64,000 nucleotides of DNA. Origin: a virus. Lineage: Duplodnaviria > Caudoviricetes. This document shows positions 1 through 64,000 of this stretch, one piece after another. The translations under genes and the position numbers were made by a program. Below the pieces are notes generated by a model. It saw only the letters and a program-made list of their open reading frames with translations. It searched no databases and was not told the origin of the DNA. Location of the stretch: the IMG/VR virus record IMGVR_UViG_3300023435_000009; one strand, given 5' to 3'. Every line of letters begins with the position of its first letter. The stretch's first letter is position 1.

Positions 1-2
1 CA

Positions 3-284
3 GAGCCTGTGGCCGAGGCAGTAGTTGTAGAACCAGACCCCCTTGTGGAAGTGCCCCCTGTGGGGCCTACGTCGCTTGTGGACGAGCTTCTACCAGAGAC
101 TGGTGTGGTGGCTTCGGGTGAGGCTATCCTGCCTCCTACGGTGTCCGCTGAGTCCGCTGAGGTGTTCCTGGAGACCTTGACGATGAATGACGCCAGGAAG
201 GAACCCCCACCACCCCCCACTGGGAGGATGGCAATCCCCGAAGAGAATCTTTTAGATCTTCTTGCAGAATTTGAGGCTCCATAG
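3..284 (+). CDS. 3' end of a gene truncated by the window edge; acidic, Pro-rich C-terminus
   Basis: Open frame from base 3 to TAG at 282-284; low-complexity E/P/V-rich tail; same strand as the downstream operon. Confidence 0.5.
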   Translation, partial: EPVAEAVVVEPDPLVEVPPVGPTSLVDELLPETGVVASGEAILPPTVSAESAEVFLETLTMNDARKEPPPPPTGRMAIPEENLLDLLAEFEAP

Positions 285-319
285 AGTCCCTTTTTAATCC
301 CGTTCGGGTAGAAGATGAT

Positions 320-351
320 GACGGAACCTGTCTAGTAGACCTTGTTCCGTC
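320..351 (+). promoter_or_regulatory. Stem-loop in the leader of the SSB-like gene
   Basis: gACGGAAC...GTTCCGTc outer stem with inner GTCTA-g-TAGAC stem, about 20 nt upstream of the RBS (gggagg) and ATG. Confidence 0.3.
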
Positions 352-372
352 CATACAACAGCCGGGAGGCAA

Positions 373-1113
373 ATGATGAGCGACGGTACATTCAGTTTTG
401 GTCAGAACGACGACCACATCGGTTTCAAGACGAAGGCTTGGAAAGCGCAGGGTGGCAACACCTACCGTCTCTCCTTTGCCTGGTGGAGCCAGAACGAGGC
501 GGGAGAGCCCGATCTGGGAGAGGCGGACAGTGGGCAGGCCCCGCTGTTTTCGGGTGGACCCGTCAATTTCATCCAGGGTGCCGGGTACGTGATGAACAGG
601 GGGCCAGAGTACACGAAGATGGCTGGTGAGCCCCCCCGCCAGCGTATCGTGACCGTCGTCATCGTGTGGCCGACCGACAAGCGGGGTGCTCTGTCCTCGG
701 AGCGCCTCCAGGCCGGTGAGTACGAGGTTAAGCCCTGGGTCATTTCCGCCGACAAGTACAAGACGCTGGAGCAGATCCACGCCGAGTTCGGTTTCGGTGA
801 GCACGACGTTACTGCCAAGTGCGAAGAGGGTGGCACGCAGTTCCAGAAGATGACGTTCACCCCCTGCAAGGAGAATCTTTACCGTCAGTTCCTGACATCC
901 CCCAAGGGAGCGAAGGTGGCGGGCGAGATCAAGGAGGCCGTGGCGGGCCTCGTGGCGAACGTCCAGGACTTCATTGGGCGTGAAATGACGATCTCGCAGC
1001 TTCGGGAGAAGCTCCAGGGTGCTGGTGGGGCACCCGCCCCCCTCGACGTCGGGGACAATGCTGTCGCCTCCGGGGACATCGAGAGCGTGGTGAGCGGTCT
1101 CCTGGACGACTAA
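373..1113 (+). CDS. Putative phage single-stranded DNA-binding protein
   Basis: 246 aa, aromatic-rich beta-type core, acidic C-terminal tail (DIESVVSGLLDD), located immediately before the resolvase and recA. Confidence 0.5.
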   Translation: MMSDGTFSFGQNDDHIGFKTKAWKAQGGNTYRLSFAWWSQNEAGEPDLGEADSGQAPLFSGGPVNFIQGAGYVMNRGPEYTKMAGEPPRQRIVTVVIVWPTDKRGALSSERLQAGEYEVKPWVISADKYKTLEQIHAEFGFGEHDVTAKCEEGGTQFQKMTFTPCKENLYRQFLTSPKGAKVAGEIKEAVAGLVANVQDFIGREMTISQLREKLQGAGGAPAPLDVGDNAVASGDIESVVSGLLDD

Positions 1114-1131
1114 TTCAGGGAGGGGACGGGG

Positions 1132-1797
1132 ATGCGAGTTTTGGGGTTTGACCCAAGTCTTACGAATTTTGGGTGGGCCATCCATGACTCGGACACCCCT
1201 GAGGGCTCGACTGCTAGATGTCTGAGTCGGGGACGTTTTCAAACTAGCGCCAAGACGCTCTTCATCGACCGCTACTGCGAGTTGAGGGAGAGCGTCAGGC
1301 TGCTGGTTGAGCGGTGTGGGGTGACCTATGGGATCACCCTCGTCAGTTTGGAGTACCCCGTTTTCCACGAGATGTATAGTGAGGGACTGTATGGGCTGTT
1401 CCTGTACGTTTGTGAAGCGCTGCGAGCGGCACAGGTCGACGTGGTGTTCTTCTCCCCTGGGCAGATCAAGTCCCATTGTCACACCTTCCTCCAACGCCCC
1501 AAAGGCTGGAAGATGATGAAACCGGACATGGTAGAGGGGGCCAAGCTGGACGCCGGTGGGAAGGGTCGCTGGAACCATAATGAGGCCGATGCCTATTGGG
1601 CAGCGAGGGCTGGTGCCCGTTTCTGGTCGTTCTACAAGGGGGTCCTGAAGGAAAGCGATCTGACCCCCAAAGAACTGAAGCAGTTTACGGAGATCCACAC
1701 CTACCAGCGGGGCAAGAGGGCGGGTCAGACGGTAGTGCGGGGCATTTGTCACCGTGAGGATGAGCGTTTTTTCCTTTGGTCTAAGGGAGTCAACTGA
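1132..1797 (+). CDS. ruvC: RuvC-like Holliday junction resolvase
   Basis: N-terminal VLGFDPSLTNFGWA, central SLEYP, C-terminal HNEADAYWAA: RNase H-fold acidic residues. Confidence 0.8.
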   Translation: MRVLGFDPSLTNFGWAIHDSDTPEGSTARCLSRGRFQTSAKTLFIDRYCELRESVRLLVERCGVTYGITLVSLEYPVFHEMYSEGLYGLFLYVCEALRAAQVDVVFFSPGQIKSHCHTFLQRPKGWKMMKPDMVEGAKLDAGGKGRWNHNEADAYWAARAGARFWSFYKGVLKESDLTPKELKQFTEIHTYQRGKRAGQTVVRGICHREDERFFLWSKGVN

Positions 1798-3086
1798 TGG
1801 CACGGAAAAAGAAAGATACAGCGACGGGGAAAGTCCCGGAGAAGGATGTAGGGCTGTCAGCATTGGCACAGGCTCGTAGCGTCATGAACAAGGTGTTCCC
1901 AGACGAGAAGTCTTCTGAGGTACGGATTGATGAGGCTCGTTTCACACAGTCGCACCCACATCTTCCGACCGGGTCAGTTATTATCGACTTCCTGATCGGT
2001 GGTGTCCCCAACCGGGCGGGCGTGTTGCCGTGTCCGGGGTTCCCTCGTGGACGACTCATCAACCTCTACGGGGCCGAGACCTCGGGAAAAACGACGATGG
2101 CACTGACTGTCGCAGCCGAGACATGTAGGCGGGGAGGGTGTGTCGGTTTTATCGACTGGGAGCACGCCATCGATGTGGCCTATGCTAAGTCGCTGGGCGT
2201 CCCCATCGATGAACCCGACCGCTTCCTGCTCCTCCAGCCAGAGACCCTGGAGAAGGGCCTGGCCTACCTCTGGGGGATGGTCAAGGCGGGTGTGGATCTG
2301 GTCATTATTGACTCGGTGGCGGCTGGGGCCACGACGGCACAGTGGGACCAGAAGCTCGAAGACAAGGGTGAGATCGGACGGGTTGGGGCCAAGGCAGCCA
2401 AGTGGTCCGAGTACCTCCCGCAGCTTAAGGCGATGATGGCCCGCACGAATACCTGCGTGGTTGGTATCTCCCAGCTTCGTTCCAAGATCAACACTGGCGG
2501 CGGTGGTGGTTTCAACAAGGGGCCGCAGACGACCCAGCAGGGTGGTTACGCCTGGAAGTTCTACAGTGAGGTGCGTCTCGGATTGAGAAGGATAGCGACA
2601 GAGAAAGGGAAGCGGTACGATCCGATGACCCACACCAACATCGAAGTTCCTGTGGCCAATGTCGTTTTGGCCAAGATTGACAAGTGTAAGGTTTCCGCTT
2701 CACAGGGCCGGGAGGCCAAATTCTATCTCGTGTTTGGGGAGGGGATCGATGATGTCCGCTCCATGATCGACCTTTCCGCCAAGCGGGGGTTGGTTAAGAA
2801 GGCGGGTTCCTGGTACTCCTGGGAGCGGGCAGATGGTTCTTCCCTGCGGGCGCAGGGAATAGACGGTTTCAAGGATCTCATTAGGACCACCCCTGGTGCC
2901 TGGGAGGAGATACACACGTTGGCCCTCCAGTCACTGAACGCCAGCCCTGATGCTCCGATTGGGATCGGGGACGATTTCAACGAGGATGACGAATCTGAGA
3001 CCATCCGTGAGGTCATGGCTATCGTGGATGGTCAGGATCCGACGAAGAAGCCCGAGGTACCTAGTGCCGAAGAGGTAGAAGACTGA
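1797..3086 (+). CDS. recA: RecA recombinase
   Basis: GRLINLYGAETSGKTT Walker A, FIDWEHAID, VDLVIIDSVAA Walker B, ISQLRSKI, GGYAWKFYSEVRL, KKAGSWYS. Confidence 0.95.
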   Translation: MARKKKDTATGKVPEKDVGLSALAQARSVMNKVFPDEKSSEVRIDEARFTQSHPHLPTGSVIIDFLIGGVPNRAGVLPCPGFPRGRLINLYGAETSGKTTMALTVAAETCRRGGCVGFIDWEHAIDVAYAKSLGVPIDEPDRFLLLQPETLEKGLAYLWGMVKAGVDLVIIDSVAAGATTAQWDQKLEDKGEIGRVGAKAAKWSEYLPQLKAMMARTNTCVVGISQLRSKINTGGGGGFNKGPQTTQQGGYAWKFYSEVRLGLRRIATEKGKRYDPMTHTNIEVPVANVVLAKIDKCKVSASQGREAKFYLVFGEGIDDVRSMIDLSAKRGLVKKAGSWYSWERADGSSLRAQGIDGFKDLIRTTPGAWEEIHTLALQSLNASPDAPIGIGDDFNEDDESETIREVMAIVDGQDPTKKPEVPSAEEVED

Positions 3087-4306
3087 TGTCCGTCAAGATC
3101 CGAGTCCAGAACTTCCAGTCGCTGGTAGATGTGTCCATTGAGGTGGACCATCTGACTGTGGTGACCGGAGCGAACAACACTGGGAAGTCCTCTCTTATGC
3201 GGGCGATCCGAGCAGCCTTCCAGAATCTGAGGGGGACCAGCTTCATCCGGCACGGGGAAACCAAGGCTCGTGTGGACATCGAGTTTGACGATGGGCGCAC
3301 CTTGGCCTGGGAGAAGGGGAGGGCTCGGGGGGACAAACCGACCTACATTATAGATGGGGGGGATCCAATCTATCCCGGTCAAGGTGTCCCTCCTGAGGTA
3401 GCAGCGTTCGGGGTGTGCCCTATCACAGCAGCCAACCGAGAGATTTGGCCCCAGGTGGCACCCCAGTTTACGGGTCAGGTTTTCCTGCTGGATTTGCCTG
3501 GTTCTGTGATGGCAGAGGCTGTTGCCGACGTAGAGCGGGTCCGACAACTCAATGACGCTTTGCGCCTTGCTACGTCTGACAAACGTTCGGCCTCATCCGA
3601 GTTGGGTGTCCGCCGGGGGGACCACGAGAGGCTGACTATAGAGTTGGATCGCTTCGATGGTCTGGATGAGTTGGCTACGGAGGTAACCAGCCTTGAGGAG
3701 AGCGCCCAACTCGCCCAGCGGATAGAGGTTGCCCTTGAGTCCTTGTTCGGGCTGAGAGATCGATTGGTAGAGGCATCCACTGCGGTGTCAGATCTTTCGG
3801 GGATCGAGGACGTCACCCCTCCCGAGGACGCTGCTTTCACTACGGTGGATCTGTTGCATCGGCAGTTGCAGGGTTGTGTGCATCTTCAGGAACGGTTGAA
3901 CGAGGCGTCTACCGCTGTGGACTCTCTTTCGGGGATCGAGGCTGTGGCACCCCCCGAGACTGATGCCTTTGACACGGTGGCGTTACTTCAGGAAGAGCTG
4001 CGGGGTCATAAGCTGCTCAGGGATCGGCGGGTGGGGGCACAGGAAGGGGTGGCCTCCCTGGAGGGTGTTGAAGACGTTACCGTGGATGTAGACCCAGCTA
4101 AGGCGACACGGTTAGTAGAGGCTCTCCAGACGGCCAAGGATTTCCAGACCCGTCTGATCAAGGTGCGGGTTCAGATCGAGACCTTGGAGCAAGTGCTGAG
4201 TGAGGATGAGGCTGATGAGGCCGAGTTGACCAAGGAACTGCTGGAGACTCTCGGGACAATTGGGGCGTGTCCTGTTTGTGGATCCATTAATCACCAGGAG
4301 CACTAG
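3086..4306 (+). CDS. sbcC: SbcC/Rad50-like ATPase, N-terminal half ending at the Zn hook
   Basis: KIRVQNFQS, VVTGANNTGKSS Walker A, Q-loop region (VAPQFTGQVFLL), coiled coil, terminal CPVC at 4268-4279; no Walker B or signature motif in this ORF. Confidence 0.8.
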   Translation: MSVKIRVQNFQSLVDVSIEVDHLTVVTGANNTGKSSLMRAIRAAFQNLRGTSFIRHGETKARVDIEFDDGRTLAWEKGRARGDKPTYIIDGGDPIYPGQGVPPEVAAFGVCPITAANREIWPQVAPQFTGQVFLLDLPGSVMAEAVADVERVRQLNDALRLATSDKRSASSELGVRRGDHERLTIELDRFDGLDELATEVTSLEESAQLAQRIEVALESLFGLRDRLVEASTAVSDLSGIEDVTPPEDAAFTTVDLLHRQLQGCVHLQERLNEASTAVDSLSGIEAVAPPETDAFDTVALLQEELRGHKLLRDRRVGAQEGVASLEGVEDVTVDVDPAKATRLVEALQTAKDFQTRLIKVRVQIETLEQVLSEDEADEAELTKELLETLGTIGACPVCGSINHQEH

Positions 4307-4307
4307 A

Positions 4308-5375
4308 ATGGCCGTTTCACTTGTGTGGCGCACGGACGCCCATCTGGCGGATCAGCCCCCTCAGTCCCGTATTGATGACTGGGCTGATACTATCCTCAAC
4401 AAGCTCGTCCAGGTGGGAGATATTGCCAGACAGGCCGGTGCCTCTGCAGTGCTGGATGGTGGTGATCTTTTTCATGTTAAGAGTCCGTCCCGGACCAGCC
4501 ACGAGTTGATACAGCGGGTCACGGAGATCCATCGGGTTTACCCCTGTCCGACTCTGGGCATTGTGGGCAACCACGACGTGAAGTACGGAGACATACGGTT
4601 TCTGTCAGAGGCTCCTTTGGGGGTGCTGTTCAAGTCCCAGATCATCCAGCCCTGTTATGACCCGTTGGAGGTGTACTTCGGACAGTCCGATAAGAGTAGC
4701 CCCACGGTGAGAGCTTTTCTCTTCGACCGGGCAGGTACAGGTTGGGTCCAGGGTAGCCCCTTCGTCCCAGGTAGGACCGAACCTGTCGTGCGGGTGGTGG
4801 GCATCCCCTTCCATGGTACCCAGTATGACTTTGCTCGTTTCACTTCGATCATCAAGGGGGAGGAGGATTTCCTGGTCGTGATGGTCCATTGCCTGGCCAG
4901 CCAGCGTGGTGGGACCATGTTCGAGGCTGAGGACATCATTAAGTATGAGGAGCTTGCTTCTCTTGACCCTGATGTTTTCTGTTTCGGCCACTGGCATAAG
5001 GACCAGGGTGTGAAGGAGATTGCCAAGGGAAAGTGGGTCGTCAACACGGGGAGCCTTTCCCGTGGTTCCCTGAGCCAGGACGACCTGGAGCGCACCCCCA
5101 GTTGTGTGGTCCTCGGGTTCGACCAGGACGGGAAGATAACCCACGAGGTGAAGCCTCTGAAGGTGGCTCCTTCCGCTGAGGTGTTCGACCTCGTTGGTCG
5201 TGTCCGGCAGGAAGCCCGCAAGATGACGGTGGATGCCCTAGTTGACAGCCTCCACAGCGCCCTGGCTGTCCGTCAGGTCACTTCTCTCCTGGATGACGTG
5301 AGGGCACTCCCAGACGTGCCAGAGTTGGTGAAGGAACGTACCCTGGCTTACCTGGAGCAAACTGGAGCGAAGTGA
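4308..5375 (+). CDS. sbcD: SbcD/Mre11-like metallophosphoesterase nuclease
   Basis: TDAHL, DGGDLFH, VGNHD, MVH, FGHWH motifs; ATG at 4308 right after the sbcC-N stop. Confidence 0.85.
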   Translation: MAVSLVWRTDAHLADQPPQSRIDDWADTILNKLVQVGDIARQAGASAVLDGGDLFHVKSPSRTSHELIQRVTEIHRVYPCPTLGIVGNHDVKYGDIRFLSEAPLGVLFKSQIIQPCYDPLEVYFGQSDKSSPTVRAFLFDRAGTGWVQGSPFVPGRTEPVVRVVGIPFHGTQYDFARFTSIIKGEEDFLVVMVHCLASQRGGTMFEAEDIIKYEELASLDPDVFCFGHWHKDQGVKEIAKGKWVVNTGSLSRGSLSQDDLERTPSCVVLGFDQDGKITHEVKPLKVAPSAEVFDLVGRVRQEARKMTVDALVDSLHSALAVRQVTSLLDDVRALPDVPELVKERTLAYLEQTGAK

Positions 5376-5881
5376 CCGTCAAGACCTTCACCTTTGGAAA
5401 CGACCCCATCCCGAAGCGACCGACCAAACCGCTGTACATCGAGCTTGTTCCCTTTACAGCGTGGGCGGAGAACGTTCGTACCAAGTGCCCACGCTCCATG
5501 TGGGACCGATTCCGCCGGATGTGTTATCGCCGGGCGGAGTACCGTTGCGAGATCTGTGGTGAGTCAGGGAAGGACCAGGGTAGAGATTGGCCCGTAGAGT
5601 GCCATGAGGTCTGGAGCTACAACGAGGATCTCAGGATCCAGAAGCTCGTGGGCCTCGTTGCCCTGTGTCCTTTGTGTCACGAAGTTAAACATGCAGGACG
5701 GACGGCGAAGCTGGACGGTCCGAAAGGCATTGCCAGAATCTTGACACGCCTTCAGCGGCTCAACGACTGGACCGAGGATCAGGCGGGTGCCCACTTCAAG
5801 GAAGCTTTCCGTGTGTGGAACGTCCAGTCGCAGTGGGACTGGACCCTCGACCTGACTTTCCTAGACTCCGCAGCCCCCTGA
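5372..5881 (+). CDS. HNH-family endonuclease
   Basis: YRCEICG...VECHEVW...LVALCPLCHEVKH zinc/HNH pattern. Confidence 0.7.
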   Translation: MTVKTFTFGNDPIPKRPTKPLYIELVPFTAWAENVRTKCPRSMWDRFRRMCYRRAEYRCEICGESGKDQGRDWPVECHEVWSYNEDLRIQKLVGLVALCPLCHEVKHAGRTAKLDGPKGIARILTRLQRLNDWTEDQAGAHFKEAFRVWNVQSQWDWTLDLTFLDSAAP

Positions 5882-5916
5882 GGATCATCTCACCCGACTC
5901 CCGAGTAGTCTCAGTG
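5882..5916 (+). promoter_or_regulatory. Putative phage promoter GGATCATC-N13-GAGTAG, copy 1
   Basis: Same bipartite motif and spacing occurs at 6144 and 8153; each copy is followed by an RBS and a start codon. Confidence 0.45.
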
Positions 5917-5935
5917 TAAAGCCTACGAGGAGAGC

Positions 5936-6259
5936 GTGATGCCTAAGCCCACCCGTTTCCCGATTAACATCAAATGGTCAGAAATGCTCATGGACGAGCC
6001 GGGTGCAGTGACGGGCCGGTACCTCATCGTGGAGGATGGCAAAGCCATCAAGTGTCTGACGTGCGGGATGACATCTTGGAATCCCAACGACGTCAAGGAA
6101 CGGCACTGTGGCAAATGCCACGTGTTCCACGACGACCCAAAGTGGATCATCCTCCGGTTCGTCCGAGTAGACTGTGTAGGAGGTGCTCTATGGGTGAGAT
6201 CGTCATTCTTATGGGACCGCCGGGCAGTGGGAGATGTCCTTAGATGTGGGGTGCTTTAA
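5936..6259 (+). CDS. Small Zn-ribbon hypothetical protein
   Basis: CLTCGMTSWNPNDVKERHCGKCHVFH (CxxC...CxxC); RBS gaggag. Confidence 0.55.
   Translation: MMPKPTRFPINIKWSEMLMDEPGAVTGRYLIVEDGKAIKCLTCGMTSWNPNDVKERHCGKCHVFHDDPKWIILRFVRVDCVGGALWVRSSFLWDRRAVGDVLRCGVL
6144..6176 (+). promoter_or_regulatory. Putative phage promoter GGATCATC-N13-GAGTAG, copy 2
   Basis: GGATCATC 6144-6151, GAGTAG 6165-6170, then aggagg RBS and ATG at 6190. Confidence 0.45.
6190..6243 (+). pseudogene. Remnant N-terminus of a P-loop kinase
   Basis: MGEIVILMGPPGSG followed by RCP-stop; strong RBS and promoter motif upstream; abuts an inverted endonuclease gene. Confidence 0.35.
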
Positions 6260-6768
6260 TCGGAAAGGTTTTCCAGGTAAGCAACCACACGACGCAAATC
6301 ATCGAGATTGGCGTTGCTTTTAATTGTGTTTGCCTTGTAGGAAATCACCCTCACATTTTCTTTTGTGTATCCTTTACTGGGGACGATTCGGTCCAGCGAA
6401 ATTGAATTGGGGCCACAATGACCGTCATTTATAACGAGCAACAGACCAAGGACAGGGCATCTTTTTGGGATCGTTATGTCGTTGACACACAGATTGAAGG
6501 GGATGTTTTTCTTTCGAGCACGGGTCCGGGCTAGCTGGAGGAGGTATCTTGCAGGATGTTTTCTGTTTTGTTCCCTTTTGTATGCTCGGATTTGTTCAGG
6601 TCTGTTCCTTATGCTTTTTTGTGCTCTTTCAATGGCATGTTTCGGATCAGCCCAATAGGTTTTTTGGGAGTGTTCCTGGCAGCGCCTGCAACTTTTAACA
6701 GGGGAACCCTGAGAGTTGTAAAATTCTACCTTTGGTTTAGTCTGTTTACAGCGGCTACATTGTTGCAT
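6256..6768 (-). CDS. Free-standing HNH/EndoVII-like homing endonuclease
   Basis: N-terminal CSRC...CRRC; CPVLG...SLDRIVPSKGYTKENVRVISYKANTIK; AT-rich and inverted relative to neighbours. Confidence 0.7.
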   Translation of the reverse strand: MQQCSRCKQTKPKVEFYNSQGSPVKSCRRCQEHSQKTYWADPKHAIERAQKSIRNRPEQIRAYKREQNRKHPARYLLQLARTRARKKNIPFNLCVNDITIPKRCPVLGLLLVINDGHCGPNSISLDRIVPSKGYTKENVRVISYKANTIKSNANLDDLRRVVAYLENLSD

Positions 6769-6896
6769 TCAGGGTTCCTCCTGGGGAAAGTCCATCACCC
6801 AAAAAGGTTACACCATAAAGGAACTATTGTCGTTTTGGGTAGCCTGGAGGGTAGTGGGGTCTTGTGGGATTAGTTTCAGACCCCAATCGAGGTGTG

Positions 6897-7226
6897 ATGA
6901 AAAAGCAACTGGCCATCGTTGGTCCTCTGCAACCGGACGGCAGTACGCCGGTCACCCGGATGCGTGAGGGGGATGACGGTGAGACCGAGTACACCACGGG
7001 ACAGATAGTTCCGGCTGAGGACGGCAAAGCGATCCCACTGGGGGCTGAACTCATCTCGCTGAGTCCTTGTGGGGGGACGCCTTTCCACGAGGTGGAGGTG
7101 GTGCATTCCATGAGGGAGTCTGGGACCAAGTGGTCGAAGGGGCCATCCAAGGTTGCGTCCGACGCTTACCGTGATGGCTGGGAGAACATTTTTGGGCGGA
7201 AGCCTCGCCCGGAGGACTTGAACTGA
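6897..7226 (+). CDS. Hypothetical protein
   Basis: RBS gaggtg, GC3-rich codons, coupled to the next gene (TGATG). Confidence 0.6.
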   Translation: MKKQLAIVGPLQPDGSTPVTRMREGDDGETEYTTGQIVPAEDGKAIPLGAELISLSPCGGTPFHEVEVVHSMRESGTKWSKGPSKVASDAYRDGWENIFGRKPRPEDLN

Positions 7227-7417
7227 TGGTAGACATTTCACGAGATGATGTCAGGATTAGAGGCGACGAGATCGTGGATGGGGTGGTGCATCGGAGGTGT
7301 CCGAAGTGCCACAAGTTGCTCCCCCTGGATGCCTTCGGGATGCGTCGGATGGCGGGGCAGGGGAAGGGTGGTGTGGATCTGCTCACCAACCAGTCCCGTT
7401 GTAGGGGTTGCAGATGA
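7226..7417 (+). CDS. Small Zn-finger hypothetical protein
   Basis: CPKC...CRGC; coupled overlaps at both ends. Confidence 0.55.
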   Translation: MVDISRDDVRIRGDEIVDGVVHRRCPKCHKLLPLDAFGMRRMAGQGKGGVDLLTNQSRCRGCR

Positions 7418-7812
7418 ACCGTGAAGCAGAGTTGGCCCACTACCTTGAGAAGCACATGGTGCCCTACGACGAGTGGGCAACGTGCGGGGCGGACCCCGAG
7501 GCCGTCAGGATGGCCCAGGAGGGGACGGACGAGGGGTACCCGATCGCCCTTGCCAAGCATCCTATAATGGGCTTCTTCGTGATAGCCTCTGGCCAGGGTC
7601 CATATGTGGCGTGGCCTGACGACGAGGAGATACACAAACGCAGGAAAGCCGCCGAGAAGTTGAAGTCGGTCCAGCAGCAATTCGATTCTGCCGGGGACTA
7701 TCGGGACTGGGACGCCTGCAACCGCCTGGAAGATGAGAGGGACGCTCTGGTCCTGGATGCCCAGGGGAAGCGTGATTTCTACCTGGACGTTAAGATCGGG
7801 GGCACGGACTGA
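7414..7812 (+). CDS. Hypothetical protein
   Basis: ATGA overlap with the previous gene; native codon usage. Confidence 0.6.
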   Translation: MNREAELAHYLEKHMVPYDEWATCGADPEAVRMAQEGTDEGYPIALAKHPIMGFFVIASGQGPYVAWPDDEEIHKRRKAAEKLKSVQQQFDSAGDYRDWDACNRLEDERDALVLDAQGKRDFYLDVKIGGTD

Positions 7813-7813
7813 G

Positions 7814-8152
7814 ATGATTGAGCCTTTCTACTATCTTAACTCTCGTAACGGGATGGTCGCCCTCTCCATAGACGAGGGCGAGACGATGATGCTCCCCTCG
7901 GGGAAGGTGATGTCGGTTCGTCCCGATGTGTGGGATCTAGAACCGGAAGACCTGGAGGATGATCTGTCCCCCAAGCAGCAGGCGTTCCTGGCACACCACA
8001 ATGAGAAGCCCCCTATGGACTACATCGAGCAGCTTGCCTGGAAGCTCCGCAAGGGCCGACTGGCTGTTGCCAAGGATTTTGCACAGGCCCCGGAACCCCG
8101 TAAAAAGCCCCCCGTTTCAGCGATGGTCGTGAAGTCCGACTTCAAGGATTAG
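7814..8152 (+). CDS. Hypothetical protein
   Basis: ATG 1 nt after the previous stop; native codon usage. Confidence 0.55.
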   Translation: MIEPFYYLNSRNGMVALSIDEGETMMLPSGKVMSVRPDVWDLEPEDLEDDLSPKQQAFLAHHNEKPPMDYIEQLAWKLRKGRLAVAKDFAQAPEPRKKPPVSAMVVKSDFKD

Positions 8153-8186
8153 GGATCATCTGACGCTATCCTGGAGTAGAACAGTG
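8153..8186 (+). promoter_or_regulatory. Putative phage promoter GGATCATC-N13-GAGTAG, copy 3
   Basis: GGATCATC 8153-8160, GAGTAG 8174-8179, then gaggagg RBS and ATG 8198. Confidence 0.45.
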
Positions 8187-8197
8187 AGGAGGCCGAG

Positions 8198-8971
8198 ATG
8201 AAGCGTAAGGACAGAGCATACACACCCGAAGAGGTGTTTTCGGTGGTTCGTGCCACCGAGGAGAGCCGAACCAAGGCAAAGGTGCTGGTGGATTTCGACG
8301 GGGATCTTATCAAGGTCACCTCCTTGAGACTCCAGCTTTTCGCTTCCTCCGGGGTGACCTGCGTCAAGTGTGGCCTACATGGTCAGTACCTGTACAAGGA
8401 GCGGCACTCCCCGACAGGTCGGTACCACCTCAATCTCTATGGGGTACAGCCTGATGGGACAGAAGTGTTGATGACCAAGGACCACATCGTGCCTGTGTCC
8501 CGAGGCGGCAAAAACTACCTGGGCAACCTCCAGGTCATGTGCGCCCTTTGTAATGAGGCAAAGGCAGATGGTCGGACTTTGGATCCACCCCCCGAGGACG
8601 TTAACATGTCCAAGAGGTTGACCAGTCCGTTTAGGGTTGATGGGGTGAGATACAGGTGGCGGCTGATGGGGCGACGCCATTTCATTGGGCAGGCCAAACC
8701 GACCCCTTACTTGATTGTGCGGGTTTGTGCGGAGGAGCCGGGGGCGATCCTACGGTGTAGGCTCATCCCCAGGCATGCTGACGTCTTGGGGGATGCCAAG
8801 ATCACGGTGTCAACCGAGGACGTTGAGAGGGTCATCCGCCATGCTCTGGAGAAGGGGTGGTTGCCCTACGAAAGCGGTCCCGTGTGTTGTCCCCCTCATG
8901 GGGACATTGGGATGGCCATGTACTACATAGGCACAGAGGTACCTGAGGAGGCAACGTGGATCGGAGACTAA
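8198..8971 (+). CDS. HNH endonuclease with an additional C-terminal domain
   Basis: CVKCG...MTKDHIVPVSRGGKNYLGNLQVMCALCNEAK, a classic HNH motif. Confidence 0.75.
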   Translation: MKRKDRAYTPEEVFSVVRATEESRTKAKVLVDFDGDLIKVTSLRLQLFASSGVTCVKCGLHGQYLYKERHSPTGRYHLNLYGVQPDGTEVLMTKDHIVPVSRGGKNYLGNLQVMCALCNEAKADGRTLDPPPEDVNMSKRLTSPFRVDGVRYRWRLMGRRHFIGQAKPTPYLIVRVCAEEPGAILRCRLIPRHADVLGDAKITVSTEDVERVIRHALEKGWLPYESGPVCCPPHGDIGMAMYYIGTEVPEEATWIGD

Positions 8972-9138
8972 CCCGAGAGCAACTTCAGGAGATCCTGGCT
9001 GGGATGAAGCCCGGCACCTGTTTCACCCCGAATAAGGTGGGGAACTTGGCGGTGACAGACCCAGCCGGTGCCTATCTGGGGTACATCGATTTCAGGACCG
9101 GAGAGGTTGGCCTTTTCGAGGAGGCTCAGGGTGGCTGA
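8956..9138 (+). CDS. Small hypothetical protein
   Basis: Fills the gap between HNH and nucleotidyltransferase genes with short overlaps; RBS gaggagg. Confidence 0.5.
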   Translation: MDRRLTREQLQEILAGMKPGTCFTPNKVGNLAVTDPAGAYLGYIDFRTGEVGLFEEAQGG

Positions 9139-10219
9139 GAATACACACAAGATCCCATATGACGGGCCGCTGGAGTGGCTCGTGCCCCGCACGATCCTGT
9201 ACTGCACGTCGGGGAGCCGGGCCTACGGGACCAGCCGACCGGATTCGGACTATGACTTCAAGGGGGTCGCTATCCCCCCGAGGAAGTACCGGGATGGGTT
9301 CCTCCATCGATTCGAGCAGGCCCAGATCAAAGAGCCGGACGCCACGATCTTCGGGATACGGAAGTTCTTCGCCCTGGCGGCGGATTGCAACCCGAACATC
9401 ATCGAGGTGATGTGGGTGCCTAAGGAAGATCAACTGATTGTACTCCCCCAGGGCCAGTTGCTGATCGATGCCCGGTCCCGGTTCCTGAGCAAGAAGGCGC
9501 TGTATACTTTTCGAGGGTACGCCATCGCACAACTTAAGCGTATCAGGACACATCGCAAGTGGCTCTTGAACCCGCCTGACCATCAGCCTACCAGGGGCGA
9601 GTTCGATCTGCCCGAGCGGACGCTGATCCCCAAGGACCAGCTTGCGGCGGCGATGGCGGACATAAGGAAGAAGATTGACGGTTGGGAGGTGGACTTCGGG
9701 GATCTGAGTGAGTCCTCCAAGATTTACATCCAGGAGCAGGTTGCAACCCACTTGGCCGAGCTTGAGATCGGAGCGGACGAGAAGTTCCAGGCTGCGGCGA
9801 GGCTTATCGGCTATGATGAGAACTTCATCGTCCTGCTGGACCGGGAGAGGCACTACTCTGCGGCCTCCAAGAACTGGAGGCAGTACCAGGAGTGGAAGAC
9901 CACCCGGAACCCCATACGGGCGGCGCTGGAGGCGCACCACGGGTACGACACCAAGCACGGGATGCATCTCGTGAGGCTCATGCGGATGTGCCGGGAGATC
10001 CTCACCGAGGGAGTCGTCCATGTCCGGCGTGAGGACGCCAAGGAACTGCTGGCCATCCGTGATGGTGCTTGGAGCTACGACAAACTTATCGGTTGGGCCG
10101 AGGAGCAGGACGAGTCCTTAGTGGAGGTCGCCAAGGGGTCGGCCCTTCCGAAACAACCCGACAGGGTAGCGTTGGATGAACTTTGTCAGGAAATCGTCCG
10201 GTCTGTGCAGGAAGACTGA
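9131..10219 (+). CDS. Pol-beta-superfamily nucleotidyltransferase (RlaP/Nuc-transf-like)
   Basis: GSRAYGTSRPDSDYDFKGV (GS...DxD), CNPNIIEVMW, FRGYAIAQ, YDTKHGMHLVRL. Confidence 0.8.
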   Translation: MAENTHKIPYDGPLEWLVPRTILYCTSGSRAYGTSRPDSDYDFKGVAIPPRKYRDGFLHRFEQAQIKEPDATIFGIRKFFALAADCNPNIIEVMWVPKEDQLIVLPQGQLLIDARSRFLSKKALYTFRGYAIAQLKRIRTHRKWLLNPPDHQPTRGEFDLPERTLIPKDQLAAAMADIRKKIDGWEVDFGDLSESSKIYIQEQVATHLAELEIGADEKFQAAARLIGYDENFIVLLDRERHYSAASKNWRQYQEWKTTRNPIRAALEAHHGYDTKHGMHLVRLMRMCREILTEGVVHVRREDAKELLAIRDGAWSYDKLIGWAEEQDESLVEVAKGSALPKQPDRVALDELCQEIVRSVQED

Positions 10220-10287
10220 CGGTTTGTCCTGATGTCGTGGGTACAGTGTCCCTATTCAACAAGCGGCGGTGCCGCAAGGAGGAAGGG

Positions 10288-10545
10288 ATGCTGAGTAAAG
10301 ATGAACATGATATCGTCAAGGTGGCTGCGGAGTTGCTCAAGCGGGAACTGGAAGAGATCGCCCCCACCTCGCCGGATGAGAAGCCGGGCAAACTGGTGAT
10401 CTACAAGTTCGGTTCCTTCATTGTCAAGAGGGCCAAGGAACGTCAGGTTGTGAACCCGGCTGCGGGTGGCATGGTCACCGTACCTGAGCGTACCGCCGTG
10501 CGGTTCTCCGCATCCAAGACGTGGCTCAAGAGCCTCGGCAAGTAG
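10288..10545 (+). CDS. hup: HU/IHF-family DNA-binding protein
   Basis: LVIYKFGSFIVKRAKERQVVNPAAGGMVTVPERTAVRFSASKTWLK matches the HU arm motif. Confidence 0.85.
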   Translation: MLSKDEHDIVKVAAELLKRELEEIAPTSPDEKPGKLVIYKFGSFIVKRAKERQVVNPAAGGMVTVPERTAVRFSASKTWLKSLGK

Positions 10546-11575
10546 CCACCAGGGGGGTCTTCCGGTACTCCTGCATCAGTTTGAAAAGAGATGACTCTCC
10601 GGTTAGACCTCGTCCTCCGGTTCGCAAGGCACTGTCATAAGCTGTCCAGTTTTCTATCGGTTTGTCCGGCACCGTTTTTCCGTCATGTGCGATAGGGAAG
10701 CGTCCATGTAACAGTTTGAATCTGTCTACATCATCCAGGATACTGAGGATGGAAAGGGGCTTTCCTTTAAAACGTGTCTTTTTATCCCTCCGTCCGACAG
10801 GTTTTATTCGGGGACGGGATAGGGGAAGCGGATCAAGAGGTTCCCCCGGTTTTCCTGTGTCTTGGAACGTGCAGATCCGTTGGCACCACAGAAGAAATCT
10901 TGGCTGGCTGATGTTCTGTTTCATCCTGTTGATGTCCTTATGGACCCACTGGACATTGTCTATTGTGTAGGGGAGTTTTGAATCTCTGCGGTCTAGAGAG
11001 GCCGTTCCATCTGTTTTGTTTCGGATACATAGCACTAGGGGGAGTCCTGTTAGGGCACATTTCTGGTTTTGTGTGAGAAAAAGATCCCATAGCTGTTCCT
11101 TTGTTACCGCAAAGGTTAGCCCTCTTGTTCGGGCACCTGTCCGTAGGCTGGACATGTAGGCTCCTGAAAGATTTCCGATACCCCGAAAGTTTCCAAGTGG
11201 GAGACATCCACAGCTAATGGTTTTGTTTCGTTTTAATAATGCGATGAAGATATCCTTTTCACCCCCACAGTCACAGGTACAGTGGGCCATTCTCCGGGTC
11301 TTTTTGTTGCCACCTTCCAGATAGAAACTTTGAATTGTCAGTTTTCCGTACCGATCTCCTACGTTGTACCTGATGAGCCCCCTGTGTTTGCAGTGCCAGC
11401 AGCGGCTGTTTTCCGTCAACCTAATGGAACAGATTGTGAAGGTGCTGCCACAGGGACAAAGAACCTTTACTTTCTGGAAGGATCCCTTATTGGGGCTGTT
11501 GTGGTTAGGTAAGACAGTTGTAACATGCAGCCGTCCAATGACATCTCCGACTTGAAAAAGCTTTTCCTTCTCCAT
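10526..11575 (-). CDS. Free-standing HNH-like homing endonuclease with repeated N-terminal modules
   Basis: Repeats GDVIGRLHV...CPCG and GDRYGKLTI...CTCDCG; ASLDRRDSKLPYTIDNVQWVHKDINRMK; AT-rich, inverted; start chosen by GGAGAAGG RBS. Confidence 0.65.
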   Translation of the reverse strand: MEKEKLFQVGDVIGRLHVTTVLPNHNSPNKGSFQKVKVLCPCGSTFTICSIRLTENSRCWHCKHRGLIRYNVGDRYGKLTIQSFYLEGGNKKTRRMAHCTCDCGGEKDIFIALLKRNKTISCGCLPLGNFRGIGNLSGAYMSSLRTGARTRGLTFAVTKEQLWDLFLTQNQKCALTGLPLVLCIRNKTDGTASLDRRDSKLPYTIDNVQWVHKDINRMKQNISQPRFLLWCQRICTFQDTGKPGEPLDPLPLSRPRIKPVGRRDKKTRFKGKPLSILSILDDVDRFKLLHGRFPIAHDGKTVPDKPIENWTAYDSALRTGGRGLTGESSLFKLMQEYRKTPLVATCRGS

Positions 11576-11678
11576 TGTTTCCTTCTCCATCCTTTCGTTC
11601 TCTAAAGGATAGAGAAGATTTTTGGTCTGCACAAGGTCTTTTCGGGGTAGAGTACGATGAACCTTTGTTGAGGGTACC

Positions 11679-12665
11679 GTGATTAAGTCTTTCACCTTGT
11701 ATTTCAGTAGTTTTAAGATGTACGAAAACTGTTCCCAGCAGTTCCTGTGGACAAAGGGGTGGGGCAACATCGATTTGGGAAGAGGCCCCGGCAGAGGGAA
11801 GGCCCGTCCAGTCAAGAGATCGGAACACCACGCAGTGATGGGCACGGCCATCCAAGCCGTAATCGAACTTTTCTACAACGAAGAGTTATGGCGTCTGCTC
11901 CCACCAGACCAATTGCGTGACAGATTGCTGGAACTTGCCATCAAGGAAACGGACCTAGAGATCGCCAAGCGGTACATTGACTGGCGACAGGCCATTCCCC
12001 TGGAGGAGATGCGACAACTTATCCGGGACGGTGTCATGGGCTACATTCGGACGCTGAAGGCTCAGATGTTCCTCGGCCCTTACGCCAAGTCAGAAGTCGA
12101 GTTGCTGGCCTACATTAACAAGTGGAATCCGGTCGGTGGCCGGGTGGACATGATCATCCGGCGTGACGACACGGGCATCACGATTCTGGACGGAAAGAAC
12201 GGAAAGCGTTACAAAGACGGCAAAGGCGGTTGGATGACCTTCACCGACCCAGATCAGCTTCGCTGGTACGCCATGTTGTTCTACCTCTGCTACCAGAAGC
12301 TGCCCGACCGCCTGGGCTTCGTTTACTTCCGCTACCCAGCGGGCGATCCTGTCCTTGACCTGGAGGGGAACCCCACGGGGGAGAAGGAAGAGGGGGTCAC
12401 CTGGGTGCCCTTCTCAATGGACGACCTCAAGGGACTGGCCCAGCGAGCGGTGGACTGCCGGAAGGGCCTAGAGAAGGAACAGTTCGAGGCGAACCCCTCT
12501 TGGAAGCAGTGTAAGTTCTGCGACTTCGAGACCGTGTGTCCTGAGAGGATGGCGCAGAAGGAATCGAACCGGCGGAAGCCCCGAAAGAAAAAAGATGAGC
12601 TGAAGCTGACGGAATTTTCGGTTTTTACAATGGGGGCCGTTCCAAAGACGGACGGGAGCGAGTAG
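11679..12665 (+). CDS. PD-(D/E)XK exonuclease, Cas4/AddB-like with a 4-Cys Fe-S staple
   Basis: GRVDMII...ILDGKNG, QLRWYA; N-terminal Cys (YENCSQ) plus CKFCDFETVC. Confidence 0.75.
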   Translation: MIKSFTLYFSSFKMYENCSQQFLWTKGWGNIDLGRGPGRGKARPVKRSEHHAVMGTAIQAVIELFYNEELWRLLPPDQLRDRLLELAIKETDLEIAKRYIDWRQAIPLEEMRQLIRDGVMGYIRTLKAQMFLGPYAKSEVELLAYINKWNPVGGRVDMIIRRDDTGITILDGKNGKRYKDGKGGWMTFTDPDQLRWYAMLFYLCYQKLPDRLGFVYFRYPAGDPVLDLEGNPTGEKEEGVTWVPFSMDDLKGLAQRAVDCRKGLEKEQFEANPSWKQCKFCDFETVCPERMAQKESNRRKPRKKKDELKLTEFSVFTMGAVPKTDGSE

Positions 12666-12686
12666 TAGAACCGATGGGGGTGAACC

Positions 12687-12956
12687 ATGAAAGCAACCAC
12701 CGGGCAGGATCTGACGGCACTTGTTCAGCGCCGTGACACACTACGAGAGAACATCCAGCGGGTACGGGGGCGACTAGACTCGGCTCGTCAGGAGCTTGCT
12801 GACACCGAAGCGGAGTGTCGCAGCAAGAAAGTCGATCCGGACAAGATCGACACCGTGATCACCCAACTTGAGCAGAGGCTCGAAACAGAGGTAACTGATC
12901 TGTCGGCTCGACTGGAGCAGGCGGAGACCCAGGTCGCACCCTTTTTGGAGGAGTAG
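12687..12956 (+). CDS. Short all-coiled-coil protein (possible SbcC arm fragment)
   Basis: 89 aa with heptad-like L/E/Q/R pattern throughout. Confidence 0.6.
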   Translation: MKATTGQDLTALVQRRDTLRENIQRVRGRLDSARQELADTEAECRSKKVDPDKIDTVITQLEQRLETEVTDLSARLEQAETQVAPFLEE

Positions 12957-12958
12957 GT

Positions 12959-14167
12959 ATGAAATTCCAGGTCGCATTGTCGGATCTCACTGAGGCTTTG
13001 AACATCGTGGACGCAGCGATGTCTAGCGAGGCCGCAGACATGCAGGGGCATTTTTTGTTCCGAAAGTCCCAGACGGCTGGTCGTGTGGATGTGCTCACGC
13101 ATGAGCGTTGGTCACAGGCGTCCATATCTTTCGTGGCGGACGTTGAGCAGGGGGATGAGACCGCTTTCACAATCTTTGGGAAGGGTCTGATGAACTTCTT
13201 GGGTGCCGTCACATCCGAGACCCCTGATGCGCTGATGACGGTGGATTTCGATACGAAGACCTCCATCACCACGGTCTCCAATACGGCTATACCGAAGATC
13301 AACTACCCTTTCGGTACCCTTGGCCCGGACGCCTATCCTGATTTCGATAAGCGCTTGCAGGGTGCCAAGGTGACCGGGACGTGTCGTGCAGACCGTCTTC
13401 TGGGTGCCCTCGATGCTGCCAAGGGTTTCATCAGTACCGATGAGCAGCGGGGTCCGCAGAACACCGTGACCGAGTTCCGTGATGGGAAACTCATGGCCAC
13501 CACCCTCAAGACTCTTGGGATCATCAAGATGCCAGGTTTGGACAACGTTATACATCGTATCCAGGTGGGGCAGCACCTCCCGGCGGTCACGGCTTTCCTG
13601 ACGGCCTGTAAGGAGGACACCCTGGAAATGCTGGAGGCGAAAGAGGAGCCTGGAAAGGCTGCTGGGATGTTCTTCCTGCGTCGGGGGGACGGGGCGGTCC
13701 TTGGGTGGTCGCTGTATTCGAAGCCCTTCCCCAAGATCGCTCAGCCCAAGGCTGAGGATGACCGCTGGTGGAAGATCTCTCCGAAGTCCCTTGCAAACGG
13801 CCTCAGGGGTGTCCTGGCGGCGTTCAAGGGGAAGGAAGAGGCCCTGGTACGTTTCTCCCGTCCGACGCCACAGGGACCGTTGCTGTTGACGGCAGCTACC
13901 GAGACGGGGCGGAAGTCCGAGTGGGAGATCCCGGTCATGGACTCGGGGGACAACCCCAAGGCGGATCTGACTGGGATGCCCGATTCCTTCCAGCTTTCTC
14001 GGATCTCTTTGGAGACCCTCCTCAAGGCCATCAAGGACGAGACCATCACGCTGGGACTCAGCTACATGGCATCCATCAAGAAGGGCTATCTTCGGGTCCA
14101 GGAGTCACGGGGAAGCGAAGGGGATGAGTTCCTGTTCATGCTGGCTTGGTGGAGAGAAGGTGAATGA
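12959..14167 (+). CDS. dnaN: DNA polymerase III beta sliding-clamp-like protein
   Basis: MKFQVALSDLTEALNIV start, FGTLGPDAYPDF linker, LMATTLKTL, three-domain length of about 400 aa; dnaX nearby. Confidence 0.65.
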   Translation: MKFQVALSDLTEALNIVDAAMSSEAADMQGHFLFRKSQTAGRVDVLTHERWSQASISFVADVEQGDETAFTIFGKGLMNFLGAVTSETPDALMTVDFDTKTSITTVSNTAIPKINYPFGTLGPDAYPDFDKRLQGAKVTGTCRADRLLGALDAAKGFISTDEQRGPQNTVTEFRDGKLMATTLKTLGIIKMPGLDNVIHRIQVGQHLPAVTAFLTACKEDTLEMLEAKEEPGKAAGMFFLRRGDGAVLGWSLYSKPFPKIAQPKAEDDRWWKISPKSLANGLRGVLAAFKGKEEALVRFSRPTPQGPLLLTAATETGRKSEWEIPVMDSGDNPKADLTGMPDSFQLSRISLETLLKAIKDETITLGLSYMASIKKGYLRVQESRGSEGDEFLFMLAWWREGE

Positions 14168-14796
14168 CCATCCCAGTCCTGACGGGCCTTCGATCCAAGT
14201 TGGATCGAGCCACTGGGCTTCGGGATGGTGTCCGTTCCCGCCTGGTTTCCACAACCGCTGACATCAAGCAGTTGGAGGCGGAGGAGACCCTGTTGGCCTT
14301 GGTGCAAACCTTGCTGCAACAGCTTACAGACCAAGAAGTTACGGTCGGTGTGCAGGCAGTAGAGAAGCTCCAGACCGAGGGTCTCCAAGCGGTGTTCGGG
14401 GATCAGGACTTGCGGGTTAAAGCCGAGGTAGACATTCAGCGGGGCAAGGTTTCGGTGGACTTGGTCACCATCCAAAAGCACCCTGAGGGCCACGAGGTAG
14501 AGGGCCTTAGTGGTGACGCCTTCGGGGGTGCCGTAGCGACGGTGCAGTCGGTATTGTTGAGGATCATCATTCTTCTTCGCCGGGGTCTTCGTCCGCTCCT
14601 ATTGTTAGACGAGACGCTTCCGGCCTTCGATCACAACTACGTGATCAACATGGGTACGTTCCTTTCAGTTCTGTGTCGTCGGTTGGACATGGATATCCTT
14701 CTGGTCACGCACAACACGGCACTTGCCGAGGCGGCGGACCACGCCTATCGATTGGTACAGAAGGGTGGCGCTGTTAAAGTAGAGGCTGTACGATGA
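14164..14796 (+). CDS. sbcC: SbcC/Rad50-like ATPase, C-terminal half
   Basis: Short N-terminal coiled coil, signature-like FGGAVA, Walker B LLLLDE, D-loop PAFD, H-switch LVTHN; no Walker A. Confidence 0.8.
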   Translation: MTIPVLTGLRSKLDRATGLRDGVRSRLVSTTADIKQLEAEETLLALVQTLLQQLTDQEVTVGVQAVEKLQTEGLQAVFGDQDLRVKAEVDIQRGKVSVDLVTIQKHPEGHEVEGLSGDAFGGAVATVQSVLLRIIILLRRGLRPLLLLDETLPAFDHNYVINMGTFLSVLCRRLDMDILLVTHNTALAEAADHAYRLVQKGGAVKVEAVR

Positions 14797-15269
14797 CGGA
14801 TACGATCAGAACCGCCGGGCAAATCCGCCAGCAGTTGAAACAGGTGCTGTTCCGGCATCTTCAGAAGCTCCTCAAGGCCAACTTCCGCAAATCCCCGGAC
14901 ACATGCCATTACCGCCGTCAGGAGAACCTGGGGGATACCGGGATGAAGGTTGGTGTTTGCCGATGGGATGGACCTGATCGTTCAAGGTCTCCCCGAGGTA
15001 AGTTGTGCGACTCCCGTGTTTTCGGATGTGCGGCGATGGCTGGATCCTGTGGCTGGTGGAAACCCTTTCGGGGCAAGGATGATATCAAAGCCGAGTTTAA
15101 GGATCTGATGACCAATGGGAGTCGGGGGCAGATCGCTGCTCTCTATCCTGATGTTGCGGCTTTGATGTGGGTGCTGGATGGGGTCGACGTGTCCCAAGAG
15201 GTGTTGGACGCCGAGAACGAAGCGGACCCACCTGGGTTGGAGACGCCCCCTGAGCCGGAGGTACCATGA
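14793..15269 (+). CDS. Hypothetical Cys-rich protein
   Basis: Coupled ATGA overlaps; several Cys (CH, CR, CD, GC, SC). Confidence 0.6.
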   Translation: MTDTIRTAGQIRQQLKQVLFRHLQKLLKANFRKSPDTCHYRRQENLGDTGMKVGVCRWDGPDRSRSPRGKLCDSRVFGCAAMAGSCGWWKPFRGKDDIKAEFKDLMTNGSRGQIAALYPDVAALMWVLDGVDVSQEVLDAENEADPPGLETPPEPEVP

Positions 15270-15817
15270 GCAATCTGCTCCAGGTCGCCAAGTTCAACAC
15301 AAAAGTGATGAGGAAGAAGGGGGCACTACCTCTGATGGTGGAGTTCAATGTTGCCTCGGAAAGTGCCCCCTTCCTGGTGACATCCAGTCAGGCCGTTGTG
15401 TGGGTGGAGGAGGCGCATCCAGGCGATCTGGTTAAGGCAGCAGTGAGGGTAGCAACCCCTGGTGATCTGTTTACCGAGATCATTCGGGCTGTCGCACGGA
15501 GGGGCCTCGCTGACCAGTGGGGGAATGTCCATCCTTTCACCATCAAGGGATTGGAAGCGGCGATGCAGCATCTCCAGTCCTACGACTTCCACGAGTTGGA
15601 GATACTAGCAGCCCCGGTGAAGAAACAGTCCAGTCGTCCCGCTTGGTTGCGGGCACTTCCTGTCCGTCCAGCATCGTGGGTGCCCGCCAAGTGGGCCGTC
15701 GTTGTCCCTAAGGATCGGGAGTATGTTGGGCTCATTGGACACCTGGATCCCAAACATCTCGTATCCGTTGTCCACAATGCCAGCAGGGGTATGGCCATCA
15801 TCCGAACTGGACTCTAA
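15266..15817 (+). CDS. Hypothetical protein
   Basis: Coupled overlaps at both ends; RBS ggaggt. Confidence 0.6.
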   Translation: MSNLLQVAKFNTKVMRKKGALPLMVEFNVASESAPFLVTSSQAVVWVEEAHPGDLVKAAVRVATPGDLFTEIIRAVARRGLADQWGNVHPFTIKGLEAAMQHLQSYDFHELEILAAPVKKQSSRPAWLRALPVRPASWVPAKWAVVVPKDREYVGLIGHLDPKHLVSVVHNASRGMAIIRTGL

Positions 15818-16530
15818 TGTCTGGGTGGTTGGCTACCGCTTTGGAACGGTGTTCCGTCACCCCGGAAGTAGAGGACTATTTTCTTGGCAGGGGTGGCAAA
15901 GAGGAAACCCTCAGGGCGGAGGGGATCACGACCTGGACCGCATCCGACGTGCCTCTCCCTGATCAAAAGTTTCAGTTTCGGTACGGCAGGTACGGCGAAC
16001 GTCTCGACGGGATGTTGATCTGTCCGGTCCATTCCCCAAAGGGTGCTCTGATCGGATTTGAGGGGCGCTCTATCCACCGTAAGTACATCACGGACTACCG
16101 CCTTCCTGAGGAGAAATGGAACCCCTTCTTCCTGGGCACTCGGTCGGCTATGCCAGCGATCTGGGCTGGGGGCGACGTGTGGCTCGTGGAGGGCCTTTTC
16201 GACAAGTGTCCCTTGGAGTGGGCCGTGCCGCCTCAGGATGCTGTGCTGGCTACTGTTAGGGCGTCCCTGTCACGGAAGCACCTGGAGTTCCTGCGGAGAT
16301 TCTGTAAGGGCCGAGTGCATTTAGTGTATGATCGTGACGAAACAGGGCGCAAAGCAACCGTGGGTTGGGTAGATGAGACAGGCAAGCGGCGAATGGGAGC
16401 TTTGGATTTGCTCCGCAGAGCCGGTTTGAACTGTAGCGACGTGTTCTACACAGGGGGCAAAGACCCCGGTGAGATCTGGGATAAGGGCGGCGCTGTCGCT
16501 GTCCGGGCCGCATTCAACAGAAGGAGTTGA
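15817..16530 (+). CDS. dnaG: DnaG-like primase, TOPRIM core without a Zn-binding domain
   Basis: IGFEGRSI, VWLVEGLFD, VHLVYDRDETGRKA (DxD), GKDPGE. Confidence 0.75.
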   Translation: MSGWLATALERCSVTPEVEDYFLGRGGKEETLRAEGITTWTASDVPLPDQKFQFRYGRYGERLDGMLICPVHSPKGALIGFEGRSIHRKYITDYRLPEEKWNPFFLGTRSAMPAIWAGGDVWLVEGLFDKCPLEWAVPPQDAVLATVRASLSRKHLEFLRRFCKGRVHLVYDRDETGRKATVGWVDETGKRRMGALDLLRRAGLNCSDVFYTGGKDPGEIWDKGGAVAVRAAFNRRS

Positions 16531-16531
16531 C

Positions 16532-16990
16532 ATGGCTGAAATGTGGAAAGCAGGGGACGAGGTCATCACCATCGTCAAGGATCTTATTGCCAAGTACCAC
16601 CCACACCTGGCGCTCGTGGATGACGAGATCGCCGTCGTCTTCAAGGAGAAGGCGTCGACCGTGGGGACCGTGGACATCATAGGGAAGACGGGTAAGGCCC
16701 CGGCGATCCTCTCGGTGTTGGGCGACATCAAGTGGAAGTTCCTCCTCATCCTGGCGGCGGACTCCTGGAAAGGACTGTCGGACAAGCAGCGGGTGGCTCT
16801 TCTCGACCACCACCTGTGTGGATGTCGAGTGGAAGAGAATGCCCAGACCGGGGCCACCAAGTGCTTCGTGGCCCCGCCTGATGTGGCCTTCTACAAGGGC
16901 GAGATCGAGCGGCATGGCGTGTGGCGCACCACCGGGACGCCCCCCAGCCCGAACCTCATCCAGGAACTCTTCGGGTCCGACACCCCGTAA
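16532..16990 (+). CDS. Phage metallopeptidase-like protein with a degenerate active site
   Basis: IAVVFKEKA...IGKTGKA...FLLILAADSW..LSDKQRVALLDHHLCGC; HExxH position altered. Confidence 0.5.
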   Translation: MAEMWKAGDEVITIVKDLIAKYHPHLALVDDEIAVVFKEKASTVGTVDIIGKTGKAPAILSVLGDIKWKFLLILAADSWKGLSDKQRVALLDHHLCGCRVEENAQTGATKCFVAPPDVAFYKGEIERHGVWRTTGTPPSPNLIQELFGSDTP

Positions 16991-17043
16991 CCCGCAGGGA
17001 CGCATACAAAGCGTCCCGAAAAGCCAGAGGCTAAGGGGGTCTC

Positions 17044-17745
17044 ATTTCACTTGACACGAAATACCGCCCGCTGGGATATGACGATGTGCTGGGACAGGAG
17101 TCCTCCATCAAGATCCTCCGACGCTTTGTGGCAACAGGGAAGGGCCGTTATCAGTCCTACTTGTTCTGTGGCCCTTACGGCTCAGGGAAGACGACACTCG
17201 GGCGGATCCTGGCACGGGCGCTGCTGTGTGAACAGCCTACTCCCGAGGGAGATCCCTGTGACAAGTGCATCTCCTGTCAATCCATTTTGGAGTCAGGAAC
17301 ATCCTTGGATTTCACCGAGGTGGATGCAGCAACCAACTCAGGGGTGGCGGAGATACACAAGGTCGTAGAGTCCGTCCTTTACGATTCCTTCTCGGGACGG
17401 CGACGGTTGTTCCTCTTTGACGAGTGTTTCACCGAGAGCACATTGTTATTAACCCCTGATGGGTTGAAGTCGATTCGAGAGTTGGTTGAATCGGAGTATT
17501 CTGGCCAAGTGTTAGCCGCTGACTTGGATGAGGGGGATCCTCAATGGGTGTCTGTGGCAAATTGGTTTGTACAGGGTAAGCGCAAAACGGTCACGTTGAC
17601 TTTTGATAATGGTGTTGAGATCACCGTTACCGAGACGCAGAAGATTGCGACCCGGAATAGGGGGTGGGTGACAGCCCAGGATTTGACTTCCGATGACGAT
17701 GTGATAGAATGTCACGAGAGCGTCAAGGGGGTGAAGCATGGGTGA
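17044..17745 (+). CDS. dnaX: DNA polymerase III gamma/tau (clamp loader) N-terminal part fused to a split-intein N-fragment
   Basis: (M)SLDTKYRP..YDDVLGQ, YLFCGPYGSGKTTLGRILARALLC, CDKCISC, EVDAATNSGV, LFLFDE then CFTESTLL; only an ATT start at 17044 is available after the in-frame TAA at 17032. Confidence 0.9.
   Translation: MSLDTKYRPLGYDDVLGQESSIKILRRFVATGKGRYQSYLFCGPYGSGKTTLGRILARALLCEQPTPEGDPCDKCISCQSILESGTSLDFTEVDAATNSGVAEIHKVVESVLYDSFSGRRRLFLFDECFTESTLLLTPDGLKSIRELVESEYSGQVLAADLDEGDPQWVSVANWFVQGKRKTVTLTFDNGVEITVTETQKIATRNRGWVTAQDLTSDDDVIECHESVKGVKHG
17425..17742 (+). mobile_element. Split intein, N-fragment (106 aa)
   Basis: Block A CFTESTLLLTPDG; block B ITVTETQKIATRNRGWVTAQDL (His replaced by Gln); acidic tail, then stop. 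Confidence 0.85.
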
Positions 17746-18922
17746 TGATACCATTTTGTGCGCCTGCGGTTGTGGTACAGTTATCACAAGGCTTGGACTA
17801 AATGGGAAACCCCGGAAGTACAAACAGGGGCATCAGTGTTTAGGACGGAAGATTATCAAAGATGAGCGGTACTGGGGGATCAGACTTCGAAAATTGCACA
17901 CTAGAGCATCCTTATGTTTGTGCGGTTGTGGAGAGAAAGTGTTGGTGTCAATGAGATGGCTCAAAGAACAATCACAACGGGGGGACCGAAAAAAACGTTC
18001 TGTGTGGTTGCCGAAGTATAAAGAGGGGCATATGCCCCTGACTTATTGTGCCTGTGGTTGTGGGACTTTGATCCCTTCCATGGATTCGAGGAATCATAAG
18101 CGTTCTTTTGTTCCAGGTCACGCTGGGTTTTTGAAGAAAGGGATTGATGTCGTAAATTGGAAAAAACGCAAAGATGAGTGGGGTAAGGCTGCTCCTTTTT
18201 GTGCCTGTGGTTGTGGCGTGCAATTGAAACGTACTGAGAAACAGCTTAGGAGTCATATCCCAGATGCTAAGTATCTATCAGGACATGGGACTCGGAGGGG
18301 TTGTGTTCTTAAGTTGACTCAACAAGAAGAGTCCATTGTTTATGGGTGTCTCTTGGGGGACTTTTCGATCACCATTCCGAAAAAGACGGCCAGACTCGGT
18401 TTCACACATTGCATAGCGCAGAAATTGTATGCCTTACATAAAATAGAAATCTTAAAGAGACTGAGTTGGTGGTGGTGTGAGTTTGAAAGCGGGGGGTATA
18501 AGAAGGGAGGGGGCATGATTAGGGGTACCTCTGCATGTATGCCCATCTTGAATTCGGTTTGGGAAACGGTAAGGCCCTTTGGAGAGGGGAAGCAGGTGAC
18601 CTCTCAATGGCTGGACCACATCGATGAGCGTGCCCTAGCCTATTGGTATATGGATGACGGTTCCTGTGGTGTCCGTTTGGTAGATGGGAGCCCCGCTAGT
18701 TTATCGCTGCATACAGAAGGATTCACAGAGTCTGAAAACTTGTTGTTGGCAAGTTGGTTGCGCCACAAAGGGTATAGGGGGGCTAAAGTAGCCCCAACGA
18801 GAGGGTACTTTTATTTGTATCTCCCAAAATTTGCGGCTAGGAAATTTCTGGCCGATGTTTCTCCTTTTGTCCATTCCTCCATGGGATACAAGTTAGGGGC
18901 AGTGGATGGCACGACTAATTAA
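17738..18922 (+). CDS. Free-standing LAGLIDADG homing endonuclease with N-terminal CxCGCG repeats
   Basis: IVYGCLLGDFSI and ALAYWYMDDGS motifs; four CxCGCG...GH repeats; AT-rich; overlaps both dnaX halves. Confidence 0.85.
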   Translation: MGDDTILCACGCGTVITRLGLNGKPRKYKQGHQCLGRKIIKDERYWGIRLRKLHTRASLCLCGCGEKVLVSMRWLKEQSQRGDRKKRSVWLPKYKEGHMPLTYCACGCGTLIPSMDSRNHKRSFVPGHAGFLKKGIDVVNWKKRKDEWGKAAPFCACGCGVQLKRTEKQLRSHIPDAKYLSGHGTRRGCVLKLTQQEESIVYGCLLGDFSITIPKKTARLGFTHCIAQKLYALHKIEILKRLSWWWCEFESGGYKKGGGMIRGTSACMPILNSVWETVRPFGEGKQVTSQWLDHIDERALAYWYMDDGSCGVRLVDGSPASLSLHTEGFTESENLLLASWLRHKGYRGAKVAPTRGYFYLYLPKFAARKFLADVSPFVHSSMGYKLGAVDGTTN

Positions 18923-19028
18923 AAGAGTTGTTGGTGGGGAGCAGATTGTTTTTGATGTGACTACTGAACCTTGTCATAGTTTTTTTGCCTTCAGTGGGGG
19001 GGTGGAAGCTGGGATTTTGGTTCACAAT
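18906..19028 (+). mobile_element. Split intein, C-fragment (41 aa)
   Basis: Basic N-terminus, block F VFDVT, block G HN, +1 Ser at 19029. Confidence 0.85.
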
Positions 19029-20039
19029 AGTCACCAACTTTCTTCACAGGCACTTGATGCTTTGCTCAAACCCCTGGAGGAGAACTTCGAGGACACCCCG
19101 GAGAAGAAACTCGTCTGCATTTTTTGTACGACGGAACCTGAGAAGATGCGGGCCACCATTTTCAGTCGTTGTGCTCCCGCCTTCATCATCCAGCCGGTGA
19201 ATCCTGTCGAGGTTGCTGGGCGGTTGACGATGGTGTGTGACAAGGAGCAGATAGAGTACGAGCCGGAAATGCTGCTGGCTCTGGCCGAGATGACGGAGTG
19301 TCACATCAGGGATGCTTTGAAGGCTGTAGAGGGTATCTCCATGTTGGGGGGTATCACACGGGAGAACGTCATCTCCTATCTCCATCTGGACTTGAATAGT
19401 TCCTACCTGGATGTCCTTGAGGCGTTGGGCACGGACCTGGGGAAGGCTATGGAAACAGCCCATCAGATCCTTCTCCAGACTTCGCCCGCCATCTGCTACA
19501 AGAAGCTGGCCGAGACTGCGATGATGGCCTTTGCGTCCACTCTGGGAAACTCCCACATTCCGGTTTACCTGGATGTGGATCGGGTCCGAGCATTAGGGAA
19601 AAGTCAGGGGAATCAGCTTCTGGGGGTGGCCTCCCGGTTGGCCTCCCGACCGATGCGCCCCACAGAAGCGATGCTTCTCTGTGACCTTGGGGTTTTGCAC
19701 CACGGCGGCGGGGCCATTGGGAATGCTCCGGTGGTATTCATGCCCCAAGGTGCTGTCCCCAAAGAGGGGGTCGTGGTTACCCCTGAGCCAAAAACCTCTG
19801 TCCCCTCTACCCCTTCCAGGGGTACACTGGAAGCAGTTGTGATGCGGAGTGGTGAACCTGTGGTGGGGCGAGGGGCCGTCAATGATGGTACCGTACCTGA
19901 TGCATCCAAGAGGAAAGCATTCGTTACCGAAGGACTTGATGTCACTGAATTCGCTCAGATGTTGGGCCGAGCCCTACAAGACGAACTGAAAAGGGTATCC
20001 GTTGGATCAACGAGACACTCAGACGTGGGTGGCAATTGA
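18906..20039 (+). CDS. dnaX: Split-intein C-fragment fused to the DnaX C-terminal part
   Basis: MARLIKR...VFDVTTEPCHSFF...ILVHN then SHQLSSQALDALLKPLEE, FCTTEPEKMRATIFSRC, CHIRDAL. Confidence 0.9.
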   Translation: MARLIKRVVGGEQIVFDVTTEPCHSFFAFSGGVEAGILVHNSHQLSSQALDALLKPLEENFEDTPEKKLVCIFCTTEPEKMRATIFSRCAPAFIIQPVNPVEVAGRLTMVCDKEQIEYEPEMLLALAEMTECHIRDALKAVEGISMLGGITRENVISYLHLDLNSSYLDVLEALGTDLGKAMETAHQILLQTSPAICYKKLAETAMMAFASTLGNSHIPVYLDVDRVRALGKSQGNQLLGVASRLASRPMRPTEAMLLCDLGVLHHGGGAIGNAPVVFMPQGAVPKEGVVVTPEPKTSVPSTPSRGTLEAVVMRSGEPVVGRGAVNDGTVPDASKRKAFVTEGLDVTEFAQMLGRALQDELKRVSVGSTRHSDVGGN

Positions 20040-20562
20040 ACTTTCTCACCTTGGTGAGGAGAAGGTCCAAGACGGAACTCTTGTAGGCACCCTCCGCCAA
20101 GACCTTGGTGCAGGGGATGACTTCCCTATTTTCATTCCTGCAGCATCCTATCCCAAAGGTCGTAGACGTGTGACCCTTCTCCTGATGGAGGGTTATGTTT
20201 TTGTCGCTTCGGGACTTCCCGACACCAAGTATTTCGAACTGGAGAAACGTCCTTACATTGCACTGGTGATGTCCACGGTAAGTGGGGAGCATCAGATGCG
20301 TGCCGTGACAACGATCCCGAACAGCACAGTGGAGGATCTTCGGCAACAGCTACGGCAAATGGTGTCCTCTGACATCCCTTTGGATGCACGGGTTAGAGTT
20401 ACGGATGGTTCCTACCGAAATCTAGAGGGGATTGTCCGTGGGCTGACTAGGGGATATGCCTTCGTGGAGATTCATTTGCGTTCCTTAGAGGTTGTCGCCA
20501 CAATACCCTGTGTGATGTTGGAGGCTCTCGACCCACTTGCTGAAGAGGATAAAGGTCGGTAG
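20002..20562 (+). CDS. nusG: NusG/RfaH-family transcription elongation factor
   Basis: NGN-like TWVAIEL...LLMEGYVFV...VTTIPNSTVEDL; KOW RVRVTDGSYRNLEGIV...AFVEIHL. Confidence 0.75.
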   Translation: MDQRDTQTWVAIELSHLGEEKVQDGTLVGTLRQDLGAGDDFPIFIPAASYPKGRRRVTLLLMEGYVFVASGLPDTKYFELEKRPYIALVMSTVSGEHQMRAVTTIPNSTVEDLRQQLRQMVSSDIPLDARVRVTDGSYRNLEGIVRGLTRGYAFVEIHLRSLEVVATIPCVMLEALDPLAEEDKGR

Positions 20563-20621
20563 TATTCTTTTTGAGCTTCTCGGACTTTTTGAGCTGCACT
20601 ACAATCTGCGATGAGGTTGTG

Positions 20622-21224
20622 ATGGCTTGGTCCGGGCAATGCATTTTAGATCCCTCAGAGATCGAAGCCAGGTTTGGGGAAGATCTCGGCCTCGCTCATT
20701 TTGATCGCATCACGGAAGACACTACTGAAGAGGATCAGGCCCAGCTTGATCATGTCCGAGCCGTGATGGATCAACTCCCGCCTCGGGAGGCCGACTTTGT
20801 AGACCTCTACTACTTCAAGAAACTGAAGCAGACCGACATCGCTATGATCTTCGGGGTGAGTCAGCCCACCGTCTGTTACCGCCTTGCTCGTGCCGCTGAC
20901 CGTATCCGTTTCCTCCTCAATCTCCCCCAGGTGGAGCGGGAGGAGATGACCAAAGATCTAGCCAGCTATTTTTCGGATACCCTGGATGTGCAGATAATGG
21001 TTTTAATGTGGGAGACCACTTGTCAGAGTGAGGTGGCGAAGATGCTGGGGGTAACCCAGGGCCTCGTCCGGCACAGGTTCATGCGGACGCTGGCCAAAAT
21101 GCGGTCCCACCCTAAGTTCCTCCGGTACGTTGCCCTCTTCGATTACATCTCAGCCAACCTCAACATCCTGCGAGAGGTTCAGCGTCCTCTGTGGAACGAC
21201 AAACTGCTGCGCTGCATCCAATAG
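20622..21224 (+). CDS. Sigma70 region-4-like protein with tandem HTH domains and no region 2
   Basis: LPPREADFVDLYYFKKLKQTDIAMIFGVSQPTVCYRLARA and a second HTH CQSEVAKMLGVTQGLVRHRFMR. Confidence 0.65.
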   Translation: MAWSGQCILDPSEIEARFGEDLGLAHFDRITEDTTEEDQAQLDHVRAVMDQLPPREADFVDLYYFKKLKQTDIAMIFGVSQPTVCYRLARAADRIRFLLNLPQVEREEMTKDLASYFSDTLDVQIMVLMWETTCQSEVAKMLGVTQGLVRHRFMRTLAKMRSHPKFLRYVALFDYISANLNILREVQRPLWNDKLLRCIQ

Positions 21225-21286
21225 AGCGCTCCCGTTTGTCTGCCTATGAGTGATCTGTGTTGGGAGCTTCCTAAGGAGGGATCTCA

Positions 21287-21592
21287 GTGCCTACGGAAGA
21301 GAAACAGATTGTCATGGCAAAGACGCTGGCCCGGCGTTGGTTGGGCAAGGTGGCGTCTGCGGAATACCGTGTCCGAGTCATGTATAGCTCAAGGGAATAC
21401 CGAAATCTTCCGAACCTTCTCAGGGCTTTCAGGGACGGCAAGGTCAGAATCGCAGGGTTGGCACCAGTCAAGGATATGGGCATTCGGGACGAGTTTGACT
21501 TTGTAGAGGTGTGGTCTAGGGACCATGCCGGTCTCCTCCGGCTGGGCCAGTGGTTTGAGAAACAGGGCTTTGATACAACGGGGATCTGGTAA
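21287..21592 (+). CDS. Hypothetical late protein with an LARRWL/KVA motif
   Basis: RBS aaggaggg; MAKTLARRWLGKVASA. Confidence 0.6.
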   Translation: MPTEEKQIVMAKTLARRWLGKVASAEYRVRVMYSSREYRNLPNLLRAFRDGKVRIAGLAPVKDMGIRDEFDFVEVWSRDHAGLLRLGQWFEKQGFDTTGIW

Positions 21593-22275
21593 TGGCAGGA
21601 ATCCAGGAACAAGCCGTTTACACCTTCTCCACCACGGCTGGCGGGGCAACCTACCAGTACGACATCATTGTGGACTCCCAGGGTCTCATCTCCGCTCGGA
21701 ACTTCCGAACTCCGTTGGGGTTGATCGTTGATCCCTACACCACACTGCCCGCAATGGTTCTGGAGGACGTCTACAACGCCCAGGACCAGATCACTCAGCG
21801 GGCGACGACGGCAGAGGTGTCCAGCGGGACGCTGACCTGGGCGGGGGAAACCACCCTGCCCATAGTCATTGCCGGGGGCGTCCTCAACAATACTAACTAC
21901 CGTGTGGTCTACACCACCCCCGATGGGACGCCCTTACAGACCACAGGCAAGACCATCACGGGTTGTACCGCCGAGGCCCCCGCAGCCTACGGGACGGCAC
22001 TCGTACCGATCTCGGTGCCCTACACGGTCCTGGTGGCCACGGCCAGCGTCAGCACCTACGGGGGCACGACGACAATCCTGGCGGCGGATAGCGGCGCTGT
22101 GACGATCACTTTTCCCGTTGCAATGACGACCGAAAACTATCGAGTCGTGCTGACGCCCAACGGCATCTTCCCGGTGTACATCTCGGCCCAGACTAAGGCG
22201 AGCTTCACGATCCAGGTGGGCTACACGATGGTGGTGTTGAGTTCCGTAACCGTTGGTTATGACGTGTTTGTATAG
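21592..22275 (+). CDS. Putative virion structural protein (beta-rich, T/V/A-rich)
   Basis: Two similar beta modules (NNTNYRVVYT / TTENYRVVLT); composition typical of tail or head decoration proteins. Confidence 0.5.
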   Translation: MAGIQEQAVYTFSTTAGGATYQYDIIVDSQGLISARNFRTPLGLIVDPYTTLPAMVLEDVYNAQDQITQRATTAEVSSGTLTWAGETTLPIVIAGGVLNNTNYRVVYTTPDGTPLQTTGKTITGCTAEAPAAYGTALVPISVPYTVLVATASVSTYGGTTTILAADSGAVTITFPVAMTTENYRVVLTPNGIFPVYISAQTKASFTIQVGYTMVVLSSVTVGYDVFV

Positions 22276-22278
22276 GAG

Positions 22279-22524
22279 ATGACGATGATGACTGAACTAG
22301 AACAAGCGTGGGGTCGGACGATGGTAGCAGCTCTGCCGGTGCCCACCTCAGATGTCCGTAGCAACTACCACCAGATGTCTGACGGTGTGTCTGGTCTGGT
22401 AGACGTTGTTGATGCTGATCCGGTACTTCGTCGGGACCGGCGGTTGCAGGTTTTCATGGAGAAGTTGGTGTCGGCGGAGACACATCTGCGCCGACACCTT
22501 GACCGTTATTATCAGTGGGACTGA
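22279..22524 (+). CDS. Hypothetical protein
   Basis: RBS aggag; in operon. Confidence 0.55.
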   Translation: MTMMTELEQAWGRTMVAALPVPTSDVRSNYHQMSDGVSGLVDVVDADPVLRRDRRLQVFMEKLVSAETHLRRHLDRYYQWD

Positions 22525-22580
22525 GCAATGGGGCCTACCACAGAGGTGGCCACTACGTTTGGATTTTTGAGGGGTAACCA

Positions 22581-23843
22581 ATGGCTCAAGACCCTATACT
22601 GCTAGATCAGATTCAGATCGAACCGGGTAGTGCCGGGACGAGGCTTATCCGCATGGCTGCGGACGGGTCACTGGAGTTCGTGGACGCTCTCGTAACCGGC
22701 GGCATCACCGTGATGCAACTGGCCGGACTCAAGTCCATGCAGAACGTGCTGGTCGTGGGCAAGGCCGGAGCGGGTGCTGGGTATAACACGATCCAGGCAG
22801 CCCTGGACCTGATCCCCGCATCCAGCAGTCCCAGCAACCCTTACTATGTGCTAGTCGGACCGGGGCAGTACCGGGAGACCATCAACATCGCCCGGAACGG
22901 CGTCTACATCATCGGGTTCGGTGCCGTGCTCCAGTCGCTGGAGGAAGCCACCCCGGATGGTCCTGGGGCCTATCACACGGTTGTGATTCAGGCTGCCCTG
23001 GGGACAATCCCTCAGTTAGTTGTCCTACAGAACCTGGAGATCACCAACGTCCACGCCACCTATGCTGCCGTCCGGGTGGTTGGTGGGGCAGCCTCCACCG
23101 TAGGATCCGAAGGGATCAATCTAGTGGACTGCAAGCTGGCGGCGAATTCAGCGGTGGGGAACCATCCGCTGTGGGCCACGGCATCCAACATCATCCGCAT
23201 GCAGGGCGGCTCTATGTCCGACCCGAACGGCCTCGGTTTGACCGTGATCGAGGAGTGTTCCGAGGTGACCTTGTCCGGGGTGCTGACACCCGCACCGATT
23301 TCCTGTCGGTGGGTCACAACCAACCCGGTGCCCCTTCAGGCGCACGTGGGTCATTTCATCAACGCCTGCCCCCGCCTGGGTGTGGGTACGTCCCTGAGTC
23401 CTCTCGTTGCATTGACGACCTCGGCAGCCCCGAACGAGGGGAACCTCGTGATGTCCGGCGTGGCCGAGGATGTGAAACCCATCAGCATCGAGGTCACCAA
23501 CGGGACGGCCAAGTTGGTGGGGTGCAGTGTCGGTTCTGTTCTGTGTACGGGTGGTGAGGTGTCCCTGGAGCACACCCATGTGGCGAGTATGCTGACGGCT
23601 TCCTCGGGCACGATTGGACGGGAGCGGACGTTCGGCATCGAGGCGTTCGCCGGGGTGGCCACCAAGACGGTCACGTTCACGGCAGAGGCCCCGAGTGCGA
23701 ACTACAACGTAATGTTGGAAACGGACAGCGGCCCAACGAATCCGGGGCCTTGGATCGAGTCCAAGACAGCAACGGGATTCGAGATTCATTTCGCAGGGGT
23801 CGAGACGCTGGCCGTCAACTGGACGGCGCAGCACAACGATTAG
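22581..23843 (+). CDS. Pectin-lyase-like beta-helix protein (tailspike/fibre-like)
   Basis: VVGKAGAGAGYNTIQAALDLIP...VLVGPGQYRETINI beta-helix cap motif; C-terminal module similar to the 21592 ORF. Confidence 0.55.
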   Translation: MAQDPILLDQIQIEPGSAGTRLIRMAADGSLEFVDALVTGGITVMQLAGLKSMQNVLVVGKAGAGAGYNTIQAALDLIPASSSPSNPYYVLVGPGQYRETINIARNGVYIIGFGAVLQSLEEATPDGPGAYHTVVIQAALGTIPQLVVLQNLEITNVHATYAAVRVVGGAASTVGSEGINLVDCKLAANSAVGNHPLWATASNIIRMQGGSMSDPNGLGLTVIEECSEVTLSGVLTPAPISCRWVTTNPVPLQAHVGHFINACPRLGVGTSLSPLVALTTSAAPNEGNLVMSGVAEDVKPISIEVTNGTAKLVGCSVGSVLCTGGEVSLEHTHVASMLTASSGTIGRERTFGIEAFAGVATKTVTFTAEAPSANYNVMLETDSGPTNPGPWIESKTATGFEIHFAGVETLAVNWTAQHND

Positions 23844-23869
23844 GAGCTTCCTGAAGGATGAATAGGAGT

Positions 23870-24068
23870 GTTCATAAATGAGCTTCGAGACTAAGCTGGT
23901 TGTAAGCCGATCTTCAGCGGTGAGTTTGTTCAGCTATCTGTCCCCGGTAAGCACCTCCAGATGTGCTCAGTCGGGAGTTCTGCGGGCGGAGGAGAATGTT
24001 CGATTCCGCACTAAGAGACGGGGCGCAGTTTGTCGAGAGCAACAATTTCCCTTCGGGAGGTGTCTTAA
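23870..24068 (+). ncRNA. Putative omegaRNA scaffold
   Basis: About 200-nt non-coding leader with hairpins (agctt-cgagact-aagct) and segments (agcacctccagatgtgctcagtcgggag; tttgtcgagagc) resembling IscB omegaRNAs as I recall them; position is canonical. Confidence 0.6.
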
Positions 24069-25262
24069 ATGACACAGAAAGTCTTTGTGATTGACACTGA
24101 CGGGAGGCAGTTACTTCCCACTCACCCAGCACGCTCTAGGAAACTACTGCAAGCTGGTCGTGCTCAGGTACATCAAGTGGTACCCTTTACGATCCAGCTA
24201 ACCCGTGTCGTTGAGGATCCTGTTGGAGCCTTCACTGTTGGTGTTGACGACGGAGCGAAACACGTTGGCATAGCGATGGTAAACGAGCACACCAAGGAAG
24301 TAGTCTTCAGGGGTACCGTCCGGTTACGTCAGGATGTTAAGCGAAAAATGACACAACGGGCAGCGTATAGACGAACGAGGAGAAGTCGGAAGCTCCGACA
24401 TCGTCCAGCTCGATTCCTGAACCGAGGAAGGAAGGGTTTTTTGCCCCCCACTATTCGTCAGAAGAAGGACAGTATACTTCGGGTGATCAGAGATCTTGGG
24501 AAGGTTCTTCACATTACCAAGGCCGTTGTTGAAGAGGGACAGTTTGACATCAGCAGCCTAGCTGCAGGCAGGAAGTTGGTTGGTGCAGAGTTCCAACAGT
24601 CGGAATACGAGGGTCGGAACTTTCGAGCCAAGGTGCTCTGGCGGGATCGCTACAAATGCACACGTTGTGGTTTTACCGAGTGGCTCCAAGCACATCATGT
24701 CAAACCTAAAAGTGTGGGCGGTGGGAATTCTCCGAACAACGGCCTTACCTTGTGTAGAACTTGCCACAAGGAACTTCATGATGGGTTGTGGGCGTTAACT
24801 GCTAAACCCAAGCGGTTCCTTTATCCTGCCCATTTGCAAGCAGGAAAGAAGTACCTGCGGGAAGGGTTGTGTTCATGCGGGCTTGCCGTGAGCACTTGTT
24901 GTGGATGGATGACTAAGTTATGGCGTGACTTCATAGGGCTGCCCAAGGCGCACGATTTCGATGCTGTAGCGATGGTGTGCCGGAGTTACATGCCAAAGAT
25001 AGTGAAAGGGGCGTTCACTATTATCCCTCGTCGAACTAAGGTGTGGGAAGGCAATCCGACGAAGAAGTGCCATGAACGTAGAGGGTTTCGTCATTGGGAT
25101 TTGGTAAAGGCTAGTCATCGTACCCGTGGGATCGTTGTAGGGTCGGTACGGAGTTTAAAGAAGGCACGTTTAACTTTACGTACTGGATGGGACATTAATT
25201 TTCCCGTGTCTTACAGGAAAACACAGTTGCTATGGCGACCAAAAGGTCTGGTGTACATAAGT
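23870..25262 (+). mobile_element. IS200/IS605-superfamily IscB element (non-autonomous, no tnpA)
   Basis: omegaRNA-like leader plus iscB; ends are approximate and share an AGT microhomology (23867-23869 and 25260-25262). Confidence 0.6.
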
Positions 25263-25295
25263 ACGCTTGGGCTTCCCTGTCCAAGAGCCCTATAG
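24069..25295 (+). CDS. iscB: IscB RNA-guided endonuclease
   Basis: PLMP-like (LLPTHPARSRKLL...PFTIQL), RuvC-I VGVDDGAKHVGIA, bridge helix RRTRRSRKLRHRPARFLNR, RuvC-II VVEEGQFD, HNH AHHVKP...NNGLTLCRTCH, RuvC-III AHDFDAVAM. Confidence 0.93.
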   Translation: MTQKVFVIDTDGRQLLPTHPARSRKLLQAGRAQVHQVVPFTIQLTRVVEDPVGAFTVGVDDGAKHVGIAMVNEHTKEVVFRGTVRLRQDVKRKMTQRAAYRRTRRSRKLRHRPARFLNRGRKGFLPPTIRQKKDSILRVIRDLGKVLHITKAVVEEGQFDISSLAAGRKLVGAEFQQSEYEGRNFRAKVLWRDRYKCTRCGFTEWLQAHHVKPKSVGGGNSPNNGLTLCRTCHKELHDGLWALTAKPKRFLYPAHLQAGKKYLREGLCSCGLAVSTCCGWMTKLWRDFIGLPKAHDFDAVAMVCRSYMPKIVKGAFTIIPRRTKVWEGNPTKKCHERRGFRHWDLVKASHRTRGIVVGSVRSLKKARLTLRTGWDINFPVSYRKTQLLWRPKGLVYISTLGLPCPRAL

Positions 25296-25304
25296 GAGGA
25301 CGCC

Positions 25305-25871
25305 ATGAGTGGAGACTTCTGGGAAGAGATGAAGAGTGCCTACGTTGTAGGCTCATCCCTGGATGAGTACCTGGGAGATGGACGCCCCTTCGAGGGGGGT
25401 CACTACACATCGGTACGTACTCTAACGGACTCCTACAGGGAGGCCAATGCCCTAATCCTCCCCGTGGACGCCGGGACCAGGGTCAAATTCCTTGCTAACT
25501 TTGGTTCCGTGATGAGCTACGATGATTTCCCCAGCCCGAAGATTGACGGCACCGTCGTGACGGTCAAGACGGGGACGGGTGTCACGACAGCGCACGAGGG
25601 CCGGGTTTTCGTCCTGTGGGATGATGGGAAGTTCCGACCCATCATGGCAGAGCATCTCCGTCCCGCTGGGGTGACATCCAAGCGAGGGAACGCCGTGAGG
25701 ATGGTTGTGGCCGACCTTGGGGATATCGCTTCCTTCTTCACTCCCGTGACAGGGAGCAGGGACGAGTTGGTTCACAAGGCTACCAAGGATCTCTGGTCCT
25801 TCCGTGAGGACGGAGGCCAGTTCGTGATCGAGCGGCTATTCAATGACAGTGGCGACCCACTGAAGGTGTAG
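25305..25871 (+). CDS. Hypothetical late protein
   Basis: RBS aggagg; native codon usage. Confidence 0.65.
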   Translation: MSGDFWEEMKSAYVVGSSLDEYLGDGRPFEGGHYTSVRTLTDSYREANALILPVDAGTRVKFLANFGSVMSYDDFPSPKIDGTVVTVKTGTGVTTAHEGRVFVLWDDGKFRPIMAEHLRPAGVTSKRGNAVRMVVADLGDIASFFTPVTGSRDELVHKATKDLWSFREDGGQFVIERLFNDSGDPLKV

Positions 25872-26860
25872 TGATGAAGAAGGACAGACTGGGAACCAAG
25901 TGGGTATTCAACGTGTACCCAGGCCGAATGGGGGTCGTGTACGGTGCCAGGGTAGACGACGAGCCCATCAGAATCGCTCTCGATGATGGTGGCGTTGGTT
26001 GGCGACTTGACTACGGTGGACTGATGGCCCGGATGGGTGGTCCGTGGGAAGCTCTGACCTGTGACGTCTATGACACCCCCCAGGAAGCGGCCAAGGTGTT
26101 GGCAAGGATGCACCAGAGTGGGGCGCTTGATAGACGTCTACGCAGGGCGTCCTTGGAGAAGCAGTGGGGGCCGACAGCCGCTGTCCACAAAGAGGCCAAC
26201 TCGGGATACGACGTCCTGATGACTGTTCTTGACTTGAACTCCTCGGCATACCTGAAGATGCACTCCTCAATTGGGAAGGACGACGAGCAGTCCGCCGATC
26301 TTCTACAGGATGTGATGTCCAAGCTTTCCGATGAGTTGGAGATCTCCAACCGAGCAGAGGGTGCCCTGACCCGGATTCAGGGTGTTGTCAAGAACCATAA
26401 GCACTGGAGTCCTGACCTTCTTCGCAACAACATTTTCAAGGCTGCCAACTCCCTTGGGATACATCTCCCCAGCGGGATGTTCGCCTCCGAGGTTGTGTCC
26501 GCTGTCCATAAGTTGAAGAAGGATCTCAAGGTCAAGAACGGCGACGCTATCCCGATGGGTGTGCGTGTCAAGGTGAAGTTCCTGGGCCGACACAACCGAG
26601 AGGGCAGCCAAGCCTGTCTGGTGGCCGCCAACTGGACAAGCCAGGAGTCAGGGCGTGACTATACACTAGACCCGGTGAAGCTGCGTATCGTGTCCCTTCC
26701 CAAGTTTGTGACGGGTTTCAAGATCCCCTCCATCAGTTCGATGCAGCGACTGGAGGAACAGAAGGGGGTTTCTCTGACCCCAACTGGAAAGAGGGTCGAA
26801 CCTGACGGTTACGGCCCTGATGATTCCCCCAGTTGGATGCTGGTGCTGGGGTATGTTTAA
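25871..26860 (+). CDS. Multi-module hypothetical protein
   Basis: Coupled to the previous gene; C-terminal TPTGKRVEPDGYGPDDSPSWMLVLG module. Confidence 0.6.
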   Translation: MMKKDRLGTKWVFNVYPGRMGVVYGARVDDEPIRIALDDGGVGWRLDYGGLMARMGGPWEALTCDVYDTPQEAAKVLARMHQSGALDRRLRRASLEKQWGPTAAVHKEANSGYDVLMTVLDLNSSAYLKMHSSIGKDDEQSADLLQDVMSKLSDELEISNRAEGALTRIQGVVKNHKHWSPDLLRNNIFKAANSLGIHLPSGMFASEVVSAVHKLKKDLKVKNGDAIPMGVRVKVKFLGRHNREGSQACLVAANWTSQESGRDYTLDPVKLRIVSLPKFVTGFKIPSISSMQRLEEQKGVSLTPTGKRVEPDGYGPDDSPSWMLVLGYV

Positions 26861-26910
26861 GCGCTAGTCGTCCTATGAGAGTACGCCAGTAGGACGATCG
26901 GAGGTTTGTA

Positions 26911-27549
26911 ATGGGGACCGACAAAGCCAACGCACTCGCCAGGCGATACCTGAAGCAAGCAGGGATGAGCCGGGTGGCCGGAGAGGTCCGGTTTATCAAG
27001 GACCGGGGCGGCGACAAGAATGAGTGGGGGTGGGGTACTCCTGGTCCTTCCGAGCGGGAGATGAACGAGGGATTCACCTTCAATCCCAAGAACTTAAAGC
27101 CTCTGTCAAAGACCTTGCGGTCCACAGTGGCATCTATGGGGCACGCTCTCTCGGCCTACGACACGTTCACCAGGCTCAAGGCATCTCAGGTGTCCCCTGA
27201 CGGTTCCCTGGGCGGCAAAGGCTATATCCAGAAGATCAATGAGATGCGTCGGCAACTCATGAACGCCATCGAAGCGTTGTCCGCTATCTCCGATACCCTG
27301 CACGACGAGATTCACGCCCCCCACTGGGATCCGGTCAAGGAAGACCAGGACAAACGGGAGCGGGAAGAGGTCAAGGACATCTTGGACGACGCTGATGAGA
27401 TCCGAAAGGATCCCGAGGGCTGGGCTGAGGGGGAGGAAGCAGAGATGGACTCCTCCAAAATCCCCGGTGGGATGGATGCGGAGCCAAAGTCGGAACCGAA
27501 GCCGAAACAGGCGTCTAGGATCAGCATGCATCAGAGGAGGGCAAAATGA
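26911..27549 (+). CDS. Hypothetical late protein with an LARRYL/KQA/RVA motif
   Basis: RBS ggagg; helical; acidic C-terminus. Confidence 0.65.
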   Translation: MGTDKANALARRYLKQAGMSRVAGEVRFIKDRGGDKNEWGWGTPGPSEREMNEGFTFNPKNLKPLSKTLRSTVASMGHALSAYDTFTRLKASQVSPDGSLGGKGYIQKINEMRRQLMNAIEALSAISDTLHDEIHAPHWDPVKEDQDKREREEVKDILDDADEIRKDPEGWAEGEEAEMDSSKIPGGMDAEPKSEPKPKQASRISMHQRRAK

Positions 27550-29465
27550 GCCCCAAGAACAGTGACTGGATGGATACGCTGGCGGAGTCCTCTTTGCCGG
27601 ATGATGAGTTGACCTTTTCCACAGGTAACAACTACGGGTTGGATGGGTTCCAGTTTGATACCCCCTACGAGACGGGCGGTGACGACGCCCATCTGCCTGA
27701 GACCAAAGGTATTTCGGGATTGCCCGATGGTGCCATCATCATTGGGGACGAGATCGTGGATCTGGACATCCAGGAGTTGACGGAGACCGAGGATGGGGCC
27801 TTCCTGGACACCGACATCTCGGGGGACAAGCAAGCCTCTCTGGTGGACCTGGAGTGGCTCGACCCGACACAGGAGCAGGATCCTGATCGTCTTCCCGATG
27901 GTGCCGCTACCCTGGACTCGAAGTCCCAGCTTGAGGAAGCGTGGGGTACGGACCGGAGGACGGACGGGGTCCATCTGACCCCCAACAAGGATCTGGATGC
28001 GACTCGGTACGAGAAGTCCCTTGAGGAGGGCACCCACTCAGAGCTACCCCCCGAGAAGAAGGCCCAGGTGAAGGAACTGGCGCTCTCCGCTGTCCGTCAG
28101 GCGCACTTCGGACACGCCCTGAAGAAGATCCAGTTGACGTTGTCCCCATTCTCCCAGCAGACCCGAGGTGTTCTGGCGAAGATCCAGGAGGAGCACGGTT
28201 TGATGGGGAAGGTCTATGTGCAAGCCTCCGCTTTCCCCGGCATCAAAAATGGCCAGTGGGTTAAGGAACTTCGCCGTTCGTGCCGCACTGCTCGTTACGT
28301 CATCACGGATGATGAGGCCGTGGCCACTAAGTTGGGCATGCGGATGGTTTCCGATGTGCCCTGGAGGGCAGCGCTGAGGCACTACAGTCCCACGTTCACT
28401 GCCGCAGGGCACAAAATGGCCTCTGGCGACCCCAGGGAGGCCCTCAGAAAGGCTTTCCTGGGCACCCTGGACACACCCGCCCCCACCTCCTACAAGCCCG
28501 TAGTGAAGCCCGCTGTGGCTTCACAGGGTGAGGCCACAGCGGCATTGTCCGCTTCTGTCGACGTCATTACGCCTGTGTCTCCCGAGGATCAGGCACGGGT
28601 GGCCAAGACTCGGAAGGCTTTGGTGCAGATTGCTCGTTGGGTGAAGGGGGGTCGGCTGTCTCAGTTGGACGCCCGTCGCCTGCATGCCTCTTCCACCAAG
28701 GTCCGCCCCGAGGCGCTCCTCGCTTCTGCGGCCAAGCTGATGACAGCGTCTCTCAACGTCCCCATCTACGATGGGACTGGAGCGCAGCTTCCGGCGGGGG
28801 CGCAGGCTGCCCGTCAGACAGTGTGGGCCTCTCTGGAGGGTGAGGATCAGGCACGGGTGGCTAAGACTCGGAAGGCTTTGGTGCAGATTGCTCGTTGGGT
28901 GAAGGGGGGTCGGTTGTCCCAGTTGGACGCCCGCCGTCTTCACAAGCTTTCCACCAAGGTCATCCCTGAGGTGCTTCTTGCCTCTGCTGCCAAGCTGATG
29001 ACGGCTTCCCCCAGTGTTTCTGTTTATGATGGGACTGGAGCGCAGCTTCCGGCGGGGGCACAGGCTGCCCGTCAGACAGTGTGGGCCTCCCCGGAGGATC
29101 CGGGTGCAGCCGTTCAGGTCACAATGGACACACGGGCCAAGGTTGCTCTGAGGAAGGCGGTGGCCAAGGGCCTCCTGACATCCAAGGAGGCGGTACGGAT
29201 CGCTAAGAAGGCGGGTGACTCTGCCGAGGTGCCCACACTCATCGCAGCGGTCATTAGTGCGAAGAACCGGGGTGATGACCGGGATGTTGTGACAGCAAAG
29301 GTTCTCAAGCAGGCCGATGATCCCTCTGAGGAGGCTCTGACGGGCCTGTTCGATCCAGAGGAGTATGACCTGAACAATGAGGACGCAATGGACTTTGGAC
29401 TGGACGAGACGATCTCTGCGGAACACCTGGGTGAGGTTCTCTTCGGTTCCGGTCCTGAACTGTGA
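27546..29465 (+). CDS. Large hypothetical protein with an 86-aa internal tandem duplication
   Basis: 639-aa ORF with acidic N- and C-termini; direct repeat 28584-29089. Confidence 0.65.
   Translation: MSPKNSDWMDTLAESSLPDDELTFSTGNNYGLDGFQFDTPYETGGDDAHLPETKGISGLPDGAIIIGDEIVDLDIQELTETEDGAFLDTDISGDKQASLVDLEWLDPTQEQDPDRLPDGAATLDSKSQLEEAWGTDRRTDGVHLTPNKDLDATRYEKSLEEGTHSELPPEKKAQVKELALSAVRQAHFGHALKKIQLTLSPFSQQTRGVLAKIQEEHGLMGKVYVQASAFPGIKNGQWVKELRRSCRTARYVITDDEAVATKLGMRMVSDVPWRAALRHYSPTFTAAGHKMASGDPREALRKAFLGTLDTPAPTSYKPVVKPAVASQGEATAALSASVDVITPVSPEDQARVAKTRKALVQIARWVKGGRLSQLDARRLHASSTKVRPEALLASAAKLMTASLNVPIYDGTGAQLPAGAQAARQTVWASLEGEDQARVAKTRKALVQIARWVKGGRLSQLDARRLHKLSTKVIPEVLLASAAKLMTASPSVSVYDGTGAQLPAGAQAARQTVWASPEDPGAAVQVTMDTRAKVALRKAVAKGLLTSKEAVRIAKKAGDSAEVPTLIAAVISAKNRGDDRDVVTAKVLKQADDPSEEALTGLFDPEEYDLNNEDAMDFGLDETISAEHLGEVLFGSGPEL
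28584..29089 (+). repeat. 258-bp-period in-frame direct repeat, 2 copies
   Basis: gaggatcaggcacgggtgg at 28584 and 28842; gtgtgggcctc at 28821 and 29079. Confidence 0.9.
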
Positions 29466-29473
29466 GGTGACCG

Positions 29474-30001
29474 ATGACAATCCGTAAAGTTACCTCACCG
29501 GGTAACTTCAGAATGCTGCTGGGCACCCGAGCCGAGTGTTTCGATCCGGCCTGGGATGGTTATACCATCCCGACCCCGAGGACTACGGTGGATCAGGGTG
29601 TGGTGGTCAAGGGCGGCACCAACAGGAACGCTCGAATCACAGGCACTGCACCCCCAGTGGGGCAGACGGCTGTTTTTACCGTGGCCGATAATGATTTCAC
29701 CACGGGGAGGGCTGAGGTTCACATCGGGAACGTGCGCCTTCTCAGCGTGCTCGACTTTGTCATAGGGGCCGGTGTCAATAACACCGCCACCAACATTGCT
29801 GTGGCGATCAGCACCTTGGAGGACTTCGCCGCTGTTGCTGTAGGGGCTGTTGTGACCGTGACATATTTGCCTCCGCTGGATGAGGTGACTTTCCGGGTGG
29901 CTCACTACGGGACCGTCACCAATTTCACGCCGCTGGTTCCCGCCACCGGCTTTATGACGAGTACAGGTGACCCCGTCATTGGTCCTCCTTTGTTCACATA
30001 A
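29474..30001 (+). CDS. Putative virion structural protein
   Basis: T/V/G/A-rich, RBS gaggtg, in the late operon. Confidence 0.5.
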   Translation: MTIRKVTSPGNFRMLLGTRAECFDPAWDGYTIPTPRTTVDQGVVVKGGTNRNARITGTAPPVGQTAVFTVADNDFTTGRAEVHIGNVRLLSVLDFVIGAGVNNTATNIAVAISTLEDFAAVAVGAVVTVTYLPPLDEVTFRVAHYGTVTNFTPLVPATGFMTSTGDPVIGPPLFT

Positions 30002-30011
30002 GAGGCAGCCC

Positions 30012-30689
30012 ATGGCACGTCGTAGTAAAGAGAAAGAAGAGCAGGAAAGACTGCTCGCCTTGGTTCCTGACACAGCTAAGTACGTTCAGGTACTCTCAGA
30101 AAAGGGTGAGCAGAAGTACCGGCTCATCCAGGATTTGGCGACTACCGACGTCATTCAAACGGGCAGGGATGGAAAACCCATCGTAATGAAGGGCAAACCG
30201 GGCCGTCCCAAGAGTGTCATCTTGGCTCCTATTAATTCCGTTGTTGCTGAAATGGTGAAGCGGAAGCAAGAGGCCATCGTTAAGGACAAGGTGCTTTTGG
30301 CTGTCCAGGCAAGTCCCGAGGACACCGCCGTTCTCCATCAGGTGCTGTTGGCCCTGGGTGAGGAAGCGGCCAGCCTGGGGTTCGACCGGACAGAGGCCGA
30401 GCGTGGGGGTAAGGAGACGTCCAACATCTCAGTCAGACGGGTCAACACCCTGAAGGCTATCGTGGACACCTGGCTCAAGCGCAAGGATCAAATCGTGAGC
30501 CGGGGTGTGGATCTGCAAGCCCCAGCTTTCAAGACACTGCTCAAGTTCCTGCTCGAAACTTTCAGGGAGGCCATGGCGGACTCTGGCGAACGTCCCGAGA
30601 TGGTTGAGACTGTTTTTGCTAGGTTGGCTGAGGCCATGGACGATGGCTGGGAAGTAGAGGCCAAGAGCAGGATGAAAAATGACATCTAG
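30012..30689 (+). CDS. Putative terminase small subunit
   Basis: Helical protein immediately upstream of the large terminase; function inferred from position only. Confidence 0.4.
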   Translation: MARRSKEKEEQERLLALVPDTAKYVQVLSEKGEQKYRLIQDLATTDVIQTGRDGKPIVMKGKPGRPKSVILAPINSVVAEMVKRKQEAIVKDKVLLAVQASPEDTAVLHQVLLALGEEAASLGFDRTEAERGGKETSNISVRRVNTLKAIVDTWLKRKDQIVSRGVDLQAPAFKTLLKFLLETFREAMADSGERPEMVETVFARLAEAMDDGWEVEAKSRMKNDI

Positions 30690-30697
30690 GGGGCTTT

Positions 30698-33600
30698 ATG
30701 GGCTTGTCAAATCTTGTTCGAGATGTAGGTCGAATCCGACAGGGTCCTAGCGAAGTAGCCGACATCATTGCTTTCATTGAGTCCCCCTGGGGACTCAACC
30801 CGGAAAGGTCCTTGTACCTCTTCCCTGTCCAACGGGTGATTTTGAAGGCCCATTATGGGTTGGAACTGGATGACAAGGAAACCTTCCAGATAACGGATTG
30901 GCGGAAGGAGAACGCTCGGAACTTCACCGAGGCGGGATACCTCCGATACCTCTACGATGAGGGCCGCTCCAACATCAAAGAGGTCGACCACGAGCGACGG
31001 GAGATGGTCTTAGCAGTCGGTAGACGCTCAGGCAAGTGTATTCTGGGGGACAGTCTGGTTCTAACAAGTCAGGGCGTTCATAGAATTGATGAGCTGGGCG
31101 ATCCTGAAGGGCCAGAAGTGCAGCCCCTTCAAATTGGGGTTGCCCAAGAAGGTACCGTGCAGTCCCGTTCCGCCTATTTCTACAACGGGGGTGTGAGGAG
31201 CACACGCAAACTGACCACACATTGTGGTTATCAGCTTGGCGGTACGGACAACCATCGGATCAAGGTACTTTCCGAACAGGGCAATATAGAATGGCGCTAC
31301 CTGGCGGATCTCCGAGTGGGGGACGTGGTATGTGTCCATAGAGACACGGACCTATGGGCCACAGAGTATGTAGATTGCAGTCCCTTCCACAACACGGCGG
31401 GACTGAAAAGGTTGGCTTTTCCTCAGACGCTCACTGAGGATTGGGGTCGTTTACTGGGTTATCTGGTAGGGGACGGTCTGTGGAACTACCGAGACAGAAC
31501 GGAAGTCACTGTTGAACATCCTGAAACGTGGGAGACCCTTAAGGATCTTTTCACACAGCTTCTGGGTGGCTACTACATATACAAGGACAAACGCACCCAA
31601 AATACCGGAGCCGTCAAATTCTCCAGTGTGGGGATGCGAAAGTTTCTTCATGATTTAGGATTTCAACTGGGTACGGATCGAGACGCTAAAATGGTACCCT
31701 GGTCGATTCTCCAGTCTCCAAAATCTGTTGTTCAGGCTTTCCTCAGGGGTCTTTTTGAGGCCGATGGTGGTGTCGAGTCTGGGGGCAAAACAGTGTCCTT
31801 CAGTACTGCGAGCAAACGTCTAGCACATGAGGTGCAGACGTTGTTACTTAACCTGGGGGTCGTGAGCAGGGTTAAGCCGAAGATCGTTAAGGGGCGAACT
31901 TATTGGTTGCTGGTCGTTAGGGGTCTTCACAGTAGAAAGGTGTTTGCTGAGAAGGTCGGTTTCGATTCCCACAAAAAGATGGATCCCCTCTTGGCGTCCC
32001 TGGAAAAGGTGAGCAAGGAGGGGGGCAACACGGAGAGTGTCCCTCACCAGCGGCAATGGCTTAACAGGTTGCTCAAGTCCGTCCCCAGGGCTTACGGTAA
32101 TGAGCACACACCTGGTCGTTGTTGGCGGAGGTCAAGACTCCGGGAGGTACTTGGGAATACTATCAAGCCGAGTTCACAGGAGAACGTGACTTACCCTCGG
32201 TTGTTTAAGTTGTTTCCGGTGGCTGAGGACTTGAATGCTGATCCTGTAGTCCTTCAACACTTCCGGGATCTGTTTGATACCCATTATTTTTTTGACGCCG
32301 TGACAGAGATCGAAGAGGGGGAGAACCCTGTTTATGATCTCAATGTTCCTGAGGGTGAGTCCTTTGTAGCCAATGGTTTGACAAATCATAACACGTTCTT
32401 GGCGGCTGCTATTGCAGCATATGAGACCTACAAGCTCCTTCTGAAGGGTGATCCACAATCGTTTTACGGGTTGCCTGCTTCGAACAACGTCCAGATCATC
32501 TCAGTTGCAACAGACAAGGACCAGGCGGGACTCCTCTACCAGGAGGCATCAGGACATTTCCGGAATTGCGGGTTCTTCAGCCCGTACATGGCCAACAACA
32601 CCCAAAGTTACGCTCGGTTCCAGACCCCAAAGGACATCGAGCGGTTTGGTCGGTACGCAGACGATCAGACAGCCAAGGCAACCATTAAAGTGACCTTCCG
32701 GTCCTGTGTTGCGAAGGGGCTTCGTGGTGCCGGTAACTTCGTGGTGATCCTGGATGAGATGGCGCACTTCACGGATGAGGGGCAATCCTCCGCCGACGCC
32801 GTCTACACAGCGGTGACACCGTCCACGGCTACCTTCTCCCCGAAGGCTGAGAGGGTGCTTCCTGAGGGGGACTTTGACCCCCAGGGGGACGGTTCCGAGG
32901 GACGCCACTACCGGGAGGCCACCGACTCCAGTGATGGTCGCATCATCTCCATCTCGTCCCCTCTGGGTCGTCAGGGGATGTTCTACAAGAACTTCCAGCT
33001 TGGGATGAGTGGGGGGAAGGCTGCTGAGAACTATCTGTGCATTCAGGCTCCCACGTGGGAGGTCAACCCCACGGTACCCTCGACGGAGTTGGAAAAGCAC
33101 TACGTCAAGGATCCTGTTGTGTTCTTCACGGAGTTCGGTGCAGAGTTTTCTGACCGGACGAAGGGGTTCATCGAGGACGAGAAGGACTTTATGGCTTGTG
33201 TGCCCCCTACGGCCAAGCCCGCCTCAATGGGGCTTTCACGCCGTCCTCATTATGTTGGACTGGATATCGCTCTGGTGGGTGATGCCTCGGCCATTGCTAT
33301 TGGGCACCTGGACGATGACGACCGGATTGTGCTGGATGTAGTGGACCAGATCAAGGCGGGAGATGGGAAGTACGAGCATCATGAACGGTTGGAGTTCGAT
33401 GACGTTGCTGATTGGGTGGCGGAGTATGCCCGAAAGTTCTTTTTTTCCGAAGGTATGTTTGATCACTGGGCTGGGATCCCCTTTGAGCAGGCCCTCCACA
33501 AGCGGGGGCTTCAGCAGTGCAATGCAGAGCACATGACCCGTAATTTGAACTCTGACATCTTCAAGAATTTCAAGGATATGATGTGGGACAAACGGTTGGT

Positions 33601-33967
33601 ACTCTACGATTGGCCTCTCTCGGAGGACAAGAGCAAGGAGCACTGTCCGTACATCACGGAGATGCTTGAGCTTCAGGCGGAGTACCACTCGAAGTATGTG
33701 ATCGAGGTCCACGCCCCCAAGATCGCTGGCAAGCACGACGATATGTCTGATGCCATCGTGCGGATGGTGTGGCTGGCTTCCAAGCACCTTGCCAATCCTC
33801 GTTACATCTCACGAGGTGGGGGGAAGCACAGGACTAGGACACAGCAGCAGAAGGCCAACAATGCAGGAGACGCTCGACGTGCCCTTATCCGGTCACGGCG
33901 AATGGGCAGCAGTCCTGATCGGCAGTTGTCCCGGTCACGTCCCGGTTGTATCCGAGGGAGACGTTGA
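30698..33967 (+). CDS. terL: Terminase large subunit with an intein
   Basis: LAVGRRSGK|T Walker A, VILDEMAHF Walker B, IISISSP coupling motif, nuclease YVGLDIA...GKHDDMSDA. Confidence 0.9.
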   Translation: MGLSNLVRDVGRIRQGPSEVADIIAFIESPWGLNPERSLYLFPVQRVILKAHYGLELDDKETFQITDWRKENARNFTEAGYLRYLYDEGRSNIKEVDHERREMVLAVGRRSGKCILGDSLVLTSQGVHRIDELGDPEGPEVQPLQIGVAQEGTVQSRSAYFYNGGVRSTRKLTTHCGYQLGGTDNHRIKVLSEQGNIEWRYLADLRVGDVVCVHRDTDLWATEYVDCSPFHNTAGLKRLAFPQTLTEDWGRLLGYLVGDGLWNYRDRTEVTVEHPETWETLKDLFTQLLGGYYIYKDKRTQNTGAVKFSSVGMRKFLHDLGFQLGTDRDAKMVPWSILQSPKSVVQAFLRGLFEADGGVESGGKTVSFSTASKRLAHEVQTLLLNLGVVSRVKPKIVKGRTYWLLVVRGLHSRKVFAEKVGFDSHKKMDPLLASLEKVSKEGGNTESVPHQRQWLNRLLKSVPRAYGNEHTPGRCWRRSRLREVLGNTIKPSSQENVTYPRLFKLFPVAEDLNADPVVLQHFRDLFDTHYFFDAVTEIEEGENPVYDLNVPEGESFVANGLTNHNTFLAAAIAAYETYKLLLKGDPQSFYGLPASNNVQIISVATDKDQAGLLYQEASGHFRNCGFFSPYMANNTQSYARFQTPKDIERFGRYADDQTAKATIKVTFRSCVAKGLRGAGNFVVILDEMAHFTDEGQSSADAVYTAVTPSTATFSPKAERVLPEGDFDPQGDGSEGRHYREATDSSDGRIISISSPLGRQGMFYKNFQLGMSGGKAAENYLCIQAPTWEVNPTVPSTELEKHYVKDPVVFFTEFGAEFSDRTKGFIEDEKDFMACVPPTAKPASMGLSRRPHYVGLDIALVGDASAIAIGHLDDDDRIVLDVVDQIKAGDGKYEHHERLEFDDVADWVAEYARKFFFSEGMFDHWAGIPFEQALHKRGLQQCNAEHMTRNLNSDIFKNFKDMMWDKRLVLYDWPLSEDKSKEHCPYITEMLELQAEYHSKYVIEVHAPKIAGKHDDMSDAIVRMVWLASKHLANPRYISRGGGKHRTRTQQQKANNAGDARRALIRSRRMGSSPDRQLSRSRPGCIRGRR
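31037..32392 (+). mobile_element. Intein with LAGLIDADG endonuclease (452 aa) in the terminase Walker A
   Basis: CILGDSLVLT, GGTDNHRI, LLGYLVGDG, FLRGLFEADG, VYDLNV...LTNHN, +1 Thr. Confidence 0.93.
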
Positions 33968-35406
33968 CTTTTTATACAAAGACACCCACACTAAAAGATG
34001 GGGGGTTTTACAAACGTCTTGAAGGTCACCCGAATACTTTTTTCTAAAGACCTCAATGCAGGCAAGTTTGCCGTCTTAGAGGAACAAGCACGTCGATTAG
34101 GACAACTTCGTTCAGAAATATGGCAACGATTCGGATCCATAAATGGCGTTGGGAAATCGGATAGAGAAATCCGAGACGAATGGTTGCAACAGAAAAGAGA
34201 GTTTGATGTTCCAGCCAACGCCTGGAAAGAAACCCTGAGAGACGCTATCTCAGATGTCAGGGCATCCCGAGAAGCTGCAAAGGTCAAAGTACGAAAGACA
34301 ATACATTGTCACACAAAGGACACTGCCGAAAGAAAACATCGGTACACGCTTCTTAAGTCAGATAACTGGACAACTGACCCTTACCTGACTCGTGTCATGC
34401 GAAAGCATTGGAAGCGTGGACACAATCACACACATAATCAAATTATCGTTCGTGCCGACAAGTACAGGATCTTTGAGCTTGATAGTCGGGTTTGGCTCAA
34501 GATACCAGGGCTAACACCACGAAAAATGGTTACAATACCTTTGGACACAACCGTACACCCAACAGGTACTCTCCGACTGATCCTTCGGGACGATAGGGTC
34601 GAGATTCACTACCAAATTGAAGTCAAAAAGGAGAATCGTCACGGAGATACCGTACTAGGTGTGGACAAGGGGTACACAGAAGTCTTTGTAGACTCTGACG
34701 GAGAACACCATGGGAAAGAACTTGGGAAACTGTTATCCTCGGAGTCCGATTACTTAAAAACCAAGCATCAACGACGGAACAAGATCAAAGCAATTACTGA
34801 AAGGAAGCCACACAAAAGAGCGAACATCGAACGAAACAATCTTGGTCGAAAGAAATTGGATCGACGAGATCGGGTTGTGAAAGCCCATGTTCGGGACAAG
34901 GTTTTCAAGGCTGCTCATGCTGTCGTTGACAAGGCAGAGGTAGTTGTTGCTGAGGATCTGACTTTCCCCATTTCTTCGAGGAAATCTTACGGAAGGAATA
35001 TGAACAGGAGACTTTCTGCTTGGACCAAGGGTGTCATTGCGGAGAGTCTTGATTCCGTATCTCAGCGTAGAGGTTCTACGCTTGCACTCGTTAATTGTGC
35101 ATATACATCGCAAGTGGATTCTCGTTATGGTGTTCTTCGTGGACGTCGTAGAGGGGACTCATTTTACTGTTTTGATGGGGTTGTTTTGCACTCTGATGAG
35201 AATGCTGCACGAAACGTTTTGGCAAGACATTACGACTTTGAGATAGGTCGTTGGACTTCATACCGGGAGGTTCGGAGTATTTTGCTTGAACGGACTGAAT
35301 GCCATCGGTTGGGACTGCTCAACCAGGACACCAGTTGCAGACCTGAGGGTCTATCAACGGTGAGCGAATTACCTTTTGGACACATGTCCTACTTAAAAAG
35401 GAACAG
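33961..35406 (+). mobile_element. tnpB-only IS200/IS605- or IS607-type element
   Basis: AT-richer block flanked by AGACG direct repeats (33959-33963, 35405-35409); removal restores terL ...RGRR-TAA overlapping the next ATG. Confidence 0.7.
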
Positions 35407-35413
35407 ACGCTAA
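33998..35413 (+). CDS. tnpB: TnpB RNA-guided nuclease
   Basis: RuvC-I VLGVDKGY, RuvC-II VVVAEDL, VNCAYTSQ, RuvC-III HSDENAARNV; Zn-finger cysteines mostly lost. Confidence 0.85.
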   Translation: MGGFTNVLKVTRILFSKDLNAGKFAVLEEQARRLGQLRSEIWQRFGSINGVGKSDREIRDEWLQQKREFDVPANAWKETLRDAISDVRASREAAKVKVRKTIHCHTKDTAERKHRYTLLKSDNWTTDPYLTRVMRKHWKRGHNHTHNQIIVRADKYRIFELDSRVWLKIPGLTPRKMVTIPLDTTVHPTGTLRLILRDDRVEIHYQIEVKKENRHGDTVLGVDKGYTEVFVDSDGEHHGKELGKLLSSESDYLKTKHQRRNKIKAITERKPHKRANIERNNLGRKKLDRRDRVVKAHVRDKVFKAAHAVVDKAEVVVAEDLTFPISSRKSYGRNMNRRLSAWTKGVIAESLDSVSQRRGSTLALVNCAYTSQVDSRYGVLRGRRRGDSFYCFDGVVLHSDENAARNVLARHYDFEIGRWTSYREVRSILLERTECHRLGLLNQDTSCRPEGLSTVSELPFGHMSYLKRNRR

Positions 35414-35426
35414 TGGGAATTCTGAG
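35270..35426 (+). ncRNA. Putative TnpB reRNA/omegaRNA overlapping the tnpB 3' end, with a flank-derived guide at about 35407-35426
   Basis: Canonical position; the tnpB C-terminus after the RuvC-III motif looks non-conserved; 5' boundary is a guess. Confidence 0.4.
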
Positions 35427-35670
35427 TCCTCTCAGTCCTGTCCGGGCGGACCACCGCTACATCCAAACCCTGATGCAGTCCATTTTGGGTGGTAAGGTAG
35501 AGCAGGTGCCAGAGGAGTGCAGCATGGTGTCAAGGGTCTTCCTGAAGGCAGGGGGGTCGTGGCAGCGTTTGTTCCAGGGTTCACCAGAGGACACGATCCT
35601 GCTCAAGCGTATTCTCAGGCACGCTTTCAAAACGAAGAGGCTGACCCCGAAGAGGAACTGGAAAGCATGA
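35413..35670 (+). CDS. Small hypothetical protein
   Basis: TAATG coupling; ATGA overlap with the next gene. Confidence 0.6.
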   Translation: MGILSPLSPVRADHRYIQTLMQSILGGKVEQVPEECSMVSRVFLKAGGSWQRLFQGSPEDTILLKRILRHAFKTKRLTPKRNWKA

Positions 35671-35966
35671 GGGATGGTAGGCAACAGAGAGCGGCTGACG
35701 CTTTTAACGCCCATGTGAGCAACGCCTCCAGATCTTTGTCCCAAGCTTCCCGTTGTGTTACGGAATTCCTCGGGGGGCGGGACATCCTCCGACGTTTGTC
35801 GAGGATGCAGGCGGAACTTGCGGGATTGCATGCCCCCAATGCTCGGACCACTGACGACCACGATCTCCTCCCGGAGGAGACACAGGCGGAACGCTCCCGT
35901 GCCCGTAGACAGAAGCGGGCGGAGGAGCGGAAACACAAGGTAGAGGCAAATGGCCAAACGCACTAA
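35667..35966 (+). CDS. Small helical hypothetical protein
   Basis: Coupled overlaps; likely start 35667 rather than 35517. Confidence 0.5.
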   Translation: MRDGRQQRAADAFNAHVSNASRSLSQASRCVTEFLGGRDILRRLSRMQAELAGLHAPNARTTDDHDLLPEETQAERSRARRQKRAEERKHKVEANGQTH

Positions 35967-38900
35967 GTCCGACGACGCCGTGGAGGTCAAAGCGATCCCA
36001 CCCCGAAAAGGTGTAAGGACCGGCAAACCGGGCAAGATCGTCACCTCTGCCATGCGGATGAAGACTGCCATGGGTCTCCCCACGGCAGGGACGATGATGG
36101 GTGTGGGGGGCAACTACTACTCCCCCGAGTTGTCTACCGATTTCCTAGAGTTGCCCCAGAGCAGAGACGAACAGCGCAACTTCTACCGTTTCTTCTATGA
36201 TTACGAGCCCTTCGTCGGCCAGGCCATCGACCAGCACACGGAACTGCCCCTGTCCAAGCTTCGGCTCCGTATGCCTGTGGCCAAGAACCGGGAACTGGCC
36301 GAGAAGTCCATGCGGTTCTGTGAGCGCTGGGCGAAGAAGATCAAGCTCCTCCAGAAGCTGATGCGGATCACCCATGAGTACCACCTGATGGGTGAGGCCA
36401 ACATCTTCTGTGAGGATACCAACGAGGAGATGCCGGACGAGGTTCGGGCGCAGTTGATCCGAGAGATCAAAGAGGACGGGACTCTGGTCGAGCGTTGGGA
36501 CGAGTATGAGGACGCTGATGAGCGGGCCGTTGCGTGGTTGAAGAAGAACTACAAGGGCTGGACGGCGGTTCGGGTGCTGCCCCCGGAACAGGTCAAGGTG
36601 GAGAGCTTCCCCTTCACGGATGAGAAGTTGGTCGAGCTTGTGCCGGACGCCAAGAGCAAGGCCATCGTGGAAAGAGCCCGTGGCGGTGACCCAAACGCCG
36701 AGCGCATCGTGAACTCGATGCCCACCGACATTGTGCAGGCAATCCTAGAGGGTCGGAACCCGGTCCTCAACACGGACAAGGACGCTGGCTCTTTCGTTTA
36801 TACCCTGGAGCGGAAAAGGTCGGACTACGAACCTCACGGTAAGTCCATTCTTCAGCGGTGTTTTCTGCCAGGCACCCCCATTTGGGTCAGTCGAGGTGGT
36901 GTGCCCCAAGAAGTACCCGTTGAGGACGTTCAGAACGGGGAGATGGTGTTGACCCATAATGGTCGGTTCCGATCATGTCAGGTGGGATCTCGCTCCGTGG
37001 ATGAAGAGATCACCGTGATTGACGTGGAGGGGATCCAAGATCCTTTGCGTCTGACATCTGAACACAGAGTGATGCGAATTGCCGAGGACGGTACCGAGGA
37101 GTGGGTTGAGGCCCGGCACATGCGAGTGGGTGACTTGGTGCGTGAAGCACACATCGCTCCTGAGAGTGACGACGTTCCAAGTGTTGTTGATCTGGTCGAA
37201 TGGTGGCAGGGTCGGCAGTTGTTGTCGACCAAGAGGGGACGACCAAAGCTGGGACTGTCAGAAACGGATCGTCAGTTGCAGGTGCTGTCCAGTACCGCAG
37301 ATTCAGAACTGACTGTTTGTTTTGAGTACCTGTCTGATAACAGAAATCATTTGCGAGCAACAGAAGGTTTGACTCGACTTCTGCAATGGGCACACAAGCT
37401 CACTGCACCCGTTGTCAAAACACAATCTGAGGTGGCCCTGGAAGCGGGGGTTTCCGCACGGGATGTACGGGTCTATGCCCCCAGGTTGCGGAAAGAAGGT
37501 TTACTCAAAACGGAAGCTGTCTCATTAGGCCGAGGTAAACAGGTAACATGGTACCCATCTACGACGTCTGAATTACCGTCCGTTCAGACCACAATAACGT
37601 CTCCAGTTAGTTCAATTAACGTTACAGAGGAGTTTTGTTACCTCCTTGGGACATGGTTGGGGGACGGTTCCATCTGGACAGAAAAAGAGACCCTTTTGAA
37701 CGTGCATTCTCTCAAGTGGTCCCTCCATGATGAGGGAATGCGAGAAAGGATTCGGGGTCTGATCAAAGAGTGTTTTCCTGGTGTGGACATTATCACTGGT
37801 TCTCTGATGAGTAAAAAGGGACATCAGGGTGACGTTCGTGTGGAGGACCCCCTTCTAGCCCGTTGGTTCCTTGAGGAATTTGGGCACGGGTTCGATGGCA
37901 AACATCTGCCGGAATGGGTTTTCAATCTTCCTGTGTTGATGTTGCGGGCTCTCCTTCAAGGAGTGGTTGATACGGACGGATGGGTGAAGAAGGACGGAAC
38001 CACTTTAACTATAGACTTGAGGAACAAAGTCCTGGTACAGCAGCTCCATCTGTTGGCAAACCGAGTGGGGTTTCATACTCAGGTGCGGAAAACAATCCAG
38101 CGTCCGCACGTTTGGAAAAGAAAGTGGGAGAATCAACAGGGAGCACAGGAAAAGACGTACTCCTACGAGGAGCGGGAGTGTTGGAAGGTTGAATGTTGCC
38201 GCTCTGATGATATCCGGGCATGGACAGAGGGGGGGCTAAAAACCCCCACCTTGAGTGTTCCCCAACAGAAATACACCTGGTGTTCCCGTTTTAAGGGGGG
38301 GCATCTCACCCGTAAGGTCCGAGATGTTAGAATTCGCCCGTACCAGGGAGTTGTGTACTCCTTTGGTGTTGTTGGGGATGAGTCCCATATAACTGGGGGC
38401 ATCACTACTCACAACTGTATGAGAACTCTCGTCTTTAGAGACAAAGTTCGACAGTCGCTCACATCGATAGCTTCCCGACATATGACACCTTACCGTCTGG
38501 TTTATGCCGAGGACATGAACGAGGAGCAGACCGAGGCCCTCCGTGAGCAAGTCGACTTAGCTCTTCAAGACCCTGACTACTCAATCGTTACGAACTTCCA
38601 GGTCAACTGGGAGGAGATGGGTGCTGACCAGCGGCTCCCGGACTGGTCCTGGGTGTGGGACAACACGAATCAGCAGCTTTATGCTGGTCTCGGTGTGACC
38701 GAGGCTCTTTTGTCAGGTGAATCCAGCTACTCTGGGGACAGGATTTCCCTGGAGGTCATCAACAGCCGCTACATGTTCCTGAGGGAGGTGCTTCAGGACT
38801 TGGTGGAGGAGAACTTCTTCGAGCCAATGTGTCGCCGGATGGGTTTTGTGGAGGAGGATGAGGATGGGAACATGCAGGTAATCGTTCCTGGCCTGTCCTT

Positions 38901-39201
38901 CACCCGGTTGGCCCTGCGGGACACGGCGGACACATTCGACGCTCTGTTCAATTTGTACCAGAAGGGTTCGTTGGATATTGATGTGATCCTCGATCTTATG
39001 AATATCGATCCGGTGACCACCCAGGAGAAGCTCAAGCGGGATCTGTTCACGTTGAATGATGCCACCTTCAACGAGCTTCTCCGGGGCGTGTATGGCAAAG
39101 CTGGGGATCTGCTTGTGGACGGTACAACCATCATGGAGAAGATCGCAGAGAACCTGGGCCTCAAGTATGTGAAGCCCAAGGACGATGCCGGTCGTTTCTA
39201 A
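35950..39201 (+). CDS. Portal-like protein with an intein
   Basis: Follows the terminase; about 560 aa after splicing; FFYDYEPFVGQAIDQHTELPLSKL, YEPHGKSILQR|CMRTL; helical C-terminal half. Confidence 0.65.
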   Translation: MAKRTKSDDAVEVKAIPPRKGVRTGKPGKIVTSAMRMKTAMGLPTAGTMMGVGGNYYSPELSTDFLELPQSRDEQRNFYRFFYDYEPFVGQAIDQHTELPLSKLRLRMPVAKNRELAEKSMRFCERWAKKIKLLQKLMRITHEYHLMGEANIFCEDTNEEMPDEVRAQLIREIKEDGTLVERWDEYEDADERAVAWLKKNYKGWTAVRVLPPEQVKVESFPFTDEKLVELVPDAKSKAIVERARGGDPNAERIVNSMPTDIVQAILEGRNPVLNTDKDAGSFVYTLERKRSDYEPHGKSILQRCFLPGTPIWVSRGGVPQEVPVEDVQNGEMVLTHNGRFRSCQVGSRSVDEEITVIDVEGIQDPLRLTSEHRVMRIAEDGTEEWVEARHMRVGDLVREAHIAPESDDVPSVVDLVEWWQGRQLLSTKRGRPKLGLSETDRQLQVLSSTADSELTVCFEYLSDNRNHLRATEGLTRLLQWAHKLTAPVVKTQSEVALEAGVSARDVRVYAPRLRKEGLLKTEAVSLGRGKQVTWYPSTTSELPSVQTTITSPVSSINVTEEFCYLLGTWLGDGSIWTEKETLLNVHSLKWSLHDEGMRERIRGLIKECFPGVDIITGSLMSKKGHQGDVRVEDPLLARWFLEEFGHGFDGKHLPEWVFNLPVLMLRALLQGVVDTDGWVKKDGTTLTIDLRNKVLVQQLHLLANRVGFHTQVRKTIQRPHVWKRKWENQQGAQEKTYSYEERECWKVECCRSDDIRAWTEGGLKTPTLSVPQQKYTWCSRFKGGHLTRKVRDVRIRPYQGVVYSFGVVGDESHITGGITTHNCMRTLVFRDKVRQSLTSIASRHMTPYRLVYAEDMNEEQTEALREQVDLALQDPDYSIVTNFQVNWEEMGADQRLPDWSWVWDNTNQQLYAGLGVTEALLSGESSYSGDRISLEVINSRYMFLREVLQDLVEENFFEPMCRRMGFVEEDEDGNMQVIVPGLSFTRLALRDTADTFDALFNLYQKGSLDIDVILDLMNIDPVTTQEKLKRDLFTLNDATFNELLRGVYGKAGDLLVDGTTIMEKIAENLGLKYVKPKDDAGRF
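36859..38415 (+). mobile_element. Intein (519 aa) with LAGLIDADG endonuclease and an HTH insert
   Basis: CFLPGTPIWV, LRLTSEHRV, LLGTWLGDGS, LLQGVVDTDG, VYSFGV...ITTHN, +1 Cys. Confidence 0.9.
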
Positions 39202-39236
39202 GCCTATCCCTTCCCTCCCTTAGAGGGGGATCTATC

Positions 39237-42200
39237 GTGAAAAGAGCCGACGCAGAAAACGGGAAAAAGACGGGTGACCGTTCAGACGTTGGTCTGTTTA
39301 TCCCTCTTCCCGGAGATTTGGCATCCCAGTTTCCTGATCTAGGTAGCAACGACCAGTCGGTGCCTCACTCCACCTTCCTCTTCGTAGGATCCGTCCCGCA
39401 GGGCCGGGAAGAGCGGCTGCTGGAGGTGGTGAGGGGTGTGCTGGCAGAGTTGTCCGGTCCGGTCCGGGCGCAACTGGCGTCGGACATTGAGTACTTTGTA
39501 CATCCGGCCAAGCAACGTCGGGTGGCGGTCCTCCCCGTCCGTTTTAGCCATGATCTGGCGGCGATTCGATGGAAGCTCCGGGACGCTCTGGTAGATGACG
39601 GGTTTGATGTGGATGACAGCTTCCCATTGATCTACCGTCCCCATGTGACCTTGGAGTATCTTAACGACCTGGACGAGACCTATGTCGGGACTGTCCCGTC
39701 CGGTGGGTGGTCCCTCAACGGGATCGAAGTCTGGGGTCTGCCCCGTGTGGTGGAGGTCCCCTTCAGCAGCGTCAGCAAGTTGGCCCACCGGCATGTGGAG
39801 TCCAAGGCCCACCACCGTTCCGTCGCACTCATGAAGTTCCTTTCAGGGGTAGCCCGGAAGCTGGGCGTTGGTAACGACGTGTACGTCGTCGGTGGTGCCG
39901 TCCGGAACTTTGTGCTGGATCCCACGGGTCTGAAGTATCCGATTAAGGACATAGATGTCGTCATAGATCCTGTAGCGCTCCGCCGCCCTGACGCCTCCGA
40001 CTGGTTCGCCCAGAAGGTGAAGCGGGCCATCCCCGTGGACGTGAGCCTCGTGACTAACTCGTATGGGGTGAGCATTGTTACAATTACGGGGGATTGGATC
40101 CTGGATGGTGTGTCCATGGCTGGGGAAGTCATAGAGATCGCCAACGCCCGGACCGAGTCCTATGGCGGCACTGCTGGTAAGGGTTACAAACCCCATTTGG
40201 TGGAGCCTGCGACCATCGAAGAGGATGTTAAACGCAGAGACTTCAGTTTTAATACCCTCCTCTGGCGGATGCATGACCTTGCCAACGGCCCGGATCAAGT
40301 GGCGATTCTGGACCTGACGGGCTGCGGGATGAAGGATCTCCAGGATGGGTGGATGCGCTGCCCCTCCAAGCCGGACAGGACCTTCTCGGACGATCCTTCG
40401 AGGATGGTCCGAACTATAAAGTTCATGTTGAAATACGGTTTCAAGATCAGCTCCGAGGTCAAGGCGTCCATCAAGAAGAACGCCCCGAAGCTCAAGAACA
40501 TCCCACCGGGGCACCTGTCCAATATGATCATTGAGACTTTCTTCACGCCCGGTGTGGGAAAGAAGGCCCTCCTGGAGATGGACAAGCTGGGGCTGCTTGA
40601 GGTGACACGGGACATCGCCAGGAAGGATAAGAAGTTCCGGCAGGCTTTGGCCAACTGGGCGGACGCTCATGCCTCCGTGGAGTTCATCTTCGATCTGATG
40701 GATCTGGGGATGCCTTCCGGCAAGCGGTTGGGTTTCCTGAAGCCTGCACAGAAGGATCGTGTACGGGAGATCACCGTACAGATGGATGCCGATGGGTCGG
40801 ATGCCTTTGTGCGGCTGTTGGAGCAGCCGGGCAAGGTCCTCGACATGCCCGGACTCATTACAGAATATGGGTTCAAGGGTGCTGAGATCCGTGCCCTTGT
40901 AGAGGCAGCCCGCACGGCTCTGTTGGACGAGCCTCTCCTGGCCTCGTCCGGTCGGAAGTGGGAGGACAAGATCCGGCGCAGGCTGGGTAAACCTGCTGGG
41001 AAGACCGCTGGAAATGAGGCTCATGTGGTAGCCTCTAAGCCTGTTGTGATTGACGAGGTTCACCTCAAAAAGCTCAAGAAGGACTTCCTCACCTTCACCC
41101 GACAGATTAAGAAACCGAAGGACTACGACCAAGCCCGGTATATGGCTGACGCCTATACTCGTTGGCGGGTGCAGTTCGAGGATTTCATCAAGCGTCTCTG
41201 GAAGTACATGGATGGCCTTCACTGGAGGCATCCGAATTTGTTCTCTGAAAACGACAGAGACTACTGGCGTCGAGTCGTTGGGGAGGATACCTGGGTCCTT
41301 CAAACTGAGAACTTCCCGCTACAGCATCCTGATGACTACTGGACAGAGGAACAGTGTGTTGCTGAGTTTGAGCAGCGACGTGGGCCATGGGTCCGAAAAG
41401 TTCAGAGAGGGGCTCGGGAGGCTTGGTCCCGTCTTGATGACTTCGTCTCGTGGATGGAGACCAACCGTCTCCAAGCGCTACAGACAGAGGGGGACAAGGT
41501 CACACTTGAGTACCCCGAGGTTTACAAGGAGAACATCGACGGTTTCCAGTTGACGTTCAAGGGAATCGAACCGGATGACCGGGCGGAGGTTAAGGGGTTC
41601 TTGGCAGGGCTGAAGAGGTATAAGGCACTGGCTGCGAAGCGTATGCCCCTTCTTCTTCGGAGGAAACTCCCCATCGTCGTGAACAGTATGGGTGAGGTGG
41701 GGCTTGAGTGGGGTGGTCAGTACCACACCCGTTACATTGATTTCAACCTTGCCTCGTCCAGTAGCTCAGGGATACAGAATCGCACTGTTCATGTCTTGGC
41801 TCATGAGATGGGGCATCATATCTTCAAGTCTCTTGGCAGTAAGTCCCGGAAGTTCTGGGACACCCTCATCCGGGGGGACATGGAGCCGTTGGATCTGAAA
41901 AAGATTTACCCCCTGATGAAGGCGGGGGAGGATCTTCAGTGGCTTGCTTTCGACATCGAGGAGAAAGATCCAATCCTTGCCCTCCAGTTAACAGGGGTGA
42001 GCGAGGACTGGCGATGGAAGCACAATGTCCCGACTAAAGAGAAGGTCAAGGAGTTCATTGACGGCGGTGAGGTGCAGATCCATGTTCCCAAGCGCCCCAT
42101 CACCTACTACGCCTCAAAGAACCCAGAGGAAGCCTTCTGTGAGGTGGTCGGGCTTCTGGTTGCCAATGGCCCTGGGTCGGTGGACAACGAGATCCTCCAC

Positions 42201-45200
42201 TGGCTTCGGGTGATCGTACCGTCAGCCAAGATCGCCAACCTCCAGGGTGTGGTGGAAGTCCCGAAAAACACCCACCCAGTCAAGGTGGAGCCGCCCAAGG
42301 CCAAGAGGAAGCAGTTTCCCTTCGTAGGGTACATCGACTTCCAGGGCATCAAGATTGACGTTGAGAATAAGCAGGGGGACGTGCGGAAGGGTGTCAGCCC
42401 TGATGGTGAAGAGTGGGAAACCCACATGTTCCACCATTATGGCGAAATTCGGAATACTGAGGGTACAGATGGCGATAAATTAGATGTTTATGTGGGGGAC
42501 AATCACGACTCTTCCCTGGCGGTCGTTGTCCACCAGCAGGATCCTGACTCAGGCAAGTTCGATGAGGACAAGGTCATGCTCGGCTTTGATTCGGTCGAGG
42601 AGGCCATCGGAGCCTACAAGAAGCAGTACGACCAGCCTGGGTTCTACGTTGAGGGCGAGCACCTGGAGATGCCCATAGGGCAGTTCTGGCGCTGGGTCAA
42701 TGAGGACCGGAACAAGGGTAAGAAGGTCAAGGATGCTGTTGTGCATACAGCGGCCCAGCACGCCCCCTCTACGGCCCCGACGTGGTTTCCCGAGGTAGAG
42801 GGGCGGGTCACAGACATAGCGGCGTCAGGGGACAACGACGAGGGTTGGAAGGCAGCGTCCCAGCGGAGGACTGCCGAGCATAATGACGATTACCAGAGAC
42901 GGGAGAAGGTGCTGCCGGAGGACCTAGACTTTGCCCGGAAGCACCATCTGCCCTTAGAAGAGGATCAGTATTGGGGCACTGTGGTGCCCCTTAAAGCGCT
43001 TTATACAAAGCGTCCCCAATACCACATTTTTGGCATGAACTTAGGTGATCAGAAGCGGTTTGTTTTCGCATCCATTCCTTTGTCCTTGTTAGTCCCGGCT
43101 CAAGAAACTGTCTCGTTGATAGGGCTGCATCGCTACACCGAAGGAAATGTGCGGAGTGACAAGGGTGTACCAGAAGTAGTGCTCTGTGAGTCAGCTTTTT
43201 TTGTCATGGAGGGGCACACCCGGTTGGCCGCAGAGAGGCTCAGAGGGCACTCACGGGCCGAGGTGAAGCTGTTCCTTTATGACGGTAAGAAGTTTCGGAA
43301 GCCTACAGATGAGGATCTGCCCTCATCTGTGCGGCTCCTTAAAAGGAGGCGGAGAGCAACCGCCGCCCAGCGGATAGCAGATCGTTACGTTGAGGGCCTG
43401 CAGATCAACCTGAACGTGGGTGACCCCGTTTTCTACGGGAAATGGAAGTCTTCGCCAGGTACCATCAAGGACTTCAAAACGGATCCCAAGAGCGGTGACC
43501 CTGTTGTGACGGTCGAACCTTATCCGAAGGGACGCAAGAAGCCGAAGGATCTCAAGCTCCTCAAGATCAGGGAGCGGCAGCCCAAGCCAGAAGAGAAGAA
43601 GGCTGGGATGCTGGAGCCGCCTCCGGCGATGGTGAAGTCTGTCCTTGAGTGGGTCATGGCCGTGACACAGAGCACTAAGGCGTTCCGGGCCAAGGAGGAT
43701 TTGGCAAAGGCTCAGGATGTCCTTCAGGCGTTGACAGCACTCAAGCGGGACATGACGAAGCAGCGGGGTGTTCTTGAGGACGCCGTTGCGGATCCGAAGG
43801 TCGGTGTCCGGGCCGAGTACGCAGCCCTTAAGCAGTACGTGGAGACCCTCTTTGAGGACAACCGGAGGACGGCGGTCTTTGTGCAGCGTCTCGTGTGGGG
43901 GCCTCCCAAGTTCAAGAAGTTCACTGAGGCCCACAACAAGGGTGACCTGCCAAGGTATGTGAGGTCAGTCGGTGACGAGGTAGACGAGGCCCTTGCGGAC
44001 AGGATGAAGGCCGTTAAGGGACAGGTCCAGAAGCTCCGGGCCGGGGCCGGTGGTCCCTCAAAGGTGCAGCCAATAATGCCCGGAAAGGAACTGGTAACCC
44101 GGATCCCCGTAGATCTGCGTGGGTGGAAGTACGAGGGGCAGGTTACCGTAGAGAAGGGGGTCAAGGGACTTGTAGATGTCATCACCAAGGCCATGGCCCG
44201 TAAGACGGACATCGATGAGGAGTCCCGGAAGTTCTTTGACGAGTTGATGGAGGGCAACAAGAAGCAGTGGCAGTCTATCGCTGTAAAGTTGGACCCGAAC
44301 CAGACCCCTCACGGGAGATGGCAGTCCGCAACCAAGATGCTGACCCTGAAGTTCGGTGGTCCCGAGAAGGACGCCGCATGGTACCGCCCCCTCATCGAAC
44401 ATGAGTTGCGGCACGTTGCACAGGATCTGATCAATTTCTCCGAGGGTCTGTATGACAGAGGGGGCCGACCTTCTCGTAAGATGCTTACTCCAGACTACAC
44501 CCAGCAGGACGAGGATGCGGCGAGGCAGAAGCTGAGGGCCGTGGGCATCGATCCACGTCAGGTAGCGATTCATCATCTGGACGATGTGGAGTTCTACACG
44601 GACCTGGCAGACGCTGTCGGAGAGTACAAGAGGCAGCAGCCAAAGTTCGACCATCTCCCTCGTAATGAGACCATCAGGTTCTTTGTGGGTGGGAAGGCCA
44701 ATCCTGAGGTGGCACAGGAACTTCGCAGTTTGCGGATGCACCCCCTCCCCTTCTTCACGACGTTGAAGAGGGTTCCTTCCGCAAGGGGTAAGTACCAGAA
44801 GGCTGTGAATGAACTGCTTAAGGCCACGGGCGGGTCCGCTACCAGGGTGGCTCTCCGTTACCTCCAGGGGAAGCAGGCTGGCGTGTTCCAGGGGCCACCG
44901 GCGCTGTTGAAGACCATCCAGGAGTGGGCGCTGGCCACCTACGCCGGACACATCCTCGCTGGGGTTGAGACAGACCTAGAAACGATCCTTGACGCCAAGG
45001 GGCCGATCAAGAGGGCCATCCAGGACATGGGCAAGGGATACGATGAGGTCACTAAGGCGGGCAGTCTTTCCGTTGGCGGATCCTTCAAGTTCCCGATGAC
45101 GGACACCTTCGGCGGTTCCAGTAGTCTCTCCAAGAGTGTCTGGGGGGTCAAAAGGACGGGGGAAGACGTCTACCTGATCGGGAAGGGTGACCGTTCCGTT

Positions 45201-48200
45201 TCCTGGAAGCCCCAACAGTTGCCCTGGCAGTGGGGTCGTGGACCGTGGACCCTTGAGGAAGTCAAAAAGCATCTGATGCCCTACATCAGCAGGGCGACGC
45301 AGAGGATGCGGTCGAAGCTGGATCAACCTGTTGTTGACCCCAACATGCCCAAGGCCGTGGAGTTAACCCTCCTGAAGCGAAAGTGCCTCCAGTACACGAC
45401 TAAGGCCAAGCATTACTCCGGGAAGGCCACCACTAAATTCAAGCTGGATCTGTCCGGTTGGAAGTACCTACCCAATCCCCGAGAGGCCGAAAAGCACATC
45501 AAGGATGAAGAAGGTTGGGATGTGGTGAAGGTGGTGCTGGACTTCAAGGGGAGCCAGACAAAGGGCGGCTACTGGTCCCTCAAGGAGAGGACCCTGGACG
45601 TAGAGATCGGGGCCGGGGCCACCAGCCACTATATCCGAACACCAGAGCAGGCCCGGACGGTGTCTCTGTTCGAGACAGGTATAACGCAGATCACAGGGAC
45701 TTGTCGTCATGAGGTCCAGCATATTGGACAGGATGCCCTGAGGCTCGCTAAGGGATTATCGGAGGACGCAGGTCTCCCTGGCCGCACTCTACGGAACCCG
45801 GACTTCACCCCCGAGGGGCGGAAGCTGCACGTCCCTGAGGGGGATGCTCCTTCTGGGAAGGTACACCCGCTTCGGGATGTGGAGTTCCATACCCGGATCC
45901 AGGACGAGATAGAGAAGTTCTCTCGCTTTGTGCGGAAGGGTGTTGTCGCCAAGGCTAAGATCAAGGAGGCCCTCCATATCTGGGTGGGGGCGTCCCCCGA
46001 GAATGAGATGAAGGATCCAGACGGCAAGGTCATCATGACCACGCAGCAGTTCTTCTACTCCCTGCGGAAGTACGAGAAGGGGAAGTGGCAGAAGGCCGTC
46101 GATGAGTTCAGGAAGGGTCTTATGCGGAAGGGTCTCCGGATCAGTTCTGAGGACATCCAGTCGGCCATGACGCAGAGGGTCAGGCAGGACCAGGAGTACT
46201 TTGCCTCGCTCTTGGGCACTGTCGCTCAGATCCAGTCCGAGATCGATGCTCATCCCGATTATTACTCTACATCGGACAAGAACAGGAAGCTCTGGTTGGC
46301 GTGGAAAGATCTGGCTTTGCTAGGGGATCGGCTGGCCAGGGCCGTGTTGGATCAGAAGAGCATCCCGCCGGGCAAGAATAAAGCCTTCGAGTTGGCTGCT
46401 CGTGCCTTCATCTCTATACGGGGGACTCCCCGTGACATTGAGAAGTGGATGGTGAAGAACAAGCGGCACATCAACCTTCTCAACGACACCGTAGACTGGC
46501 CAGACAAGTCAGAGGACGAGAAGCTCAAGGTGGGGGCCTTTACGGTACACAACACCCTTGGGTTGGAAGGGGCGGACCTTGACCGAAGTAAGAAGAACGT
46601 TCAGAAGGCTGAGTCGCTGATTCGTCGGATGCCCTTTCCGAAGGGACTCAAACAGGTTCTTTATGGGGACGTTTACATAGTAGCTCGGCTAAACAAAACC
46701 AAAACGTGGGCCTTCTACTACCCTCGGGACGACAACGTCTATGTCAGGGCTGACACCAAGGGTGTGTTGGGAGAGACTCACAGCCTTATTCACGAACTGG
46801 CTCATCGCTATTGGGAACAGTTCGCATCCGTTTCCAAGAAGCACGCCTGGATCCGCCACCACGCCCATATGTCCGGCAAGAGCATGCCCGCCGAGAAGAT
46901 GCCGATGCCGAACGTTGGGGAGACTCTCCCCCTCAAGATTCCGGGTGCCCCTCGGGGGTTCGAACCTGTGGTTTCCCATGTCCATGCCGGGAAGTACTGG
47001 TTCGATGTGCCCTCCAAGGATGGGAAGACGACCAGGACGATGAACTACCCCGTCCACGAGATGGCGAAGTTCCTTTATGACCGGGACGAGAGGACAAAGC
47101 GGCGGGAGACCTTCCCGACCCCCTATGCAGCGAAGAACGCTGAGGAACACTTCTGTGAATCCACGGCATTGAGGGCATTGGGCAAACTGAAGGGGTCAAA
47201 CTTGGATGAGTACGACCGAATCTGGGGTGGCTCAGGGGGGCGGGTGGCCAGTCAGGACTCATCAGTAGAGGCCAAAGTGGACTTCTCTGGCACTCGTTGG
47301 GTAGTGGCACCCCCGTCCAAGTTGGACGAGGCACAGGCTGAAACCGTTTGGCAGGTTTATCATACATCCTATGGGAACCTTGGTGAACACATCTCAAACC
47401 TGTCGGAGCTGTTGTCCAAGTACCAGTTGTTCTGGCTCGTGGATGTAGACGGGGATGAGAAACCGGATGCGTTCATTGCCTATAAAAAGACCCCAGCGGG
47501 TAAGAAGATAGGTGTTATCGGTTCTGACGGGTCTCCGTTGGCCAAGCGACTAGTGGTACGGAAACTCCTCCAGTTGTTTCAGGGCAACGGGTACTACGTC
47601 GAGGCTTCGGGACGACCGGCACAAATGCTAGACTCCGCTGGGGTGCCCCATGTGACGGATCAGGCTGATGTGGAGGCCGTGATGGCTCCGAAAAAGATCC
47701 ACTGGTTGGGGGACGGTAAGTACACCAGGGCCATTGGTGGTTTGGGGACGAAGGAGAAACGCTTGTACGGACATCCCAGGATCCCACGAGCACGTAAGCA
47801 GGCACGTCGGTTGGCCACCCGCTGGCTCAGGTCCTCTGCGAGCATCCCGGCCCAGCAGATTGCAGCACGTTATCTGGAGGCCGGTGCCTACCCCACAAGC
47901 CGTTTGGTGGAGGGTCCACTCATTGACGGGCATATCCCACCGAGAACCCCACAGGGACGGCCTCCGGCGTATTTATACCGCTCTATGCCGGTGGCGGAGT
48001 ACGAGGCAGCAGTGTCTCGGGGTCAGATGCGGGGGCGTCCGCTCCACGCCGCAGGCGAGCCTGTTTTCTACACCCTCAACCCAGGCGAGAACGTCCTGGT
48101 CGCAATAGAGTACCGTGACCGAGATGGCTGGGACTCCAAGGTGGGTATGGGAGGCAGCACCATTTACGCCATCACCCACGACGCTATTCCGATGTCGAGA

Positions 48201-48335
48201 GTTGCTGAGTTGGCACGGGGGGCCAAGGGGGATCTGAAACGGTGGAAGTCCGCTGCCAAGTTCAAGGACAAGAAGAAGGTCAAGAAGCAGGATGGCGGCG
48301 AGATGACCGGAGGTAAAGCTGATGTGTTCTTCTAA
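39237..48335 (+). CDS. Giant polyvalent protein (2H phosphoesterase, CCA/poly(A)-type nucleotidyltransferase, four HExxH zincin modules, InPase, ParB-like, SH3-like, possible GNAT- and ART-like domains)
   Basis: PHST/PHVT; VVGGAVRN..IKDIDVV..RRDFSFN..FSDDPSRM; HEMGH 41802, HELRH 44400, HEVQH 45708, HELAH 46791; HYGEIRNTEGTDGDKLDVYVG..DEDKVMLGF; VMEGHTRL. Confidence 0.85.
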   Translation: MKRADAENGKKTGDRSDVGLFIPLPGDLASQFPDLGSNDQSVPHSTFLFVGSVPQGREERLLEVVRGVLAELSGPVRAQLASDIEYFVHPAKQRRVAVLPVRFSHDLAAIRWKLRDALVDDGFDVDDSFPLIYRPHVTLEYLNDLDETYVGTVPSGGWSLNGIEVWGLPRVVEVPFSSVSKLAHRHVESKAHHRSVALMKFLSGVARKLGVGNDVYVVGGAVRNFVLDPTGLKYPIKDIDVVIDPVALRRPDASDWFAQKVKRAIPVDVSLVTNSYGVSIVTITGDWILDGVSMAGEVIEIANARTESYGGTAGKGYKPHLVEPATIEEDVKRRDFSFNTLLWRMHDLANGPDQVAILDLTGCGMKDLQDGWMRCPSKPDRTFSDDPSRMVRTIKFMLKYGFKISSEVKASIKKNAPKLKNIPPGHLSNMIIETFFTPGVGKKALLEMDKLGLLEVTRDIARKDKKFRQALANWADAHASVEFIFDLMDLGMPSGKRLGFLKPAQKDRVREITVQMDADGSDAFVRLLEQPGKVLDMPGLITEYGFKGAEIRALVEAARTALLDEPLLASSGRKWEDKIRRRLGKPAGKTAGNEAHVVASKPVVIDEVHLKKLKKDFLTFTRQIKKPKDYDQARYMADAYTRWRVQFEDFIKRLWKYMDGLHWRHPNLFSENDRDYWRRVVGEDTWVLQTENFPLQHPDDYWTEEQCVAEFEQRRGPWVRKVQRGAREAWSRLDDFVSWMETNRLQALQTEGDKVTLEYPEVYKENIDGFQLTFKGIEPDDRAEVKGFLAGLKRYKALAAKRMPLLLRRKLPIVVNSMGEVGLEWGGQYHTRYIDFNLASSSSSGIQNRTVHVLAHEMGHHIFKSLGSKSRKFWDTLIRGDMEPLDLKKIYPLMKAGEDLQWLAFDIEEKDPILALQLTGVSEDWRWKHNVPTKEKVKEFIDGGEVQIHVPKRPITYYASKNPEEAFCEVVGLLVANGPGSVDNEILHWLRVIVPSAKIANLQGVVEVPKNTHPVKVEPPKAKRKQFPFVGYIDFQGIKIDVENKQGDVRKGVSPDGEEWETHMFHHYGEIRNTEGTDGDKLDVYVGDNHDSSLAVVVHQQDPDSGKFDEDKVMLGFDSVEEAIGAYKKQYDQPGFYVEGEHLEMPIGQFWRWVNEDRNKGKKVKDAVVHTAAQHAPSTAPTWFPEVEGRVTDIAASGDNDEGWKAASQRRTAEHNDDYQRREKVLPEDLDFARKHHLPLEEDQYWGTVVPLKALYTKRPQYHIFGMNLGDQKRFVFASIPLSLLVPAQETVSLIGLHRYTEGNVRSDKGVPEVVLCESAFFVMEGHTRLAAERLRGHSRAEVKLFLYDGKKFRKPTDEDLPSSVRLLKRRRRATAAQRIADRYVEGLQINLNVGDPVFYGKWKSSPGTIKDFKTDPKSGDPVVTVEPYPKGRKKPKDLKLLKIRERQPKPEEKKAGMLEPPPAMVKSVLEWVMAVTQSTKAFRAKEDLAKAQDVLQALTALKRDMTKQRGVLEDAVADPKVGVRAEYAALKQYVETLFEDNRRTAVFVQRLVWGPPKFKKFTEAHNKGDLPRYVRSVGDEVDEALADRMKAVKGQVQKLRAGAGGPSKVQPIMPGKELVTRIPVDLRGWKYEGQVTVEKGVKGLVDVITKAMARKTDIDEESRKFFDELMEGNKKQWQSIAVKLDPNQTPHGRWQSATKMLTLKFGGPEKDAAWYRPLIEHELRHVAQDLINFSEGLYDRGGRPSRKMLTPDYTQQDEDAARQKLRAVGIDPRQVAIHHLDDVEFYTDLADAVGEYKRQQPKFDHLPRNETIRFFVGGKANPEVAQELRSLRMHPLPFFTTLKRVPSARGKYQKAVNELLKATGGSATRVALRYLQGKQAGVFQGPPALLKTIQEWALATYAGHILAGVETDLETILDAKGPIKRAIQDMGKGYDEVTKAGSLSVGGSFKFPMTDTFGGSSSLSKSVWGVKRTGEDVYLIGKGDRSVSWKPQQLPWQWGRGPWTLEEVKKHLMPYISRATQRMRSKLDQPVVDPNMPKAVELTLLKRKCLQYTTKAKHYSGKATTKFKLDLSGWKYLPNPREAEKHIKDEEGWDVVKVVLDFKGSQTKGGYWSLKERTLDVEIGAGATSHYIRTPEQARTVSLFETGITQITGTCRHEVQHIGQDALRLAKGLSEDAGLPGRTLRNPDFTPEGRKLHVPEGDAPSGKVHPLRDVEFHTRIQDEIEKFSRFVRKGVVAKAKIKEALHIWVGASPENEMKDPDGKVIMTTQQFFYSLRKYEKGKWQKAVDEFRKGLMRKGLRISSEDIQSAMTQRVRQDQEYFASLLGTVAQIQSEIDAHPDYYSTSDKNRKLWLAWKDLALLGDRLARAVLDQKSIPPGKNKAFELAARAFISIRGTPRDIEKWMVKNKRHINLLNDTVDWPDKSEDEKLKVGAFTVHNTLGLEGADLDRSKKNVQKAESLIRRMPFPKGLKQVLYGDVYIVARLNKTKTWAFYYPRDDNVYVRADTKGVLGETHSLIHELAHRYWEQFASVSKKHAWIRHHAHMSGKSMPAEKMPMPNVGETLPLKIPGAPRGFEPVVSHVHAGKYWFDVPSKDGKTTRTMNYPVHEMAKFLYDRDERTKRRETFPTPYAAKNAEEHFCESTALRALGKLKGSNLDEYDRIWGGSGGRVASQDSSVEAKVDFSGTRWVVAPPSKLDEAQAETVWQVYHTSYGNLGEHISNLSELLSKYQLFWLVDVDGDEKPDAFIAYKKTPAGKKIGVIGSDGSPLAKRLVVRKLLQLFQGNGYYVEASGRPAQMLDSAGVPHVTDQADVEAVMAPKKIHWLGDGKYTRAIGGLGTKEKRLYGHPRIPRARKQARRLATRWLRSSASIPAQQIAARYLEAGAYPTSRLVEGPLIDGHIPPRTPQGRPPAYLYRSMPVAEYEAAVSRGQMRGRPLHAAGEPVFYTLNPGENVLVAIEYRDRDGWDSKVGMGGSTIYAITHDAIPMSRVAELARGAKGDLKRWKSAAKFKDKKKVKKQDGGEMTGGKADVFF

Positions 48336-49152
48336 CTTTATCGGACAGGTTTATTCCTTGCATGATCCTGTGACACAGGAGTTGCGTTATGTTGGACAAA
48401 CAACACACACACTGGAACATCGTTTGAAACAACACTTGAAGCAGTTGAAAAAAAGCACACACAAAAACAACTGGATTCGGTCTCTTCTTCCTAGTCGACC
48501 TTTGATTCGGCACGTTTGTTTCGCTGCCTCTCAGTCTGAATTGGATCTTCTGGAGATAGGCCACATCGCAAAAACAAAAACCTCTGGGTGTCGTCTGACT
48601 AATGCAACTACAGGGGGGAGGGGAGGGAGGCATTCTGCTGAGACCATCGCAAAAATGAGAGTGGCACACACAGGAAAAGTGTTTTCACAGGAGGCTCGAC
48701 AAAACATGTCCAAGGCAAAAAAGGGTCATCCTGTTTCGGAAGAGACCAGACGTAAAATTGCTGCCGCAAATACAGGACATGTGCCATCGCTGGACACTCG
48801 AACCAAATTAAGTTTAGCACTTCTTGGCCATACCGTTACAAGTGAGACGAGACAACGCATCTCAGAGGGTAACAAGGGCAAAGAGCGTACTGCTGCTTTT
48901 CGAAGACATCTATCGAAAATTAACCTTGGAAAGAAACACACGGAAGAGTCTAGGCTTCGAATGTCGGGGCGGGTGATGCCTGAGGAGACCCGACAGAAAA
49001 TTTCTAGGGCATTGAAAGGGCGAGCAAAAGAGGGGATGTCCGAAGAAACCAAGCGTAAGATTTCGGATGCCAAAAAAGGAAAGACACTGTCCTTTGAGAC
49101 CAGGCAACGAATGTCAGAGGCGCAAAAAGTCCGATGGGCAAAACAAAAATGA
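48322..49152 (+). CDS. GIY-YIG homing endonuclease with NUMOD3 repeats
   Basis: VYSLHDP...RYVGQT...RLKQH; repeated SEETRRKI/SETRQRIS units; AT-rich; ggaggt RBS. Confidence 0.88.
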   Translation: MCSSNFIGQVYSLHDPVTQELRYVGQTTHTLEHRLKQHLKQLKKSTHKNNWIRSLLPSRPLIRHVCFAASQSELDLLEIGHIAKTKTSGCRLTNATTGGRGGRHSAETIAKMRVAHTGKVFSQEARQNMSKAKKGHPVSEETRRKIAAANTGHVPSLDTRTKLSLALLGHTVTSETRQRISEGNKGKERTAAFRRHLSKINLGKKHTEESRLRMSGRVMPEETRQKISRALKGRAKEGMSEETKRKISDAKKGKTLSFETRQRMSEAQKVRWAKQK

Positions 49153-52100
49153 AGACCTTTTTTGATGATGAAAGGGTGGTGCGCCGGATTGCAACCCTGT
49201 ACGTATGCCGGGTTGCACAGGATCACAAATACAAAAAAAGGCACAAGTCCCCTGGCGGAACTAAGATATACGAGTACAGCGACCGTCATGTGAACGACCG
49301 GAACAAGGGCAAAGCCCAGAAGGTTGAAAAGCTTCGGCATGGCATCACCAAGCTCCGGGGTCAGGTCCATAAGGATCTCAAGTCCAAGGATGAGAAGACC
49401 CGTGCAACGGCCCTGGCTGTTGGTCTCATGGACGCCACCTACGAAAGAATTGGTAATCCGACTTCTGCCAAAGAGGGCCATTTTGGGGTCACTGGATGGA
49501 AGGCCCAACACATCACATTTTCCGGGGGCACAGCCACCATCAAGTACGTTGGGAAATCCGGCGTGAAGCATGAGAAGGTCATCAGCACCCCAGGTTCTGT
49601 GGCGGCGCTCAAGGCTGCTGTGAAGGGTAAGAAGCCCGGAGACACCGTGGTGGACGCCTCAGCAGAGGATGTGAACGGATACCTCAAGCCCTTCGGTGTC
49701 ACCGCCAAAGATATTCGTGGCTTTCATGCTAATACAGAGATGCAAACCCGGCTCAAGGCTATCCGGTCCAAGGGCGGCAAGCTGCCCACCGACAAAAAGG
49801 AGCGAGAGAAGGCCCTCAAGGAGGAGTTCAAGAAGGCCCTGGCTGAGACAGCCGAGGCGGTAGGGCATGAGGCAGCTACGTTGAAGAGCCAGTACCTTGT
49901 GCCAGGTTTGGAGTCCGATTTCCTTAAGGATGGAACGGTCAACGACAAGATGGTGAAGAAAGGCTCAGAGTTGGCACACCGCTGGTTGAAGACGGCCATC
50001 ATCAACATCAACAACGCCACCGATGGTCCCGAAGGAGATCTGATGTTGAGGGGCGACTACGGGCTCCAGTCCAGCCTGACTTACTACGAGCAGGCGATCA
50101 TGCAGGATTTGATCATCCACCACCACCCGATCCTGAACACTCCCGAGGGGTATACGCTCAGGGGGCACAAGGTCGGCCCCAGTGCTGTGTGTGAGTTGAT
50201 GGGAGCCGGATACCTGGAGGACCATGGCGGGGAGATATACTTGTCCCCTATGTACGAAGCCAAGCAGAAGCTCTACCGGACAGCCTCTTCATCCAGACTG
50301 ATCCTGTTGTATGAGCGGCACTACCCACCCGAGGACAGGTCCATCGAGCATTACGCTGCTTGGCGCAACAGCCTGACCCTCCCGATGGCCCGGACGGCAG
50401 CCTATGACATCATCAGACACTGCCCCCATTGTCAGTGCGTCCTGCACGACGGTCCTCGCTACCATGAGCACTGCGACGACTGTGGGTACGACGTAGATTT
50501 CCCAGGCGGACGGGAGCGTCTGAAGGACGGGGAATGGACACCCATCCCCGAGGATGACCCCCGGCTGGTCCTGTTCAAAGAGAAGAAGGCAACGCAACTG
50601 GATGCTTTCGAGAAGATGTGGCGGACGGCAACCAAGACCCACGGGGAACGTGAGGACGAGGAAGCCGAGCGGTTGCTACGCCCCGAGCCTAAGAAGAAGC
50701 CCCCCCGGAATGATCTCCGCCGGGAGCAGATGAACACGGACAAGGACAAGGACACAGAGTCGGAGGGTGCTGACGGGGACAAGGACCTCTCTTTGAATTA
50801 CAAGCGGATTGCCCTGCGCTGGCTCGCTGCGGCTGGTGAACACAAGCCCGGCGAGGTGTGGCAGACGGAGTCCGGTTGGGCAGGGCAGAACCCAGACGGT
50901 GTCCCTCATACCTTCAAGGATCGGACGAAAGCCGAAGCCTACGCCAAGGGTCAGTCCGAGGCCCCTGAGGACGAGGAGAAAGCTGCCCCTGAGGAGGAGC
51001 AGTCCCCTGAGACCACCCCTCAGCCTGAGGAACCGAAGAAGAAGCCGAAGCCCCGGAAGGATCCTGAGCAGGTTCGATTTGACCGGAAGGTCCAACGGGA
51101 GGTGAAGAACCTGAGGGCAGAACGTAAGGGTGTCAAGGACGCCAAGGTGGAGCTTCGTCAGGCCAAAAAGGATCTCAAGGAGGCTCGTGCAGAACTCAAG
51201 GCAACCCAGAAGGGAACGCCTGGGTACGTCATAGCTAAGGATACAGTCGACACTGCCAAGGAGTTGGTGGACCAGGCCCAGGAACAGTTGGACACGGCAA
51301 CGGAGTCTTTCGAGGCCACCAAAAAGCGGGTGGAGGAGATAAAGTCAGAGCGGGTGGAACGCTACCCCGACAGCAATACGGAGTTGGGCCGTATTCGTTT
51401 GCTCCTTCGAGAGTTTGATCAGACGTCAGATGATGACAATGACGGGAGTATGAGGGCCGAGACGCTTGAGGATAAACTCTCCAAGTACGACGTTGCTTCT
51501 CAGGAGCAGGCAGCCTCTGCTTTCCAGAAGGAAAGCACCTCCTTGGCCCATCAGGAGTTAACCCCTGAGTTGGTTCAGGAGATCGTGGCAGCCGAGAAGC
51601 AGCTTAAAAAGAAGGGCCTGTCCGCCGAGGTTTTCGGGGAGTTGACTGCCCGTGTGATGTTCGGGCACAGCATCCTGGCGAACCCCACCAAGGTTTCGCC
51701 TATGCGTGGAGTCGAGGTGGATGGTGCGGAGCAGGCGAAGATCGCCAGAGACTCCTACGATCACTACTCTAAGCTCAATCCCGAACTCCGGGCCAACGCA
51801 TTCCGGCAGGCAGCGGAGGAACTCAAAAAGCACCCGGACGATTCACCCGATAGTGTCCATCTGTCCCGTGTGGTGGATGGTCTCTACCTGGCCTCAGTAG
51901 CGGCTGGGGATGATGACTCCGTGAGGGAGACGGACGGGAAGAGACTCATTCCTGAGCCGTCCGGCATCTTCAAGGCCCTGGTTAAGATGCAGAAGGGCGA
52001 CGACAGTTTTGGGAGCGAATCAGGTGACCTTGTAGATCTCATGTCTACTGAGTTCTATGGACCCAAGGGAAGGGCTGCACTGCGGACCCGGATCTCAGAA

Positions 52101-52718
52101 TTGGATGACAATGACCTGACCAACCTGTTTACGGGAGGGGATCAGGAACTGGATCGGATGATCCAGGACGCCCTTTCCAAAATGACAGAGCCTTGGCAGC
52201 GGGAGTTGCTCAGGGGTCTGATGCAGGATCTGACCCTGGACTCAATGACGACCCAGCATGCAATCCTGACGAGTCAGGCGGGGGCTGAGGAAGGCCCCGA
52301 AACTCTGAAAAACCAGGGCACCCGGTCCATGCCTAAGACCCCGGAGGAGATGGACTACACGCTGACGGACTATCGGCGTCGGGCAGCAGATGCTGCTTCG
52401 GATGAGATGGAGGCTCTCTTGGCGTGCCTGAGGGGGCATAAGGATTCTGAGACCGCTCGTCAGGCGTGTCAGGAGAAGGCAAATGCGTACCGGATCAAGT
52501 CCCACGCTGGGTTCCTGCAACTCGTAACTGATGAGTTTGGTATCCGAGATGAACTAGATCCTTTCCTGGTTCAGTTACGAACGATGTTGGATCGTCAGGA
52601 TCTCGCAGAACTTGATTTCAAGTTTGTTTCTGAGGGAGCAAAAACGGCGTTTACACGGAAAACAGTCCGTGCAGTTCAATCCTCTGCCTATACGGATGAC
52701 ATAAAGGCGAGGGGCTGA
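49149..52718 (+). CDS. Polyvalent protein with an N-terminal type IB topoisomerase catalytic domain
   Basis: ERIGN (R), YVGKSG (K), TAKDIR (R), AVGH (H), SQYL (Y) pentad; followed by unrelated modules and a coiled coil. Confidence 0.8.
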   Translation: MKTFFDDERVVRRIATLYVCRVAQDHKYKKRHKSPGGTKIYEYSDRHVNDRNKGKAQKVEKLRHGITKLRGQVHKDLKSKDEKTRATALAVGLMDATYERIGNPTSAKEGHFGVTGWKAQHITFSGGTATIKYVGKSGVKHEKVISTPGSVAALKAAVKGKKPGDTVVDASAEDVNGYLKPFGVTAKDIRGFHANTEMQTRLKAIRSKGGKLPTDKKEREKALKEEFKKALAETAEAVGHEAATLKSQYLVPGLESDFLKDGTVNDKMVKKGSELAHRWLKTAIININNATDGPEGDLMLRGDYGLQSSLTYYEQAIMQDLIIHHHPILNTPEGYTLRGHKVGPSAVCELMGAGYLEDHGGEIYLSPMYEAKQKLYRTASSSRLILLYERHYPPEDRSIEHYAAWRNSLTLPMARTAAYDIIRHCPHCQCVLHDGPRYHEHCDDCGYDVDFPGGRERLKDGEWTPIPEDDPRLVLFKEKKATQLDAFEKMWRTATKTHGEREDEEAERLLRPEPKKKPPRNDLRREQMNTDKDKDTESEGADGDKDLSLNYKRIALRWLAAAGEHKPGEVWQTESGWAGQNPDGVPHTFKDRTKAEAYAKGQSEAPEDEEKAAPEEEQSPETTPQPEEPKKKPKPRKDPEQVRFDRKVQREVKNLRAERKGVKDAKVELRQAKKDLKEARAELKATQKGTPGYVIAKDTVDTAKELVDQAQEQLDTATESFEATKKRVEEIKSERVERYPDSNTELGRIRLLLREFDQTSDDDNDGSMRAETLEDKLSKYDVASQEQAASAFQKESTSLAHQELTPELVQEIVAAEKQLKKKGLSAEVFGELTARVMFGHSILANPTKVSPMRGVEVDGAEQAKIARDSYDHYSKLNPELRANAFRQAAEELKKHPDDSPDSVHLSRVVDGLYLASVAAGDDDSVRETDGKRLIPEPSGIFKALVKMQKGDDSFGSESGDLVDLMSTEFYGPKGRAALRTRISELDDNDLTNLFTGGDQELDRMIQDALSKMTEPWQRELLRGLMQDLTLDSMTTQHAILTSQAGAEEGPETLKNQGTRSMPKTPEEMDYTLTDYRRRAADAASDEMEALLACLRGHKDSETARQACQEKANAYRIKSHAGFLQLVTDEFGIRDELDPFLVQLRTMLDRQDLAELDFKFVSEGAKTAFTRKTVRAVQSSAYTDDIKARG

Positions 52719-52785
52719 GTGCCCAGCGCTTACCTCCTTTGGGAGGAGCTAATCCGGTCGGCAGACCACATGAGGAGGAATTCCG

Positions 52786-53622
52786 ATGACTGAAATGACG
52801 AAGAAGGGCGCTCAGGTAGTGACCAATGATCTGGATCGGGTTGCGACCCTGTTCCAGCAGGATTGGGCCACGCTGGGTATTCCGCAGAAGCTGGCCGTGG
52901 ATTTCGCATACCGTTGTGATCTTCTGAGCGACGCCGTCGAGAAGAGAGCTGGGGTGCCGAAGACCGCAGCGCCGGACTTCAACCCTGAGGAAATCGGGGA
53001 GGAGAAGGCCGGGCCACTCGAAGACGAGCTGGACGAGGCTTTCATGAAGGGCGAGTTCACCCAGCAAGAGAACCGGGAACTGCGTGAGCGGTACCAGGAC
53101 GGCGACCTGGGCATCACCCCCAACCTCGACCCACAGGCCCCCGCCAGCGGCAAGCAGGGTTTCGAGCAGGTCGGCAGGGACAGCCTGAGCAGCAGGCTCG
53201 CAGCGCTGTGTACCCGTGTGCAGGGTCATGCCACCCGGTGTGGATCATCTGATCCGGCCCTTGCCGGACGCATGTTCCGGCTCGCCAGTGCCCTCCTGGA
53301 CGTGCAGCGGGACGTGCTGACGGGGAAGACCTCGGCGGACCACGCTGTTCGGACGCTCCAGGCCAGCAATCTCCTGAACACTGACAGCCCCTCGGACAAG
53401 TTCGCAGCGCTGGTCGCCCATGCAACCAGGGTGGCGAAGAAGTCCGAGGACGAAGACGAGGACGTTCCTGACGAGGGCAAGGAAGCCGGAAAGATCCCAC
53501 CCCAGTTCAAGGAATTCCTCGATAAAAAGAAGGACGAGAAGGGCGACGAGGACAAGGATGACGACAAGGCCGACGACAAGGGCGACAAGAAGGCCCACGG
53601 CTACAACCTGTTCGCCCAGTAA
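52786..53622 (+). CDS. Putative capsid assembly/scaffold-like protein
   Basis: RBS gaggagg; highly GC3-biased; acidic and Lys-rich tail with GKIPPQF. Confidence 0.5.
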   Translation: MTEMTKKGAQVVTNDLDRVATLFQQDWATLGIPQKLAVDFAYRCDLLSDAVEKRAGVPKTAAPDFNPEEIGEEKAGPLEDELDEAFMKGEFTQQENRELRERYQDGDLGITPNLDPQAPASGKQGFEQVGRDSLSSRLAALCTRVQGHATRCGSSDPALAGRMFRLASALLDVQRDVLTGKTSADHAVRTLQASNLLNTDSPSDKFAALVAHATRVAKKSEDEDEDVPDEGKEAGKIPPQFKEFLDKKKDEKGDEDKDDDKADDKGDKKAHGYNLFAQ

Positions 53623-53632
53623 GGAGCCCAGC

Positions 53633-54214
53633 ATGACATCCACCAAATCCGCAGCTTACGTGGATTTCCAACAGAGGGCTAAGGAGTTCTCTGTCGGGGA
53701 TGAGGTGTCACCGCTGTTCTCCCTCCAGGTCATCGTAGGACGTGTCGTAGCCGTGTGGCCCGCCATCGGAATGGTGGACGTTGAGTGGCCGCACGGCTCC
53801 GAACGAGTCCCCGTAGAAGACCTCCAGCGGGGGAATGGTTCCGAGTTTACCCCACCCGAGACGGACAGCGCTAATGTCCCTGGTGGTGAGGGTACGGTTT
53901 CAGTCCCCGGTGGTCCCAAGGACGCTGTCACCAGGGTCGCCACTGCTTATCTGAAAAAGTCCCTTTACTGGGCAGCCCGTGATCGTCACTACAAGGCAAC
54001 AGCCGAGGAGATCACCAGCGGGCAGTTCAACTGTCCCAAGTGCAAGGGTGCCTTCCTTCGTCCTGCCACGTACAAGCGGGCGGAGGGTGTGAGTGATCGT
54101 CTGCTGGCCTGTCCGGAGTGCCTGTTCCTCATCAAGAGGAGCGCCCTGATAGGGCATCCTGACTACATTGACGATGGGATTGACGGTGTCCAGGCGGATA
54201 GGAAGGTGGTCTAA
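53633..54214 (+). CDS. Hypothetical protein (SH3-like plus Zn ribbon)
   Basis: FSVGDEV...GRVVAVW..MVDVEW; CPKC...CPEC; RBS aaggag. Confidence 0.6.
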   Translation: MTSTKSAAYVDFQQRAKEFSVGDEVSPLFSLQVIVGRVVAVWPAIGMVDVEWPHGSERVPVEDLQRGNGSEFTPPETDSANVPGGEGTVSVPGGPKDAVTRVATAYLKKSLYWAARDRHYKATAEEITSGQFNCPKCKGAFLRPATYKRAEGVSDRLLACPECLFLIKRSALIGHPDYIDDGIDGVQADRKVV

Positions 54215-55791
54215 TGGCGTTCTTTCGTTACGCCAATGCCAAGGTCGTTCACCCACAGGTCTCCAAGACCCAGTGGATGAATGTCCGCACGGCTGCGAAG
54301 AAGGTAGCCACCGAGGACGGTGAGATCGCCCCTAGTCTGATTCAGCGGGCGTCCGAGTTCCTGGGTGCGGAGTTCAGCCCTAAGCGGTACCTCCTAACCC
54401 ACGCCACGATCATTGCCTCCGTGGATGTGTCCTCCCCTCCGGGTGTGAAGACAGGGTCCATCATGGAGGACGGTTTCCGGGTGATGCGGAAGTACTCGGA
54501 TTTCCGGGTCACAACCGAGACCGATAAGTACATAAACAACAATTTTGACGCCTGGTCCCGTGGTGTGTTGCTCAAGGCATTCCAGACCTTCATTGGGGGC
54601 CATAATTTCTTGGAGCACGTTCAGATCGAGGACTTATCGAAAGGTCGCATTATTGATGCGGTTGCTCGGGATGTTGGCGACTCGATCTATGTGGACATTC
54701 TGATCGCTACAGACCGGAGGCATAAGGATCTCGTCAAGGCCATCGAGAGTGGCAAGATGGGAACCTTGTCCATGGGCTGTACAGTCGATTTTACGATATG
54801 TACGAAATGTGGGCATGTTGCAGCCGATGAGACCGAAATGTGCCCACATGTAAAATATAAGAAGGGTAACCTCTTCTTTGATGAGCAGGGTCAGAAAAAT
54901 CGGGTAGCAGAATTGTGTGGACATGAGTCACTTGATCCCACCGGAGGGGTGACCTTCATCGAGGCTTCCTGGGTGGAGACTCCGGCTTTCACCGGGGCCG
55001 TGATGCGGAACGTGCTCGAACCCTCCGTTCAAATGTCCCAACAGATTCAGAAAGTCCTGGCATCAACCCCTCCACAGTGGTTGGAGGATGCGACGGCTAA
55101 GGCGGCATCCATGGACGGTGTCATCACCCGCAATTTCCAGAATCCCACCCGGACCCAGTTCCGTACCTCCGACTTCATAGCGGGGGATGTCTTCCTGGCT
55201 GGGTGGTTGGAAGATGATGGGGGATCTGAAGAGCCAGAGGGCGAACCTGCAGAGACGGCCCCCGAGGAAGAGCCGACAGAGACGGCTCCTGAAGAGACGA
55301 CTCCAGCAGAGACCCCCACCAGTCCGCTCAAGGACATGGAGGATGAGGTTTACAAGGACGTACTAGAGAAGCTGAAGCAGCGTCTCAAAGACGACATGCA
55401 ACAGCCTAGTACCGAGGAGCCACATACCCCCTCGGAGTCCACCAACGAGAACTTGAATCATCAAGCCGCCGTCCGAGCCTATCAGGCCGGATTGCAGGTT
55501 GTTTGTAGAACGGCTTCATCTGATGTTGCTCTGGTTGACGGCGTGGCGCAGTTCAATCAGCAACTCGGAGTCGATGTTCCTGTGTTGTTGTATCGGGTGG
55601 CACTCAAGGTGGGGGATCCCGCTGAACATGGCTCGTCCCAAGCATACCGCAAGGCATGCAGGACGGCGATGGAGCGGAAACCTACATCTAGGGAGTCTTT
55701 GGTACTTGCTCGGTTAGGACAGTTGCTCTTCAGGAGAGGGTCTCTTGAGGGCGGATACGATGGCAAACGCCACGGAGGAGATGGATCATGA
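54214..55791 (+). CDS. Prohead maturation protease (assemblin/HK97-type fold) with an acidic C-terminal extension
   Basis: NNNFDAW, NFLEH (His), TLSMGC (Ser) followed by CTKC..CPH; located before the scaffold and capsid genes. Confidence 0.7.
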   Translation: MAFFRYANAKVVHPQVSKTQWMNVRTAAKKVATEDGEIAPSLIQRASEFLGAEFSPKRYLLTHATIIASVDVSSPPGVKTGSIMEDGFRVMRKYSDFRVTTETDKYINNNFDAWSRGVLLKAFQTFIGGHNFLEHVQIEDLSKGRIIDAVARDVGDSIYVDILIATDRRHKDLVKAIESGKMGTLSMGCTVDFTICTKCGHVAADETEMCPHVKYKKGNLFFDEQGQKNRVAELCGHESLDPTGGVTFIEASWVETPAFTGAVMRNVLEPSVQMSQQIQKVLASTPPQWLEDATAKAASMDGVITRNFQNPTRTQFRTSDFIAGDVFLAGWLEDDGGSEEPEGEPAETAPEEEPTETAPEETTPAETPTSPLKDMEDEVYKDVLEKLKQRLKDDMQQPSTEEPHTPSESTNENLNHQAAVRAYQAGLQVVCRTASSDVALVDGVAQFNQQLGVDVPVLLYRVALKVGDPAEHGSSQAYRKACRTAMERKPTSRESLVLARLGQLLFRRGSLEGGYDGKRHGGDGS

Positions 55792-57089
55792 AGAGAGAAC
55801 GTCTGACGAACAGGGCAGCGTCGGCTCCGCCCGCAAACCCAGGGTACGGTACGGAAGATCAGGATCACCCGGCGCACCAGGCCGATCCGGCACACGGTGA
55901 CTACGCCAAGGGCGACCCTGATGCATGGGCCGAGACCCCGAACCCCCCGCCGTATGCCGAGGGAAACCCCCCTGCGGATCCCGGCTATGACGTCGAGGAC
56001 CAGGATCACCCCGCCCACACGAAGAACCCTCGGGTTCCGAAGGAGGCACGGGGACTCCAGGCTGCCATCCTTTCGATGGCCGAGGCGAAGGCTGACAAGT
56101 GCCTCAAGGTAGCCAAGGCGATGCTTCGGGGTCGGAAGGGCATCACCGCCTCAATGGTCGAGGAGCAGGCATTCACGATGATGGACTGGTCGGATGCCCA
56201 CCTTGCTTCCACTCAGGAGCGACTCGGCGGCGGGTTCCTGGCCGAAGAGTTCGAGGACGACCTCGGTCCGGTGGACATGGACATCCTCGGGGATGACGAT
56301 CTGCCCCCCCCGGACGAGACCGAGTACCTGGAAGACGATGAGTTGGACGCCCTCCTGGCGGATGACGACGAGTTGGACGATGACATGGGCGACCCCATGG
56401 CTATGCTCACTGCCAAGGTCGAGACCCTCACCTCCGAGTTGACCGCCATGAAGGCTGCGGCCAAGAAGGGTGAGGACGACGAGGAAGTCGTAGAGGGCAA
56501 GAAGAAGGCCAAGAAGGGCGAGGACGAGGATGCCCCGGAGGAGAAGGACCCCAAGGAGGTAGATGCCAGCATGTTCGCCTCCGCCGACGAGATGGGCAAC
56601 CCCATCCAGATGACCGCTGAGGATTCGATCCTCAACGAGATCTTCGGTTCCAAGAAGTCTGAGGACGAAGACGAGGAAGCGGACGAGGACGACGATAAGG
56701 AAGCCAAGAAGAAGAAGGCCAAGAAGTCTGAGGACGAAGACGACGTCGAAGAGGACGAGGACAAGGAAGCCAAAAAGAAGAAGGCCAAGAAGTCCGAGGA
56801 CGAAGACGACGTTGAGGAGGACGTTGAAGAGGACGACGACAAGGAAGCCAAGAAGAAGAAGGCCAAGAAGTCCGAGGACGAAGACGACGTCGAGGAGGAC
56901 GTTGAAGAGGATGAGGACAAGGAAGCCAAGAAGAAGAAGGCTTCCAAGCAGCGTCCCCAGCCCCGTAAGCCCTCCAAGGGTGTCAGCCGGGTCGGTTCCG
57001 TGACCCGCACGAGCGGCGGCGAGATCAATGACCTCTCCAAGCTCTGGGAGACCTCCCCCGACGTGTCCGACGTCTTCAACGGCAAGTAG
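55788..57089 (+). CDS. Putative scaffolding protein
   Basis: Very acidic, repeated KKSEDED...KEAKKKKA blocks, duplicated PGY..EDQDHPAH; between protease and capsid genes. Confidence 0.65.
   Translation: MKRERLTNRAASAPPANPGYGTEDQDHPAHQADPAHGDYAKGDPDAWAETPNPPPYAEGNPPADPGYDVEDQDHPAHTKNPRVPKEARGLQAAILSMAEAKADKCLKVAKAMLRGRKGITASMVEEQAFTMMDWSDAHLASTQERLGGGFLAEEFEDDLGPVDMDILGDDDLPPPDETEYLEDDELDALLADDDELDDDMGDPMAMLTAKVETLTSELTAMKAAAKKGEDDEEVVEGKKKAKKGEDEDAPEEKDPKEVDASMFASADEMGNPIQMTAEDSILNEIFGSKKSEDEDEEADEDDDKEAKKKKAKKSEDEDDVEEDEDKEAKKKKAKKSEDEDDVEEDVEEDDDKEAKKKKAKKSEDEDDVEEDVEEDEDKEAKKKKASKQRPQPRKPSKGVSRVGSVTRTSGGEINDLSKLWETSPDVSDVFNGK
56652..56942 (+). repeat. Four imperfect in-frame tandem units (KKSEDED...DKEAKKKKA)
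   Basis: Repeated aagaagtc(t/c)gaggacgaagac starts; variable unit length. Confidence 0.85.
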
Positions 57090-57096
57090 CATTCAC

Positions 57097-57141
57097 AACT
57101 GCAGCCTGGTCTTAGCCATGTTTCAAGACCAGGCTGCAGTT
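57097..57141 (+). terminator. Perfect 17-bp inverted repeat after the scaffold gene (terminator or processing hairpin)
   Basis: aactgcagcctggtctt-N11-aagaccaggctgcagtt, followed by T-rich sequence. Confidence 0.6.
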
Positions 57142-57374
57142 TGGATCTGATACTCTTCGTATTTCCTTGTTTTACATCCCTTGTCTTTTCGTTTCCCCCT
57201 CTTTTGTGTGTAACAAGTAACTTTTCTGCCCGTTTGGGGCGGTAGAACCCTTATATTTGCACCATAAGCATGAAAGGGCAGAAGCCCACTGTCGGTTGTC
57301 ATAGGGGCACCCGGCGGATAGGAACTCGGCGGAGAAATCCACCGGACCTGTAAACAGAGTGCAAGGAGGGTAAA

Positions 57375-58109
57375 ATGCCACTGCACGGACAGGCCAGCGG
57401 CGGGTGGACCGAATCGTCAAGCGCACTGCGGATTTTGAATCTCGGGATTCGGAACTCCATTGGTGTGCTCGCTGACGATGCGTTCACGCAAGCCAACCCG
57501 GTTGCGGTTGCAACAGGGATCTCGACTCGTCTCGACGTCACCCAGGTGGGCGTCCTGAGCGGGTCTGTGTGTTTCGGACGCCCCGCAGCGGGCAACAACT
57601 TCGTAGGTGGTCCCGGTACCAATGCGATCCAGACCCTGATCCAGGCCAGCCCGATTCGGGCACTGACCTACAGGCCTCTCGGCGTGTTCATCAACAGCGC
57701 TTCGGGCAATGCCTACGAGAACACCCCGGCGGTGGCCTCCGGCATCGGTCCCTACGTCAGCGCTATGGGCACCTACGCCTCGGCGCTCTACGAGACCGAC
57801 GTCATCGACACGGTGGCGGATGCGGGTGGTGGTGCAGGTTCCTGGGCCATCGGTGACAACCTCGTTTACACCACGGGCAACGAGCTGATCACCTCACGGA
57901 ACGGTTTCCTGATGCCCAAGTGGCAGGCGTGTTCCGGTGGTGCAGCGCTCATGGCAGTGGCCGGACTCGACCAGCCGGAACTGGCCGCACAGTCCTTCGT
58001 AGGAATCGGCGGCGCAGCCGGTGTGCGTGGTTCCTCCACCATCATCGGTGTGGTCAAGATGGCTCCCGATGCTTTCCAGACGGAAGTCGTCTGGGACCAG
58101 CGGGTTTAA
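57375..58109 (+). CDS. Putative capsid decoration/cement protein
   Basis: G/A/V/T-rich, strong RBS aaggagg, directly upstream of the MCP. Confidence 0.55.
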   Translation: MPLHGQASGGWTESSSALRILNLGIRNSIGVLADDAFTQANPVAVATGISTRLDVTQVGVLSGSVCFGRPAAGNNFVGGPGTNAIQTLIQASPIRALTYRPLGVFINSASGNAYENTPAVASGIGPYVSAMGTYASALYETDVIDTVADAGGGAGSWAIGDNLVYTTGNELITSRNGFLMPKWQACSGGAALMAVAGLDQPELAAQSFVGIGGAAGVRGSSTIIGVVKMAPDAFQTEVVWDQRV

Positions 58110-58121
58110 GGGAGGTACATC

Positions 58122-59000
58122 ATGAGTGAGATGACCAATGCAGTGAAACAGCAGGTAATCGGTGAGTACATCAAGACCCCCGGTGGTCGTGCCAAGCTCG
58201 CCGCCTCCATGACCCAGCCCCTGCGCCTCCGCAGGGACTATGCCGCTGTCGGACGCAAGACCTTCCTGGTCGAGCAGCTTCCCGATGGCGCTCTTCCGAT
58301 TTACGATAAAGACCCCGATGTTACGGCATATGTGGTAGGTGAGGAAGGTCAGAACATCCTCGCCATCACCAAGCCTCGTCGGGTGATCTTCCCGCTGTTC
58401 GAGATCGCCTCGAACCCCGAGATCCCCTTGACCCAGATCAAGGAACGGCGCTTCGATCTGATCGAGCGTTCCCTCGACCTGGCCAAGGCTCAGATCCAGG
58501 CGGCAGAGGACGAGCGGGTCTTCGCAGTCCTCGACTCCATCGCCACGGCGGGCTTCGACTCCCTGGCTGGCCAGATCAACCCCGACATTCCGGTGGTTGC
58601 ACCCGTGTCCGGTGCGGTTCTGTCCGACGCCTTCGGGCTGATCGAGCGCCACGACCTCCGGGTCGCCCGTGTATACATGAACGCCCGTGACTACGCAGAC
58701 CTCCGCAAGTTCGGGCGGGACATCCTCGACATCGAGAGCCAGGCCACCCTGCTGAAGACCGGCCTGATGGCGACCCTTTGGGGCGCTCAGATCATCGTCA
58801 GCCGTCTGGTGCCGGTCGGCACCGTGTACGTTTGCTGCGAAGGGGAACACTTCGGGAGGATTCCGGTTCGTACGGAACTCACCGTCCTCAGCGCCGACGA
58901 CCCGAAGGCACGCACCATCGGTTTCTCGGTCTTCGAGAATTTGGGCATCGGGGCGTTCAACCCTCGTGGCCTCACCCGCCTCACTATCACCCGCGCATAG
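58122..59000 (+). CDS. Major capsid protein (HK97 fold, no delta domain)
   Basis: Highest GC3 bias in the window; PLRLRRDY..GRKTFLVEQLPDGALPIY, FEIASNPEIPL..IKERRFDLIER; follows protease and scaffold; followed by a terminator. Confidence 0.8.
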   Translation: MSEMTNAVKQQVIGEYIKTPGGRAKLAASMTQPLRLRRDYAAVGRKTFLVEQLPDGALPIYDKDPDVTAYVVGEEGQNILAITKPRRVIFPLFEIASNPEIPLTQIKERRFDLIERSLDLAKAQIQAAEDERVFAVLDSIATAGFDSLAGQINPDIPVVAPVSGAVLSDAFGLIERHDLRVARVYMNARDYADLRKFGRDILDIESQATLLKTGLMATLWGAQIIVSRLVPVGTVYVCCEGEHFGRIPVRTELTVLSADDPKARTIGFSVFENLGIGAFNPRGLTRLTITRA

Positions 59001-59009
59001 TCCCATAAT

Positions 59010-59050
59010 TTCGGGGGGTTTGGGCGATGCCTGAACCCCCCGAAGTTGTT
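59010..59050 (+). terminator. Intrinsic terminator after the MCP gene
   Basis: ttcggggggtt...aaccccccgaa hairpin followed by gttgttct. Confidence 0.65.
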
Positions 59051-59186
59051 CTCCCATCCAGATTTCCGTTGCTAAGATAGCCCCAGGACGGTGCGTTCAA
59101 TGGGATCTGCCTGTCCCTGATGCTCCTAGAAACCTGTAGAAACCCTTTTAGGTTTGTGTTACAGTGGGATCCTGATAGGGGGGTGC

Positions 59187-61721
59187 ATGAGGTGGTATGA
59201 AGCAGCCGGGTTGGGCAGGCAAGGGTTGTTTGATCTGTACCAGGAAAAAACGGACAAGGAAATAGCAGCAACGTATGGGGTTACAGATGCCTCCGTGTTG
59301 CAGGCCAGGAGGGGTTTTGGCATTCCTAGCCTGACGATGAGAGAAAGGCGGGAGCTTGTAAACCCTCCTGAGAGAAGCCTTTCCGATCTGACCCCTTCTG
59401 CCTTGGCTGATTTGTATAATCAGATGGGCGATGTGCAGATTGCTAAGATATTTGGGGTTGCCAAACCAGCCATTCAGAGACTGAGACGGAGATGGGGCAT
59501 TGCACCGTTGTCAAAGGCGGACCGCTCTGTGATACGTTCCGTTGCCTTTACAGCGGAACAAAAGGAAATTTGTATCGGGACCGTGTTGGGAGATGGGCAC
59601 ATTCTAAGCAGGGGGGTTCTTAAGGTGGCCCATTCGATTAATCAGCTCACCTATACGAGAAGGATGCACAGCCTTCTGTCCCCCCACACCCGTCCAATGT
59701 TTTACGAAGAAAAAAGGATGCGAGACAGCGGGGCTCTTACTTTCGGGTTTGGCTTCTGTACCGTACAGCATCCATGGTTAGCGCATCTGAGAGAAGTGTT
59801 TTACCCATACGGGGTGAAGGTGTTTCCTGATGATGTTCTACGGAATCTGACTGCTCGGTCTCTAGCCTACTGGTATTTCGATGACGGTCACTTGGCTGAT
59901 GGACTTCCAAGTATAGCTCTCGGGGACTTTACGACCGACGAAGCGCAGCGGATTATCGAAACTGTACGGGACAACTTCTATTTTGATGCATACCAGAGGG
60001 TTTCCTCCTCAACATGCAAGGTGTTCAGGCTTAGGGCTCGATCCGCCGACTCCTTTTACGCCTTGATTCGGGACTATGCGACTCCTGATATGTTCTACAA
60101 GTTGCCGCCTCATCATCGGCCTATTGGGGTGTCCTCTACAGCACTTATAACTCCTGTGACGGTGCCACTGAGTCCTGATCTACCTCAGAGCTTAAGAAGT
60201 CGGTCTAAGCAGTGGACATCCTTGGGCAACACAGAACGTCGTTGTTTGGTAAAGGATGTGGTTGGGTATTGGCGTGGGCAGGGGTTCCCCCATTCGGAAG
60301 CCAAGGTGGCCGAGTTGTTCACATTGTCAGGGCTGGAACAGGCTCAAGTGATTCAGGGGGGTGTTATTAAGGCCCGCCAGGTGGGACAGGCCCTTTGTCA
60401 TGCCTTTTGCCCTCACATATGGAAGGCTCGCAACTGGGACGGCACCCTGAGTCCCATGGCTATCTTCCAGGATGACCGCATGTTGGGGGAGGCGTTACGA
60501 CGAGGACTAGACGCAGATTATGTGCCAAATGGGGCACAAGTTCGGAGAGCGGTTCGTTACTACAAGAGGTCCGGGGTCTATAATTTCAGACCGTCAGCGG
60601 CTAAGGTACTGGTGGATCGTTATTGTATTCCCGGTGGTGTTGTGTGGGATCCTTGTGCTGGATACGGGGGTCGGATGCTTGGCACGGTTTTGTCGAAGCA
60701 GCGCCCACAGTATGTGGCATGTGATCCCCAACCCGAGACCTACGTGAGTCTCCTAAAATTCCAGGACTGGTTGGATGATTACGTCCCTGGGGTTACACAG
60801 AGAATTAGTCTTCACAACATTCCAGCGGAGGATTTTAACCCCCCTGACGTTGATATGGTCATGACATCTCCTCCTTACTGGAAGAAGGAGATGTACGGGG
60901 ATGGTGCAAACCTGGCAGGTAATAGATATCCCACATATGAGGCATGGCTGTCAGGGTTTTGGGTGCCTGTCCTTCAGAAAGCTGCGGATGCCCTTAAGCC
61001 GGGTGGTTGGTTGGTTCTGAACGTCGATGATTTTAAAATCGGCAGGAAGGAATACTCCTTGATTCGGGATACCCTGCGGGTTGTCGAAGGTACCGGGGTG
61101 TTTGAGAAGCCTGAGACATACATTTACGCCATGCCTATCGGGAAGGACCAAGAAAATGCTGAGAAGGTCTTTTGTTGGGTGAAAAGGGGGGTGCCAGAGG
61201 GGACGTCTACGGGCCACCAAGGTGCCGTTGTCGTTAGTGCCGAGAAATGTGTAGGCTGTGGGGGCATCTTTCCGAGTCACCTGATGGAGAAGGGGCGATG
61301 CGTCAAGTGTGTAGCAACACCCGTGAAGCGTTTGTGTAAGGGGTGTGGGAAGGAGTTTGAGCCAACTCGGGCGGACCATGAGTTCCATTCGAAGAATTGT
61401 CACGCCAGGTGGAGACGTCGGGAATACAGGAAGACGCACCCGGCAAAAAAAACACGGACGTTCGTATGTGTAGACTGTGGCAGGAAATGGCAGACGGAAC
61501 TGTTGGGGCATTTTACCCGTTGTCTGTCCTGTGCTGAGATTAAAAAGAACCATGCTCGGGACAAGCTGTGTCAGTACCATAAGTGCAGGAGGCCGTTCCA
61601 TGACAACTCCCCCAAGAATTCCATGCAGTATTGCCATCCTGAACACAGAAGACGAGAAAAGTTGTTTCGATTGGGGCAGGCACCGGAAAAATTCAGGAAG
61701 GACGATCCAGTGTTGGGCTAG
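59187..61721 (+). CDS. HTH-LAGLIDADG endonuclease / amino-DNA-methyltransferase / Zn-finger fusion
   Basis: Two HTH repeats; ICIGTVLGDG and SLAYWYFDDG; MTase VWDPCAGYGGR (60639) and TSPPYW (60864); C-terminal CxxC repeats; atypical codon usage. Confidence 0.8.
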   Translation: MRWYEAAGLGRQGLFDLYQEKTDKEIAATYGVTDASVLQARRGFGIPSLTMRERRELVNPPERSLSDLTPSALADLYNQMGDVQIAKIFGVAKPAIQRLRRRWGIAPLSKADRSVIRSVAFTAEQKEICIGTVLGDGHILSRGVLKVAHSINQLTYTRRMHSLLSPHTRPMFYEEKRMRDSGALTFGFGFCTVQHPWLAHLREVFYPYGVKVFPDDVLRNLTARSLAYWYFDDGHLADGLPSIALGDFTTDEAQRIIETVRDNFYFDAYQRVSSSTCKVFRLRARSADSFYALIRDYATPDMFYKLPPHHRPIGVSSTALITPVTVPLSPDLPQSLRSRSKQWTSLGNTERRCLVKDVVGYWRGQGFPHSEAKVAELFTLSGLEQAQVIQGGVIKARQVGQALCHAFCPHIWKARNWDGTLSPMAIFQDDRMLGEALRRGLDADYVPNGAQVRRAVRYYKRSGVYNFRPSAAKVLVDRYCIPGGVVWDPCAGYGGRMLGTVLSKQRPQYVACDPQPETYVSLLKFQDWLDDYVPGVTQRISLHNIPAEDFNPPDVDMVMTSPPYWKKEMYGDGANLAGNRYPTYEAWLSGFWVPVLQKAADALKPGGWLVLNVDDFKIGRKEYSLIRDTLRVVEGTGVFEKPETYIYAMPIGKDQENAEKVFCWVKRGVPEGTSTGHQGAVVVSAEKCVGCGGIFPSHLMEKGRCVKCVATPVKRLCKGCGKEFEPTRADHEFHSKNCHARWRRREYRKTHPAKKTRTFVCVDCGRKWQTELLGHFTRCLSCAEIKKNHARDKLCQYHKCRRPFHDNSPKNSMQYCHPEHRRREKLFRLGQAPEKFRKDDPVLG

Positions 61722-62296
61722 CCCTTCAGTTCGGGTGCATGCTTTTCCAGCCACGCTATAGCGACCAGGGCTGCAGGGCCTGGGATGCCTCCCAGCTTGA
61801 GGGTGGGGACGGACAGTTTGAGGTATTTGTAGAAGAACGTCAGGTGTGCCTCATCCAGGCCGTAGTTTCGGGCAGCATTCACGTAGCCTTCGACGGGGGG
61901 GACCTTTCCCCGGTGCCAGGTTTCCATGTTCATGCTTGTTCTGTAGGCTTCTCCTTCGTAGGTGGCCCGCCATGTCTGGTCAAGAAGGTACCGCACGGGG
62001 AAGAGTGCGTCTCGGGCTTGTACGACGTGTTCGTGTTCATGGGCACAGATGACCATCTGAGCCCATAAGCCGTGTCCAGGGGCCGCTACGCCTACCGTGA
62101 AGGGTGTGTAGATGGTTCTCCCGATGGTGGTGGTGAATTGGGTCAGGAAAGCGTCTTTGTCCAGGATGCCCATCACATCTAGGACACGCCCGATGAGTTG
62201 CATTTCTTCCGCTGACGCTTTGTTCTGAACTTCCGATCCATAGGTCTCGGTCATGTGTGTCCAGAGTGCTTTGACTTGTTCCGGTGTCGGTTTCAT
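61718..62296 (-). CDS. Zincin-like metallopeptidase
   Basis: ICAHEHEHVVQA (HExxH) with a downstream YEGEAY glutamate; overlaps the stop of the adjacent lipoprotein gene. Confidence 0.6.
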   Translation of the reverse strand: MKPTPEQVKALWTHMTETYGSEVQNKASAEEMQLIGRVLDVMGILDKDAFLTQFTTTIGRTIYTPFTVGVAAPGHGLWAQMVICAHEHEHVVQARDALFPVRYLLDQTWRATYEGEAYRTSMNMETWHRGKVPPVEGYVNAARNYGLDEAHLTFFYKYLKLSVPTLKLGGIPGPAALVAIAWLEKHAPELKG

Positions 62297-62526
62297 TCTG
62301 CATTTCCCCAGAGGCAGGAGTGCCCCTCCGTTGTTTCCGCACAATACCATCCGTCCCCTATGTTGCAGTCCATCATGATTATCCAGTGACCCTGAGGGCT
62401 GCACAGTTCTACCCTGTTGTCAGTAGAACAGCGGGAGCGGTTGGCGGGGGCACACTCCTCTCCTTCTGGTGCAAGGGGGCTGCACCCCATAAGGCACAGG
62501 AAAAATAACGTTAGTAGTTTTTTCAT
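62293..62526 (-). CDS. Small Cys-rich lipoprotein
   Basis: MKKLLTLFFLCLMG|C lipobox; six further Cys; RBS gaggagg. Confidence 0.7.
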   Translation of the reverse strand: MKKLLTLFFLCLMGCSPLAPEGEECAPANRSRCSTDNRVELCSPQGHWIIMMDCNIGDGWYCAETTEGHSCLWGNAE

Positions 62527-62666
62527 CTTGATTCCTCCTCCTTTCAGTGTACCCCGAAATCGGAGGTGGTTTCGGTAGAAGTATGATAAACGGCATCTTA
62601 GGTAGGGCCTGTTGTTTGTCCCTTTGGGCGAAGTCACAGAGGTGGCCTACATGTGGGGGATGCCTC

Positions 62667-63185
62667 GTGCCTGAGACCTTCAGAAACCGAGACTGTGTGA
62701 CGTTTAACAAGTCCGACACAGTCACGTCTGAGGTAGATGACGCTCTGGCTACTAATGGTTGGCCCGGCGGCGTGGCTGTTAACTGGGCTACTGACCCGGT
62801 AGAGCGGTTCGCTGTGACTCGGTCTGATGGAGCTGGGATGGGGTTCCTCCTCAAAGGTTCCGATGAGGTTGGGGACAGGTACACGGCGCAGACCAGGAAT
62901 CAGGTGTACTACAGGGTGGCGACCCTTTGTTTCGGTGGCTGGTTGATGATGACGACTTCCTTCGAGCGTTACACCTGGGCGTCTCGTCAAGTTGGACCCC
63001 TGGTGGAGATTCCGTATGCTGAGAGCGACCGTTTGCACTTTTCCAATAGGGGCTTGTGGACGAACGAGGATGAGTGGACTCTTTCCGGTGACCCGAGAGC
63101 ACCTAATTCACAAGTGGTGGGGACTGTGATGCAGGTGCCCACCGTAGCCAACGACCACTTCATAACCATCCAGACGTTGCTGTAA
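62667..63185 (+). CDS. Virion protein paralog family, copy 1
   Basis: MPETFRNRDCV...NGWPGG..W...GFLLKGSDE...WTNEDEWTLSGDPRAPN. Confidence 0.65.
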   Translation: MPETFRNRDCVTFNKSDTVTSEVDDALATNGWPGGVAVNWATDPVERFAVTRSDGAGMGFLLKGSDEVGDRYTAQTRNQVYYRVATLCFGGWLMMTTSFERYTWASRQVGPLVEIPYAESDRLHFSNRGLWTNEDEWTLSGDPRAPNSQVVGTVMQVPTVANDHFITIQTLL

Positions 63186-63706
63186 TGCCTGAGATCATCA
63201 GAACACGAGACTGCGTGGCACACTTCAAGGGTGATGCCTACCCCGTGGCCATCTCAGACGTCCTGATTACGAACGGGTGGCGTGGTTGCCAGGGTGTGAT
63301 GTGGACGGACTCCCCTGAAGACGAGTTCATGGTAACTCTCTCTGACGGTATGTTTGGTGGGTTCCTTCTTTGGGGGTCTGACGAGGTTCCTGACATGTTT
63401 ACGGGGATGTCGGGGAATCAGGTCCGAGAGGGTTATGGTATTTTGTGTACTGGGGGCTGGTTGTTATCCACCCCTGTGTTCGAGCAGTTCACATATGCCA
63501 GTCGGGTGGGTGGTCCTCCATTGGTCCCCCTCGTTTACACTGCGGGAGAGCGCCTCTTGTTTTCCCTCAGGGGTCGATGGACAAATGAGGATGAATGGAC
63601 CCTGTCTGGTGATCCTAGAGCGCCTAACGATAACTTTGCTGGTAGTGTCTGTCAGCCCCCTCGGACGCTGAACAACAACTGCCTAGTTCTGACGACGGTT
63701 TTGTAA
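63185..63706 (+). CDS. Virion protein paralog family, copy 2
   Basis: MPEIIRTRDCV...NGWRGCQGVMW...GFLLWGSDE...WTNEDEWTLSGDPRAPN. Confidence 0.7.
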   Translation: MPEIIRTRDCVAHFKGDAYPVAISDVLITNGWRGCQGVMWTDSPEDEFMVTLSDGMFGGFLLWGSDEVPDMFTGMSGNQVREGYGILCTGGWLLSTPVFEQFTYASRVGGPPLVPLVYTAGERLLFSLRGRWTNEDEWTLSGDPRAPNDNFAGSVCQPPRTLNNNCLVLTTVL

Positions 63707-64000
63707 TGGCAAGAAAACTCATCACTGAGATCGTCCGGGCACGGGACAGCATCGTCTTCTACAAGGTGGACTCTACGACCGTCACAATAGATCCGGTTAT
63801 GTTGGCTGCGGGGTGGTCCGGTGGTCAGGGTGTGCAATGGGTTGCAGGGGTCGATGACGAGCGCACAATAACCTTTTCTGATGGTCGGTTTGGTGGTTTC
63901 CTTATCTGGGGTTCCGACGAGCTTGCAGACCAACTCACTGCTGTCACGGATAGTCAGGTGGCTTACCGATACACCACAATGCTGTTCGGTGGGTGCCTCT
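63706..64000 (+). CDS. Virion protein paralog family, copy 3 (runs off the window)
   Basis: MARKLITEIVRARDSIV...AGWSGGQGVQW...GFLIWGSDE; open to the window end. Confidence 0.65.
   Translation, partial: MARKLITEIVRARDSIVFYKVDSTTVTIDPVMLAAGWSGGQGVQWVAGVDDERTITFSDGRFGGFLIWGSDELADQLTAVTDSQVAYRYTTMLFGGCL

Follow-up and report, generated by a model that had tools for sequence, protein, structure and literature searches.

A predicted LAGLIDADG endonuclease-methyltransferase fusion encoded in a variable slot beside the major capsid gene of huge phages

Organization of the capsid-adjacent locus

The window analysed in this study, a 64,000-nucleotide stretch of a Caudoviricetes genome, carries the gene for the major capsid protein (MCP) at positions 58122..59000 on the plus strand (phrog_2522, E 9e-47), followed on the same strand by a single ORF, P0001, at 59187..61721, which specifies a protein of 844 aa. 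This ORF starts at the ATG at position 59187, immediately preceded by a G-rich RBS, and ends with the stop codon at 61719-61721; an alternative start codon, TTG, is present at 59154. The fusion stop codon overlaps by 4 nt with a convergent gene of unknown function (phrog_13834; 61718..62404, minus strand), which was again encountered in the post-MCP slot in eight related loci. Between the MCP gene and P0001, a G/C-rich hairpin was read from the plus-strand sequence at 59009..59049 (arms TTCGGGGGGT and ACCCCCCGAA), which may represent a terminator or attenuator and which escaped a simple terminator scan, as the length of its loop exceeds what that scan allows.

The P0001 product was shown to consist, in order, of two HTH repeats, a two-motif LAGLIDADG_2 domain, a helical head, an amino-methyltransferase (MT) core and a series of Zn knuckles. 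The AF2 model of the entire protein was of high confidence (pLDDT 90.3, pTM 0.76), including the junctions between domains. Pfam matches and this model thus corroborate the original prediction, made from the sequence of the window, that a homing-type LAGLIDADG nuclease and an amino-methyltransferase are combined in one chain.

Relatives of the fusion protein in viral contigs were retrieved by means of an alignment-based scan, P0001 as a lone query having returned no match. Full-length homologues, displaying 43-54% identity, were found in >60 protein clusters, while the exact 844-aa protein is present on 18 contigs of up to 528 kb. The notion that two genes were joined by an assembly error or frameshift, a caveat attached to the original prediction, is scarcely credible given that the full-length fusion is retained in >60 independent clusters drawn from many samples, and that the model is confident across the junctions, even though nuclease and MT constitute separate genes in a distant clade. 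The family represents a widespread and apparently undescribed group of proteins, no description of a LAGLIDADG-methyltransferase fusion having been found in a full-text literature search.

The composition of the fusion gene (GC 0.52, GC3 0.56) was shown to deviate from that of core genes (GC 0.57-0.62, GC3 0.65-0.80), and, compared with genes of similar length, its RSCU distance is approximately doubled. An AT-shifted composition is common to the fusion gene and to the LAGLIDADG, RRXRR-HNH, TnpB-like and GIY-YIG genes of the window. The non-native codon usage that had been ascribed to the fusion gene is partly borne out by these values, being present in a milder form than in the four other selfish-type nuclease genes of the window, all of which exhibit a more extreme RSCU distance.

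The nuclease half

The N-terminal region (residues ~8-58 and 66-117; 59208..59537, plus strand) is represented in the AF2 model by two repeated four-helix units, in agreement with the two HTH motifs noted previously. The HTH_23 profile scored below its cut-off in the window protein and above it in relatives, and the modelled repeats are likely to be accessory DNA-binding modules.

The adjacent region (59544..60119, plus strand) encodes a monomeric, two-motif LAGLIDADG_2 domain, as identified by Pfam (PF03161; residues 127-285, with a score of 76.1 bits where the cut-off is 25), by an I-SceI profile match and by structural comparison. Its first motif, LGDG, is located at residues 134-137 (nt 59586-59597) and its second, FDDG, at residues 231-234 (nt 59877-59888). 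Both motifs align with those of I-SceI, and a profile of the fusion family matched I-SceI with an E value of 1e-25. The AF2 model adopts a pseudo-dimeric alpha-beta-beta-alpha-beta-beta-alpha fold that superimposes on I-SceI (1r7m) with a Z score of 22.0 and an rmsd of 3.2 over 202 residues.

Residues G135, D136, D232, D233 and G234 are invariant among 54 homologues, and the metal-binding Asp is retained in 82 and 83 of 86 LAGLIDADG domains for the two motifs, respectively, its losses being confined to an extra, degenerate LAGLIDADG copy of double-domain proteins. Non-cutting LAGLIDADG relatives usually have lost the metal-binding Asp residues. These observations bear on one of the two roles proposed in the original prediction, namely that the LAGLIDADG domain was acquired by the MT as a mere targeting module, in which case it would have been domesticated for sequence reading or DNA anchoring and would no longer cut. 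Such a role would be in keeping with the long-term stability of the fusion (43-54% identity) and with the many DNA-binding modules to which the MT family is joined (HTH, Zn ribbons, MucR, the I-TevI DNA-binding domain and ParB_N), but is weakened by the near-complete retention of the catalytic Asp residues and is considered quite improbable. Repurposing of LAGLIDADG proteins has been reviewed by Taylor and Stoddard 2012 (PMC3384342).

An origin of the nuclease within an intron or intein was also assessed. No Rfam match was obtained in the region 56500-63000, nor was a Hint/intein Pfam domain detected in the fusion protein, while the MCP gene is complete, uninterrupted and ends before the fusion gene, indicating that the nuclease is not intron- or intein-encoded.

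The methyltransferase half and zinc tail

Residues 334-462 (60186..60572, plus strand) form the helical head of the MT module, which was delimited with HMM slices of head and core (MThead and MTcore). In this slice analysis the head was always found to accompany the core, including in stand-alone proteins of 393-407 aa. Among the alignments listed in the structure search, none starts before approximately model residue 30, so that the head is barely covered by structural matches, a gap that does not in itself point to a novel fold.

The SAM-dependent amino-methyltransferase core (60573..61190, plus strand) was assigned on the basis of Pfam and PHROG matches and of a match to PDB entry 2zie (E 3e-9). 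Motif X is located at residues 465-477 (nt 60579-60617), motif I at nt 60642-60674 (DPCAGYGGR, residues 488-496) and motif IV at residues 560-565 (TSPPYW; MTSPPYW at nt 60861-60881), confirming that motif I precedes the SPPY-containing motif IV. All three motifs are invariant among 54 homologues (43-54% identity), and TSPP is invariant in every MT subfamily. The Pfam N6_N4_Mtase profile (PF01555) scored 27.9 bits in the window protein against a cut-off of 26.7, and 36.5-45.9 bits in relatives. In these relatives, positions 160-217 of the profile are matched ahead of its positions 1-61; the motif order is thus circularly permuted with respect to beta-class PF01555 enzymes, in which motif IV comes first and motif I lies near the C-terminus, and the beta-class order is not displayed by the protein.

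The AF2 model of the MT domain (pLDDT 94.4) was employed to search for structural neighbours. When the full model was used as a query in Foldseek, the MT part retrieved generic Rossmann methyltransferases only. The best structural neighbours of the core were tRNA m2G methyltransferases, with Z scores of 17-19, the comparison with 3tma (Z 18.8, rmsd 2.1, 175 residues) lying approximately 1.5 Z above generic Rossmann methyltransferases. DNA is proposed as the MT substrate on the basis of sequence and genomic context.

Activity on RNA (guanine N2 of tRNA or rRNA) would accord with the top structural matches of the core, i.e. TrmN, Trm11 and Trm14 (rmsd 2.1-2.7), with a motif order identical to that of these three enzymes and with a weak UPF0020/RMKL-like match in one relative. 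However, the sequence matches both halves of PF01555 and PHROG DNA methyltransferases, no THUMP or RNA-binding domain was detected by Pfam in the fusion protein, and the lead in Z score over generic Rossmann methyltransferases is small. Furthermore, the fused and neighbouring modules are all DNA-binding or DNA-cutting, and stand-alone relatives are located in DNA replication/nucleotide-metabolism modules. An RNA substrate is consequently regarded as very improbable.

The C-terminal Zn tail (61239..61676, plus strand) was defined by invariant Cys pairs and comprises four knuckles or ribbons, the last of which is CGNR-like. The several CxxC units noted previously were located at residues 688, 705, 717, 761 and 779, together with a Cx4C unit at residue 795. 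The zf-CGNR profile matched weakly in the window protein and with an E value of 1.8e-7 in one relative.

Neither of the two domains appears to be dead, a concern that had accompanied the original prediction, given the invariance of the catalytic Asp and of the residues of motifs I and IV. Judging from sequence conservation, both halves of the fusion are under purifying selection.

Borders and contents of the post-capsid slot

The slot, which proved to be hypervariable, was defined as the region bounded by the MCP stop codon on one side and by a conserved backbone gene, designated c1, on the other. MCP was shown to be 78-96% identical at the aa level among phages whose neighbouring genes exhibit only 30-58% identity. 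In four independent pairs of related phages, homology stops 3-8 nt past the MCP stop codon. Furthermore, a slot of 472 bp without a cassette (locus L105) and one of 2792 bp with a cassette (L110) share the same bounds, i.e. the MCP stop codon and gene c1. The claim that the fusion gene was inserted right after the capsid gene is hence upheld by the differences among relatives in the slot and by a loss of homology only a few bases away from the MCP stop codon.

Within the MCP gene itself, the last codon alone (58995-58996) separates LAGLIDADG-plus from empty loci, merely marking the cassette border. The region 58278-58349, previously suggested to be a recoded patch, was evaluated as a target site recoded for immunity and rejected as such. 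It represents a real local GC3 dip, in which third positions vary across the family, and the window departs there only three times from bases that 93 relatives conserve. At most four departures of this kind fall within any 48-nt stretch of the MCP gene of the window (rank 85 of 94 sequences), and the patch is not an outlier.

MCP-anchored loci (80 of >577) were shown to contain in this slot the fusion gene, solitary HTH-LAGLIDADG genes, an MT accompanied by other modules, or other cargo; where the slot is empty, MCP is directly followed by c1. On the flank tree of 73 phages, slot content changed at least 29 times and presence/absence at least 12 times. A view of the fusion gene as a fixed, vertically inherited neighbour of MCP, which loci chosen through the MT suggest owing to selection bias, is contradicted by these MCP-anchored loci.

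The history of the cassette conflicts with that of its flanks. The identity of the MT was correlated with that of the flanking genes at rho 0.26-0.35, as compared with rho 0.65 for LAGLIDADG and MT and rho 0.77 for MCP and flank, and MT data reject the flank clade composed of the window, L082, L083 and L129 (delta lnL 445, AU p 5e-141). Two family members occur in tandem in L005/L083, and differential loss of such tandem paralogues could explain part of the incongruence between MT and flank. A near-identical cassette in divergent phage backgrounds was not found, the largest excess being 60% identity for the MT against 40% for the flank; a recent transfer is thus not indicated, because cassette identity nowhere lies far above flank identity.

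The presence of a Dam-type MTase, a SAM-lyase-like gene or a SAM decarboxylase in the slot of other relatives suggests that it serves as an anti-restriction cargo island.

Nuclease partners of the methyltransferase family

In a sister clade the MT is encoded by a separate gene, the identity of which tracks that of the flanking genes, indicating that the MT is inherited vertically and that the nuclease is the invader. The spacer between MCP and MT in this clade contains a LAGLIDADG_2, a LAGLIDADG_3, an HNH-type homing endonuclease or a resolvase-like endonuclease. These four nuclease families share no homology with one another; the MTs beside them are orthologous. In all MCP-adjacent cases examined, the MT was either fused to or located beside a nuclease, a constant partnership that hints at a real functional coupling as opposed to coincidence. 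MT relatives outside the slot are not accompanied by a nuclease: they are situated in replication/nucleotide-metabolism modules, have a C5 DNA methylase as neighbour or form fusions with MucR/HTH DNA-binding modules. Across the MT family, fusion partners include HTH domains, Zn ribbons and a MucR zinc finger, with the I-TevI DNA-binding domain and ParB_N being observed in Atlas clusters.

A second fused subfamily (Zn-...-MT) carries an N-terminal region with the repeats GE..P[FY]D..NVK and GE..YDF..NVR. This region was not matched in Pfam or PDB profile searches, while its structural neighbours in the Atlas are named 'Restriction endonuclease' (TM 0.56-0.58). As a lead only, this subfamily may therefore carry a PD-(D/E)XK-like domain.

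These partnerships were weighed against the other role put forward in the original prediction, that of a self-protecting, one-polypeptide restriction-modification (R-M)-like homing unit, in which the MT would mark the nuclease's own site, rendering the carrier immune while unmethylated DNA of rival phages is cut. Several observations are compatible with such a unit: a nuclease lies beside the MT, or is fused to it, in two capsid clades whose MCPs are only ~35% identical; the LAGLIDADG and MT parts co-vary in identity (rho 0.65); the layout of nuclease, helical connector, MT (motif I before motif IV) and C-terminal DNA-binding tail parallels that of Type IIG enzymes; the second fused subfamily possibly carries a PD-(D/E)XK-like domain; and mutational escape from cutting may be costly in a strongly conserved MCP. 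The idea is, however, weakened by intact solitary LAGLIDADG genes in slots that lack an MT (three in L131 and two in L147, as well as in L087), which speak against an obligatory link of the nuclease to methylation, by the pairing of orthologous MTs with four unrelated nucleases and by the nuclease-free MT relatives elsewhere. In addition, one variant is 100% identical up to the LAGLIDADG/MT boundary, beyond which a TnpB gene takes the place of the MT. LAGLIDADG enzymes recognise ~20 bp, whereas MTases usually act on short motifs. The R-M-like unit is accordingly held to be rather unlikely. Slightly less likely still is the fuller claim that the pairing constitutes a LAGLIDADG-based, R-M-like phage weapon with HNH and PD-(D/E)XK-like sister versions, which would mark itself at N4 of cytosine and cut the capsid locus of unmarked rivals.

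Proposed role of the fusion protein

The reading that we favour, with a probability of roughly 50%, is that of a free-standing homing endonuclease which landed beside an ultra-conserved capsid gene and became fused to an orphan phage DNA methyltransferase, with both activities being retained. According to this proposal, an I-SceI-type LAGLIDADG homing endonuclease with two HTH helpers would have taken up residence in the slot directly following the MCP stop codon and would have been fused in frame to an orphan amino-methyltransferase, composed of a helical head, a permuted PF01555-type TSPPY core and a Zn-ribbon tail. During mixed infection, the nuclease would cut a capsid-proximal site of cassette-free related phages, and repair from the carrier genome would copy the whole cassette, for which the conserved capsid gene would provide one homology arm. 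The methyltransferase would most likely act on phage DNA during late infection, with N4 of cytosine as the probable methylation site. This methylation would mainly serve as anti-restriction cargo that stabilises the selfish nuclease and might additionally protect the carrier's own site. Cleavage, target site, homing, methylated base and benefit to the phage are what we infer from the domain anatomy and genomic context described above.

Both homing endonucleases and orphan phage methyltransferases are familiar on their own, but a stable, widespread single-chain fusion in which both appear to be active is apparently new, and this fusion always occupies the first position after the capsid gene in half-megabase phages. 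If its two activities are coupled, the protein would bring the nuclease folds of restriction-modification biology to six and illustrate how huge phages fight each other; if the R-M-like reading is true, it would represent the first R-M-type system to rely on a LAGLIDADG catalytic domain, and would drive gene conversion at the capsid gene. If they are uncoupled, it would provide a clear natural case of a selfish nuclease that secures its persistence through useful cargo, and the ultra-conserved capsid gene would constitute a landing pad on which at least four nuclease families, unrelated to one another, have settled. In either case, a ready-made rare-cutter joined to a methyltransferase may be of interest to enzyme engineers.

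Comparison with known systems

The nuclease half shares with I-SceI and I-WcaI (PF03161) the same fold (Z 21-22), ~26% identity over ~200 residues and both Asp motifs. Unlike these enzymes, it is free-standing, with two N-terminal HTH repeats and no Rfam intron, and is fused to a methyltransferase/zinc-finger part of 500 residues. In its genomic behaviour it resembles the free-standing Seg/Mob genes of T4-like phages, with an intergenic slot next to a highly conserved gene, a patchy presence, an AT shift and several unrelated nuclease families sharing one landing site. The Seg/Mob ('intronless homing') nucleases of T4-like phages, however, belong to the GIY-YIG or HNH enzymes and are not known to be joined to a methyltransferase.

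Type IIG/IIC enzymes such as MmeI and BpuSI likewise combine a nuclease, a connector, an amino-MT and a C-terminal DNA-binding part in one chain. Their nuclease is nevertheless a non-specific PD-(D/E)XK domain guided by a shared recognition domain, whereas the LAGLIDADG domain described here would possess a long specificity of its own. A 2014 review of Type II enzymes (PMC4081073) distinguishes the catalytic classes PD-D/EXK, HNH, GIY-YIG, PLD and half-pipe and never mentions LAGLIDADG.

Homing elements are also harboured by orphan methylase genes of actinophages, in the form of a LAGLIDADG intein or a ShiLan/HNH insertion (Gosselin 2023, PMC9957025; Arsenault 2025, PMC11855218). As in the present case, an orphan DNA methylase is physically coupled to a homing nuclease, with a patchy distribution and a reticulate history. 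In actinophages, however, the nuclease resides inside the methylase, as an intein or out-of-frame ORF, as opposed to the in-frame N-terminal fusion in a capsid-adjacent slot observed here, and the methylase belongs to a different family.

The MT half is matched by sequence to both halves of the PF01555 family, which includes Thermus thermophilus TTHA0409 (PDB 2zie) and N4CMT (8s9n), but differs in its motif order (X-I followed by IV-VIII, as in gamma-class or Trm11-like enzymes) and in its extra helical head and Zn-ribbon tail. Its invariant motif IV, TSPPY, agrees with the PROSITE N4-cytosine signature, through which one stand-alone phage MT relative has been annotated.

Domain organization and integrity of the fusion gene

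The fusion gene (P0001; + strand, 844 aa) extends from an ATG at 59187, immediately preceded by a G run, to a stop codon at 61719-61721, with a TTG at 59154 as an alternative start. It begins 187 nt past the stop codon of the major head protein gene (MCP; 58122-59000, +; phrog_2522, E 9e-47), and the interval between the two genes holds a G/C-rich hairpin. Sequence and structure searches identified two HTH repeats (residues ~8-58 and 66-117), followed by a LAGLIDADG_2 domain (residues ~120-311; Pfam 76 bits vs a cut-off of 25), for which the family profile matched I-SceI (E 1e-25). A short linker separates this domain from a helical head (residues 334-462), which precedes a methyltransferase (MT) core (residues 463-668) with motifs X (YNFRPS...), I (DPCAGYGGR, 488-496) and IV (TSPPYW, 560-565), and a C-terminal tail of four Zn knuckles (residues 685-830). 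The AlphaFold2 model, built with a 54-sequence alignment, reached a pLDDT of 90.3 and a pTM of 0.76, and its nuclease part was superposed on I-SceI (Z 22.0, rmsd 3.2, 202 residues). The original prediction had described a homing endonuclease joined to a methyltransferase in one chain, and the sequence searches, model and superposition showed its domain description to be correct in every structural detail.

More than 60 protein clusters in the protein database match P0001 over 96-100% of its length at 43-54% identity; their contigs reach 528 kb, and P0001 itself, unchanged in sequence, is present on 18 contigs. In the alignment of 54 homologues, LAGLIDADG residues G135, D136, D232, D233 and G234 are invariant, as are MT motifs X, I and IV and the Cys pairs, with TSPP and DPC.G.GGR being invariant even among deeply diverged MT subfamilies. 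The fetched loci contain 86 LAGLIDADG domains in total, of which 82 retain the motif-1 Asp and 83 the motif-2 Asp, the exceptions being the degenerate extra LAGLIDADG copy of the 1230-aa double-domain proteins. One 1229-aa form of the family (L001:9468-13157; LR745208.1) carries an extra N-terminal HTH-LAGLIDADG copy with the degenerate motifs LLGNGYM and VWFLDRGGI. Since the catalytic residues are invariant and the full-length fusion recurs in more than 60 clusters, neither of the two outcomes that had been named as counting against the original prediction, i.e. a catalytically dead domain or an assembly frameshift, was encountered, and an artefactual origin of the fusion is excluded. Conservation of the catalytic Asp also argues against the LAGLIDADG domain being purely a targeting module, which is improbable even though this MT family is often fused to DNA-binding modules.

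The composition of the fusion gene is shifted towards AT (GC3 0.56 vs 0.65-0.80); this shift is common to all parts of the gene and resembles that of the four other selfish-type nuclease genes of the window, which have its lowest GC3 (0.43-0.50 vs 0.65-0.80). These encode a LAGLIDADG_2 protein (17738-18922), an RRXRR-HNH protein (24069-25295), a TnpB-like protein with a Cas12f1-like TNB domain (33998-35413) and a GIY-YIG/NUMOD3 protein (48322-49152).

Methyltransferase type and predicted substrate

In relatives, the Pfam N6_N4_Mtase profile matches twice: its positions 160-217, which cover the motif I region, align first, and positions 1-61 or 1-108, which cover motif IV and what follows it, align downstream. 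With the C-terminal part of the profile matching first, the MT core is circularly permuted when compared with DNA amino-methyltransferases of the beta class. Its closest solved sequence relative is Thermus thermophilus TTHA0409 (2zie; E 3e-9), and faint matches to N4CMT were also obtained. When folded separately (pLDDT 94.4), the module had as its best structural neighbours the tRNA m2G enzymes TrmN, Trm11 and Trm14 (Z 17-19, rmsd 2.1-2.7), which have the same motif order and lead generic Rossmann methyltransferases by only ~1.5 Z units. We read the substrate as DNA, because the sequence matches go to DNA methyltransferase families, because all fused or neighbouring modules bind or cut DNA, because Vibrio phage 2.058.O encodes a stand-alone relative, with an N4-cytosine methylase annotation based on its TSPP[FY] signature, among genes for a helicase, dCMP deaminase and thymidylate synthase, and because further relatives adjoin a C5 DNA methylase or DNA polymerase gene; action on RNA is considered highly improbable. 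The predicted mark is m4C or m6A, and TSPPY corresponds to the PROSITE N4 signature.

A hypervariable slot downstream of the capsid gene

In all loci anchored on the MT, the MCP gene lies 150-250 bp upstream, suggesting a fixed MCP-MT synteny; this impression came from selection bias and was overturned by MCP-anchored loci, in which the stretch from the MCP stop codon to the conserved backbone genes (c1-c2-c3-c12-c13-c10), here called the slot, is hypervariable. It may contain the full fusion, other module orders (HTH-LAG-HTH-MT, HTH-LAG-MT-HTH or Zn-...-MT), HTH-LAGLIDADG genes on their own (as many as three in tandem), unrelated cargo (including a helicase and TnpB) or nothing, as in L112, where c1 follows the MCP gene after 200 bp. 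The first gene past the MCP in cassette-free relatives encodes a SAM decarboxylase (L096:2595-3026), a SAM-lyase-like/DUF3293 protein (L119:1593-2456) or a Dam-type (D12) DNA methyltransferase (L144:6957-7832), and SAM- or methylation-related cargo recurs in the slot. A phrog_13834 gene of unknown function (61718-62404, -), which contains an HEHEH stretch and overlaps the fusion stop codon convergently by 4 nt, recurs on the minus strand of the slot in eight related loci, with the fusion present or absent. Three tandem paralogous genes without a family match (62547-63185, 63185-63706 and 63706-63999; ~170-210 aa) follow, and the same triplet comes after the slot in L082 and L129.

When slot content was mapped onto a maximum-likelihood tree of the two flanking head genes from 73 distinct phages, at least 29 state changes were required (40.3 +/- 2.1 for shuffled labels), and at least 12 for presence/absence. 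Four independent comparisons of paired, related phages all place the end of DNA homology 3-8 nt past the MCP stop codon, and L105 (472 bp, small ORF) and L110 (2792 bp, fusion) are delimited alike, by the MCP stop on one side and c1 on the other. L019:1-4304 and L107:3900-8203, from different samples, match at 100% identity over 4304 nt, as far as the LAGLIDADG/MT boundary. Beyond it, one locus continues into the MT, and the other has an IS605-type TnpB gene (620 aa) in opposite orientation; this difference reflects a recent event at the junction of the domains, either a truncation or a replacement. The 292-aa MCP itself is 78-96% identical among phages with neighbouring head genes only 30-58% identical (window 58122-59000, L002-L156), and is unusually frozen for so diverse a huge-phage clade.

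A stretch of this gene (58278-58349) had been proposed as a recoded patch bearing on the nuclease target. A GC3 dip is real (58290-58337; 3/8 codons in two successive blocks vs 5-8 elsewhere), yet comparison with 93 distinct relatives revealed only three departures from well-conserved bases within 58278-58349, and the largest deviation cluster of the window per 48-nt stretch, which was 4, ranked 85 of 94 sequences. The patch provides no evidence for a target site; MCP columns that distinguish LAGLIDADG-plus from empty loci are confined to the final codon, right at the edge of the cassette.

Origin and history of the cassette

In a sister clade, whose MCP is only ~35% identical to that of the window (same PHROG), the MT is a separate gene (393-407 aa) with divergence tracking that of its flanks (MCP 78-87%, MT 43-67% and upstream gene 29-58% identity), L060 being an outlier in all three. 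In four of these phages, MCP and MT are separated by a gene that has no homology to its counterpart in the other three; it encodes LAGLIDADG_2 (L056), LAGLIDADG_3 (L077), a 634-aa HNH-type homing endonuclease (L060; phrog_3339, E 2e-108) or a resolvase-like endonuclease (L074). Most simply, the MT would be resident, and the position next to the ultra-conserved MCP gene would be a landing pad for several homing endonuclease families; in the huge-phage clade, one landed LAGLIDADG gene would then have fused to the MT. This fits the MT relatives outside the slot, which are without a nuclease, the solitary LAGLIDADG genes occupying the slot without an MT, and the AT-shifted fusion. A one-gene restriction-modification unit, as suggested by the layout parallel with Type IIG enzymes and by a nuclease accompanying this MT in every capsid-adjacent case, is unlikely in view of those solitary nucleases and of the pairing of the sister-clade MT with four non-homologous nucleases.

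Pairwise identities of MCP and upstream gene correlate strongly (rho 0.77), those of the LAGLIDADG and MT parts within fused genes also correlate (rho 0.65), and MT and flank identities correlate poorly (rho 0.26-0.35). The MT tree comprises four well-supported subfamilies matching the domain architectures. The closest flank relatives of the window (L082, L083 and L129), with which it forms a 98% supported clade on the flank tree, carry three different MT subfamilies, and the MT data reject this clade (delta lnL 445, AU p 5e-141). Pairwise identity comparison of the fetched loci yielded no near-identical cassette in divergent phage backgrounds, as recent transfer by homing would leave. L005/L083 has a tandem pair of family members, one of which shows 45% identity to its L129 relative, so that part of the incongruence may stem from ancient tandem paralogues that were lost differentially. 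Cassette mobility is inferred from slot turnover and tree conflict. Proteins of the Zn-...-MT subfamily (713-751 aa; L129:7086-9245, L005:4570-6708 and L071:5762-7963) contain two repeats between Zn ribbon and MT, with invariant GE..P[FY]D..NVK and GE..YDF..NVR, which may be candidate PD-(D/E)XK-like nuclease domains, given weak Atlas structure neighbours only.

Proposed role and relation to known elements

At a probability of about 0.5, we favour a predicted active homing nuclease joined to a predicted active orphan DNA MT. The nuclease would probably target the MCP-proximal junction in rival phages that lack the cassette, recombination would spread or replace the cassette with the conserved MCP gene as homology arm, and the MT would serve the phage as anti-restriction cargo. 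Full-text literature searches yielded no description of a LAGLIDADG-methyltransferase fusion, and a review of Type II restriction enzymes lists five catalytic classes, never mentioning LAGLIDADG (PMC4081073). Among published systems, the closest are homing elements within actinophage methylase genes (PMC9957025, PMC11855218); there the nuclease is inserted in the methylase, and here it forms an in-frame N-terminal fusion. Automatic clusters with the fusion architecture are present in the ESM Atlas, comprising 255 and 57 members, all of which are viral.
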